This document shows positions 1-64,000 of a DNA stretch of 64,000 nucleotides, piece after piece. Positions within the stretch are counted from its first letter, which is position 1; each line of letters opens with the position of its first letter. The stretch is from Raillietiella orientalis (Eukaryota), in the NCBI GenBank assembly GCA_036172245.1, contig JAYWIR010000024.1, positions 2,852,001-2,916,000 on the forward strand. The letters are read 5' to 3'. The translations under genes were made by a program, and so were the position numbers. Below the pieces are notes generated by a model. That model was not told the origin of the DNA. It saw nothing but the letters and a program-made list of their open reading frames with translations, and ran no database searches.

Positions 1-699
1 TTCTTTGAAGGGGATGGGGGGCTTCGAAACAAAGAAACCCGCAGCAATCCTCTCCGATCGGAAAATAAAACGAGAGAGGGATGGGAACGTTGCAGCTTCC
101 AGGGATGCCAGATCGAACGAGGGATGACCTCGGAGTCCGACAAGACGGTCGTTCGCGCTCACCTCCAGAGGGCGCGCGATTCATCAAGGCGTCTTCTTCC
201 CGCTAACGAGCCTGCAACGAAAAGTGCACGGGGAAGTGCACACCGGAGATGCACCCCAACTTCCTGTTGACAAAGCGGAATTCAACCCACGAGAATTATC
301 AGATCAAACGAAATTGTGCGGGATGCTGAGGGAGAGCGCGGAACATCGAGCTCGCGGGAGCAAGACGGAAACAACGAAGTGGCGTCTCGTGCACGCAACC
401 AGGCAAATCACTTCTCCCGGAAAGATGTAATCTCGGGGAAAACCGACGCGTTTTCTGTGTAGCTGGAGGAGGAGGATATCCCGGTGCCGTGAGACGGCGC
501 GCGAGGGACCATACGGAAAGCCACGACGAAATAACAGAGTGCAGTCAGAGCGAGTAATTAGTCCCGAGATTAACTCGAGACAAAGGATTTGGACGCCACT
601 TATCTGTCACAAAATTCTCGTTAACGAAGCAGGGCAGACGATCATTAAAAAAAAAAAAAAAAAAAAAAAAAGAGAACATGAAATTTCAGACTGGTGATT

Positions 700-1000
700 G
701 GGAAGAAGACAGTTTGTCTGCTCTCGTATGACTGATGAGTCACCAGCTCCAGAGTTGCAGAATGCAGATTATGGTGTTTGTTGCTAGAGAAAGAGTGTGG
801 TCCTCGTTTCGCGAGGAGGAGGCCTGCAACGCCGCGAAGCGTTTTCTAGAGAAATGGGATCGCGGTCATTCCGGACGTTTGGTCTGGGTAGTCAGATTTC
901 GCGGACCCCGATGATTAGCACCAGGTTATGCCGGGGGCGTTTATTACATGGAGGAATAAAAATATACCTGTGTAAAAATATACCTGCACGCAATGGACCT
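700..1000 (+). mobile_element. Possible R1-like LINE ORF2 C-terminal relic
   Basis: RFLEKWDRGHSGRLVW...QVMPG resembles the WQxxWxxxxxGR...QxLTGHG segment of R1-type ORF2; frameshifted. Confidence 0.3.
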
Positions 1001-1049
1001 TCCGAAGAACGGTTCGCAGACCGGCGACATCCGCTTCGGCAGCGTGGGG

Positions 1050-1760
1050 GAAGGGGAAACAAAAACACACCAAAAAAAGAAACACACGAAAAAGGGGAGG
1101 GGAAATTATACACGGGGAGGGGGGGATCAAAGAAGGGATCACGGTACGCTGCCAGGCGTTCTCCGCGTCCTCCTCAGAATGCTGGCAAGTTCCGTCCGTG
1201 TAGCGCACAGGTGGGGCCATCTAGGGGTGCCCTTCAGGAAGATCCATGCCCAGTGGATGGCATCCCTGCCATTTCGGTCTCTTCTTCTGGCGTTCCAGAC
1301 CGCTGCAATCCCGCGGAGGCAGGAGGAAGAAACTGCGAGGGACGTGGCCGGCTGCAGTGCAGCACCACGCACGAAGAGGCGTTTCAAAATGTCCCTGGGG
1401 CTGCATGCCCCCGGGGTCCCTAGGATTGTCTCGAGGAGATTCCAAAGTGGTCGGAAGGCAGCACAGTCCAACAGCAGGTGCGAGGGGTTTACTTCCTCCC
1501 GCACCTGCTGCACTGAGCATCCACGTGTCCAGTGGCGAAGGCGCTCTTTGCACTGCATTCCCCCATGCACCACCAGCAACATCAACTCCTGCCACTTGCG
1601 GAGGAGGGTGCCAGTTTCCGGCGCGCTGGAGGCCACTTCGCCTCCTCTGGAGGGATGCCGGGCAGCTCTCCCTTGGGGTGGGACACTCGAAATCGCAGAG
1701 CCCGTCACCTCCCGAGTTGTCCACGCCCCCAGAAAGTTTCCTCTTTGCTGCTATGCATCA
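1050..1760 (-). mobile_element. LINE 3' end relic (zf-RVT-like C-terminus and pyrimidine-rich 3' UTR), family A
   Basis: ORF 1139-1708 reads KWQELMLLVVHGGMQCKERL...PSHLLLDCAAFRPLW...IAAVWNARR, the L1/Tx1-type zf-RVT pattern. Homologous to copies at 2560, 10800, 44900 and 49340. Confidence 0.7.
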
Positions 1761-1959
1761 CGTCACTTCCCACTTTGCCGGGATTACGCTGTCCCTTGCG
1801 GCCCTTAGGGAAGGCAGCACTAAGGCAAGGGGAGGGGGGTAGACGAGGCCCATCCCTTCTGGAGCTTAGGATGATGGAAATCCTTTTTTAGGGTTCTTCT
1901 GTTTCTCTGCTTTCCTTTCAGCTTTTTTTTTTTTTTTTTTCGAGGGTTTCTTTGTTTGG

Positions 1960-2560
1960 TTCTGCAAGTGCTGAAGAACTGTTCGCCTAGGAGCTCACAA
2001 AGCTTTAATCACCATCCACGCCGCCCGAGTGTGCATGCAACTCTTCAAGCCAGGAGGTGACCCCGAAGGGACCACCTTATGAATCCAGGAAGACTTCTGA
2101 AAAAAGGAGTCCGTTCCTCTTACGCTTGATAGGGGAACTCCAAAGAGAATCCTCGCAGTGGTTGTCTCCAAAGGGAACCCCAAAGGGAACCTCTTCCTTA
2201 TTCTCTCCAGAGGGACACCTCCGGAGGGGGACGCTTCTTGTTTCTCCTCCGAAGGGGATCCCAAAAAACATCCGCTCCTTGTTTCCTCCTCTGAGAGAAC
2301 CCCGAAGGGAGAAGCACGCTTCTGACACTCTGGAGAGGCAACCCCCTCAGGGGGATATCAACAAGCTCCACGGCACGCAATGGAGGATTCTCCTCTGAGG
2401 TGGAGAACGGCTCCATTTTCACAACCGGAATGCAACCCTGAAGGCGATCAGCTCCTTAATTCCTGGAAGGAACGAGGAAGGTCAACTTGCAGTCCCGGCC
2501 AGTCCTGGCCTCCGGTTTCCAGCTTCACCAGTGCACGCTCCGGGAGATCCTGGAAGATCC
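1960..2560 (-). repeat. LINE post-RT segment, direct-repeat paralog of ~6480-7060
   Basis: Nucleotide-level similarity by eye, e.g. ttctgacactctggagaggc...cggctccattttcacaaccgga.tgcaaccctgaaggcgatcagctcctt. Minus-strand RALVKLETG matches the ALxxExG motif. Confidence 0.75.
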
Positions 2561-3620
2561 CGCGAAGAGTGTGCGGACAAGCAGAACCTCCCTCGCCGCT
2601 GCGCTTCCCGTACTTAGGCAACACATGGGCAGCAACCTCGCGGCAAAATGGGAGAGGTTACTGCGGAAATCTTCGGAAGGAGAAGAGGACTGGACGAGTG
2701 GACGACGGACCAGCTCACCGACGTTGTGACCCCGAGTGCTCGACCTCGTGGATTTTTGCGCTGGGGCGTGCGGCTGGGTATTTCGGAGGAAGACCTCCAA
2801 TGGTCCCCGGTGCTCAAGAACACCCACGCCCTCCCCTTAAAGTGGCAGGAGTCGAAATTGATGCTGCTGGGGTGTACTGTACCCGCCGGCATCTGTGGAC
2901 ACGAGTGTGTGTGAAACGAAACTATGCAAGGTGCGGGAAGCGGGAATCCTTCCCGCACCTCCTAGTGGACCATGGTTGCCCTCCGGCTCCTTTGGGGACG
3001 CTTGGCCATGACCCTTGGAACCCCCGGCGGCAACGCCAGAGATGTTTGAAAGAGCCTCCTCTTGCGCGACGCCCTCACGCTGGCAGGCCGCATCCCTAGA
3101 AGCACTGCGCTCCCTACGCGGGATCGTGGCTGCATGAAAAAGTAACTCCAGAGGAACAAACTGAGATTTTCGGGCTGAAAGAGAGCAATCTTTTTGCCCG
3201 TCGCACGAGGAAGAGGGCCTCTGTGACTGTCGCCCTTGCGGCTGCGCGGGCCTCTTGGCGCGTCTGGAACGCCACACCATCGCCTTCATCGGGAGCTGCT
3301 ACGGCTTCGTCGCAGTCGCTCGCTCGTTGGCACGACCGCGCATGGGACCTGCATGCCCCCTGCTACCTCCCCCGCGGCGTAGTCGCGGGCCGGCGAAGTG
3401 CTTCTACACGACGACCTCCCTCTTGAGTAGAACAAAAGATGGCCCCACCTGCTGGACTTGAGGATAGGACTTGCCTTAGCATCCCGGGCAGTATGCCCGC
3501 AAGCCTCGTGCTCGTTATTGCCTTCATTCCTTGCTCTTCCTCCACATGAAACGCCATCCATCTTTCTTTTTTCTTTTCACTTCTCTTGTCAACGCCCATC
3601 CTTTTATCTCAGTTTGTTCC
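2560..3620 (+). mobile_element. LINE 3' end relic (zf-RVT-like), family A
   Basis: WTTDQLTDVVTPSARPRGFLRWG...LPLKWQESKLMLL...CGKRESFPHLLVD across frameshifts, followed by a pyrimidine-rich tail. Confidence 0.65.
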
Positions 3621-3699
3621 TTGCGTGCTTCTCGTCAAGAGCAACCGGGTGTTGCACGACCTATGAAATCAGGGAAGGGAATCCATGAGCTGGAATGGT

Positions 3700-4470
3700 T
3701 CGCGCCCAGCAGCCTCTTTTGTTGTACAGAGTTTGTTGCACCGATGAATTTCAAACAGCCGGTGGTGAAGAGCGGCGGGCGTGCCGAGGACGCGCCAACG
3801 TTCGAATGGCGTTCCCACCGTTTTCCAGATCTTCCTCCAAGAAAGCAGTTCGGTTCACCGTCCAGAGTCCGGGGCTTGGTAAGCGTGGAGGTCGTCGGGG
3901 TCACTTCCTCCCTCCCCGACTTCCGTCTTCAGTTTCGTTCCAGCAACGGAGTTTTCCAGGACGTCTTCACTCGATTTTTCAGGACAGCTCTTCGTCCGCG
4001 GAAGCGACGGGGGAGCAGGAAAGCCGGCGACGAAGCGATCGTTCACGGAACAGTCAACACGACCTCCGCACCCCAAGTGTTGAGCAGCCCAAGGAGGAAT
4101 CGGAGAAACCAGCTCCGCGACCCGGAGAGAGGTCCTGATTGACAGCTTTCGGGCGAGATGGAGTCTAATGTGATGCCCCGAAGATTCTGCACCGGAGATC
4201 ACTCGAACTTTGAAAGTTGCAGGTTCCGACGGGAGGCAGGCGAGGGGGCAGAGCGCCAGCGGGCTAACGGGACGCGCGGAGAAATCCCGTTCCCGCGGAA
4301 CCGCACGAAGCTGGGAAACCGGGAAGCGTGGAGCGAGAGCGGGCTCGAACGAGCCTTTGCTCCGGACGGAGAGCAGGGGAAAAGATCCCAGAGCGCGGAG
4401 GAGGGAAAGCTGGTCGCCTGGGAAACGAACCCGAGACGTAGAGATCGAAAGTGTTTCCTTTGCATCCCAC
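3700..4470 (-). mobile_element. Degenerate RT relic (domains 4-7 and thumb)
   Basis: LGFVSQATSFPSSALWDLF (~GVxQGxxLSxxL), VRFRGNG (~xxFADD), LSIRTSLRVAELVSP (thumb). Very decayed. Confidence 0.4.
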
Positions 4471-4759
4471 GTATTAAGCAAATGAGGCTGCTCGTTTTTC
4501 GGAAGGAAAAGTTTGAAGCGCTCTTGAAACGAGCACGTCGAGAAAGCGGGAACGAGTCTGTAAATAAACTTGGAAAGAAAAAAAAAAAAAAAAGGCGCTG
4601 GAATTTTTTTTTTTTCGTCCCTCTCTCTCTCTCTCTTTCTAAGCTCTTGTAATCAGAAACACATTAGGTGGAAACTGCGCGCCATTCTCAAGGCCAGAAA
4701 TAGAACTCTACTTGATGGGAAAACCTCGCAGTAATCGCAAGTTAACGAAGAGCTCGGCG

Positions 4760-5230
4760 CAAAATCCTCGTGGCGTGGACGAGCGCTTTCCTTGGGGTGT
4801 TTGTTCAACGGGCAGAGTGGACCTCGTCGGACGACGTGAGCTGGGCAAAGCCGCCTGCCTGTGTACTTACCAAGACTAATTCGAAAATAATGGAAATGAA
4901 AGGGAACGCTTCGGAGGGTCAGCGAATTAACGACCGATTTTTATTAAAGAGCTGCTTCGAATGTTGACGAAAGATTAGAGCACCTCGGAAATAAATCTGC
5001 AGCCTCCTTTGGGACACTTTTAAAGAGCACACCCTCTGGTCGTAAGCACTCCTTTCATTTTCGTTTTTATTGGGGCTCGCATAGAAAACAGAAGAAGAAG
5101 GGGGAAAAAAAATAATGGGTCGGTCAGACTTCCCAGACGGGCCTGCTTCGGCTGTTAGAAGGGAGCCTCAAGGACCTGGCGTACCGGACAGACCTCTTTG
5201 AGGAACCGCTTCGCGCGCTGCTACACTTAG
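4760..5230 (+). mobile_element. Degenerate RT relic (domains 0-3), plus strand
   Basis: NPRGVDE (~APGxDG), AN*RPIFIKELLRMLTK..IRAPR (~YRPIxxxxxxxRxxxKIxxxR), then GVP after a D..AFD-like stretch. Confidence 0.4.
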
Positions 5231-5499
5231 CCCTGCGGAACACGAAAACAGGATTTGTTTTTTCCCAGAGCTACGGCGCTGTGGTCCTCTTTCCGCTCGA
5301 CTGCCATCTTGAACCCGTTTCTTCCGCCATTCAGTTCTGAAACCTGTTTGCGCCGTTGCTCTTTCACGAATTCCACGGGATATTGTGGCTCGTTGGGAAG
5401 GAGAGGGAGGGGGGGGGGAGGACCTTGGATTCCAAGAACGGCCGCGATGCCCTGCGGGAATTCCAAGGGCGACGCGAACCAGATCACACTTTGCTTGGT

Positions 5500-6400
5500 G
5501 AACGGAGAGATTACGTGGAGTGAAAGGAGCAGCAGTTCTTTTCGATCTTCACCACCTTCACGTCCTGCCTACCTTCTTGTTCTGGGGTCATGGCAGCATT
5601 CCCCCCCAAAACCCTCAGTCCACATCCGCATCGGTCGGGACCACTTCCTCTTGGGCGTCGATGTTCCGGGAGTGTCCTTCATCGCGAAGAAGCCAAGCAG
5701 ATCGTCGCGGCCATATCGGACGCTGGAGAGGTCACGAGGCGCATCGCTTTGTCGAACTGCAGTCTCGGGATCTCCAGTTCTCGCATCCCGTCTTCGTCTT
5801 GAGGATCCCAGGACCCAGAGATCCAACCATCGGGTCTCGGACGATTTACCCGAGCATCTACGGTCGACAGGGAGGCGGCGAGGTCTCTACGTTTCTTTCT
5901 TGAGCACTTTTGAACGCGGTTCTTCACCCCTTGCTCAGTGTCAGATCCGGAGGGATGCGGCAGTTCATACTTCCGGGATGAGCTCCCATCTGGGAACCGT
6001 TGCCCATCTCCCCTCACCTTCCCAGGTTGAAGATGCGTCCAGCGTCCGATGCGGTGGAGGGGCGTCTGCTGGAAACATCGGCTACAGCTCCCTCCGAACC
6101 ACCGAGAGCAGACCTGCCTGGCCGAATCGCCAGAAGGACATCATCGACCCTGAGATGTATGCAGTGTAGGTCGGTGCTCCAGCAAGCAGATTCGGCTGAA
6201 CAGTGCAACCCTCCCCCTGTCCCCCCGGTGCTGACCGAAAGGCTGATGGGTGCTCGACTGCCTCGTATCCCTCCGGCAATATCCATCTCCCCACTCTTGA
6301 ACAGGGAACACCTATGCTCTTGAACTGTCTTAGAGGGAACGGGTGCTCGAGAAGGGAGGAGTCGCACCCCCTGCTCTTGAACACCCTCGGCGATCGGGTG
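5500..6400 (-). mobile_element. RT relic (domains 4-6 and downstream)
   Basis: VSTGG.QGEGCTVQPNLL (GVRQGCxLSPxL), HLRVDDVLL (YADD), SDAGRIFNLGR (GLxxNxxK). Confidence 0.55.
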
Positions 6401-6479
6401 TTCACTAGATGACGAAGCTGGAGGGGGGGGGGGTCGAGGAAACGGCGGTGGCTGAGAAAAAAAAGGCTCTTCGGCTGCA

Positions 6480-8600
6480 GTTGCCTTGGCTCGCCAAGTG
6501 CTGAAGAACCGTTCGGCTCCTTAGGGGGAGAAAGGGGCGGAGGGGAAGGTCACGAAGCTCTTGAACACCGTTTACTCCACTCCAGGGTGCTCTCCAAGTT
6601 ATAGGAGGTACCACGGGCGGGGACCACCCTATATGAATCCAGGAAGGACTCCGGATGAAGGAGTCTGTTCCTCTTACGCTTGATTGGGAAACTCCAAAGG
6701 GAACCTCTTCCTCATTCTCTTCATGAAGACCCCCCGGAGGAGGACACTCTCGTTTCTTCTCCGAGAGGAGCCCCGAAAAGGATCCGCTCCTTTCTTCCTC
6801 CTCTGAGGAGAATCCCGAAGGGAGAAGCGCGCTTCTGACACTCTGGAGAGGCGACCCCCTGAGGGGGTGTCAACGAGCTCTATGGCATGCAATGGAGGGT
6901 CCTCCTCTGAGGTGGAGGACGGCTCCATTTTCACAACCGGAGTGCAACCCTGAAGGCGATCAGCTCCTTGATTCCTGGAAGGGCACGGAGGGTCCACGTC
7001 CAATTCCGGCCAGTCAGCAGTCAGCTGGGGGCATCCGCTTTCCTGATTCCACCAGCGCCCACCCGAATAGACAAGCCGGCTTCACCTTACGAGGGAGCCC
7101 CGTTCTTGGCGTCTATCCTCCACGTGGGGATTCGAACCGGCAATGCTTGGTGCCACTCGCGTAGACCGCAGCCGCGTGGCCCCCAACGCGTGAAATTTCG
7201 AGTGCTGCCCGTGACTTCTCCCCATCGGACCTTTGCTAGAAACATCGCATAAGAAAGATCCACTGCTGAGATCCACCGTCTTCTCCGTTGCAGCGGAGAA
7301 CCGAAGCCTCTCCAAAACATCTTCGCCGTTTGATTTATCTCCGTCTCTCCTATCACCTCGTTCCTCCCCCCCTCGCCACTTTAACTCAGCATTCACTCGA
7401 GGGAGAAGAAGCTGCAGGACGCTGCATTTGCATACGAGAGAATGAGTTCACGTTAGCCAATAGGCAGGAGCCCCTCCGCGTCTTTCATCTCGGCAAGCCC
7501 CACGTGATCTCCCACATTCCAGAGGGAAGCATCGTCCGTGGGTTCGCGCCCGCCCTCGTCGAAGGGGGAAGCTCCAGAGCAACAAAGGCTTATATCATGG
7601 GGGGATCAAAACATGGCGATGAAAACACGCGCAGCGGAAGACACGGGGAACGGAGCAGGTGCCCCGTTCTGCCCTTTCTCTTAGTCTGGCGTCGCCGGAA
7701 ACGTTCTTCGCTCCAGCGCCGCAGCGGAGATCGCCGGCCGCTCCTGCGAAGGGCCAGCGATCTTCCCGACGAATCGGAACCTGGCAAGAGCGGTGCAAAC
7801 CAGAAAAATGGCTTTCCCGGACTCGCACGAAAGCATTTGCGAATATTCGACCCCTGCTTCAGGGAGGAGAGCCATGGCTTGGTGCGAGCCCAGAGGACGT
7901 CACGTATTCCTGGAGATTTTTTCTCCTTTGTTTTCACTTCGAAAGCGACCAAAGGATGACAGCATATCCCACCCCATCCCCCTTTCGCCCTCCTTTAGCA
8001 AGAAATGCTCTTGTCCTTTTGGCAGCACAAGGGAAAAAAAACTTGTCATTACGAGGCGATGAGGAAACCCTCTCAGGCACAGGTTGTCTCTGGAGCAACC
8101 TCTCTGCAGGCGAGGTAGAAGAGAAGAGAACCTCCTCCGAAGATGGGCACGGTGCTTTCGTCTGTTGCGAGAGTTCTGCACGGCCAAAGGCCAGAGAGGA
8201 ATTCCTCGGGGCGGATGGCAGGCAGGCGCTCTCTCGGAAAGAAAATCCATTTGCTCGCCTCCGCTGATCCGAGTGTTTGCACAAGTGTCCTCCATCATTC
8301 TGGTCTGGTGCCATCCGGAGGCTTGCTCGAGTGTTCGCGGTGGTTCCTATTATTCGTCGGTGGTGCATCGAAGCGGTCCGGGCGGTCGTCAATCTTCCAG
8401 CTTGACGAAAAGTCGTGGTTCCTTTGAGCTCCATTCATTAATAAACATCTTGGCCGGGAAAGATACTGCAGGGACCAACCTCAATAGCGAGTCCGCTCGA
8501 TCTTTTGCACCGATTATGGGACTCCCTGAGAATTCACTCTGTCATCCTAAGGTTGACTTCCTCACTTTCAGATTGGGACAATTAATATCAGAGCCATGAC
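6480..8600 (-). mobile_element. Compacted LINE ORF2 relic: EN C-half, RT, thumb, C-terminus
   Basis: Colinear motifs on the minus strand: TASMHHRRII (SDH), KTKEKKSPGIRD (domain 0), SSPCFD (KAFD), ITWGLPR (GxPQG), LSYANAA (YADD), GETEINQTAK, VYAS..RFESP.W, ALVESG, RTVLQHL. Confidence 0.6.
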
Positions 8601-8799
8601 GTGTCTATTCAAGGTCTGGGGTAAGGCTGCTACCTTTTCCTCCCTTCCCGTACAGAACTGTAACAGAAGAAACCTCCCCTTTCCGTTTGGCCATTCCGTT
8701 TGTGTGGCAACAGGCGCTGTCTTCTTCCCCTTGCTCTTCTATGGTAAACCCATCTGAGATGCCATCAAAACTCCCAGGATTTCATTCATCATTCCTCTT

Positions 8800-10750
8800 T
8801 TTTTTTTTTAATGTCGGCTGCGCATTCCACGGACAAGATGCTGGGACTCTCTGTGTGGCCGCACCATCTGCCTTCGGAGAGCCTTCTTTCAACGGATGGC
8901 ACAGTTTCGGGAGAGTTTCATTACTTAGGCATGCAAACCAAGAAGCGTGTGGTTCTTGTGCGTACCCACCGAATGCGAGGAAGCACGATTTTTGCCCCAT
9001 CAAGCATCTTTATCCCTCAAGTACGGAAATCTCTCCTATTTGAGTCTGTCCCCTGGAGAATAGAGAGCTCCAAAACATCCACTTTTCCTTATCCATTCCG
9101 AACAGCTTTTGTTGAAACACTGTCTTGATAGCCTCCCTCATCCACTCCCCAGAACTGATGGGGAAGCTCGACTCATGCTACGGACGAGAACTGGGACGCC
9201 CCGTGTCTGGAGATGTGTCCTGCAGGTTTTTCCAGCCAGGCTGCTGGTAACCTTAAAATCCTGCAGAGCAGGGAGAACCTCGGCCCTTCTCAGCATGCAG
9301 AGGGTCGCTCGTTTAGGCACTGTCTATTATGGAACGTGGCTGACCACTACAGCCGGAGTGCTCGTCTATATGCCAAGAGGCATGGTGCCTTGATCGAGTG
9401 CAGTGGCAAGATGCAATTCCTTCACTTCAATTCCGAGGGGGGAGGGGGGACTGCAATCATATATCGAGGGGGGCTCTACACCATCTAGACGGTCTTCTTC
9501 TCCGTTCCTTCATCTGATTGAGGCTGCAGTTCACGAGCGATTCGAGAGTCAGGATGTCAGACAACCGATGGAGCCAGTAGATGTGACGGCAGAGCTGGAA
9601 GTCGATCACCACCACATCCTTCCTCACCTGTTGCACGTGAGGTCTCATGATCCTCGGTTCTTGCGGTGCCGCGTTGCTACTTGCATCCCGTATTTCCAAG
9701 GGTGGACACCCGTGTCGATGAGGTGATAAGCGGAGAGCAAATTCTTGACCTTGTTGCTCTCCTTCCTGCAGAGCCGTCGAGGAGCTTTGGAAAATGCAGG
9801 CGGCATCGAAGACGAAGGCTCGTCCTTCACCCTTGCAGCATCAAGCCCAGTAGAACCAGAGGGTCGGCCCCTGCTTGCAGAGCACAAACTTCCGTCGCTT
9901 GTGAGCAGCCTTCTTGGTCTGTGCTGCGGTCTCTTCAGGACCGAAAACAGGACCACTCCATCCTTTTGGCATGCTCCGCCCAACCTCGTAGTCCATCAAG
10001 TTTTCCTGAACCCGTCTGATGATGTGGGAGCTCCATGCCAGTCGAAGTGACCGTCTTCCTCCTTTTGGAAATCTAGCCAGTTTCCACTCGTGCTTCTCGC
10101 GCCACCCGTTGGTAAGTGAGGTGGAACCCCCGGGTAAATCCCCGGGTCTTAGGGATAATCAAAGTGTTAACACTTCCTCAGTATCCCTAGCCACCCCAGA
10201 GTCTTGCCACCTACCTTCTTCCTGTCAAGTCTCCCGCTCTTGAGGAAGGAGGCCTGCTTGAGCCACCTTCTTTCTCCAGTCATCCCAAACCTATGGATTC
10301 CAATGGGAAAAATAGGAGAAAGAGGATTCCAAATATGTGAGGCAGGTTTCTGGAACCACAAAGGATTTTCTGATCATGGAACCGAACTCCTCTGTCACGA
10401 TCTTTCCCTGCAAGGGATCCGAGGCCAAAGAGAGGGTCACCCTGCCTCGGCCGAAGAAGCAGCATCCCGGAACCCTTTGCTTCTGACTCACCCATCCCGT
10501 GATCCACGCACCCAGAGAGAAGAACTGTCTGTCTCGAGTTCGGACCGCTGCTTCCGCGGTGAGGGCCGCAACGGAATGTCTTCGAAAACGGAGTTGCTAA
10601 GACGCTCGCGGTCCAAAAACAAATCGCAAGGACCTGCGATCCATTTTCTCCCGTTTGGCGCCCAACATGAAAAAAACATGAGGAGCAGGGAGGCGCGCAA
10701 TTTGCGCTGCGCATGCCTTCAGAAGGAAGGCGAAAGCTCTGGCGAAGAAA
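8800..10750 (-). mobile_element. LINE ORF2 relic(s): RT core to CCHC
   Basis: APNGRKWIAG, GPHRGSSGP (domain 4), GCVDH (YxDD), VVPETCLTYLE (KYLG), VIDFQLCRHIYWLHRL, and ETVPSVERRL..RWCGHTESPSILSVEC (CCHC). May be a mosaic of two elements. Confidence 0.55.
9844..9995 (+). repeat. ~150-bp direct repeat, copy 1 (copy 2 at 13042-13185)
   Basis: agcccagtagaaccagagggtcggcccctg...caacctcgtagtcca. About 5 substitutions and one 8-bp indel between copies. Confidence 0.93.
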
Positions 10751-10799
10751 CCGTCCAATTATCGGCGAGTGATCGACTGCCGCCCGCCCGCGCCAAGCC

Positions 10800-11500
10800 A
10801 GAATGAACCTCCTATAATTGTGACGGGGATCGAGCCGTGGTTCCTGCTGCTTGTTGCCTGGTCCGAAGGACGAAGGAAAGGGAGACGAGATATATCAGCA
10901 GGCAGGCAAGGGACCTGCAGCAGATACCCTCGTGGAAAACTTCCGCTGAGGGATTTTCTTGAGGACCTGAGAATGCAGGGCAACACTGGAGCGGAGGGCT
11001 GGAAGCTGCTTTCATTTGCAGAGGTCATTTTCTTCTTCCGGGAGTTGCCTCCCCGAACTATTCCAGGTGCGGGGCGACGGGATCGTTCCCTCACCTTTTG
11101 TTGGACTGCAGTGCCCTGGAGGACACGTGGCGGAGCGCTCCGTCGACCGCACGACTCTCCCTCCCCCTTCCGCTTCGAAATTGCTGAGGCTCTTCTTCAC
11201 TCAAGGCGGACTGAAGACGGGCCTGTGACCATGACCATCTGTTGCATCTGCAGCTATGGTGACAGCCTGCCATGTGTTGGAGTTACGTTTGCAGCTAAGG
11301 GAGGCCAGCAGCATGGCAGCCATTTTCATGAGGACTGCTGCAAGGTGGCCTCACATGCCAGAAGAAGCTGCCAAGGAGACCACCTCTATACTTAGTGCTT
11401 TTATGAAGAAAGGAACGAATAAAACCAAAAACCCCTGTCCCCATCCTCCCGTCTTTTTTTAATTTATTTATTGTCCCCTCCCTCGGTTTCCTAAATTTTT
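10800..11500 (+). mobile_element. LINE 3' end relic (zf-RVT-like) and 3' UTR, family A
   Basis: RCGATGSFPHLLLDCSALEDTW at ~11065-11130. Nucleotide similarity to 49750-50200, including the T-rich 3' UTR. Confidence 0.65.
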
Positions 11501-11599
11501 AGAAGACGGCCTGCGTGCGCGTGGTCATCACCAATGCCCCAGCGTGGACCGGGTCAAGATCTTCGCACCTCTCTCTTCTCGGGGAGTCTGCCTTCAGGC

Positions 11600-12060
11600 A
11601 AAGGACCCAGACCTCCGGTGCTGGAACCGCCGACGAATCTCTTCGCGAAGATCCGATCGGAGGAACAGCGGGAGGCAGAGTCCTTAACTAAGGTGCCCAT
11701 CTGAAACGCAAGACACCCTCAGGAGATGGTCTCGTTTGTAGGAAGGAGGTTTGTCCGTGTTGGCCTCCAGAAGCGGCGGTGACATCACGCGAGTATGGAC
11801 GCGTTCCGCATTCTGCCAAGCCCTCCTGAGGAGTCTGCTGTTCCTGTTGCTAGGCTGCATGCCATCTTCCCGGCGACTGCCTCTTCCTCTTCACCCTCAT
11901 GTCCATCCACACCATCCTCACCGTCGTAATCATCCTATTGCGATCCCGGTCTCCTCTCTCTATCCGCTGCGGAAAGAGGAAGTGGCAAAGAAAGGCAGGG
12001 ATGCGCTCTCCTTTGGGACGTCAGAGAGAGACTTTTCCTCTCTTGGCAACCGCCTGATAG
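11600..12060 (+). mobile_element. LINE C-terminal CCHC relic, inverted paralog of ~17780-18085
   Basis: Shared translations SRSGGDITRVWT / ARSGSDFTRLWT and LRSLLFLLLGCM / LRSLLILLLGCM. EES..LLLGC is the CCHC remnant. Confidence 0.55.
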
Positions 12061-12499
12061 CCGAAAGCTAAGATTGGAGGTGGAAAAGGAGATTCGGCCG
12101 AATGGAGGCATCCCAATCCAGACATCCGCGTTCCGCCCCTTGTTCTCCCTTACCCCCTCTCTCTCTCCGAGGCGGATAAAAGTGAGCCAAGGACCCACTA
12201 CGCATCCGTCAGCCCGCTACCGCGATTACTCGAACTGAGACGAAGGTTCCTATGGCAGCGTGCAAGGAACGCAAAGGTGACGTCGCAAGACCCTTTTCCC
12301 CTGTCCACCAACCCTTTTTTTTTTTCCTCCTTGCTGCTTCCGTTCCACTATTTGGCCAGCGCTGCGGGAAGCTCCCGTTCCACGAAGACCAGGGAGGTTC
12401 TCCTCGTGCTTAAGAGAGAAAGTCTACAAGCAGAGAGAGAGGGTGGGGTTGGGAGTGGAGTGGATGGGAGATCCTGCGCCGGAAAACGCTGGACTTTCA

Positions 12500-13800
12500 A
12501 GAAAGAGAGGGATGTTGGGGAGAGGCTGCCTCTCCCTCTTCCCCCGGGGGAGGGATTGCTGCCGACCTCATCCCCTGGGGAAGCTGCGGTCCGTTGCTTT
12601 CGACCGCGCGCCGAACACATCTCCCACAGACTCCCGACGTGACGGCCTCCCCTTCCCGCCTCCGCCTCACCATCTGCTCCTCGGGTGCTTCTAGAGACCC
12701 GGGACCCGCCGCGGAATGCTCATGGGGTGGATGCGATTTGAGGTGAGAGGAAAGGTGGGAAAGCAGCCTGGCCTCGTGGAGGTGGCTGGGCGGCGCCGAG
12801 GACTGCAGGCGGGAACGCGGCGGTCCAGGAAGAGGAAGGAAGTGGGGTCGAAGGCTTATGTGTCCGCGCGCGCTAGCACGGCGGTGCTGGAGTTCACCCT
12901 GCTTGCTTGGATGGTGGTCCAACTCGCGCTCTCTCCCTGCTTCCTCAGCCCTCGCCCTGCTTCCCCTAACCTGATTCGTGCCCATGAACCGCCGCCCAAT
13001 CTTCCCGGAACCAAGAGAAATCCCGGATCCCTTACAGACTGAGCCCAGTAGAACCAGAGGGTCGGCCCCTGGTTACAGACCACAAACTTCCGTCGCTTGT
13101 GAGCAGCCTTCTTGGTCCGTGCTGCGGTCTCTCAAAACAGGACCACTCCATCCTTTTGGCATGCTTCGCCCAACCTCGTAGTCCAAGGTTCATCAAGACG
13201 CTTCACCTCCAGATGACTCTGGAGGTCAAGCACCGCCTCCCTTTCCCGGACCTCATCCCGGGCGGCGGGAGACGGAGAGAGACGTTCTTTCAGGACCGCC
13301 ACGGAACCTCTGCATCGGTAGGATTGAGGTGGGGTGGGTCGGGGGTGAGGAGACGCCGGTGAACTGCGTCCCGGAGTCTCCCTGGAGGCACGGCGGGTCA
13401 GAGAGATCGAGGACACGGTCATAAGGGTCGCTCCCCTGGGGGACTCCAGTACCCTTCCTCTGAGACGTAGAGACGTCCTTCCTCTCTTTCTTGTCATCCG
13501 GGTGTCTGGCCCTCCGCCAAAGGACTGAACGGAAGGAGCGGGCTGAATCTTCGTCCGCAACTTCGGGGTTGCCGTGCAACGCCCGGCGGGATTCTCTCCA
13601 TGCCTTCGCCGAGAGCTCTCCCTCAACTGTCTTCCCCATCGAAAGCCGGCGGAAGACCCTGCAGGCGGATCCTGTCCGGAGAGGTCGCCCGCGACCTCAG
13701 TCCCCTCCGAATGCAGCGAGGCAAGAGGGAGGTCACGTGGGAGGCTTTCAGAGTAGAGGAGGAAAGGACGATGGAGAGGGGGAGGAGTCCCAGCACGCGC
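12500..13800 (-). mobile_element. LINE relic, RT to CCHC
   Basis: GTGVPQGSD (13253-13639 ORF), SHLEVKRLDE...CQK (KYLGVxLD), VCGRCVRRAVES (CCHC). Confidence 0.65.
13042..13185 (+). repeat. ~150-bp direct repeat, copy 2
   Basis: See 9844-9995. Confidence 0.93.
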
Positions 13801-14989
13801 CCCTGCCTCGGGCTCCAAACGCGGAACCTCGCCCCACAGGAGGAAGGGCGAGAAAGGGGCGGTCGGTGGCATCAGCCAGCGAGGCGCGCCTTCCCGCCCA
13901 TCCACTCCCCTTTCCGGCGGGGAAGGCACGCTCCATCCTTCTGGACGTGTGTCAGGAGCGAAGGGAGGGCGGGAAGGGGAGGAGAAGGAAAAATGGGGGG
14001 GGGGGGGGGGGGAAGGTACCGAGCATCCTCTTTTGTAGCAGGCTGGATTGGTCGCGTCCACTTTTTGTGGGGGGATTCTTTTTCCCTCCTCCCCCTCTGA
14101 CCCCTCTCTTGGTCCAGCGCCTCCGGTCGGAAGTTCCCCCGCTGGCCTTCCTGGAGGGCGCGCCACTCCTAAGGTGAGGACGGTTCCCCCTTCCCCTTGT
14201 CTTCCTGTGCCCTGCTGCAAGGAAGGCAGGGGCAGAGGGACAGGAAAGAAAGGGTAGAGGCAAGGAGAGAAGCATCCAGAGACGTGAGCCAGGAAGGGAT
14301 GCACTGGGACGCCCTAGATGCACCATGCGCGTAGGGCCTTGCTCCCTCCTCCCATTCCTACTGCTGCTGTTGCTGCTGCTCCACCATCACTTTCCCCTTC
14401 TTCCGTTGCCCTCCCTCCCGCTCGTTGTTGCGCGGGTGCGAGAGCGAAGGAAACAGGGGAGAGAGAGAAGAGGGAAGCATCTCAAGAACCGTTCGAACGG
14501 CAGGAAGCGTACGGATGCTGCGGGCACCTCTCCGGAACCGAGGGAGGGGAAACTTCCGCCTTCTCTCGGCCGCTCCGCCCGACGGGGAGTCCTCCACATC
14601 CCCTGACGCCCTCACCCTACGCCTTTCTTTTTTCCCCACCTCCTTGCCCTTCATTTCTCGAGGGGACAACCATTGTTCCCGCTCCTGGGGACGAGGAGGG
14701 GGCGGGAGGAGCGAGGGGACCCGAATCCCCGCGTGCGCGCGCAACCGTGGAAGCAGAGGGTCCGTCCCAGGCGCGCAGGAAGGAAAAAAAGGGGAGCGAG
14801 GAGGATTGAAGGATCCGCGAGAGAACAATGCGCGCCCGACGCTCCGCTCGCGTCCCTGTTTGGGTGCGCAGCTCTCGGGATTCGTCTCGGAGGGCTTCCG
14901 CGAGGGAGCGACACAAAGAGCCCCCGAGGTGAGGAGCGCTGCGACCTTGCACGCTGGATTAGCCCCACCGCAGGTCGCTCCAGGGGGTC

Positions 14990-17700
14990 CAGGACTCAGG
15001 AACTCGAGGGGACGCGCTGGCTGCTTCGCTCCTCGATCCCTTCCTCCTCCTCTTGCTTTTCTCCTCCTCCTCCTCCCCTGCCTGGAAAACGCGATCTCGG
15101 ATTTGCTCTCCCCGGGGGGGGCGGAAAGGTCGCCGGCGTCGCGCCCCTCCTGTTTGGCCGGCCCTCGCGCGTAGGCAAGCGACGAGCGGGTGGCGCCGCA
15201 GGAGGGGACACAGCAGCGGCGGCGGCACGCTCACGAGGCTTTGGCGGCTGCGCCGCCAACCCGCCGCGGGAACCTTCAGGAAGGGCGGTGGACCGACTCC
15301 CCTTCAGTTTAGTGCCACCCCTTCGCGTGTTTGCTCTCCGCGCGGCAAGGCGGAGGCGCACCCACGACGGTGGCATCCCAGGTGCCCTGCTCCTAGTAAC
15401 GGGACGACCGCCTCCTTCCGTCCAGACGCACTCTCGAGCCGACGTCGATCCCCCTGCTTCCCGTTTTCTCATTCGGTGGTGGGGCAGCCAGACGCATCTC
15501 GAGGATCCTACTCCTATTCTCTTGGGGCAACAGCAGCGGCGGAGGGAGGAGGAAGAGAAGAGGTGGGAGGAGAGACGCTGATGCTTTTGCCAGGGTGTCC
15601 TCAACAAGCAGCGCCCTCCGCGGTCCTGTCCTGCGCGCACTCCCCAGAGATCCAAGAGCACATTCCAGCTAGCGCCGGGGTCCACGCAAGAACGCAATTA
15701 GCCATCTTCCCAGGAGCGCTTTCCATGACGGCAACAGAACGCTGCGTCATGGCAACGGCCGATCGATCACGTCTATCTCATCCCCGATCGCTCCCAACGA
15801 CGAGCACGTCAGGTGGATATACCCACCCTCAGTATCCTTTCTCCTCTTCTTTCTCCTCCCCCTCCTCTCCTTTCCCTCCAGCAATTTGTTTGTTTTCCTC
15901 TTCGCCGATTCCAGAGATGATGAATCGAGCTTCGAAACCATGACAACCAGCGATTTCGCCCGGGAGGGCCTGTGACGGAGCAAACGGGGCTCTTTGGAAC
16001 GGGGTCCATCTGGGTCATCGGTCATCCTGGAAATTATAGTGCGCAGTGCACCCGCGGCAGGCGTTGGCGCCACATTTCCCCCTGCGCGGCTCACCACGGG
16101 CGTCCTTCCCTTCTTGCTCCCGAGTTCTCATGACACTCGCAGCTGGCCTCGTGGTGTCCGACGGGTGCAATTCGGCTTCCTGAGCATCGCAAGGGGCAGT
16201 TCCTCAGGTGGCCCTTTGGACCATCTGAGGAACCGAACAAAATTCGACCTATCTAGTCCAGGAGTCTGGCAGGAGGGAGAATCGCGTACCGATCGACCAC
16301 CTCCTTGCGGCAGTGGTCGATTCCTCTTTTTTCTTCTTTCCTCTTCCTCCTCTCCGCCTCCGCCTTCTCTCTTCCTCTTCCTCCTCTTCTTCTTGCTTTC
16401 GATGCTGCAGAAACCGGACGTTTCCCCTCGTTTCACCCTTCCCTTTTCGCTCTCCCTCCCATCCTGAAGATCTGCAGGTAGCTGTCGAAGCCCATGCGCG
16501 AGAAGAGACGCCGCGAGCGCCGTGCCACGGGGAGAAGAGTAGCAGGGATCAGGGACTCCGTCCGCCACCACCCTCTCCCGCAACGCGCGCTCATGCGCGG
16601 TGGTGCTGCAGAAGATAGCGGAGGGGCAGGGAAGGGGCCCTCCCAGCTGCCCCCCTCCGCCCCGGGAAGGAGGGAAGGAGGGGAGATGAGCCACTGCCGC
16701 CGCGGAGACTGATCTGCCCCTGCGAGTGCAAGAACACGGGTTGGCCGTCCCCCGTGGCCCTCTTATGATGCATGGCTGCCGCGGTAATCGACGGGAACCC
16801 GGGGAGACGGGCACGCGGGATTCCGGTCCGCGCGCCCGTCGGAGACCCGTGATTGAGGGCTCTCCTTATTTTTATTTTTATTTTTTCTATCTGGCCTGTC
16901 CGGACTCCCCCTCTCCCAATTCCCTTGTGATTTAGGGGTGCACAGTCCATCGTCTATTATCCCGGCGCAAAATCTTCGGAAACAAATTCTTTTCTTAGGG
17001 GTGAGATGTGTTTACGTTTGATGGTCATCCATCAACGGATATGACATGCATACAAGGCGGGTACAATAGGAGAACGGTCTCCACGGAGACCTCCCCTTCC
17101 TAATGGATCCCTGGAAAAATGCCGAAGGATTGTTGAGGGCATTCTTTCTCCCGAGCGGCACCGGCTCGGGAGCGAACCGCCGCGGGCCTCCTCTTTAGAA
17201 GAGGAGCCGCCGCCGGGAATAAAATGGGAAGAAGCGACGGCAGGAAGGCGCATTCCAGACGACCCCTCCGGTTGCCCTGGGGGATCTGGAGAACGTATCC
17301 TCTCGGCGCGGAGGAAACCCTACGCGGCGGCCGGCTCCGTGTGCTGGTAAAGGAGGAGGCGGGTGAGGAGACCGGTGCGTGGATGGGCGTCTGGGGTTCA
17401 CAGAGCTCCGCGAACGCAGCATCTCGAGGTGAAATCCCAGCCGAGGGAGCGCCGGCGCCTGGAGTCCGGATGCGCGAGACGAAGAGCGCTGGAGGGCGGT
17501 CGGTTGCTTGGCATCCGTCCTCTACTTCGCTCCCTCGTCCTGGGTGAGAGGGGAAATTCCCTCGCGCTTCTCCCCGCGCCGTTCTCTCTCGATCCTGTCC
17601 TCCTTTCGTGGCTGGAAGCTTGGGGACTGCCTCTCTCCGGTCAGTCGTCTCAGGGAACGCCCCATCCCTCATCTCACAGGGGCGCACGCTAGTGCTGTCA
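14990..17700 (-). mobile_element. LINE EN-RT relic
   Basis: GYVL..ATGGVVW (EN), MHHKRA (SDH), PSCQTPGLD (domain 0), LLGRWLIAFL, VTRSRAPGM (domain 7). Interrupted by GA/CT tracts. Confidence 0.5.
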
Positions 17701-17779
17701 GTTGTCTGGTCAGGAGAAGAAGGCAGGTCGCAAGACCACGGCGCTCCCTGACGTCAGGTGTAGAAGACAAGGAAACGAG

Positions 17780-19900
17780 CGTCTCTGGAAACCTCTGGGC
17801 CAGAGAGAGGAGATGAATTCTTTCTCCCGGCGGTTTCTTCCTCTTGTTTTGGGGAGCGGCAGGAGAAAGGGAGGAGATCGGGATCACAATAGGATAATGA
17901 CGACAGCGAGAGTGGTGTGGATAGGCATGAGAGTGAAGACGAAGGCATATCAGAGGAAGAAACCGCCGGGAATATGACATGCAGCCGAGCAACAGGATCA
18001 GCAGACTCCTCAGGGATTGAAGAAGGTTTGGTAGAATGCGTCCATAATCGCGTGAAGTCACTGCCGCTTCTGGCGGCCATCACGATGCAGTGAGTCCCCT
18101 ACGAGGCGGAGTGGAAAAAAGAAACACTGTTGAAGGGAGCCCCGAGTCCTCGGAAGGTCTGTGTGCCTCCTCCTCCCTTCCTCCTCCTTACCAGAGGCTG
18201 CGTGTCTCCAGCGAGAGCGCTTCGGGCTAGCTTCGAGATCGCCCATTCCGGCGGATGATGGATGACTCCTCCACCACCCTAGGGAAGAGTGAAAAACAAA
18301 GCGTTCTCTCTCCACGCACGTGTCCCTACTGCTGCTTCCGCGAGCCCCCAGCTGACTCTCGGACCGCGCGCCCCTCTTCGAGAGAGAGGTGGACCAGTCC
18401 TCTCTTGGACGACTGTCTTGAACCCCCTAGAGCTTCCCCGCCCGCCACATGCTTTCGGCCTTCCTGTTGCGGTCTCCATCCCCGTCGCTGACGTCACGAC
18501 CGCCGTTTGATACGCTGTTTCTTACCATCATCTTCAGTCTGCGAAGACCGTACGCATCTCTAGCTTTTCCAGCACCCTACCCTTTCCCTTATCGCTCTGC
18601 AGTAGTTGTGCCCCCGGGACACAAAAAAGCCATCTCGTTCAGGGTCTGGTGATTTCACCTTTCCGGACCGTTCCTGAGACAACTCACGCCACCCACGTTC
18701 CCTATTTCTCCAGCCCATCGCCTCGGATGCTTATCTTTCCGCTTCCTCAGCTGCCTCTCGTTTGCTGTTGGTCTCAGGTGACTCTTGTAACCCTTCGTCA
18801 AGAGCTACGGAAGAGCGTACTTTCGCACTACTTCTGGACGCCCGGAGCCATGCGGGAGAACTGTCCTGAGGTCTTGGAAGCCCTGATTTCTTCCTCCTCC
18901 CCCCTTTCTCGTTCTCCCACCACTCTTGATTTTGAACGGATCATTGATACCTTTCCGGCTTACTATCCCTCTAGCGCTCCCAACGAGCCGGTCTCTAGTG
19001 ACTGAGAGCAGCGGTTCCGGGGACTCTCCGGGAACACAAGGGTCTCATTCGGTTCTTCCTGACTCCTCAACGCGAAAACGGCACGTAGGAGCGTCAGCTG
19101 CAGAGCGCCCTTGAATCCTCGAGGAAGAACCCACCAACGAATGGCTTTCGAGAGAATCACCAAAGTTTAGGAACGACTCAGCTCTAGGCCTCGACAAGAA
19201 CAAAAAATTCCCGCTCCAGAAAAACCTGGAAGAAGCGCCAGGGAGGAGGAGAATGACCTCAACAGGAAAACTTACCATGGGCATGCGTCTCCCGTCTCCT
19301 TCCTTTCCAAGGTCATAACCTGACTCCGTAAACCCCAGAGTTCAGTGCTTGGCTGCCCGCACTCTGGTATGGAACGAGATACGCCGCGGCACACGCAGCA
19401 GCTGGGCTTCCTTGCCAGGAGTCACGACTACCTCTCTCGGCCATCTCAGCGACGCAGGGAAGCCGTCCAATAGCTCATGCCCAAATCCACAGCCGTCATC
19501 GTAAAGGTTTCTGCTGTTCCTTCGCAGGACTGGCGTCGGATTTCGAGAAGACGCAGCGGAAGGAGCAAGGCGGACTGACCATCCATTCTTCCCGCTCCAG
19601 GAGAGTACCGGTCCGAGGGCCACGCTCCCTGGGATCACGCAATCCTTCAAGCACCGACATCTCACGGAAACCCCAGGGTTCCTTGAATGAAGGTGGACCG
19701 AAACCACGCTGCGCAACGGTTTGCTCCAGCGTACGGCAGAGACGGGAGCGTACGCTGGACTCACCGTCCGTACCAATGAAGCATCTGGGCAGTGGTAGCA
19801 GCGGCAACGACATGTGCCTAAACGAGCAGATCGCAAGGCATCCTGGAAGGCAAGTCAAGCGCTCTGGACAGGTCGCTCTTGCGCCACCATGAGCCCGTTC
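17780..19900 (-). mobile_element. Miniaturised full-architecture LINE relic (gag knuckle, EN, RT, CCHC)
   Basis: GCGFGH (zinc knuckle), FGDSLESHSLVGSSSRIQG (GDFNAHxxxWGS), EEEIRA..MAPGVQ (domain 0), VFAD* (YADD), EES..LLLGC. Confidence 0.55.
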
Positions 19901-20163
19901 ATTGGGTAGTTTTTTTCCGTGCCGACGAAGCCTGGCATCCTGCTGAGATAGATGACCTGGTCGTAGTCAGAGTCCCGTGCATAAGGTGCGAAGGATGACC
20001 GCGAGCAACAAGGCGATTGAGAGAAGTTGGTTTCAAAGGAAGCTCAACCTCCTGCACGCAACTCCGATCGCGATCAGGTCATCCGTCGTAGCAGGATGCC
20101 AGACTCCGTGGGCACGGAAAAAAACTGTCCAATGAACGGGTCCATGATGGAGCAAGAACGACC
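19871..20163. repeat. Ungapped inverted repeat (111-bp arms 19871-19981 and 20053-20163, 71-bp loop)
   Basis: Manual alignment gives 21 mismatches in 111 nt, 17 of them transitions, with no indels. Confidence 0.9.
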
Positions 20164-20399
20164 CCGAACGGGGATCCCTGTAAAGTGCACCTCTAGCAGG
20201 ATTTAACAGCAGGACAACGAGTACGATTCTTCGTTGGCACCTCCTCCTGGAGCCAAGTTTCGAAGCTCTTGGTGGGCCGGTTCTCCGTGAGTGCTATCGG
20301 CAGAACGCCAACCATCGCGCTCACCCCTGTGAGCGTCCGCACGCCTCGGGATGAAAGTTTCTTAGAGCGCTGCTGAATCGTTTCCGAGAGTGGGTGTGT

Positions 20400-21560
20400 A
20401 CAGCAAGAGCTGACTCGACCGGCTTCTGACACTCCTGGAAGTGACCCTGGAGGGTCAACTTCCAATCCTGGCCGGTCGACGGGGGCATCCGGCTTCCACC
20501 AGTGCAGCACCCGAATGGGCCAACCAGCGTCATCCGGCAGGGGGTGAGGGGGCTCGACAGCCCGCCATTTCTAGGCTTCGATCTTCCACGTGGGGATTCG
20601 AACCCTCAACGTTTGGTGCTACGCGCGGAGACCGCAGCCACGCGGCCTCCAACTGGCTTGCTGCGGTCCAGCTGTCTTGGTCGGCCGAGGATGCGGCTGA
20701 CTCGTGGAGGCACAATCGACTCCGGCGATCAGCTGAGGGAGATTGGAAAAGCACTGACTGGAGCCCTCGAGAATGGATCCGAGTTAGGCGGAAGAGCTGG
20801 TCGTAGCACTCGGGAGCGTTAGGAGGAGGAGAAGACCAACATCTTCCGATGGAAACTGCCTAAGAATCCCCGGATAACGCTCTCAGTTTCTTGAGAGCGG
20901 GAGCCATGACCATTTTCACAGAAGACTGATCCAGAAAGGTTCTTCCGGAGGTGACAGACCCTCTACCTTCCGACCAAACGGTAACAAAGTGCCGCCTTCA
21001 TCTCTCTCCGTGGTGGATTTTTCAGACGGAACTGGAGGCACAGATCCCAGAGCAGGCAACGGAAGACGGGGGAGGTCTTTGGCTGGGAAGGGGAAGAAGG
21101 AAACAAAAAAAAAGGAAACAGCAGCAGCAGCAGCTGCTGCTGTTCCCGCGCGTATTAATCATCGCGCGAGCACCCAGTGCCACCGTACGTGCCTCGATCC
21201 TGCAAGTGCGCGCCTTCACGCACCTCGCGGTGGATCGCTCCGTGCCGGGAGCAGAGGCGGGGAAAGGGGGGGGGGGGGCGCAGGTGAATTCTTCGGGCCG
21301 CCAGCGTCCACACGGTCCTGCTCGGGTCGCGCGGGAGGGAGGTGCTGGAGAAGTCGTAAGCGGGGCACGTGATTACACATGCGCATTCTTCATCAGCGCG
21401 CGGATGACACTGGTGACAGCCTGAGCTGCAAATGCCGAAAAATGTAGACCTCCAGAGGAAAATTCCTCCATGGAGACGATGGGGACCGAGATCCTCGGCG
21501 TGCGCCACGGAGGCGAGAGAGACTTCGTCTTCTATTCTTAACTCTGGGTGGTGAAGTTCC
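20400..21560 (-). mobile_element. LINE RT and thumb relic, paralog of 7020-7200
   Basis: Shared ccacgtggggattcgaacc block. AALVEAGCP motif, and DLGPHRLHGGIF resembling domain 0. Confidence 0.5.
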
Positions 21561-22149
21561 ATCCGGGATTAACATACCACTCGGAGACAACCACCTCCTC
21601 TTTTCTCTCCCTCTCTCTCTCTTTTCCATTTGCGCAACGAAAGTTTCGTCTGTCCGTCAAACGTCAAGAGCACGCGATCGGGACCTCGGACATGGCTGCG
21701 TGTGGGAGACCCCCTCCCTCCCTCCCCCCCCAAAAGCTCCTCTCCTCCACCTCATTCGAGATTCCGTCGAGCGGCTTTCGATATTTTGTCGCGGCGACCG
21801 ATGGCCATGTGCACGCATGATGCATGGTGACCCATCCGCTCAGCATGATGTGATTCGCTGCTACGCAACCTTGCGGCGGCGCAAAAAAAAAGCGCAAAAA
21901 AAAAAAAAAAAAAAAAAAAAAAACGAAATAAAAGAAGAAAATTTATGCCTCCCTCGCGATAGATACATTTCTACTGCTACTCGGCCTGACAAAACATTCG
22001 CGAGGCGAAAAGAGCTGATTTGAATTATGGTCTGCTGTACCGAATTGAAATGGTACGGCCGGATTCATTACTCTTTGTTTGAAGCCGTCTTCTGAACCCG
22101 GGAGCATATCAAAAAAAAAAGTGAGGAAGCGAGGCAAAAAAAAAAAAAA

Positions 22150-22950
22150 AGAAGACCGTTGCTAGATTTCCCGCTCCTTCGGGGCATCGCCGTCCACCAG
22201 ACTGCTGGAGGACCTGGAAGACTGCTGTGCGCACGCATTCCCGAGGAGCAAAGAAGACCTGCCCCCCTTCCTTGCGCGAGGTTACGCAGGATGCGCGCGC
22301 GGTTCACTGCCGACCCCGAGCGGTCACTTCGCCAACGCAACGGGAAGGCAGACCTAGGGAGTGCTCTTCGCGTTGGACATCCTTCCGCTGAAGGTTGAGG
22401 ATCCGTGCGGGGGGCTTGGACTGATACCACCTTCTTCATCTTGAACCACGCGTATCTCATTGGATCCCTGCGCAGTCATAACTGACCGCGGCCACTGGGC
22501 GAAGATATTGGAAAGCCGGTGGGGATTTCGAGAAGTAGTGCCGATTGTGCAAGAAAGGAAGCCTTCATTGCTGTGCACAAGGACGCTGCTCGCCTCTGTG
22601 GTCTTCATAACCATGCCGTCGGTGATGGCTTGCTTTCTGCTAGGGATGCTTGTTCGCAGCCCCATCCAGCAATACGTCTCTCTCTGCTCCTGCCCTTCCA
22701 GACGGTCACCGTCGCGCATCGGAAAAACACCTCTCCTCACTTCTTCCCAGCTCTGGTAATGAACGAGTGTCCTGCGCGCGTGCTCTTTCCTTGTGAATTT
22801 GCGAGCTCCGCATCCCTCTTGATATCTTTCTGTTTGCTGCTGGTTGATTTGTCTCTGGTACGCGCCTCTTTGAAGAAAACATTCCAGAAACGCCGTAATT
22901 CAGCGTCCACTCTTGAAGGCTGGCGAGGCCTCCTACGACGAGGGACCACT
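22150..22950 (-). mobile_element. APE endonuclease relic, inverted paralog of 24400-24700
   Basis: LRRFWNVF (EN start) and DPMRYAWFK...RSDRS (YTW...SDH). A 37-bp identical block lies at 22432-22468 / 24499-24535. Confidence 0.5.
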
Positions 22951-24049
22951 TGCTCTCCTCCGGTGCTGTTTGTGCTCACACGCGATGCAGCCGGAGCTGT
23001 GGAATGCTGGTCCCCGGCTCCCGACCAATGAGGTCTTGAGAACCCTGTCCACCCAGCTTCCCGGACGGGACAACGAAACGGCGTTTCCGACCTCCTTCTC
23101 GTTGCTGCTTACTAATGAAGTCGGAGCTACGCAGTTCGTAAGTCGCCAGCATCAAGGTACACGCATCTCTCTCTTCGCAGCGCACTAGCCGGTGATGCCT
23201 TCTGCTCGAGATGCCTCTCTGCCTGTCAGTGTTCCCAAGCCGCATGATGGGCCGGGGATTCTATGCTCTCTCGTTAACTTCGCTTACCCGTACTCACCGT
23301 CGGTTGGTTCGTGCGGCAGTGCTGCTTTTCAGGGAGCGCTTCGTACAAGAATCCCAGTAGAGGAGGCGCAGGTGAGGGCATCAGAGAACAGTCGAGGTTG
23401 ATCAGCGGTTTCGTTGCCGTGAGGAATGCCTTGATCCCTGCACCGATGTCCTAGACTCTGCTGCTAGGGAGCGGCAAGCAGCAGCCAGCGAGGGAAGAAA
23501 AGGCAAGAAGACAACCCCCTGATAAATCAAAGCAATCTGGAATCCCGGAAAACCGTCTCCCATCCTTGAAGATCCAAACAGACGGAAACGGTGTCTGGGA
23601 ACACAGCTCAAGTTGGTTCGCGAAGACAGGGGCAGAACGCCAGTTCACGGTTGAGGAATCAGGATGGCGTGTCGCGGGCAGGTCGCTCCTCTGACCGAAG
23701 TGATGTGAAGCGCATCAGAACGTCTTCTGAGCACGTATCAGAAAAGCATCCAAAGAGTGACACTTCTAAGATCAGACGAAGGGAGGCTTCTGATTGGCTC
23801 CCACCTCGAGGAGCTTAAAGGAAACTCAGCTCAACCCGAACCTATGGCAACCTTGGTTGCTTCGCCAAGATCCCCGAAGGACCAGCTAAGATGGAGGAAG
23901 ACACACTCAAAGTACGAAGAGTGTTCAAGAGAAATGGGCTGAAAGGAAGAGGATGCAAACTGGGCTTCACCCTGGAGTCTCGCACAGGAATCAGAATGCG
24001 CGTTGTCACCGTGCACCCCCGAACGCGACCTTCCTTCGATTCTGGGCGG

Positions 24050-25500
24050 CCGCTGACTTCGGAAAACTCAGCAACGGAAGCTCCGTTTGAAAGTCGCAAA
24101 CTGGACGCCAGGATCCTTCGTTGCCTGCAGACTCGAAAAACAGAGGGAGGAGCGTACGGTGTGGCTTTTTGGTGTGTCACACCGGAAGTTCCGGGAGCGC
24201 GCTAGGGGAACGGCTTCGGAGCTTGAGAATGTTCCGGTCCAGCGGGAGCACAGGTTGGAGCCGCGGTTCTCAAGATGCTGGTTCGATGCTGCCACCAAGC
24301 AGCGCAAAAGGCGATTCCAGGAGGGAACAGGAACGAGGCTAAGCTTCCAACAGACCGCAAAAATCGACCTTTCCTGGGGGAAGAATTAAATTCGACGTGA
24401 CCCGATGTGGTAATGTACCAACAGTCAGTAACCAGTTGCTCTTCCAAGATCATCCAATATCTTCCCCCAGTGAGCCGCGTTCAGTTGTGGTGTACGCTGG
24501 GATCCAATGAGATACGCGTGGTTCAAGATGAAGAACGTAGTATCGGTCCAAGTCTTGCATGGGCCTTCGATCTTCAGCGGAAGGATGTCCCTCCAGGGTC
24601 CACCCCAACGTGAAGAGCACTCACCAGGTTTACCTCCCTATTGCGTTCCTGGCGGTGACCGCTCGGGTCTGCAGCGAGCTCTCGACCACTCGACGGGACG
24701 AGGACGAATGATAGGAAGAATGCGACGGATTCGGTCCACTCTTTGCCCATTCAAACAGATCGGTCGGTCGAAACGAATCGATGGAACGAGCGTTCTGGTG
24801 GGTACCGAGCCAACGGGAGCGTTCAGTCACGAGATGGCTAACAGCAAGTGGAAGCGAACAAGCAAACCTCTCTGCATGGAGAAAAGTCCCTCCTGCCTCG
24901 GCGACCAAAAGATGCACGCTTTGATTCCGGGAACACTTAGCAGGCTTTCTCTTTCTGGGAACAGGAAGCAGGTTTCCTGTTTCCAGAAGATTGTTAGCAG
25001 TCGCACAGGCAGTGAGGAAAGTCAGAGTGGACGGGAGAGACGTGAAACCAAAAGCGCCGCTAAAAGGCTTCCTCCTCGAAGGGGTGGCCAGCTTGGAGAA
25101 TCGATCCTCATTGACATCCAACGATCAAACGGATGAACTGCGACCCTTCATCCCTCGCCTAGCAGCAGACGTGCCGCTCAATTAGAAGCTCCGCTCGTGT
25201 CGTTGATCTGGAACGAACCACATGCTTCTTCTTTCGGACTCTCAAACACCTTCGGCGACGCCTCCTCTTCGGGTAGGGAAAGAGGCCTGCACGTGCGGAC
25301 GGCGGTTTCGGCGCGTGCGCGCGCTCACTTGGCTTTCGGACTGCAAGTGTTGGTCCTGAAGCGCCGCGAGCCTGACCACTCATCGATGGCCACTCCTTGC
25401 TCTTGCGCACTAGCCTGCAAACCTGGCTCTGGCCATCATCCCTCGCATCTCCAGGTATTCCCTGCATTTTCAGCCACTCGATCCAACACTTTGAGGATTG
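24050..25500 (+). mobile_element. LINE EN-RT relic, plus strand
   Basis: ILRCLQT..GVAFW, YAWFK, GDRS (EN). EKSP, ALIP, RLSLS..FQKIVSSR..SQSG, ILIDIQR, RGLH (RT domains 0-4). Confidence 0.55.
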
Positions 25501-26455
25501 CTCTGTAGTTCCTTCTTTGTCTTCCTCTTCTCCAGACATCTCGTTCAGAATTTTCCCCAAATTATGGCGAAGTTTTTTTTTTTTCCTCTTTAAGAACAGA
25601 GAAAACTCCTTACCTACCTCCTTACCTATCCCCCCTATTGAGCTCAAAACACTGGCATTTTCTTTCGGTAAAGATGGACATTGTAGTGCATAGCGGGGAA
25701 GCCCACACTTTTCCTTCTTATTTTCTAGGATGCATTTGCATTTCTAGGATAAATGTGAAAGTAAAATTAAAGTCCGCAACACTAATAAAATACAATTCAC
25801 GTGTATAATGTGTGCTCGATACATATGTAATTTGTTTTTTCCCACTGCGGAATCGAGCCTCCATGACAGAAATCCGGCACATGCCGTTCTATAATTATTA
25901 TCGGAACATCCATCCAGAAGAACTCCGAAATTTCTAAGATTAGGCAAATGGATCAATCAAGTTTGATTTCTTGCTACTGTCGACGAAAAACTGTTAGATT
26001 ACTTGAAATTTGTGCTCCCTTGAAGACAAATGCATTGGTGCGAAATCTTTCGTATCTGAGGACTCCGCCAGAATTGCTGCTGGAATCATTCCCTTTTATT
26101 TCAAATCATGTGGAATCCGTTTCATCTTGGCAATCATGATTAGGTGATTCTTTTGTTCCGGAAACACAAAAGCGTCATCCTTCATTGTTGCCAACCTCGA
26201 GACCTGCGCCCTGTGAACACGTGTTTTCGGAGTTTTCGAATCTAAGCGCTCATTTCTGCCAATGGCAACGGCAAGAAAGGAAAAAAAAATGAAATAAAAC
26301 AAAAAAACACACGGAACGAAAGGTGGAAATTCTCTGCACTGTGCGAAGTTGTGCGTTAATTTCTCTCCGTTATGAATAATTTGTGTACGATAAGTCCCTG
26401 ATGCATTTGCGAGCAAAATTCAAACCGAATGCAAAAGTATCGTGGGAACACTTAC

Positions 26456-26610
26456 GTTCCAGGCACCGCGGGAAAGGAAAGATGATTTCCTCCCGTCTGG
26501 GACTTTTTCCGATGCCTCCCATGCTCGCTCTTCGAATGCAATAAGGAAGCTTTCCAGATCTTTCCAGGTCAGCGAGACATGCAAAGAGGCTAGTTCGTCT
26601 TGCAAGCAGA
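26456..26610 (-). mobile_element. Possible LTR-retrotransposon gag-like fragment or orphan exon
   Basis: KDLESFLIAFEERAWEASEKVPD resembles gypsy gag DxExFLxxFERxA. It ends at a gtaagt donor-like site. Confidence 0.25.
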
Positions 26611-27599
26611 TCTTTTTTTTTTTATTTGTTCATTTCCTTTTTCGACTTTTGAAGGGAATGTGCAAAGGACAGATGCAAGCAGCAGAGGAGCTTACGGGAT
26701 GACGATGCTTGCCGATCTGCTCCATTCGTTGCAAACGTTTCCTGATGCGATCCGGAGCGGTTCCTCTCTTCTTTCACCGTCTTCAGCCTCCCCAAGTGCT
26801 GCTGCTGCTGCTGCCGAACGGCAGGGCACGCACGCACACATCGAGGGCGCCTGCGCAGATTCCCTGCGTGCGACTGCGGCGCGCAAGCGTTCGGAAACGC
26901 GGCCGGGCCGTGTGAAGCGCGCGTGTGCGTGTGCGGGTGTGCGTGCGTGTGTTTGGAGGTGAAACACACTTTCCTCCCAGCGTGCCAAAGATTCGTCGCC
27001 GCCGCTGCTTCCGTCCCCACCACCACCATCATCCCGGCACGCGGAAAGCCTCTACCGGAGGGCGCGGCAGGCGGAGGGACGGAAGACGAGGAGAGAGAGA
27101 GAGAGAGAGAGGGCGGGGGGAGGAAGGAGGGGGGGAGGCGAGAAACGGGAACGGACGATCCGCGGGCGAGAAAGCTCGCTCGGCTCGCGTCCGCTTTCCC
27201 CCCGTCGGCCTGCTCGCTGCTGCCCGAGGTGCGGCGGCGGACAAGAAGAATACGTGACAACCGTTACATCCATTCCGAAGTGCTCCTTCCCGGGCGCGGA
27301 GCAGATCGCACAAAAGCCTTCCCAGCACAAAGGGGGGACTAATTCTTTCCGATTGTGAGGAACCCAAGCAAGATGCCAGCAGGTGACGGTGAAAGTAACG
27401 CGTGGATCGCTCCGTTCTCTCATCTGCTTCGACGTCCTTCGCCTCCGTCACGCCTCTCCCTCATCGGCGCGCATTGCGTGTGTGCGGGACACGGCGTCTT
27501 CTTTTCTTTTTTTTACTTCTTGAATGTATTTATGCGTGTATTTTTATTTTTATTTTCGAGGAGCGGTCACCCTGGCGTCAGGGCGTCGCCACGCCGCGC

Positions 27600-30500
27600 C
27601 GCCTCAGAGGTGTTTCGCCGCCTAAGAAGATGAGTGGAGACGGTTGGGAAAGGGAACACGAGATCCTCCTCCGCTTCCAAGGCGATTCCCCTGAGCATCG
27701 CGCCGATCCCGAAGCGCATTTCAAGGGCCCCCCCTGCGATATTCAGCAGACCCTAAATGGGGTCGCGCAGGCGCGCGAGTTTCCCTTTGAGAGTCGAGCC
27801 GATCCCAGGGGGATTTACCTCGGTCTGGCTCGCAGGAAACTCGACCCGCTTGTTCAAGGGGGGGAAGGGGAGGAGGTTTTTCCCCTCCGAAGGAATGCCC
27901 GAGCGTGCCTGTGGCCGCTGCAGCATGGAGCGGACGTGTGCTCTCTCCGCCTCTCCCCAGCACGCGAGAGGGGACAGGTGGGGCGCCAGGAAGCTGAACG
28001 CCTCCAATTCCCGTGGACCCGAACGAGGAGAGGAGGGGGAAGGGGGTCCCACGACACGGCCCGAAGCCTCCAGGCCTGCCGGCGTCCCCGCTCGGGAGGG
28101 CCGCGGAGAATGCGCGACTCCGTCCCGCGCCTTTTTGCTCTGCCGGGATTCCTGGGGAGGATTTCTCGCTTCCCCTTTCCCCTTCCCTCCCCCTGCGCGG
28201 CCCCCAAACACCAACACCAACACCGACCCCCTTCCGGTCGCGCATTCACGCCCCTAATCAGATCATCTGTCTCGGCACGGCATGTGCAGTGCGCCCCTTT
28301 GTCCGGTCGCCGTCGCCGTCCTTCGCCGGGATCGCGTCGGCCAGATGTTTCCTTGGTGCCCTGCCCGGGCGCGCCTCGCGAGACGTCTCCCGGATCTTCT
28401 GAGCCCCACTGAGGGAGGGGGTCATTCTTCACTGGGTCAACAATGACGCGCCAAGCAGCGAGTGCTCGGGGGAAGGAGACTTCGGTCGATTCCTTCACGC
28501 GCCGGGTTCGATTGAGCGTGAAATTTCCCTTCCTCTTCTCCCCTCTTCCCGCCCGCACCTTCTTTTCTCTCCGGAGAGAGTCTTCCCCCCCGCATATACG
28601 CAAGAATGCGCGAGGGCGTGCGCCACAGGCGCTCCCGGAGAGAGGGCAGGTCGCGCGCGCTTTGCGTGAGAGGCGCTCCTCCCGTCGCGATCGTTGGCGG
28701 CGCGGCCCCACCCAAGCACCCTGCCCCCACTCCCGTTCACGTCCCCTCCTCCTTCCCTCTCCCCCTCCTCGGCCTGAAACTGCACCACCGTCGTCCTCTT
28801 TGCCGGGAGGCGACGAGCCGGCCGGCTGTGTGCTGCCACCCCGCGACTTAAACGGCAATGGCGAGGTAGGGAGGGGCCGAGCCGGAGGTGGCGGAAGCGA
28901 CCCGGGGAGCAACCCCCGCCACTCTTCATGCCAGGGGGGAAGGTGGAAGCATGAAATTGCCCTTTGGCGCCCCCTTCGTCTACCTCGATCCCTCTGAGAA
29001 GGGAGAGGGAGGGCGCTGGTCGGAAGGAAGGTGTCGCGGCTGGACGCTTTCGACTGAACCACAGCGAGTCTCAGCATGACTTCGGCCCCTCCTGCATCTC
29101 AGGAAGAAGGGAGGACGGGGAGGAGAGGAACAGAAGGGTCGATGGGTGGTAGGTAGGCAGGCAAGCCACGGGAACCCACGGACGTTCCTGCCCTGACCCA
29201 GGACGACGCCTGCGCACCAGTGGGTTTCCTGGCGTTTCTTCGTGCACTCTCCGTCGGCAAGGGGACTCCTTCGTTCAGGGAAGAGTGGATTAGCAGAAGT
29301 GGGGGGGCTCCCCGAGGGCGAATGGTGGGCCTCGGTGATTCGGTGGGACGCCGCCACAGGCTGAAAGTCGCCCGCAATTGTTTCCCAGGCAGATGCCGCC
29401 ACTCTTCCCCCTGAGACGGAACGCGACGGCCGCGCAAGGTGGCCGCAGCGGACACGCCCGGTCATCGTGCTCGTCCAGGCGTCCACCCGGGAGCGGGGGA
29501 CCCAAGAGCTCGCTGGAGGGATCGCGAGAGTCTCCCGTGGAGACTGTTCCCGACTCCGGAGGGGGTGAAAGGAGGGTACGCGAAGACGGAAGGAGGGTCG
29601 GCAACGCATGGTACCGCGCTCGGGAGCCGGGAACAGGCAGGAGGGGAGGTGCTGGGCGGATGGCGCCGGCAAAAGGTAGCCCCTGGGAATCCTGAAAGAT
29701 GCCGCATCCAGGAAGGTGAGATGGGGCTTTGCGAAAAGAAAGAAAGATGAGATGAAGGCTCGCAGTTCCAGGAGTTTTCATTCGTCAGCTGGACTTGAGG
29801 ACTGAGGAGGAAGAGGGTGGATGGAGGAGTGGAAAAGGGTGGATGGAGGGCGAAGAGGAAGGTGGATCGAGGAGGAATGGACAAAGAGCTACCGAGATCT
29901 TTTCATGGATCATTAGGAGGCGGCGTGCGCGTAAGTAAGGGGAAGCAGAGGCGGGCTGTGTCGTCGAGCCTCGAGGGTCGTGATCAGCAACGCCGTCCGT
30001 CCGTTCCCGCGCGAGCGCCTCGGAGAAGGGGGTGGGGAGGGGAAAGGAGGAGGACACCGGAGGCGGGGGCGGGGGCGTCACTCACCGGACGGAGTCTAAC
30101 GACCCGGCGGTAATTGCGCCATCAAGAGCTCGCCTCGACGCGCCGGCTCCCTTTGATGGGGCGAGCCGACGGATTCCCGGCTACTCCTCCTCGTCCGAGC
30201 AAAAAGGGGGGGAAGAAGGGGGAATGCCGGATCGTGTTGCGTCCTCTCTGCCACTGCCAGCCTTCCGGGGGAGTACCCGAGGGTAAGGAATGGCGAGGCG
30301 TTACAAGAAGAAAAAAAGTGCGAGGGGAGGAAGGGGAGGGGCGAGGATGGGACAGGAGGGCACGGACTCCTTGTTGAAGACGTTGAGAGGGGGGAGGGGA
30401 AAAGCAGGAGGGTGGGTTGAAGGAGGGTCGACGAAGAGAGGGGGACTTTTCCCGCCGGTCCCCACCTCCTCCACTCTCATCCGAAAGAGACGAAGGGGAA

Positions 30501-32100
30501 AAGGGTGCTAATCCACAGCGGAATCTGGCGGAGGAGGGACTCTGGGCAGGGAGGGCGGTGTCGGCGGCTCCCTCTCTCTATTCGAACGAGAAGCCATCTA
30601 GGGGATGCCGGCGCGTCCCTTCTCGGGTTACCGAAGCAGGCAGGGGAGCTCCCAGCGTTCCCAGAGTGGAAACCGCGCGGTTGGGGGGTTTCCCCGTGGA
30701 AAAACAACAAAAATGAGAAAAGGAGCGGGGGTGGCCACCCTCCCGTGGGGCATCTCCGTTCCCCTGACGGGGCCCAAGGACATTGATCTCAGGATCGGCG
30801 CCACCATCAGAGGACAATTCCGTTCTTTCGCTCCTGCTGCGTGAGCGGTTGCGAGTCGGAAGAGGACTGGGGTGGGGAGAAGGGGAGGATCCCTCCTCGA
30901 CTGCGCTGCTGAAGAGCCAACGGTCCCTCATCCTCCTCCCGTCTCCTCGCCCTCTATTCCCTCTCCCACGATGGTTGCGGTAGCGCGCAAGAGACCGCTT
31001 GAAGGAGATAGGGGAAGAGAGGAGGAGAAGGAAGGGAGGAGGCGCTTTCGCGGTTCTCGGTTGGGGGTTCCTGAGGTTCCAGGAGCTTTCTGGAAGGGCT
31101 CCTTTCTCCTTTATTTCTCTCACGTTCTCTTCGGAAAGACGGCATCCCCGGAGAGCCGACGTCCCGTCTGGAAACCTGAGATATCCCAATCACAGCTGGG
31201 CAGGAGAGGCCCACGGCCTTCGGCTTTCGAAGGTACTCCCCGCCCCCTGCTTAGACGCTCTTGCTGGTAAACGTACCTCCCGAGGGTGGAGGAAGAACGT
31301 CCTGGCAAGCGGCATCCCCTGAGATCTCCGGATTCGCGGAGGAGGAGGAGAAAGGAAGGGACAAGCAGTCATTCTCTTGCCCCGCCTCTTCTGGGCGCTC
31401 CTGAGCGGAGGCCCGTGGGCGCTACTCTCCCATCCACATTCTGGAGAAGTAAGTTCCCAAGTTCTGTCTTCCTGGAGGCCCAAAGAAGTCCTCCCACGTT
31501 CCCGATACGTCCGCACCCCATCCGAGTCAGGAGGGATCCCCTGTACGTGGCAGCAGGGGACAGCTACCCATCGGAGGCAGCTCCGCCCTCTGCCTCCATC
31601 AGCTGCTCCCCCGTGAATGCCTGCTGGAGACATCCCAACATCCTCTCATGGTAAAGACCACCCCGTGGTGGTCGGGGACCAGCTGGCTCCGGAGCATGGG
31701 CTGCTTCAGCCGCCCCTGCCCCGGGATCACCGAGAAGAAACCTTCCTTCGCCGAGCCGCCCCTCCAGGACGCCTGTGCATCTTCCACTTACTCCGTTTCC
31801 ACGGAAACCTCGTGGATGCGCTCGGTTCCTGCTCTGACCGGCTTGCCCTGGCTCGTGCTGGGGAACGAGTCGCTAGGGATTTTCCGAGGAGGGAGCACCA
31901 CATCGGGAAGAACAGCGACCGAGGACACGCCACACGTGTGAGGGAGGTCACGTACGGCCAGTGACCCTGACCTCTACTTTTGACCCGCGTGCGACCGCAC
32001 TGTCACATCTTGGGGACCGAACTCCCGGGTCGCGCAGCTCGCGACGGGAGCGGCGGGTTTCCCTGGAACTCCTTTTTTTCCTCCTCCCCCTCTTTTCCTT
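27600..32100 (-). mobile_element. Long LINE relic (ORF1 remnant, EN, RT)
   Basis: A CW-containing knuckle-like remnant at ~31630. SSWNLR, YLLQAV, EINVLGP (EN, 30650-31100). VSRGAPGQG, AETDDLI, LEAFSFLA (RT domains 4, 5, 7; 27950-28420). Confidence 0.55.
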
Positions 32101-32449
32101 CCTCCTCCTTTCCAGGGCGATTCTTTCGAACTGACCGCCGGCGCTAGAAAGCGGCGTTCCCGCAGCTTTTCCTCTTCTCCTGCGGGAACACTGCATCGAC
32201 AAGCACCCTGCGGTCAGGAAGCGGCAGCGCGCTGCAGGCGTTTCTCGGTGCCGAGTTCCCGCCGCCGCATCTTCCGGAGGTCTTTCCTTAAGGAGTGTAG
32301 CTTCTTGAGGAGGGAATGCGGGACTTTCCCGTAGGCAGAAGTCGTCTCTGCACTCCTGGGGACCCTATTCCCCCATCCCCTCCTTGGGAGCTACCCCTTA
32401 TCCCCTCGCAGGATCCGACGTCGCGACCAGCGCGGGCTAAAAATAGCAG

Positions 32450-33450
32450 GTCAGCGCACCAGCCACTGCCGCCAAGGATGCCCTGGATGGCTGATTGCTC
32501 CCGGTGTCAGCAGCCTGGGAGCGCAAGCCCCCTTCCCTGCTGGATCTCCTGATGCCCGGCCGAAAGTTCCGGACCTTCTCTCCAGCGAGACTCCACGCAG
32601 AGCAAGCGAAAATGGCTCCGTGATGAGCGCCATCTAATCCTAGACTCGACCCTCCTCATCCACGACCTCCTTCGCCCATTTCCTGTCCAATGCACGTGCC
32701 GCACCCCACTTATTTCATCTTGCCCAAAGTGACCAACTGGAGGAGAGGGACGCCAGTCTGAATCACCGGAGCCACCCGGGGAGACCTCCAGCGTCCTCTG
32801 GAATTCATGCAGCCTCCTCCCGATCCAGCGTACCAGCTGCACACGCGCAAGGGAGAGGTGGTAGGGATTAGGGAGGAGGAGCGAGATCCCTCCAGGCACT
32901 CCGCGATCCGTTGCCATGGCGTCGGGTCTGTTCGGCGGGTTTGCGGGCAGCCACGTACGCGCCGACCATGCTCACGCGAGAAGGGGAGGAGGAGGATAAG
33001 GGGGTGAGGGGATGGGAAGAACTCCCGCAATCTGAGCTGCGAGTCCCCTGCGCGCATGTACGCATCTGCTCAGCCTCAGGAAAAGTGGGAGCGGCTGGAG
33101 TGACCGACCCTTCTAGCGGACAACCCCCCCCTATGCGGTCGTGCTCGTCGGGTCAGGGGCAAAGGAAGCTCCGGTCAAGAGCAGGATGCAGAGAAATGGG
33201 GGGGGGCTCGCAACAGTACAAGGGAAAAAGGAGGAGGAGGGACTTTCGTCCACTGACCATTCGGCATTCGAGAGCACGGGATGATGTCGCCGTCCTTCTC
33301 CTCCTTGAGAGGAATGGGGGCGGGGAACCGGGATGCCGGAAGAGGAGAACGAAGAGGGAAGGGAGGAAAAGCTCGTACGGCCCTTGGCTGGGGGTTCACG
33401 CGGTCCCAGAATCCTTCTGGAAAGGCTCCCGTCCCATGACATCACGTTCC
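32450..33450 (-). mobile_element. RT relic
   Basis: DRGVP.EGS (domain 4), WYAGSG (YADD), MRRVESRIRW (LGxxxDxxLxW), GRGLALP. Confidence 0.5.
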
Positions 33451-33599
33451 CATCGGGAAGACGACGTCACTCCAGATCTGTCGGATTGCCTGGTTTCCGG
33501 GGTCTCCCGCAGCTCCCCCGTCTTGTCCCGCATCTCTCTTCCCCCTTTCCTCTGCTCCGGAGATTGCTTCCCCCTTCTCCCTTCCCGCAAGGACCGGAC

Positions 33600-36050
33600 A
33601 GCCCCTCCGTCGAGGGCCGTATGGAGGATTGGGGGGTCCAGAGGAAAGGAATTGGGAAAGCAGCTGCCGTGCCTGCTCATGTGGACCTCCTGCGCTTCCT
33701 CCTTCTTCCCTGGAAAAGAGAAGGACGTGCGAGGGATGGAAGGCAGGCAGGGAAGAGGGGAAGTGGGCGGAAGGATGAAGTTTGCCTTTCCGGTAATCGT
33801 GAGGACCAACGTCTTCCGCATGATTAAGGTTCCTCCGCCGGAGAGATTCAAAATTCCCGACCCCCATCTCTCGGGAAGGGGATGGGGGGTGGATGTCCAT
33901 GTTGCTCTAGAGGATTGCGTTCCTGCCTCTGCAATCCGACGGATCCAGAAAGCCGCGCTCTCCTCCGGGCAGGCCGGGCCGAGCCCACCGGGAGCGCCAT
34001 CCGAGGGGAAGCATGACCCCAAGATTGTGACCCCTCGTCGTTGAGGAATAAATTCCCTTCCTCCCTCCCTCCCTGCTCCCGTCCGTTCCTTCTGATCCGG
34101 AGGAAATCTCGAGTCGGGAAAAGCCACGTTTCCAGATGGGGAGGTCGTGCGCGCGATTCCTCCTGCGCCTCCGCCCCTGAGGGGCCTCCCATCGCCTTCG
34201 CCGCTCCCAGGATCCCGAAGCTCGCAGGCCGGCGGGGGCGCGCGCGTGTTCCGCCTCGGCGGCCCCGGCGGGCACAGATGGCCTCTTCGGAGGACGCCGG
34301 GACCTTTCCCACGCTCCTTCCCTTTCCTTCCCTTGAGAGGCGACCTCGGGAGTCCGGGGGCGTGCGCACCGCCGCTGCCGTGAAACCCGCCGCCGCGCCG
34401 CCTCCGTGCGGGGCGAGAGCACCACCGCGGTGCGGGCCTACCCCGGTCGCCGCCGTTCGCGTTTCTGCTTCCGGTCCGCGTTCTGCGGACGAGGAAGAAA
34501 GGGCGAGGACGGAGAGAGAGGGTGAAGGCCGAGGTGCGCCAAAGAGCCACCAGAGTGCCCGGCGGAGGCTCCACCCGGGACCTCCAGGACGATGACCCTC
34601 TTTTCCCTCTGTCCTCCCTTTGGTCTTACGGGCCCATGTTTCCAAGGGGTCTCCCTGTTGGGAAGAGGAGAGAAGAAAGGAGGAACAATTTTCAATGACG
34701 GCGCTCCCTCTCCCGGTCTCCCGACGGCGCCGCCAGCGGCGTTCTCGCTCTTCCGAGGGTAGGAGCTCTCGACGCGAGACTGGCACGGCCGCATCCAGGG
34801 GCAGGAAAGGGCGGAGGGAAGGAGGCAGGAGAAAGAGGGAAGGGAGAGATCTTCCCGTCATCCAGCGTCGTCGCCCTCCGACCGACAGCCCTGCTGGGGT
34901 CACATGGCGGGCGGCTGCAAGCGCGCGACAGGGGGTCTCTTACCTTCGCCTCCTCTGTCCATGGACCTCGTCTGCCCTCGCCCCTCGGGAGGGATGCGAC
35001 TTTCGTCAGGAAGCGCCTCCTCTAGGACGTTCCGTCCGCCCCAGCAGGTGGGGGGCGTGTCGTCCACCACCACGAAATCCTCTCATCTCGGGGAAATCCT
35101 GGGGCCTCCGCACGCTGAGAAGTGGGTCCACGCACCACCGGAAAAAAATGGCGGAAGGGAAGGGGTGAGGCGAGGAGAGAAAGAGGAAGAGGTAGATGGA
35201 AGACCGTGGAGAGGAAGCAGACCTGTGCTCCTCCTCCTCACCCTCGTGTCCATCTTCACTCTACCCGCCTTCCCTTTTTCCCGTCCCTCTTGAGGCGACG
35301 AAGGGTTGTGGTGGATGCCACGCTGGCGCGCTCCCTGGTGGGTCACTTTCACAACCGGAAGGAGTAGGAGAAAAGATCTGGCGACAGCGAGCATCGACCG
35401 CCCAGGAGGAGGTCCTGGGCTAGGCGCGCCCACTGCCGCCAAGCGGTCGGGAGCCGCCGTCGCAACCGCCTCGAGCAAAAAAGGATTTCCTTCGAGAGAT
35501 CATACTGTGAGCGCCGTCGGGCAAGGAAGCTGCCCGTGTCCCGCCCCACCCTCGCGGGCGCGTGCGGGCGCACACCACGAGCCCACTGCTCCCGATCCCC
35601 CCCTCTCCTCAGGATGGGGAAATTCGCGCGCAGCAGCCTCCTCTGAAGAGTGAGCGTTGTACTTCCTCGGCACCGCTGAAGAGGAAATCTCATCTTGAGG
35701 GAAAAGGGGGAGGGAAAGCAGGGCACGGGAGAGGGACCCTGCTGGCGGAGGAGTGCTGCGAGGGAAAACGCCTGCTGTCTTCCGAGGTCCATGTAGCTGC
35801 TGCCCCTGCTGCCCCCATCACCATACACGTTCCCTTGAGTGATAGTGTGGGAAGCAAGAGCAGGCTCAGCGCGAGGATTTGCCTACTAGAAGGACTCCCT
35901 CTGCTGAGGATGACCTCTCTCCCGCTGGGGGTCTCGGGGACGAGGACGCTAACCCGAAGGAGAGACCCTTTTTTCTCGGTCCTCCCTCTGGCGTGCCCTT
36001 CCGCGGAGCGCGCCGCTTTCTACCTTCTTTCCGAAGGGCTCGTTGAGTTC
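33600..36050 (-). mobile_element. L1/Tx1-like EN-RT relic
   Basis: VLVPET, SAEGVLL, GNVYG (EN). WSLRRALWWLFGAP, GPHRGGALAP, VPASSEE, GVTILG, LNLSGGGTLIMRK (RT and thumb). Confidence 0.6.
34717..35072 (+). repeat. Perfect 356-bp inverted repeat, left arm
   Basis: Reverse complement of 37331-37686. Translations are identical in multiple frames of the ORF track. First mismatches are at 34716 and 35073, and the flanks remain similar but diverged. Confidence 0.95.
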
Positions 36051-37330
36051 GGGTAGCCGATCTTCAAGGGATTCTGCCGGAAGAGGACGGAGAGGAAGAG
36101 GAGGCGATGTCTGCACGGGATGAGCAGCGCAGCCTCCTTCTGCAGGCTGCAGAAACAACAAGAGAACAAAAAAGAGAAAGAAAAAAATGCAGCCAACAGC
36201 TGCTGCTGCTCCTCCTCCTCTTCCTCTTCTGGGAGGCCATCTTCCCGGAACAGAGGAGGAAGACAGGCCCTCCGAGAGTGTGAGTCCTCCTTGGTCAGCA
36301 GACTCACTACGGATACTCCCACGAACCAAAGAGAGTCAGTTCGTCCCCTTAGAGTGGGAGTAGGTGAGCAAGAGAGACCCCGGCGGAAGGATGGAAGGTA
36401 CCACGGATCGCTTCTTCCTCCTCCCTCTCTCTCCCGTGACGCCTCTCCTTCCTCCTGACCGCTTCCCCGACAGGAAACGCTGCTCTTCTTCCCCCCACGT
36501 CAGGAGCTCGTCGCCAGCTGCTCCCTCGTTTTCGTTTCAGCGGCTGCTCCCGCAGCTCGTTGCTTCCCGGTAGTCGGCGCTACTGATGCTGGATCTCGGC
36601 ACCGGGGCGCCGTACACGCGAGGCGGCGAGCGAAATAGCACGTCCTTCGGGCGAAGGCACCTGCATCACTCGTGACCTTGGGAGGTCCTTCCGCGTGCGC
36701 CTGGCTGGAGGCCCTTCCGTGGGGCCAGTGAGCGCCTTGGCGAACCCGGAGCTTCCTCCTCCGCCTCGCAAACCCTTCTCCCCCTCGTTCTGCATCCCTT
36801 CTCGCCCTCCCTGCCCTCCGTGGGCTCTTCCTCCAGCGTGATTGTCCCCGGAAGCCTCGAGAGGAAACGGCCGCCCTGCGCTGCTCGGGAGGCGTGCGGG
36901 GCGCATTCCTTGTCGTTGTAGAGCCACGAGACCGTAACGCCCCCGGGGTCGATCTCAGTGACCGTTCCTCCCAGCCCAGGAGCACAGCGCGGCCTCCCTT
37001 TCTCGTGAATCGGGACAGCAGCCCACCCGCTCTTCAGCGCGGGTCGAGAGAGAGAAAATCGAAGAGGAGGGATCCCTGTCTCTTTGAATACTCGATGTTT
37101 TCGCACCCGTTCTAACTCCCCCCAAAAGGAGGGGGGATAATAGGAGCATCTGTGAGATGATGGTCTGCTTCAGCTCCTCCAGCGGCGGGTTGGTTGGCTG
37201 AGGAGAGAACCAGCCACCCTTCCCAGCTGGTTGAAACAAAAAGCTCACTGGTAGGAACGACGCACCTGCAGGTGGGCACTCTCCGTAGGGTGCCCAATCC
37301 CGGGAACTTCCCCGTGCTGAGAGGATTTCA

Positions 37331-37686
37331 TGGTGGTGGACGACACGCCCCCCACCTGCTGGGGCGGACGGAACGTCCTAGAGGAGGCGCTTCCTGACGA
37401 AAGTCGCATCCCTCCCGAGGGGCGAGGGCAGACGAGGTCCATGGACAGAGGAGGCGAAGGTAAGAGACCCCCTGTCGCGCGCTTGCAGCCGCCCGCCATG
37501 TGACCCCAGCAGGGCTGTCGGTCGGAGGGCGACGACGCTGGATGACGGGAAGATCTCTCCCTTCCCTCTTTCTCCTGCCTCCTTCCCTCCGCCCTTTCCT
37601 GCCCCTGGATGCGGCCGTGCCAGTCTCGCGTCGAGAGCTCCTACCCTCGGAAGAGCGAGAACGCCGCTGGCGGCGCCGTCGGGAGA
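37331..37686 (-). repeat. Perfect 356-bp inverted repeat, right arm
   Basis: See 34717-35072. Spacer is 2258 bp. Confidence 0.95.
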
Positions 37687-38399
37687 TCGGGAGAGGAGCA
37701 CCGTCGTCGAAAGTTGTCCCCCCACTCTTCGTTCTCGCCTCCTCCTCCTCCTCCCTTCTCTCCCTAACCGTCAGCGGGCGAGAGGTCATCCTGGGTGGAG
37801 GGAGCCAACTCCTCGCATCATCGCGCAAGGGGAGATCACGGTTGGCCATGGAGGACCGACGATCGTCCGAGGAGCGTACCATCTCTTCTGCTTCATTCAG
37901 GGAGCAAGCTGGAGCAGCACCCCGGTCCAAACTCCGGTGGAGGAGAGGCACACGGGCGCTCAGAAGGAGACGGGGCGTGAGGAAAAGGAAGGGAGCAAGG
38001 GAAATGCAGGAGGAATGGTGGAGAAAGAGGAGCGGAGGAGGAGGCGAGCGGCAGAGTAAGGAAGGAAGGGAGGTGGAGGAGGAGAGTAGGTGGAATGGGG
38101 AGAGAAAGGCGAGCGCACGCACGGGAAGCTAGGTCTTTGGTTCCGTCGCCGTGTGAGCAGCACGGACGGAGGGGAGGGAGACGCAAAGGGAGGGTAAAGC
38201 GGGGGTTGACCAGAAGGCCTGCGGTTCATCCTTGGGAACGGCGCTTTCCGCGACGTCGGACCATCAATCACGTGCGCGGCGAAGATCGCGGGGACAATCG
38301 AGCGAGGGGGCCATTCATCATCTCCCGTCTTCTTCGCGAGGTCGCCCAAGGATCCATAAATCTTTGATTTCGTTATTTGGAGTTATTAAGATGGGATGC

Positions 38400-39020
38400 T
38401 CTTCCGGCGGGTTTGGAGAAGAGATGGGGAGGACAGGGGAGGATGGGGGAGGAAGAGAAGCAGAGGAGAGAGAGGAGGCCGCCTGCAGGCCGTACCCGAG
38501 GGATGCGGAGGAGAGAAACGCCACATCTCTCCATCCACCGCCGTTTGAGGGCGGTATCCAGCGGGAGATTGGCAGAAAAAAGGCAAAGGGTGTCTCTCAC
38601 GTGCTCCGCTTGCGCTGAACCAGGAAGCTTGGCTAAGGACGGTGCATCCGCCTTCTCAGAGACTCCTCTCTCGGGAGCCCGCAGCGCGCGCGCGGCACGG
38701 ACACCCAACTTCTGGTTTGACGCGATCCGCTCGGGAGCACCGCCCTCCGAAAATCGGAGTAGCCCACCCAGAAAAGGGCAGGGGGGCTTGGTGGTCAGCT
38801 CTGGAGCCCAATGGGTTTGACGCGTCGAGCAGCTGCAAGGAGGACCCGGCATCGTGGGTCCGTCCGCTACGAGGCGAAGGACGCCGCAGAAGTAATCGGT
38901 TGAGGGGAATGGAGTGCAGCGAGATACGGGACCCCTGTATGTGGAGGGGAAAAGAATGGCTCCTTGCCACCCGCCGGAAAGATAACGGGACGCTTCCCTC
39001 CTACTGTGCACCCTCCTCCT
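38400..39020 (-). mobile_element. RT relic (domains 2-5)
   Basis: TYRGPVSRC (YRPISL), LLDASNPLGSRADH (LDxSKAFDxVxH), GVSEK..PSL, LCLFSAN (LFADD). Confidence 0.55.
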
Positions 39021-39467
39021 CCCCTTCGTCCCTTAGCAACCTTCGTGACAGCTTTCTTCCCGCTTTTGGTTCGAATCCGCCGACTAGGACTCCATGGCCG
39101 GTTCGCTCCCTGACTACGGCAAAGAGACTGGAAAAAGCTTTCTTATCAGAGGAGGGAGAGGAAACTTTCGCGTATCTCATGTCATCAAGAGAAAGTCCGT
39201 GAGAGGAAATTCATCCGTCTCCTCGTAAGTTCTGGTGTCTCCCAGCAAGGGCGAGGACAAGCGACCTTACGGACTGCGAGAAACCGAGTGGAAAAAGGTA
39301 AGTGCTCCCTCGGAGGGGAACGAGGCGAAGGCAAGGGATCAAGCGGTCAACGTTCCATGCTCTGAAGAAATGCACCGGGAGTCCCTTCGGGGTTGAGCGC
39401 GTTCTCGCCGAGTCATCCAAAAAAACGCTCGGCTCCAATTTACTCGGCAGAGGAAACGCTAACGTTT

Positions 39468-39601
39468 GCAACAATCGGTAGGAGAGAGACACACGCTCGC
39501 AACAATCGACCGAACAGGCGCGCAGGCTCGCAACAATCGGTAGGAGAGAGGGAGACTCTCGCAACAATCGACTGGACAGGCACGCAGGCCTGCAACAATC
39601 G
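39468..39601 (+). repeat. 31-bp period minisatellite with alternating A/B units (62-bp higher-order repeat)
   Basis: GCAACAATCG occurs at 39468, 39499, 39530, 39561 and 39592. The intervening 21-mers alternate gtaggagagag... and ac.g.acaggc.cgcaggc... Confidence 0.92.
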
Positions 39602-40129
39602 ACCCAAGTGCCTGTTCACCGATCAAGAGCCGAAAGGAATGTCATCGATGAAAAGGAACAACACCGGTGGAACGCAAGGTTCCAGAGACATTGTCGACTG
39701 CAAATTGAGTCATCAACAGTGTTGGTGACGTGCCCATGAGCGCGTCCGACCATAAATACCCTTTCTCATGACGTTCCCGAGTTGAGACGTACACACGGTC
39801 CAACTGTGCTGATGGCATTATGCCCACTTACGTGTCGCCTATTCAGTGCTTCCCTGTAAGAAGAGCGTACTCTAGGCGTGATTTGTGGGCTCCCCCATTA
39901 ACGTATTTCAAGCGCCACGGTCGTAAAGATTAGGAGATGCGAATTCCAACTGCAACCTGCATTGACCTGTCGCTGAGTAATAAATTAGTCTCGTTTCTTA
40001 TTTCGTTCCCTGCGAGATTAGAGGAAACCTGTTTCTGAAAAGGCCAGAAAAGGCAAAAAAAAATATCCTCCTTTGTGCTCTTCCCCTCGGCGATTGTTGG
40101 CCGAAAGCTTCCCCGATAGGAGCATTGTT

Positions 40130-41950
40130 ACTTAACGTCTCTTTTTAACGACGGACGGACTCCGGACGCGATATAATGCCGCTGAGACACAATGAGGCTC
40201 GCTGAATGAGAAATCCCTCTCCCGGCTGAAAACACTGCAGGGGCGACACGGCCGGGATTGCCACGGGAGCCATCCTTCCGCCCCGGTCCTCTTCCTCGAG
40301 GTAGGCATGCGCAGGAAAGCATGCTGCGGGGAAGAAAAATGCCTGCGGGGTCTCCGTATTGTTTCGTGTGTGTGCGCGCGCGCGCGCAGGGGAGGGAGGG
40401 TGGGTTCTCCGGGTTGTGTCCCGGTGCGTGGCCTGTCGGCACGGCGGCCACGAAGCTTGGAGGGCTCCCGGGAAAGGAGCACCGAGATATTTATGGCAGT
40501 ACCCCAAAAGTGATCATCGGAGATGATGATAGGAACTTTCTGGATCTCAGTGAGGACCGTAAATTTTTCGTCGGGAGGAGCCATAAAGGTGTCGTTAACC
40601 GGCCACTCTCGGAAGTAGCGATTGTTTGCCGAGCATCCCTTTCGAGGAAGGTCGCGAGAGCTCCTGCCGGGGTCTGCAAAACGCGGGTATCTGGCATTCC
40701 ATCTAACGTTTCAATCGCCGGGAGATTTATGGTTGCATCCCTCCGGACAACAACGGACGGGGAGGGGAGGGGGAGGAAGACAGGCGGAGGAGGGGGGAGG
40801 CAAAGAAGGAGAAGAAGAAGAAAAAAGGAAAACATGAAAAAAAAGCCAAAGGAGGGGGCGGGAGGGATGTGGAGAGAGAAGACTGGACTTGAATTCTCAA
40901 AGCCTCTTGGGAGCGTCTCGGCCGTCCCGCGACCCTTTCGCCGCCGTCGCCCCTCTCACGCGAGCGCGCAGGCTGACGGGCGGGAAGACGGGAGCCTCCC
41001 AGGGAGCTCGTGCCTTGGCCTCCTCCTCCACGCGAGCAACAGGGGGCGCAGGCAGCCATCCATCCCTGGGACTCGCGGCCCGGTCGGAGCTCTCTCCGGG
41101 GAGCGTCGCTCCCCCTCCCTCCCTCCCCTTTTTTTCTTCTCTCTCCCCCGAACTCCTGTGTCCGTTTGACCGTTGCGTCCTTCCGCCCCGTTAACCCCTT
41201 CCTCCTTCTCCCCCCCCTTCCGTCTCTTCCCCTGCCGCCCGTTTGCCCCCCTCTGCTTGGCCTGAGCTCGGGACGGACAGTCTCGCCTCAAGCAGAGAAA
41301 GCAAGGGGTAGGGAGAGACCCGGCGCGGATTCGGAAAGGAGGTCTGCCCGAGGGGGAGGGGCAGGGCGGTCTCCTCGTCGGGAGAGGGCCGTCTCTCCCG
41401 AAAACCATTAATTCCCGCTGTCAAAACACGTCGAAGCGGTTGGGCGGCTCCCCTTTTCGGGGGAGGAGGAGCTCCGGCGCGGCGCTTCGCGGGGCGCGGC
41501 GGCTGCAGAGGCCAGCGAGCGGCTTCTTCGGCTCGGCGCTCGGGCGAAAGACGGGCGCCGACGGTTCGCAGCCGCCTCCATAAGGGCTGCCCCCCCACGG
41601 TTCCCGCCCGTCTCCGGCTTTCGCCGGAGGCGCCGACCAGGTGCGAGGGCGGCGGGCTCCGGCTGCCGGCGCAGCAACGACGAAGAAACCCAGCAAAGGA
41701 GAGGAGGACGCGCTCCAGAGGGAAACGAGGAGCGCTTGAGGAGCAGCTTCCAGCCGTTCACCGTCTCCCGCTGCCCTCTGCTCTTCCTAATCCCAAACCG
41801 AGACACTCTGGAAACGGAAGCGCCTGTGGCTCGGCGGCGTAGCCCTGAACCACAGTGGCGCTTCTCATTTCCTGGGCGGCGACAGGACATCCGGCCTCGA
41901 GATGGCGACGCATCTTTGGATGCTGCCTGCCGGCCCACCCTTGGGGTGTT
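40130..41950 (-). mobile_element. RT relic split by CT/GA tracts
   Basis: LLLKRSSFPSGARPPLLC (domains 1-2), TCFDSGN*WF (domain 3), VRRDATI (domain 5), HKYLGAPF (domain 7). Confidence 0.55.
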
Positions 41951-41979
41951 GCTGTTGCTACAAGGAGGAGAAGAAGAAG

Positions 41980-42450
41980 AATGGTGGAGAAGGAAGAAGC
42001 TCTATGGAGAAGGAAGAGGAAGAGCCACACGCCCAGACAGACCAACAAGTCCTGTGTCCTCCGGAATGCAGCATCAAACGCTCTTCTGTATCCAGGAGCC
42101 TCTGGAGCGCCTCCAATGCCACCTGTAGAGAGGGAGCGAAGGGGAGGAGGAGTAGGCTGGTTGAGGGGACCCCATCGATCACCTTTCAGGTCCGGACCGC
42201 GCCGAGCGGCGATCCGGGAGGCGACGCCGAATTTCGACCGAGTCTGCAGGAAAGGCGAGAAAACCTCCCCTTTCCGCGGCCTCCAGGGGGGAGGGTCCAA
42301 TAGAGCGGACCGTCCCGGGGAAGAGTGAAAAGCGAGCAACCGCCGCGGGGAGCGGCCGCAGGCGGAGATGGCACGCACGCGCCCCCTCCCGAAGCGCGCG
42401 AGCGCTTCGCTGCTGCAGCGCATACCCCCATAAATCGTGCGCGCGCCCAT
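41980..42450 (-). mobile_element. RT relic (domains 2-3)
   Basis: VRAISAC..RRLLA, and LDTE.AFDAAFR..LLVCLGV (LDxEKAFD). Confidence 0.45.
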
Positions 42451-43139
42451 AGAGAACTGCGGTTTCCTCCCTCTGCGTCCTCTCCCTCTGAATGATGGGA
42501 CAGCCCCATAGCGTCTCGCTCGTTATCTGACGGAGATCCCTCGGGCTGCCGGAGCGGTCCGGAAATCTGTGGCGGGAGGCCCTACGAGCAGCGGCTGCCG
42601 CTCCGACGAAGGATTCCCTGCGGTGTGCCCCCTCCCAACAGTTCTCCCCATTATCCAGCCCAAGAGGAGGGCAGCAAACCGGAGGCGGGAGGAGATGAGA
42701 AATCGAAAGCGGGAGGAGGGAGTTGGAGTGTTTGCGCTTGGGGAAAGTGGGTGCGGGGTGAGGGACATTCATTCCTCCTCTTCTCTTCCTCTTCTCTCCT
42801 TCTTCTCTCCCCTTTTCGTCCACCTTTTCCTCTTCTCTTCTTCTTCTCTCCTCCGTTTGTCCACCTTTTCCTCTTCTTCTTTTGTTCTTCGTTCCTCCGT
42901 TCGTCCTCTTTCTCGTCCTCGGATGTAGATGGAAAATTTCGGCGTAATTCATTCACCGCAGACTTCTTTTTTCTTTTCTTTCTTGCGATGGCCAGAAGTG
43001 AACGGTGACCAAGAAACGCACATCAGGGTGATCACATGTTGACGGTGTGATCACCTACGATGAGAGCGATTGCGGGACTCCCGTGGCTTCAAAAGTCACG
43101 AAGACATCACGTAAGCCTGAGCGAAGTACAGCTGGATCT

Positions 43140-44300
43140 AAAGATGCACCGAGAAGCTGCGGGGGTCCCGGACAAAGACAGGCTCAAAATTAGCGTGCGC
43201 CAAAGTGGGTGCTTTGGACGTGACATGGCAACTCGATGATTCGCCTCGGGACCGAGGAAAGCGTGGAAACGAGAATGTCACCTGGAGAAACCACCTGCGA
43301 CCCAGCAACCCGAGGGGATTCCGATTCATCAGATGCTGCGAAAGAAAGCTCCCCAGTCGGCCACGGAGGAGCGGCCAGCTTGCTTCTCCCAAACTGACAA
43401 GAGATTACCATTTAAAAAGCAGCGCAGCCTCCTTCGTCTGGAAGAGCAGCAGCGCACAGGCGCTGCGCGGAGTCGAAGACTCTGGATGCCGTGCTGGGAC
43501 GGACAAAGTCAGCGGGAACATCACTCAAGATGAAAGACAGGATCTCCGAATTTTTCGGAAATTCTGTTGCGCAAATACAGGAAGGCAGTGCTCGAAAGAA
43601 AGGACCGCTCTCTCTCTCCTCCCCACAGTATTTTGCATCCGCTAAAGAATCTTCTGGAGTACCGCTCGCAAGGTGCAGTCAGCAAGACCCTCCTCCCTGC
43701 GCCTCCTCACTCCCCAGCCGAATTCAAGGAGGCCATACCTGCTGTTGCACTCGGAAGCCTCGTTTCCGCTTCGTCCCCTAGCAGGACTCTCCGCTTCCGG
43801 GATGGAGAGAGCAGTTAGCTCGCCTCCGGTTCTGCGAGATGCTGCCCATCCAGCTTTCGGAGAAGGCAGAAAAGGCAGAGAAGGCCTCTGGACACCCTCG
43901 AAGAAGGTTTCCCACCGCAGGTGACTCGAACACCGAGAACTCTTTCCGCGTTAGAAACGACTGCTCCCGCCGCATCTCTAGACCCGACATGCGTGTACGC
44001 CTAGGAACGCGTTTCAAGGGCTTCCCTCTCCATCAGATGATAGCAGCTGAAAAGAACGAAACGGACCCAGACCAAAAGGAGAGAGAGAGAGAGAGAGAGA
44101 AAAAAAAAAAAGCTCAGCATCCATGTCGGCATCTGCATCAGCCTGCCGCTCTCCGCCATTATCCTACGCCTCTCCGTGCTTTGTCGTGCCCGAAGAATCC
44201 TGTGGGCCTCAACGGTCTGCTGGCAGAACCCATGATGGAGCGCTCCGTTTCCATGGGTCGTGAACCGAAGACAGGCCTTAGAGACCCCTTCATTACGCCA
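43140..44300 (-). mobile_element. EN-RT relic
   Basis: LLRGRLGSFLSQHLMNRNPLGLLGRR (domain 2/2a) and VTSKAPTLAH (SKAFDxVxH), with EN-like IMGS...RG upstream. Confidence 0.5.
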
Positions 44301-44899
44301 GCTGATTGCTTTTCTTGAGCGCCATTGTTATCGATGGTTTCTATCCGATCTCATCTCTTCTCATCTCGTTAATTAGCCAAAAAAAAAAAAAAAGATTTCT
44401 CCGTACTCCCAGCACCTCATCAAAGGATGCCGAAGCTTTGGACCGATACCATCGAGCAAGCTGTTAAGAGCCGAAGAGCTGCAAGTTAAAATCGGGTGGT
44501 GCTTGTCTTACAACTGGAAACATCACACCTGGAAACACCAAAAAAAAGCTGTTCCTTCCCAGGGGATCAGCCGACGCTTGACCACAGAGTTGATCTCCAC
44601 CCTTGTTTGACGTTATTTTATTCTTCTGGGATCTCGCCGCAGATCAGCACTTCGTAAAGGAGACACATGTAGGACCGCTCAGGGTTAGCAAAACTCGGCA
44701 ACTCGGGAACCGATTCTCATTCCGAGACCAGCACCCTCGCATGAAGGACATTCAGTTATTACCCGGATACGCCGGGCATTTATTTAAAAATAAAATAAAC
44801 TTTCACAATCTCTGTGGTTGGACAGGTGGTCCAACCACGTCCTTTTCAGATCTAACCTGCCGCGTCACCGGTTCGCAGGCCGGTGAAGTCCTCCATGGC

Positions 44900-45530
44900 A
44901 GCAGAGGGTGGGAGGGGGCAAACAAAAAGAAAAAGAAGTAAAAGAAAAATAAAACAAGTTTGGGGTGGGTGCGGGAAGGGGTCACGTCCTGCTGGGGTAG
45001 GTCCTCTGCATCCTTTCGAGGATGCCGTAAGCTCTTGCTGCATGCTGTTCTTCAGATAAGACCACTCTTCTTGCCATCCTCATGAAGCAGACGGCAAAGT
45101 GGACACCCCTGTAACTTGGTCCTCTTGCATCACTCCAGGCAGCGATGATGATCCCGCCTAGGCAGCAGAAAGCTGCCGGCCGAAGGGCGTCGCGTAGGAG
45201 GAGGGGTCCCCATGTGTCCCTGGAGTTGCCTCCGGGGGGTTCCTAGGGACGCAGCAAAGCGCTTCCAGACGGGCCAGAGGCCAACACAATCCACTAACAG
45301 GTGCGGGAGGTATTCCTGCTCCCCGCACCATCTGACACAGTTGGGGTCCACACACACCATGTCCAGTGATGCCGGCGAGCGTTGCACGGGAAGCCCCAGT
45401 GCAGCAGCAAAACCGCCTACTCCCGCCACTTCAAGAGTCGGGAAAAGCGATCCCGCCTCCATTCCAAATAGGCTAGGCTTCAGGACTCTCCATGAAAACT
45501 TCCCAGACGTGCACCACCCACGCAACCCGA
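44900..45530 (-). mobile_element. LINE 3' end relic (zf-RVT-like) and 3' UTR, family A
   Basis: CVRWCGEQEYLPHLLVDCVGLWPVWKRF, followed by a T-rich UTR like the other family A copies. Confidence 0.7.
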
Positions 45531-45569
45531 AGAAGAATCTCCTCCTTCATCCTTCCTCATCTTTATTTT

Positions 45570-46490
45570 CATCCGTGGAGCTTCATCGTTTCTGGAGAAG
45601 AACTGGTTGGCAACCTGGAGTTCAAGAAGGAGGCGGGGACGTACCTTGTTCGAGTGAGGGTTTTGCTGGATTCTTGCGCCGTTGCCCCGAGCTCGAACTC
45701 GCAAGGCAGGAGGAAGTGGGTGGCGGCCACCGTCACCACGCGCCGCCGTCGTCCGTCAGCTCTGATGTCGCAGTTCCCACGGATCCACCTGCCTTCGGCT
45801 TGCGATACCACGGCAACAACAAAGCGCCAGGAGCCAGGGAGGGGATCAAAACAGCGGCGTGGCGGCGGTCGATTCCACCAGTTCTCTGGGAGAGTCTTCG
45901 GTGTCGGCTGGGGAGAGGCTGGAGAAGGATCCATCTGCTCAGTAACGATCGAGCCACCGCCCTGGATGAGCGATGTCCGTTCGTTTCGTAAGAGCTCGGG
46001 ACGGTTCGGAAGCGGAGGGCACCGCGACACCGCCCTCCGGCTGTTCTCCGAAGGGATCGCCTCAGCAGCGGTGCGCACCAGCCACGTCGGATCGCTAGGA
46101 GAGTGGGCCTGGAAAAGGATGAGGGAAGCTTCATCTTCATCTTCGTCCAAGATGCGGAGGTTTCCTCGATCACGAGCGGAAGCGATTGGCATCTCCTGCC
46201 GCCTGCTTCAGTCGCCACATCCACTCGACGCATCCTCTCGGCCGTGCCCCCCCGCTGACTCCAAAATCAGCTCTCCGGGAGCAGCACATGGGGCGGATGA
46301 CGTTGATGCACCCCTCGTAGTGCGAGAGAGACCCAGGGAGCATCTGATGCTACCTGGAAACGGGAAAGTTTCATCTTGAAAAAGATGGCGCGCATCGTTG
46401 CGACAGTAGGGCGAGTGCAGTACTCAGCAACTGCTATTCGGTGGCGATTCCATGACGACACGTTAAGATGAACGACACGACACGTGAACG
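45570..46490 (-). mobile_element. APE endonuclease relic
   Basis: LNVSSWN, LFQDET.FPG..RTTRGA, PQPTP, and ATHFLL (SDHxxI) occur in order. Confidence 0.45.
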
Positions 46491-47218
46491 CAAGAGCATC
46501 CCGACAGTTCACCCGGTTGTCAAGGAGACACTATCGGCTGTCCCGCCTCCCGTCGCACAGAGGACGAAAGAGTCGTTACTTCCACCTCCCGGATTTCAGA
46601 CGGCCGGTCTCGTTACATGATCCACTTCCTGCCACTTCTTCGCTCATCTTTCGCTTCCCAGATCTATCGGGTCCAGTTTTCCCCTCCAGACAAAAAAAAA
46701 GTTCCTGCTCGATCTTGCGGTCCAACTGCTGCCCGGAATCCGGCGAGCGAGCTTCGCTTCCCGCCGCTTCAAAGCCGAGTCCCCTGTTTCGCCTTGGGGA
46801 GGATTCTCTGCATCATCGGCTCGTGTTTCTTGCGCTCTCGGAGCGGTCCAGAACCCCTGCACCCTTGGAGCTCTGACGTCCGTCGCCCGCCGCTGCGCTT
46901 CTCTCCCAGAAACAAATTCAATTTTCCCGTGAAAACACTTCCAGCTCGCTCGCTGATTGAAATCCCCCGTGGCCTTGGAAACTCGCCCTGCGACTGGACC
47001 TCGGGGACAGAGAGTTGAGGAATGCGCGACTGCAGGAAGAACACGGAGAAGCCAGGAGCTGCACAGTAGCTCTCTCAGGGTTCCCTGAAAGCTCCCCCGC
47101 CATGTGGAAACCGTCGACGCCTTTTGCTTCCCTGGAAGAGCGGAGAGCTCGAATGTTCGAGAACGCCGGTCTTGTTTTGCTTGGACTGCCTTGGGAACGG
47201 CCGCGTCAGCACCGGAAG

Positions 47219-47274
47219 TCTCATGCGACGCGATCCGTCTGAGGATCGCGTCGCATGAGATCGTCTGAGGATCG
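47219..47274. repeat. Perfect 18-bp hairpin with adjacent 13-bp duplication
   Basis: tctcatgcgacgcgatcc-gtctga-ggatcgcgtcgcatgaga (47219-47260). cgtctgaggatcg occurs at 47236 and 47262. Confidence 0.95.
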
Positions 47275-47299
47275 TCCCGGGAACCTCGGATCACACCGT

Positions 47300-48400
47300 C
47301 TTCCGAACCTCGCCCTTGGGTTTGACTCCTTCATGGAAGGCAGCCTCCGGTCAGCCCGCACAGCTCCCTGCGTTCCTCCTCACGGCGTCGCTGGTACCTC
47401 CGAAGAACTGCAGCCTGCTCCTCGGAGGTCTTCGGAAAGTTCTCATCCCTTGGTCACCTCGCTCTTTTTCCACGCGCGCGGAATCTTCACACAGCTTGCG
47501 CTGTGACGTCTCGCGGCCCAAGCGGGCTGCACGTGAGAACATCGGAGAACACTGCGTGTGTATATTGTGCATGCACTGCGCATCACCTACCTTGCAGCCC
47601 TGATGGACACCGTGATCGCACACATCCGGGATCCATGCGCCTGTACCCCGACGCCTCATGTACACATCATCAAAATACAACCTTACGAGCTGCGCGTGCA
47701 CTGCCTGCTCCTGACCGTCTTGCGTGCCGGCCCTCGTGGCGTCTTCAGCAGCAGCGAGGAATGGCCAAGCGATCCCGTAGTTGAGTTCCACGCACGAGTC
47801 CGTTCCTGTACAGAGCAGTCGCGAGCGAATCAGGAAGCGAACCCGCTCGCGGTTCGGAAAACTGTCGAACCTGGAAGCCATAACGGGAGGCCTTGAAGCA
47901 ACTTCCTGGATTTCCGGAAGGACGCAGAACGCTTTGGCGCGTCTCTACATCTCCATAGCAGCAGCAGGCGCGCGGTCAGCTGGCTTGCCAGCCAAAAGTC
48001 TGTCGTCTGCGGCGTCGCGGCTGAAAGTTGAATTTACTCCCCCGCCCTTCCTAACCGACGACCAGCAGAGCGAGAGATGAAGACGGAAAGCTGCTCCTTC
48101 AAGATTCTGTCGAGGAGGAACAGACTGCTGCTTCCGTGCTGGTCCAGTCTGATCAAACAAACGACGCGGTGGCGTCGTGGCCCATCCTCTGCATTTTTGA
48201 TGCTGGTCACCCTTCCACCACCACCATCTTGAGAAAGTTCCAGAAACTGGGATGCCTCCCCTTCTTCCTCCCGTTTCAGGTGAATGGACTTCTTCAGGCA
48301 TCGCACTTGGGAAGTACACATGAAAACAAACCGGAAGGGCTCGCGGAGTGCTGACCTGGACCTTTCCGAATGTCGAGATCATACACTCGTTTCCCTGGGT
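47300..48400 (-). mobile_element. RT relic (domains 1-4), best preserved in the window
   Basis: RHRVVCL..LLDRILKEQL, ASRFDSFPNRE, YGIAWPFL..LVRLYFDD..GAW..GVHQGC. Confidence 0.7.
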
Positions 48401-49339
48401 CCACTAGGCGATCGCTTCTTCCCTGCAGCAGTGTCCACAACGGACCCGTGCGGCGGCGCCCCGCTTCCCTTGGAACCCGTGTTTTTCTCGCGGAACCCGC
48501 GCATCACTTTGCCGAACCAGGCGAGGAGCAGCAGAAATTGTGGTTCCCTAGGCTGCGGGTCATCCCGAAGCTGTGTCTGGAAGGAGGTTCAGGAGGCTCT
48601 TCAGCTGGAAGTGACTCGAAGGAGTCGTCTGTACGACAGCTTCTTCGGCAAGGACGTCGTAATCCTCTCCCCTGCATTCTGGTACGCCTCCTCCCGTCCC
48701 CGTCGTCAACCTCAGCATTCCCGTCGGCGGATCATTTGTTTAAAAATAAAGCAGTCGAAAAATCGAGTAAATTTTACGAATTCTGGGAACGCGTCCAGGA
48801 CAACCATGAAGAGAGGTTGCGTCCATCCTTCCCGCATCCCTCGTCTCTCCTTCGACCGGTTGTCAAGGAGACATTGACACGTGGTGGAGGGTGCCAGGGG
48901 GTCTGCGTTAACGTGGTCCGGTTCCCGCGAGACGGGATCGAAGAGCATCCCTCTCAGGGAGTTCAGCTCAGGTGGCCGCTGTGGTCGACGCTCTCCATCC
49001 CGGTTCCGTGAGTCCGGCGTCTAGGAGGGTCCGGAAGCGATCTCAACTCGGACTTGAACAGGTTCAGGTGAACCCCGTCCCCTCCGTAGTCGCCGACGCC
49101 GCGCGCTCATGTCGTTCCGGATGGACGCTGCTCCGTAGCCGACGGACCAGAACTGCTCGTCGGTAAAAACCCATCAGGCGGGCAGCGGCCATGTTCGCTC
49201 CATCGATCTACTCTTCGTCTAAATCGGATTGCCAGCTGATCTTCGGGTCGTCGGGAGCGTTGGCCACCGTACTGGACGTTCGGTGACGTGTGAATTTTTT
49301 CCTTAGGAGACTCTGGAGTCCTGAAAGCGCGCCCAGATG

Positions 49340-50200
49340 AACTGTGACCGCTGCAGAGTCTCCTACGCAAACCGCTGGGAGATCTCCTGAAGGATTGGAC
49401 GCAGTGGTCCCGGATAGCCGTCACACCCTTGCCACAGCGCTGTCTATCCTCAGGGCAAGTAGTGGCAGCAGCCAGCCGGCGGGGTGGGAGTTGGCCTGCA
49501 ACACTGCAGGAGTCCAGGAACTCCTGGCCAGCTGCAAGACGAGCGAGTTGGTGAATGCCGCCACACCTCGTTCCTGTAAGAAAGGACTTCTTCAATGGGG
49601 TGACCTGCTTGGTGTGCCTCCCGAAGAAGAACTCGCGATCCCTCCTCCGTGTGTGGACACTTGCGTGTTCTCGCTCCTGTGGACACGGGACGTTCTGCTG
49701 TTTCTGCACTGGGAATCCCGGTGCAATCAGCACGGACACCTGGCTTCCGGGGGAGTTGAACCGCCCCGAACTGTTCCAGACGATGGAATCGTTCCTGCAG
49801 CTCCTGTTGGACTGCACTGCCGTGGAGGACTTGCGGCGGAGACTCCCTTCGGAGGACCGACAGCCGCAGGACACCGCTTTGGACCTGCTGCGACGCTTCT
49901 CAGCGGAGGCGAGCTGAAGAAGGGCGCTGTGATCGCAACCATCTGTTGCGTCGGCAGCCATGGTGACAGCCCGCCACGTGTTCGAGTCAGCTTCACAGCG
50001 GAGAGCAGCATGACAGCAGCCCTCATGAGAACAGCAAGGGGATGGCCTGATCTGCCAGAAGTTGCCAGGAAGATCACCACCATCCAGGACCGCTTCTAGA
50101 AGGAAAGGAACGTCTTCAACCAAAGACACCTGCCACCACCCTCTCGTCTTTATTTATTTATTTACTGCCCCCTCCCTCCGTTACCAACTTTTTGGAAGCC
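49340..50200 (+). mobile_element. LINE 3' end relic (zf-RVT-like) and 3' UTR, family A
   Basis: TLATALSILR..GW..KTSELVNAATP..GLLQWG aligns with the 2560 copy. Also ESFLQLLLDCTAVEDL and a (TTTA)n-like UTR. Confidence 0.65.
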
Positions 50201-50299
50201 GGTCTGCGTTCCGGTGGTTATCCCGGAAAGACTTTTTTTGGCATTTTTCGTTTTTAAGGGGGGACTCTTCTTCCCTTCTTCCTTGTAGTTTGTTTGTTT

Positions 50300-51100
50300 T
50301 TTCAAGATAAACGTCACGGCGTCATCGAGTAAAAGTCTCAGGCAGCTGGTGAAGGGTTGAAGTGTTTCCGTATTTCGGGAGGCCTGGTGGTCAGTTGGAA
50401 CTTGCGATCCTGGTGATCCCACTGAAGCTGCGTTCGGATGGATTCCCTGGAGGGTATGTGGAGAGCGATATCCCGACGTGTACTCTCCCGGTTCCCCAGA
50501 GCCAGTCCGTGCGCTTCCAGAGTGTCCTCGAAGGAATATCTTACGTCTGGAACGATGGCTCGACGTCTCCCTCGAAGCAGGAGAGAAGAGTCTTTCCCCT
50601 GTTTTGGCGACTACCGCTACTCGCACACGGCAGGAGCGAAGTCCTAAGAGGTCAGCACTGTTCCAAGCAGATCCTTGAGGTCATCATCGGGGAGAGAGCT
50701 CTCCCACCCTAAACATGGCTTCCTGCCGGTCCCCTCGCTTTGGCTTCAGGTTCTCCTTTTGAAATGGGGACTCGGGAAAGCGAGGGACGCCATTCGAGCG
50801 ACGCGCTCTTCCTGCAAAGAGAGGGAAGCCACAAGGCGCAAGCGGAAGAGGAAGCAAGCCCTAAACGACGTTCGTCTTCGTCGTCGTCCTTCTTCTCCCT
50901 TCCACTCAAGAGAATTGTGGAATCTGCGCCAGCTCGAGGACTACGGATGGAGGATAAGAAGCCTCCACAAACACGCGTGCCCACTACCGGGACTGCTCTG
51001 CTGCCTCGTGGGAAAAAATTCTTGCAGATGAGGCCAGAGCAGGTCGCAAAGAAATCGCGGAGTTGACTGAAGCATTGAATTTCCCATAATGCTTTGTCGG
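50300..51100 (-). mobile_element. Weak RT relic
   Basis: QSSPGSG (domain 0), GDVEPSF (domain 3), LLLDDAV (domain 5). Confidence 0.35.
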
Positions 51101-51879
51101 CCAGCTGTCTCTGGACGACCTACAGCAGCAGCACAACAGCCGCGCTCGGAGCTCCTAGGGAATCTCGTGGGCGTTCCTTGGAGGCACGCCTTCGAGCTCA
51201 CGGAGCTTGCTCCCGTTAGGAACGGAGCCGCCACCATCTTGATCTCGGGGGAGAGCTGCTGCCGTCGCAGAACGGTTTCAGAAAACGAGGTAGCCGCTTC
51301 TTCCACCTCCAGTTGCGTCTTTCAGCACGCGGGCCGACCAACAAACCCCGTGTGTCTTTGCTTCTTCCTGATTAGAGGGCAGAAGCGCGAGCACGGACGG
51401 CGCGAAAGCGACGAAAATCGCCCGCTGAGCAGGAACACGAGATCCAAGAAGATGGACTGCTCCGGGGTCTCATGGGGCAGTGAGTCCGTCAGAGACACAA
51501 ACCATTGAGGGCTCTTTAAAAAAACAAGAAATAGCACAAGTCAAGTCAACCTCTCATTGCGGAGCTTCTCTTCAAGGAGGGACGACCGGTCGTGCTCAGG
51601 AGAAAGGGCATCTCCCCAGAGGACGAGAAACGCGTCCCGGAATTGAAGCGGTCTCCTCTTTCACACCCACCGGGCTTGGGTGCGAGAGAGCCCCCGTCAC
51701 CCGCCCTCAGCTTCCTTTCTGGTTAAGCGTAACGTAAGGAAACAAAAGAGCCTCTGGGCTGTGTGAGGCAGAGCACCGTTGTGGCGTCCGCAACCGCCAC
51801 AATGAACTGAGGTGAAACGAAGGCGGTCAAGGCAGATGATGACAGCAGAAGAAGCCAGAGGGTTTCTACCGCTGCCATG

Positions 51880-52080
51880 CAAACGCATGAATCCCCTTCG
51901 TCGTGGATGGTTTTAGATCTACTGGAACAAAGACAGGTGCAGTGGAAAGATAAGCAGATGCATCGTTGATGGACCGCGATGCATCGAAAGGTTTGTTCAT
52001 CACCGACCAAGCGGTTCGCCTTGGTCCATCCACGAATCTGCAGTCTGCCTGCTCAGAAAAAAGCATAGGAAATCAAAATT
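51880..52080 (+). mobile_element. Possible hAT transposase dimerisation-domain relic
   Basis: Across frameshifts, IYWNK...IERF / LFITDQAVRLGPST resembles the hATC YW...ERxFS..ITxxRxRLxPxT pattern. Confidence 0.3.
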
Positions 52081-52679
52081 CTGGACGGAAGACGCTACGT
52101 GCCCTTCATCTTCCACGACGATCACCCCATCAGGTCCGATTCCATTCGTGGCTGGAAACGGCTTCGACCTTCGTTCGTGCAAGGGTGTGTGTGTGTATGT
52201 TTCCGTCCCCTCGGGCCATATTCTAATGAGCAGCAGCACCCACCACCGTATTTTCCTTGGAGGCGATCCTTCAGGTTGCCGAGGAAAGCTCACGTGCAAC
52301 TTCACACTCCGCAGACCCATACGCCGCTCGAGGGAATCGCGTGACGATGATGACGTCATTGCGTCAGACTCCGCCGAGAACTTCGTCGCCTCTGCATCCG
52401 AGATGGAAATCCATCACTCCTTTCTCGGGTCCACGGCATTGTTCGGGCCCCGAGGCAAGCTACTTGAAGGAAGGGAGATCTGCGAACTTGATGGTTCGCA
52501 GGACGTGTCGCCGTGCTGTTCCCCCGGTTGCCTTGGTTCCAGAGTCTAAAACTGCCCGGTTCCGTCGTCACGGATGCCGGATTCTTGCTGAAGGAGACAT
52601 TTTCAGATGACGGTTTCCATGCTGTAAAGTTCCCCCCCCCCTCTCCTCTCCCTTCTTCGTGGCCCCTTCATCTCATAAG

Positions 52680-52970
52680 ATGAAGGGCCACATCCCGACA
52701 ACTGACGCTTAGCTAATGACGCCGTTGCCACGGCTGTCGTCGTGCCCTCATAATGATCGCTCCTGTGGTGTCACACGAGCAGCTCCTGCTGCCAAAATTC
52801 GAACACCGCGATTGCGAAGCATTTCGGTCCAAGGGCCACATTTCGTGGAGATCAGACATCTCGTTCCTTGCGTACGCACCGATGGACCCGTTTCGTTCTT
52901 CCGGAAGGGAGGGAAAGGCACCACCTGATCGAAATTGTTCCCGAATTTCTGTCGCTGGCCTAACACTGAG
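52680..52970 (+). mobile_element. Possible Penelope-like GIY-YIG endonuclease relic
   Basis: SHE...NTAIAKHF..KGH..DISFLA..R..RE..LI..GL resembles the PLE EH..SAxAxH..GH..xL..R..E..I..GLN pattern; needs frameshifts. Confidence 0.25.
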
Positions 52971-53793
52971 GGGAAAGGTAGGCATCCCTCGTCCCTCGGA
53001 GAGGAACCTGGGGCTTCGCGAGCGCTGGCAGCCTCGTGCCCCCTAACTCACGAGGAGAACCAGCCGATGCGGCTTTTGTGAAAATCGCCACGCGGGATGA
53101 TGCGAGCTCCGGAGCAGCCTCTGGAACCGCGAGGCGCCGGAGAGAATCAGACTTACCTCGGGCAAGAACGCCGGACCGTCCGTTCTCGGACGGGCAGGAA
53201 GCGAGAAGAACCCCGATTGGTCACTGAAAGAGATGGCCAGCAGCTAAGGATGACATAAGATGATGCCTTTGGAGCTTTCTCGGCGGTTGATCCAGTCCAC
53301 AAAGAGTGGTGTGCATCGAGAAACAGACCTAAAAGACGAGCATCGGAAATTCCACAAAGCTGACGCGGACTACAAGCAGCTGCTTCCAGAACACTGCAGG
53401 GAGCGGTGGGAGGGAGGGACCACTGCCCTCACCGCTTGCAGTTCCGCTTCCACAAGAGAAGAGAAGGTGGCGAAGAGATAGAAACGCCCGGAAGAAAGCT
53501 TCGAATAGGCACAGATCATTTCGTGCTTCCCCGTGGCAACGCGAGGCGGGAAATTCTCGACGGGAGCCTCGACTCCATGCAGCAGCCGGAGCAATCCGCA
53601 GGAAATCTGGACAGAACATCAGCAATCATCGTTGTTGCAATTGTTGCGAAGCCACTAGGATAGGCTTCGTAAATGGGGGCGCCCCCAAATAACTGTTACA
53701 AAGTTTCGATTTCATTCCGGCAATTCTGTTCCATTTTCCATTGCGTCAGAGGACGGACATGACCAAACGCTGCGGCGGATAGCTGACGCAGGA

Positions 53794-53979
53794 GAGAAAT
53801 CCGTGAGAATGGCTCCGATCTGTGTGGCAAACAGCCTCTCCGATCAGTGAACAGAGCAGCTGAGATGAGCAAGGGAGTTGGCAAATTGTAGGTGAGAATC
53901 CACGCGAACGACTCCGACCTGTGCGGTAAACAGCCTCCGATCAATGGACAAAGCTGCCAAGATGAGAAAGAAATTTGGC
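53794..53979 (+). repeat. Diverged tandem duplication (~100-bp period, 2 copies)
   Basis: gagaaatcc...ctccgatctgtgtggcaaacagcct...agatgag..ttggc versus gagaatcc...ctccgacctgtgcggtaaacagcct...agatgag..ttggc. Confidence 0.8.
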
Positions 53980-54543
53980 GTATGCTAAATTACACGTTTT
54001 TTCTGCTCAGGGTTTCCAGAATTTCGTAATGATAAGGAATCCCTTTTTAATGAAATAACCTTCGAAATAATAAATGTTTTCTTCTTGGCATCATCAGTGG
54101 GTAATACTCCTGTACCGAATTTCTGAGCGAAAGGCGCCAGAGTTTCCATTTCGAACCTGTGGAGCTACTGATGCGGTGAGTGGTTGGCTCCAGCAATCCA
54201 TGAGTGCAGATGGGCACATCTCGGATATGCTAGAAATGCGCCACGTCCTTATTGCAGCGCCGTATCCTCAGCAGAAAGCCTTCCTTGAAATCCCGACCTG
54301 GAACCTATCCTGCTCTTTAACCATCATCTGTTCTCGGAGAGGAATGTGCTGTATAGCGAAAACAAAAGAAAGTGTTGATTAGAGACAGCTAAACGTATCA
54401 ATGATCTCATCGTTAGACGGCTGTCGGTTGGAGTTTCGCAAGAAACAACTTTCTCCTTCCTTCTCGAGCTTTCTCCTCAGCATTGAAGCTGACTAAATAT
54501 CTTAACCTGACCTGACAAATCGATTGGAACTACATGGTAAAGT

Positions 54544-54579
<36 letters not shown>

Positions 54580-54597
54580 GTATATATATATATATAA
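54544..54597. repeat. Compound (CA)n(TA)n microsatellite
   Basis: Seen directly. Confidence 0.97.
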
Positions 54598-55816
54598 GGA
54601 TCAGTTTCTCGTAAAAAAACACATTTTCATTGCCATTGCATCCCCAGAGATCGTGCTAAGCAGTCATCAAAACAGTAAATCTGCAAGAAATCTCTGGTCA
54701 GCCTTAAGTCGAAGTTAGCATCACGTTCATCCACTGTGATGCATCAATTCACGCCAAATAAATGCTACGTGCTTTCCTTGAGTGTATATCGTATCGTTTG
54801 TTTGGTGATAATGACTATTCCGAGTTAATGATGAATATCCAAGCAAAAATTTAAACTATTGAAAATTTCTATTTGCCAAACTGGTGCGGTCAAGACATAA
54901 CGGTGCCTTCAATAAGTGACCACCGAGGTCGAAATTCAAAATTTTACCCTTTCCTGGTCCGCCAATCGAGATTCGGAGACCCTGAGTTGGTAAGATGGAT
55001 TTTATTTTAAAAAAATAAGGACGATGCTCAATACCATGCTCTGTACCTTGCCATATTCAGTGTACACAACATTTTCCGTGATTGCATATCTTGTACGGAT
55101 TTTCTAGGTGACCGGGAATAGAGCACCTTGAAACTGATCCACTTCGAATCAATGATGGTTTTATGAACAGTTAAATAATAAAGCGCTTTTTAGGATTATA
55201 AATGAATTGTACAATCCAGATAAATAATTGCATTTAATGAGGACCACATGTCCATTTTATTTTTTATTTTTTTCCCCATCTGCAAACTGGAACCCTTGCC
55301 TTGTTGACAGATGCAGCATGTTTTTCCTCCAAATTAATTGAACGCTCCTCTTTTTCACGTAACACCTAAACCTCAGATTTTCTTGCTTGCCTTTTTTTTT
55401 TTTTTTCCTTTTTTCCTTTCTGAAAGTTGTAAAGTGCTAGGAGTGAAAACTTCTGTTTGCTCTCTTGAAATTCAACACACCAAAACAGAGACATCCGCTC
55501 CTCAAACACTTGCGGCAGAAATCTCCTCCTCCCATATGGCTGGCAGAAATCTGCTGCACGGTCTAGGATTTCGCTTTCCGATGCTGTCTACAGTGTTTTC
55601 AACCGAGGTCGGTTTCCCCGTACCCACGATGGGGGTTCCTAGGGGGAAACTGGGTTCTCCGCCAGTGGATGCCGAGATGGATGCGCGGTTCGGAGATCAG
55701 GATGTAGCAACACGGCGAGATGAAACGTCATGAAAAGGGAAAAGGACCGTGGATCACTTGAACGGTTGCTCCTCTCCTTTGTTTTTTCGTCTTTTCCTGC
55801 TACTCTGAAAAGCCCC

Positions 55817-55818
<2 letters not shown>

Positions 55819-55875
<57 letters not shown>
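55819..55875. repeat. (TG)28 microsatellite
   Basis: Seen directly. Confidence 0.97.
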
Positions 55876-55876
<1 letters not shown>

Positions 55877-56839
55877 GGGTTCCTTTGATCGAAGACACGG
55901 TGTGACCACATACAATCCGCGTGCACATATTAGTTAATCCCTCTGCTCGAATTGCCTCCCACAATCACTGTGAAACTTCTCATACGTCTTTCGTCCAAGC
56001 GTTCCACTCGCCTGGTAATTTCCAGTCACCCTTATTAAAACCACGGTCTTCGAAGGTCACTCCTGTCTGAAAGCAAAACTTTCAGGTGATCGTTTTCTAA
56101 AACCATGCAAGAAACAGGAGTATGATTTAGTTTGGATACTTTGTCTGATGCTTGTTTTCTCTTATGTTAACTTATGGTATGATTCTCTTACTTATTTTTC
56201 CCTTATATGAACTGCATGTAGCGAGTTTGCAGTTGTGCAAGATGAATTGACTGATATTGGAGTCCGAAGACAGCACTGAAAATTAAGGAGTTTCAGTGCA
56301 CATAATGGAATGGAGAGTTTGTTTGTTTGTCTGTTTTTAAGCCATATTTTTCATTGTGATGATACATAAACTTTTATTTTTTGATGTAGTTATTAATATT
56401 CGAAATGGCATACGAAAAATATAAGACACGAGGATGATTGCTATTGTTCTTCAAAGTTATATGGACTGCTCTGATGGGAAAAGACAAGAAGAGGACCCCC
56501 CCCCCCCAGCAACCGAAAGAATCTTCCGGTTGCTAGGGTGAGAAGCATTCAGCATCGTAAGAATATGTGATTTTCTTTCACAAAATCGCGGGTTTCAAAT
56601 TCTTAAGCACAGTTTGAAATACGAACGGTGAAATCGTTTGAGATTCCCTCGCTTACTCTGGAAACAAGAAATCTCATTCGGATAAGCATTCGGGAGGGGG
56701 GGGGCGACATCTAGAAATGCACTCTCGTTATGCTGAGCTTGTGGAAATACAATTTTGAACTGTGTTAATCCACCACCACATAATCTTTTCAAGGATGGTA
56801 AAATTGCGTCTTTCGCTCATTACCTCTGTTCATTGGGAG

Positions 56840-57000
56840 CGAGCGGATCTCTCACGCAGATGCAGCGCGGCGATCCCACCGGATAACACCCGATCCCAGT
56901 GTTTATCCATCCATCTACGTGTGGCTCCAAGAAGGAAAGTTAATAAATGCGTCCACGGTCTCAAGAGCGTTTCCAGAGAAACGTACGCCTGGTAGTAGTA
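56840..57000 (+). mobile_element. Possible pogo/Tigger DDE transposase relic
   Basis: IPPDNTRSQ (~IPPxxTxxLQPLD) followed by LINASTVSRAF (~WxxIxxxxIxxxF). Confidence 0.3.
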
Positions 57001-57535
57001 GATCTGATTGGAGCAAATTTGCGGGTCCTCGCCGCGGAGCCCAAGTGACCCGCGAGGAAAAGGAACAGCGAGCCCTGGGTGATGCTTCAGTTGATCTGTG
57101 AAGATGAGACGAACGTGTGGGGCGCGAGGTGGCTCGTGAGATCCGCGCGGGGTGCATCGTCGCTCGCAGCAAAATCGGCTGCCAGCTCGGATGAGTTTGA
57201 CACGCAGGAAGTGATCCGCGGTGTAAAAAGGACGAGGAGGAGGAGGATAGGTGGACCAGATTAAGCGCCAAGACTCGTGAAACACGGAAGTGATGACGAC
57301 GACTGTGACGATCGTGGTGCTCCAGAAACTCGAAAGCGCGAGTATGTTGTATAGGGCCCCCAACGCACCAACTGCTTCCAAACAGTTCCAGGATAGTGAA
57401 GTTTGTTTTTGAAAGCTGCCTGCAGAATACGTAGAATTTTTGCGCCACAGAATTTTTTTTTTTCATTTTTTTTTTCCCACGGTGTTTCTGGGAAAACAAA
57501 TACGCTGTCTCTGATTGGCATGTTCAATCCCAAAT

Positions 57536-57706
57536 ATGTCCACGGGCGTGGTGATCAGCTTTTTGGCAGCAGCAACGTATTTGTGTTCGTCCACCATAGC
57601 CAGATCCGTAGTGCAGGTTGACAATGGTGGATATACAAACATAGTGGTTTCCGTAAGTGGTCAGCTGCCCGAAATCCGATGTGCGGAAATCTTGGAAAAC
57701 ATTCAG
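57536..57706 (+). CDS. CLCA: CLCA-family protein, first coding exon (signal peptide and start of CLCA N-terminal domain)
   Basis: ATG at 57536 gives MSTGVVISFLAAATYLCSSTIARSVVQVDNGGYTNIVVSVSGQLPEIRCAEILENIQ. This is a hydrophobic signal peptide followed by a match to the CLCA N-terminus (IQLNNNGYEGIVVAI...LIQQIK in vertebrate CLCA1). It ends at a phase-0 donor CAG|gtacgg. Confidence 0.85.
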
Positions 57707-58719
57707 GTACGGTGTGCAGATTTCACCTGGGGGGTTTGCATGGAATCCAAATAAGATGAGACAAAGTGAGCCGAGGGAAGGTCGATTCAGCGCAGTTTCC
57801 GCCGCCGTCGCTTGGAGATTCTTTCTTCCAAAACTGGGGATCACCCAACTGCATGCTCTATGAAGCAAAAGGTTGCACGCTGTGGAACCGTCCGATTTCT
57901 CGCAGTTTCTCGGCCGCAGCACTGAAGATCGCCATGCGTACGGTTCTGGGGCGAAAATGCAGTAATCCGATACGGAAGAACATCCTTCGTGCGTAGGTCC
58001 TCTTGGTGGAAGAGGAAGCATCAAACACGCGTTCTCTCCCGTCTTGCGTAGAAAGCCCCCCTCCATAATAAGTCGAATCGAACGTCTTCGAATCAAGTGA
58101 ATCAAAAGCATTACTTAACCGAATATACTTTGGTCCAGCCTTAAGATTCCGGTTTCTTTTACGTATGTGTGTATTTCCTGTTACGCTCGGTGATCTTGGC
58201 AGCATGACATGATGGTGCGCTTAAGTGATACCGAACTTGTTCATGTTGACGAGTCCCATGTTCCTCCTCGTATTTACTGTGTCATGTAACTGAAAAGGAA
58301 ACGGCTTTGTGATTTGATTCCGTCTTCCGTAGCCAGTTGCCGCGAAAGAAAGACCACAGCATATCTCTCACGTGGTGCGTTGATGCCTGCTTTTGAGTCG
58401 GTGGTTTGCTGACCAATGCACTCTTTTATATGTGTTGTACAGTATCAAGTCGTCTTGACGTATACGTTGCGATAATTAGTCTTGCAGGCTTCGGCTTGCC
58501 GTTCTGCAAAGACGTGGACTGCCTCCGAAATGCGATTCCGACGCCTCCGACCATAGTGTGTGTACGTAATGAAATCTGTTTTAATTGAATTTGGTGGCTG
58601 GTAACCCTTGTTTATCATGGCGTGTACGCATCGAGTCGGCGGTAGGCTCATAGAGGCCGCGGAAAAAAAAAACGTGTTGTGAATCAGGACCATTGGCTCG
58701 AAACGGAAGCCCCGAGTAT

Positions 58720-58880
58720 CATTAGGGAAATGCAGCAACCACTTCTGCAAATTCCCTTCGATCTTTCGGGTTTGGGCTTCGCCAGATTGTACGCGTTCCA
58801 CCGGGGTCCGCAAGCTGTTTTTTTTTTCCCGCCAGAGTTCCGGATTTCGCTGTGTCCAGGAAAGCACCGGGGCTCGTTGC
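58720..58880 (-). mobile_element. Possible MADF/Myb-like (Harbinger-associated) relic in CLCA intron 1
   Basis: VLSWTQRNPELWREKK...IW...GNLQKWLL shows the three-Trp spacing of MADF/SANT domains. Confidence 0.3.
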
Positions 58881-60149
58881 GGCATGCTCCTTCCTCTCTG
58901 CATGTGGGAAACCATGGTCTTCACAGAGATTATCTCACCTGTCTGACCAGTCGCCTTCGATATCCACGTATCACTTCGGAAATTGTGGCGATATTCGGAT
59001 GCTTTGACCGGGAGGGGGAGGAGGTGGGGGGGGGCTTCTCCATCACTCATGAGAACAAGAGGGTTTTTTTTTATTTTGTTTTCACAGGCGCAATCTGTCT
59101 GGAATAAAGTGTAAATTCTGACCGGCGTGAGAGCACGTGTTCGTGCACGAATCAATAAACACTCATCCGTGCGAAAACACTGCATCGGAGGTGGCTATTT
59201 TTATCTTTTTTCGTATTCCTTTGTTACGTGTGCCTGACGAGATTGCTTTGTTTGCGAGTCACCTAGGTTACTTGAAAGCAGGATTTTGCTCCGTTGCGTA
59301 GGAATCTCCCATCTTGCGCGTGTAGCGAAGACACACATGCGTCACAGGATGGTCTCTCTCTCTCTCTCTTTTTTTTGGAGAAAACAAAAAAGGAATAGTT
59401 GAGAGGAGGAACTTTTTGAATTTAATGAGGTAAAATGTATTTCTTTTTTTTTTTTTGGGGGGGGGGGGGGGTTCTTCCCGTTCTCGTTCCAAAGCTCTCT
59501 CAACTAGGCTCAACGCCTCTTTTTTTTTTTAAAAAAAAAAAAAAAAATCGCTGTTGGTGTTTACCTGAAAATGTATAGTAGTGTTCGCCGGGGGTTTCGA
59601 CGTGTTTTTTTTTTCCCCCTTGCTGCCTGCACCCCTCGCCCAAGCTCGTCCGGATGTTGCTCGCAGTGACTTGTGAGAGTCCCCCCATATTTTTTATGAC
59701 GCTCTCAGGAAGGCTGTTTTTGTCCCCTCGTGTCCGTGTCACACTGTGCACATTTATTGATTACGGTCTGCTCGTTCTTGCTATGAACATGTAAAATTTC
59801 GCGTTACACCCGCGCAGGCAGGAAAATGTCTTCATTTCCGACAAGGTGCGCGCGAGCGAACTTTCCAGAAGTCCTTCGCCTTGCGTTGAAAACTCGCCGC
59901 CTTTTTCGAAGTATTCCTTTCTTTCTTTCTTTTTTTTTTCAAAAAAAAAAAAAAGAAAAATTTTGCTTTTTCTCATGCTGTGGATGATGTGGTTGTATAT
60001 TGTTCGGTGTGGTTAGGTGCCAGAGGAATCGAAACAAAAAAGGAAAAGAAAAAAAAAGGAGGGGGGCTGTCGTGAAGTGCGTCTCCGCCTTCTCTGCTTT
60101 CCGATTGAGAGAGAGAAAAAAAAAAAAGCTCCCCCAAGTGTAGGGTCGC

Positions 60150-63100
60150 GAGGAACTCGGAAGGCCGGGAAGATGGGAGCGAGGGGAAGACTTCCCTTGT
60201 TTCTCTTCTTGTTGGCGCAGGAAGGAAGGAGTAGGGTTGCCCCCCTTCCCAGCCTCGTTAGGGAGGTGCGAGCTCGCTGGACGGCGGAAGGCACCTCGGA
60301 AGCGCCTGCTTTTTGTCTTCCCCGATGGAGCGCCCATTTCTCTCCTTCGGTGCCACCTGGTGGTCGAGTGCTTTTCCTGCTCGCCAGCGTGTTCCAACCC
60401 TTCGAAACATCTGCAAGAGACTTCCCGCCGAACTTCGCGCCTTCCCATTGTCCTTGGGGAAACGGAACCGATTCCTCGGCGGATTGGTCGCATAGGTGCG
60501 CCCGTTTAGGGAATAAGGCGGCGGTCTCCGACGCTTCTTTCTCCTTCCCCTCCGAGAATTGCCCCGCGCTGCCGCTTGATTTACGAGGGATCCGGGCGCA
60601 TGCCCGACGCACCCTCCCGCTCCCCGTTTCCGTTCCCGGCTCACCCATCAGATCCGAAGGAAGGCTTCGCCCCCACGCAGCAGCAGCAGTAGTTCTTGTT
60701 GCAGCCGGCACCACTCGCATTCGCACGGCCACTCGCGCCAACTCGCTCGTCGCCGCGTGAGCAGCGGCGGCGCCGTCGGCGCGTTCCCGTGTTGCGAAAG
60801 CGACGCTGCGGTGATTAGCTCAAGAGGGCCGGAGCGAAGGGTTTGGTGATGGGTGGTGTTGACCTGGCGAAAGAGCACCCCGGGTGCACCCGAACTCCGC
60901 CCGCCTCTGCGTGGCGCCTCTCCCGCTCTCCCTCCGGGCCGCGTCCGTCGGAAGACCGCGGACGGTTGGCAGGACCGTCCGCATCGGGCAGGAGAGGGTT
61001 CCAAACCGCGCCTTCTGCGGAAGGTCCCGGAGCGCGGGAGTAGCGCAGGGCAGAAAGAGCGTCCGGTCGCGCCACGTCGCCCACGCCTCCCGAAGCGCCT
61101 GCTCATCCGCTGCCCGAACGTCACTCTTGCTTTCCCGCCGCGCGCGCTCAATCCTCGGCGCACGTAATGATGGCAGACGCCGCGAGCAAATCGCTTCGCC
61201 CTTTTTATTTTGCTTTTTTGCTTTTTTTTCTTTTTCTTTTTTTCTTGTCGTCTTCACGTGATGGCGCCTCCACAAGTGCGCATGAAAAATCATTAAGCCA
61301 TTCCGGAGGGGAACCGACGACATGGAAAACATGGCGGGCTATCGCCCGCCGCCGCTGGGTCCCTCCCACCTCCTCTCGCCTCTCTCTCCCGTTCCTTCTC
61401 CGTCCTCCTCCCCCTCCACCAGCCACGTCCGTCTCCGCACCTCCTCTTTCGGGGTTCCCCCGGAGCCAGGCGCGCGTAATTTGCTAATCGCCGCATCGGC
61501 AAATTGCGCTTCGGAATCCCCCTGACCCAAATGGCCGTCGGAGACCGCGCGCGAGCGAGCCAGCGAGCATCGGAGGGAAGAGAGGAAAATCGTGCGAGTC
61601 CCCTAAGTAGTCTGTAATTCGCCGGCGACACAGAGATGACCCCAGATCTCAACTGATCCATCATGTCTCTCTCCCACGATATGAAAAGTCCGTAATGCGC
61701 GCTGTCACGAGTGCGTGCGTGTCGGGTTGGTACGCGCGCGCGCGTGTGATCGCTCGCTTTCGCGCTTTCGGGTAAACGTTCCTCGCGCGCGCAAACACCT
61801 TGCGCGCACGTTGCACGTCGTCGTTACGGGGGGTTCCGTTAGTGCAGGGGCAGAAAGGAGCGAGGGAGGGCATCTCCCGGCTTGGTAATGGGGACCAGAA
61901 GCGCCAGTGCTCCCTACAAGGAAGGAGGAGAGCCGCGCGTGGATCCCCGCATCAGGGCACGAGCGCCGAAGATTCTCGGCAGCCAGCGGTAGGAAGGAAA
62001 AGAGGCGAAGAAAGGGAGGAGGAAGAGGAAGGATCTTCCCTGTTGGGCTGGCACCATCAGACGGCGCGTGCAGCGCACGGGACAGAAAGAGTGGGGGGGG
62101 AGGAGAGAGAGTGAGTTAGTCAGTCTTTCGGGCACATTTGGCTCCTCAATCGCACTGCGAGGACAACTTTGGCGGTCGTTTTCAAGCACTGCGGGCAGGC
62201 ATCATCATCTTGGGGGAGTTTCGCGGCGCCCATGACGACGGAGGCGGCGACCTGAGTAGATCCACGAGCCCGGAAATCGCGCTCACCCAGCTGCTCCGGG
62301 GTGGATCGGAAGTGAAAGAAGGGGGAAAGGAAGGAGCTCATTTTCAGCCTCGGCTGGTTGCGACCGGTAACGAACTGGTCGTTGGCGCACCGCGAGAGCG
62401 AGAGTCGGTCCTCTCAATCTGCACGGAGCTCCTTCTACCCTGCGGGGGAATTTCGCGCGGGTATTTTGTTGCGTCAGTGGGACCGTCGCCCCCCTCCCCC
62501 TTCCCCCCGGAAGGCAGTGCCATCTCGCTGGCTTGGGCCGATGTTCTAAGAGCATCCACTGCCTGGAGGGAGATCACTCCGAGCAACGGCCCCGACGCCG
62601 CCGTGCGAGGGATCGTTAGAGCACTTCCCCTCGTCCTTCGTCCACCCCTACCCCAAAACCCCTTTTCGCGGGAGGGAACCTCGCGCGCATTGTCGAACGC
62701 CCACGAGTTTCTCCCCCCCCCCACGTGACCTTAGAAAACACGCCTGCTGCTCCCTCCAGAGATAGAACCGCCGCTGGAAGAGGCTGTGCGTCTGCCGCCG
62801 GCATCCGCGCGCGCGCGCGCGCGCGGAGGATGAGGAGCCGAGCAATTCGGCGTGACGAGAAGGCGAACGGAGCACCATGGGGGCGGAGGTCAGGTGCTCC
62901 CGAGCTGCAAGGGCAGAGCGGAGGAGGGAGGGAGGACTACGTGGAGAAAGGAGGGTGGATGGGCACGGGGTGTCATCCTCTTCCTTCTGTTCTGCCTGTT
63001 CCCGTGGTACCTGGCTCCTCACCCCCCCCGCGCTCACGTTGGCAGCTAGCGAGCATCCCCGTTGCTGCCTTCCCGCGAAGACCCCCCGGTGGACGCAACT

Positions 63101-63150
63101 CCCAGAAGCGATCGGCATCACCGAGCCGAGCTGCGCAATCTCGCGAGGAA
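60150..63150 (+). mobile_element. I-group-like LINE relic (EN, RT, possible RNase H) in CLCA intron 1
   Basis: SVPP, RDFPPNFAPSHCPWG..LDL (EN). FLSSSRDGASTSAHEK (FLDxxKAFxxVxH), FGVPP, SL*FAGDT (LFADDT), FQALR..LGEFR (I-clade post-RT). Confidence 0.6.
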
Positions 63151-63315
63151 GAGCGCTGCCTTCTCCCCATTTCCCCCCTCTTGTTCCAGTGCTTGGAGGG
63201 AGGATGAGGGTGTTGGTTAGGTGGCGACTCCGTCCAAAGTGGAGGGTGGTGAGGCGCACTGTTTCCTTGGAGGCGGCGCCAGTGGATCCCTTCTTCACTT
63301 TTTTTTTTCCTTCAG

Positions 63316-63628
63316 CTGATTTTCTCGGAGACTTCCCGCCTGTTGCTGGAGACGACAGATGGGAGGCTGTTCTTCCGGAACATCAGCATCCTCCTGCCAT
63401 CTGCGTGGTCCCTGAAGCACTGCCCGCGCCCGCCCGGAGGCATTGGGAGATCCACCCTCGAGCACGCGGCGGACGCCGACTTCCGGGTCGGCAAACCGGA
63501 CGCCATCTATGGCGATCATTTGTGGACCAAGCAGGTACTCGGCTGCAGGGAACCGGGACGCTTCGTCCGGATGGGTATGGCCTTCCTGGACGTGGAGAAT
63601 GGCTCTTCCTCTGTCGTCAGGGTCAAAG
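63316..63628 (+). CDS. CLCA: CLCA-family protein, coding exon 2
   Basis: Strong acceptor ttttttttccttcag|CTG. Translates LIFSETSRLLLETTDGRLFFRNISILLPSAW...ADADFRVGKPDAIYGDHLWTKQVLGCREPGRFVRMGMAFL, matching CLCA ASxYLFEATxKRFYFKNVxILIPxTW...YTxQxxxCGExG. Phase-1 donor AAAG|gtgagc. Confidence 0.92.
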
Positions 63629-63677
63629 GTGAGCCCGCGGTTTTCCCCCCGCCCTGCCTACCCTTTTTCTCTCGCAG

Positions 63678-63810
63678 CGCGCGCCCTGGTGCACGAGTGG
63701 ATCAAGTACCGGTTCGGGGTGTTCGAGGAGAACGGTTTCCCGGACGACCCGCTGTACCCAGCCGACAGGAGCGTTGCCCGCGGAGCGGACCCGCTCCAGG
63801 GGTCGTCGAG
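63678..63810 (+). CDS. CLCA: CLCA-family protein, coding exon 3 (metalloprotease motif region)
   Basis: Follows a 49-nt intron (63629-63677, gt...ctcgcag). The frame continues as ARALVHEWIKYRFGVFEENGFPDDPLYP, equivalent to CLCA GRAFVHEWAHLRWGVFDEY. Phase-2 donor AG|gtgact. Confidence 0.92.
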
Positions 63811-63860
63811 GTGACTGTGGCGCTGTCCCATTCCAGCTCTGACACTCTCCGTCCGCGCAG

Positions 63861-64000
63861 GAATCTCACCGTCCCGGGAAACTTCACGGCGGTGGAAAGC
63901 GGCGATGCGACGTACGCGAGACTGGGACCCACGAAGCAGAACGCCTTGTGCGGCTGGAGAAGCGTCATGGAGGTGGTCAGGGGGAGCCAGGACTACCGCA
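63861..64000 (+). CDS. CLCA: CLCA-family protein, coding exon 4 (runs off window)
   Basis: Follows a 50-nt intron (63811-63860). Reads in frame NLTVPGNFTAVESGDATYARLGPTKQNALCGWRSVMEVVRGSQDYR, matching CLCA APNKQNxxCxxRSTWEVIxxSxDF. Confidence 0.88.

What the first reader, a model, noticed from the sequence alone, without database searches (positions are those of the whole stretch)
34697..37710. Perfect 356-bp inverted repeat embedded in ancient, decayed paralogous LINE sequence
Seen: 34717-35072 is the exact reverse complement of 37331-37686, with a 2258-bp spacer. Immediately outside the core the arms stay homologous but diverged (gaaatcctctcaTCTcggggaa vs gaaatcctctcaGCAcggggaa). The copied DNA is itself degenerate, with stops and a low-complexity tract, so it is not a fresh retrotransposition. 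Inference: a recent arm-to-arm gene conversion tract between old inverted paralogs, as in palindromes. The arms could also mediate flip-flop inversion of the spacer, which carries an APE relic, or form a 356-bp dsRNA stem if transcribed.
Basis: partly seen in the sequence, partly recalled or inferred. Interest (0 to 1): 0.72.

Follow-up and report, generated by a model that had tools for sequence, protein, structure and literature searches.

The report
Converted inverted duplicate, LINE link unshown
Two flipped copies of a short non-coding stretch lie 2 kb apart with identical middles and old, diverged edges, the usual mark of copy-correction (gene conversion) between neighbouring duplicates, which is a known process and common in this part of the genome.

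Summary
34717-35072 is the exact reverse complement of 37331-37686 (356/356, spacer 2258). Homologous but about 26%-diverged edges run only 55-59 bp beyond the core. The arm has no other copy in the genome search, so it is not a young dispersed repeat. The LINE label for the arms and the 'APE relic' in the spacer found no support: Pfam, PDB, a 1.84-billion-protein search and profiles of this genome's LINEs gave nothing there, while the same profile found an old endonuclease relic elsewhere. The pair is one of many: in 634 kb of the contig, 32 of 102 repeat loci, in 13 groups, have a partner with a near-identical core, in both orientations and 0.3-344 kb apart. Best reading: interlocus gene conversion with decay at the edges, as described for Drosophila duplicates (PMC2588116). 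Divergence rises stepwise away from the core, favouring repeated conversion over one event. Spacer flipping and dsRNA are untested. This scan noted the same pattern on other pieces of this genome.

The parts
34661..34716 (+). left arm, outer diverged edge (homologous to 37687-37745, inverted)
   Evidence: anchored score 54.5, 0 of 400 random pairs reach it
34717..35072 (+). left arm, 356-bp core identical to the reverse complement of 37331-37686; 68% GC; non-coding as far as tested
35073..35131 (+). left arm, inner diverged edge (18 mismatches in 59 bp, no gaps)
35132..37271 (.). unique spacer, 2140 bp, 61% GC; no protein family, no transposase, no detectable APE relic
35869..36107 (-). possible much older third copy of the outer half of the right arm plus about 80 bp beyond it; weak, not established
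   Evidence: (score 68, 0 of 227 controls reach it) but (tile score 60; reversed-sequence control reaches 63)
37272..37330 (-). right arm, inner diverged edge
37331..37686 (-). right arm, 356-bp identical core
37687..37745 (-). right arm, outer diverged edge

Best explanation
An old local inverted duplication of at least 475 bp of GC-rich non-coding DNA, whose two copies have been kept alike by non-allelic (interlocus) gene conversion. A break or lesion in one arm is repaired by copying from the other arm 2.2 kb away. Tracts cover the middle more often than the ends, so the centre is reset to identity while the edges escape and diverge, and the recognisable duplicate shrinks. The last event(s) covering the 356-bp core were recent. 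Shown: identity, edge homology, uniqueness of the arm, the stepwise edge gradient, and the same pattern in many neighbouring pairs. Inferred: that recombinational repair did it, that it happened repeatedly, and that it has no function. The donor arm is unknown.
For: Exact core with 26%-diverged, in-register edges on both sides. Permutation test of the alignment: 0 of 500 shuffles reach a 356-bp exact run. Edge differences: 4 in 38 columns within 20 bp of the core against 25 in 78 further out, Fisher p=0.012. No third similar copy in the genome search or in 634 kb. Context: 28 of 347 alignments of 200 bp or more in 634 kb have a 200-column window at 95% or more, against a main mode at 70-80%; 22 of the 25 tested are significantly patchy; several show several identity strata. 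For three homogenised copies of high-copy old families, near-identical partners lie only on the same contig and the other full-length scored copies reach at most 78%. Two family copies not chosen for having a partner have no near-identical copy among those listed. The model and its edge prediction are published (PMC2588116, passages; PMC3924837, passages).
Against: One assembly, no reads, no relatives, so no outgroup or polymorphism evidence. The gradient rests on 29 differences and a split at 20 bp that I fixed after seeing the alignment. A single replication template switch gives almost the same end product. 3 of 25 tested neighbouring pairs are not patchy and may be plain recent duplications. 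No GC bias was seen in homogenised family copies (8675 vs 8677). The genome search scores only its best 40 candidates and skips very common words.
Confidence: 0.75

Rival explanations
1. A single replication template switch or microhomology-mediated break-induced replication event overwrote one arm with the other, using the 55-59 bp of about 74% homology at each end to leave and rejoin.
For: Short spacer and inverted orientation. Template switching is described as turning near-perfect inverted repeats into perfect ones (PMC5453318, passages). The core ends sharply with a mismatch at each side.
Against: Identity next to the core (about 89%) is higher than further out (about 68%), which one event does not predict. 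The same signature occurs in direct pairs and at 20-340 kb, outside one replication fork (inference). The cited paper concerns short events.
Confidence: 0.11
2. The exact identity is an assembly or polishing artefact: arms that are really 95-99% alike were made identical by mis-assigned reads.
For: No reads could be laid. Zero differences in 356 bp. Other pairs also have long exact runs (734, 606, 447, 424 bp).
Against: Most neighbouring pairs keep scattered differences inside their cores. The arms are short with unique flanks on a 3.13-Mb contig. Even if true, this removes only the exactness: a near-identical core with diverged edges would still need explaining.
Confidence: 0.07
3. The arms are the long terminal inverted repeats of a decayed DNA transposon or foldback element (Mutator-like, MITE, DIRS-like), and the spacer is its body.
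For: 475-bp inverted arms round 2.1 kb is a typical layout (general knowledge). A similar layout, 76% identical, lies at 22304-24677.
Against: The outer ends are diverged and gapped; no target-site duplication abuts them (best: a low-complexity 7-mer off the ends); no other copy; no transposase or recombinase family in six frames of the spacer. This could at most be the origin of the duplicate; it does not explain the identical core.
Confidence: 0.04
4. The arms are a selected device: an invertible switch for the spacer, or a hairpin RNA source, kept identical by selection.
For: A 356-bp perfect inverted repeat can in principle support crossover or pair in a read-through transcript (inference from sequence).
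Against: No gene, RNA family or tRNA was found in or beside it. The single arm folds no better than shuffles (z -1.17). About a third of repeat loci nearby show the same homogenisation, so no special cause is needed.
Confidence: 0.03

Closest known systems
Gene conversion-degeneration model for duplicated blocks in Drosophila (PMC2588116; passages read)
   Same: High identity in the middle of a local duplicate, raised divergence at the edges, shrinking identifiable block.
   Different: Here the block is short and non-genic as far as tested, and there is no second species to date the duplication.
Non-allelic gene conversion among transposable-element copies (human LTRs, PMC4921805; fly TEs, PMC11226609; passages read)
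   Same: Copying between dispersed paralogues, favoured in cis and at short distance.
   Different: The arm is not shown to be a TE. Neighbouring pairs here have homogenised cores of about 0.2-1.2 kb at up to 344 kb, against maximal tracts of 14-450 bp in the LTR paper and the under-10-kb expectation quoted in the fly paper.
Primate sex-chromosome palindromes with arm-to-arm conversion (recalled; seen here only as reference titles in PMC4921805)
   Same: Inverted arms, unique spacer, conversion between arms, possible spacer inversion.
   Different: Those arms are many kilobases long and gene-bearing (recalled). This arm is 0.47 kb with no gene found, and direct pairs nearby behave alike.
Template-switch mutations that perfect inverted repeats (PMC5453318; passages read)
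   Same: One arm copied from the other in reverse complement.
   Different: Described as short, local events; does not predict graded edges or direct and distant pairs.

Membership tests
LINE (APE-type non-LTR retrotransposon) relic | APE endonuclease homology in the spacer or arm | tested here: not met
   Pfam on six frames of spacer and right arm, stops as X: no APE family at E<=1. Profile from 37 APE domains of this genome: no hit in 33-39 kb, but E 1e-11 for an old frameshifted relic at C24:2.365 Mb. PDB: no nuclease. phmmer of one arm frame on 1.84 billion proteins: 1 hit, a tandem-repeat protein. A relic of a family lacking intact members here could be missed.
LINE (APE-type non-LTR retrotransposon) relic | RT or C-terminal ORF2 homology, or DNA homology to this genome's LINE families | tested here: not met
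   tblastn of the longest open frame of 12 RT loci: no hit below E 2.8 in 33-39 kb among the best 100 printed. ORF2 profile: none in 33-39 kb. blastn, nhmmer and tblastx against 634 kb: only low-complexity or non-significant hits.
Interlocus gene conversion tract | Tract of identity far longer than flanking divergence allows, inside pre-existing homology | tested here: met
Interlocus gene conversion tract | Raised divergence towards the block edges | tested here: met
   4/38 vs 25/78, p=0.012; small numbers, split chosen after viewing
Interlocus gene conversion tract | Paralogues closer to each other than to their orthologues; polymorphisms shared by both copies | not testable with these tools
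   No relative of this genome is held; no reads available
GC-biased gene conversion | Excess of AT-to-GC change in homogenised tracts | tested here: inconclusive
   Core 68% GC vs spacer 61%, but 8% of 356-bp windows in 27-44 kb reach it. In 8 family pairs with other copies, GC-vs-AT asymmetry 8675 vs 8677, unpolarised. 3 of 4 pairs without family copies have cores GC-richer than both flanks.
TIR transposon / foldback element | Best-conserved outer termini, target-site duplication, other family copies or transposase | tested here: not met
Invertible (flip-flop) segment | Both spacer orientations present in reads or haplotypes | not testable with these tools
   no reads could be laid

The most novel reading that the evidence does not exclude
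This animal has an unusually permissive, cis-restricted ectopic repair pathway. Old dispersed repeats that differ by 25-30% from their family find a partner up to 200-340 kb away on the same chromosome, in either orientation, and become locked into pairwise or small-network concerted evolution, affecting about a third of repeat loci. The 356-bp inverted pair would be one short-range case. If conversion starts between copies only 70-75% alike, mismatch rejection is relaxed in this lineage, and repeat ages, duplicate dating and inversion rates in its genome are systematically distorted.
Probability: 0.2. Interest if true: 0.6.

Novelty: new member of a known kind. Interest (0 to 1): 0.2.

Why it matters
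By itself little: it is a clean, small example of a described process with no function shown. Its value is as one data point for a genome in which non-allelic conversion looks frequent and long-ranged. That would matter for dating repeats and duplicates, and would be a good setting to measure how far and between how diverged copies ectopic repair works.

Tried and rejected
Sequencing runs: none was listed for 33500-39000, so no reads were laid; no RNA holder listed. Pfam on 67 of the window's 132 long open frames: only weak, below-cut-off hits. Rfam and tRNA scans: 0. By eye I saw a possible frameshifted APE motif series on the + strand at about 37150-37560 and another on the - strand at about 36500-37000 (motif spacing recalled, from no call). 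Neither was supported: searches (only self, plus one hit at E 0.88; only a weak RNA polymerase beta-prime match, best stretch i-E 0.66, taken as chance; 0 hits), 53/56, 64. PF14529 finds only 4 places in the genome, all with the same coordinates as young-family PF03372 hits, so no intact endonuclease of another LINE clade was at hand as a query; a language-model look-alike search of the spacer frame was not obtained, which leaves a very distant relic open. A 50-nt GT-AG stretch in the core (37461-37510, + strand) and a pyrimidine-rich acceptor-like site near 36140 (- strand) were noticed, but no exon product matched anything. A third copy in the spacer is not significant in the wider tile scan. 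GC-biased conversion was not detected. An inversion-only rule is rejected: 19 direct vs 9 inverted homogenised alignments out of 179 vs 168; 9 of the 19 direct ones come from one cluster at C24:2.38-2.41 Mb. Paper searches with 0 results. Listings only. I make no claim that the pattern is absent from print. No supplements were read.

Full report
Observation. The two stretches are exact reverse complements over 356 of 356 bases; the match cannot be extended at either end, and the spacer is 2258 bp. It is the strongest repeat within the window. Beyond the core, homology continues for 59 bp inwards (18 mismatches, no gaps) and about 56 bp outwards (with gaps), then stops. Both edges are far above chance: anchored scores of 48 and 54.5 against a maximum of 19 in 400 random pairs. 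Edge divergence is 26%; core divergence is below 0.84% at 95% confidence. The duplicate is therefore about 475 bp: 34661-35131 against 37272-37745.

What the DNA is. The window is C24:2852001-2916000 of a 210-Mb, 491-contig genome. Earlier scan notes call the organism an arthropod; I did not test that. The arm gave 2 candidates and 2 matches in the genome, the arms themselves. The 8.5 kb around it gave only five short extra hits of 33-107 bp. The genome is LINE-rich (3358 RT candidates), and old dispersed-repeat relics lie elsewhere in the window (1.0-3.2, 6.5-7.2, 11.0-11.5, 20.4-20.7, 44.7-45.4, 49.3-50.3 kb); the one at 1.4-1.6 kb matches the C-terminus of LINE ORF2 weakly (E 0.008). But nothing ties the arms or spacer to a LINE. 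Pfam on six frames read with X at stops gave no relevant family. A profile of 37 APE domains from this genome found nothing in 33-39 kb while detecting an old, frameshifted APE relic at C24:2.365 Mb at E 1e-11, and an ORF2 profile behaved likewise. PDB searches of one arm frame and one spacer frame found no nuclease. phmmer of the arm frame against 1.84 billion proteins returned one tandem-repeat protein. The profiles come from one young clade, so a relic of an extinct clade could be missed. The label is unshown rather than disproved. No Rfam family or tRNA lies in the window. There is no target-site duplication and the termini are the worst-kept parts, which argues against a TIR element.

Context. 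I compared 58 pieces covering 634 kb of C24 (2,362,001-2,996,000) all against all; alignments crossing piece ends are cut, and alignments under 200 bp were dropped. Of 347 alignments (179 direct, 168 inverted), most peak at 70-80% identity in their best 200 columns, but 28 reach 95% or more (19 direct, 9 inverted). Of the 25 with an exact run of 60 bp or more, 22 are patchier than shuffles at p<0.05; 3 are not. Merged into loci, 32 of 102 repeat loci have such a partner, in 13 groups, 0.3 to 344 kb apart; the 356-bp run ranks fifth in length. The share of homogenised alignments falls with distance: 4 of 18 under 5 kb, 13 of 89 at 5-50 kb, 9 of 137 at 50-200 kb, 2 of 103 beyond (rows are not independent). 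Identity profiles often show several strata and graded edges. Three homogenised copies of old high-copy families were searched genome-wide (40 candidates scored each). The near-identical partners were on C24 only (98%; 96%; an 86/86/78% network with 95-99.5% patches), and the other rows were 68-78% apart from one 45-bp fragment at 84%. Two copies not chosen for having a partner had none (39 other rows at 72-76%; 25 other rows at 71-78%). This argues against a young subfamily and for exchange in cis.

Mechanism. The simplest account is interlocus gene conversion with decay at the edges. PMC2588116 (passages) proposes exactly this for Drosophila duplicates and predicts raised divergence at the block edges. 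PMC3924837 (passages) states that conversion makes tracts identical, needs a few hundred bases of high similarity, is more frequent at short distance and recurs. For this pair, differences number 4 in 38 columns within 20 bp of the core and 25 in 78 further out (p=0.012). That favours a retreating boundary of repeated conversion over one tract laid between 74%-identical copies, though the numbers are small and the split was chosen after viewing. A single template switch (PMC5453318, passages) cannot be excluded for this pair but does not cover the direct and distant pairs. A polishing artefact could account for exactness only. Spacer inversion and dsRNA are possible in principle and untested; no gene was found for them to act on, and the single arm has no unusual fold (z -1.17).

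Comparison and novelty. It works like, and by the testable criteria is, a converted local duplicate; the outgroup and polymorphism criteria could not be tested. It is not shown to be a LINE, a TIR element or a switch. Conversion between TE copies favoured in cis is reported for human LTRs (PMC4921805, passages) and flies (PMC11226609, passages). Earlier notes of this scan describe the same homogenised-core pattern on other pieces of this genome; none lies near this window. I use them as leads only. What may deserve attention is not this pair but the genome: about a third of sampled repeat loci have a homogenised partner, many at 50-340 kb, well beyond the under-10-kb range quoted for DNA-level conversion in the fly paper. 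Whether pairs were locked together while the family was young, or conversion starts between strongly diverged copies, cannot be told from one assembly, and the figure comes from 0.3% of the genome.

Verdict. Real feature, conversion reading broadly right, LINE/APE labels unsupported, no function shown. New member of a known kind; interest 0.2.

Noticed in passing
window 49320-50334 and L043 (C24:2806881-2807903): Two copies of an old 1-kb repeat family, inverted and 93 kb apart, share a 734-bp exact run (98% overall) while their last 55 bp or so are diverged and other family copies are 70-76% alike.
   Followed up: yes
window 910-2534 with C24:2508304, 2643904 and 2680596: Network of four old repeat copies, 36-344 kb apart in mixed orientation, with 95-99.5% patches among them and at most 78% to copies elsewhere.
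   Followed up: partly
L086:7423-8328 and L099 (C24:2715992-2716888): A 0.9-kb element with internal 360-bp inverted ends and a 200-bp middle, present twice 126 kb apart; one end is 70-84% alike and the rest nearly identical.
   Followed up: partly
L089:59-268 and L089:610-819: A second near-perfect short inverted repeat: 210 bp, 1 mismatch, 342-bp spacer.
   Followed up: no
window 22304-24677; 11756-18084; 19871-20163: Three older inverted pairs (76%, 76%, and a 71% hairpin) without an exact core; possibly pairs whose conversion has ended.
   Followed up: partly
window 31013-31161 and 33338-33483: Old direct duplicate, 68% alike, 2.3 kb apart, just upstream of the left arm.
   Followed up: no
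C24:2032495-2039047 and C24:1450000-1508493; C1:1113286 and C1:1822598: Pairs of hits with matching scores and query ranges on one contig, which suggest further homogenised pairs, one possibly 709 kb apart; not aligned.
   Followed up: no
L039-L041 (C71, C139) and hits: Young APE-RT LINEs with long open frames sit in head-to-tail arrays at about 5.5-kb spacing.
   Followed up: no
C24:2362001-2996000: GC content swings between 34% and 69% in domains of tens of kilobases, with little CpG depletion in the window (o/e 0.91).
   Followed up: no
window 39468-39601: 31/62-bp tandem array, about 4 units.
   Followed up: no
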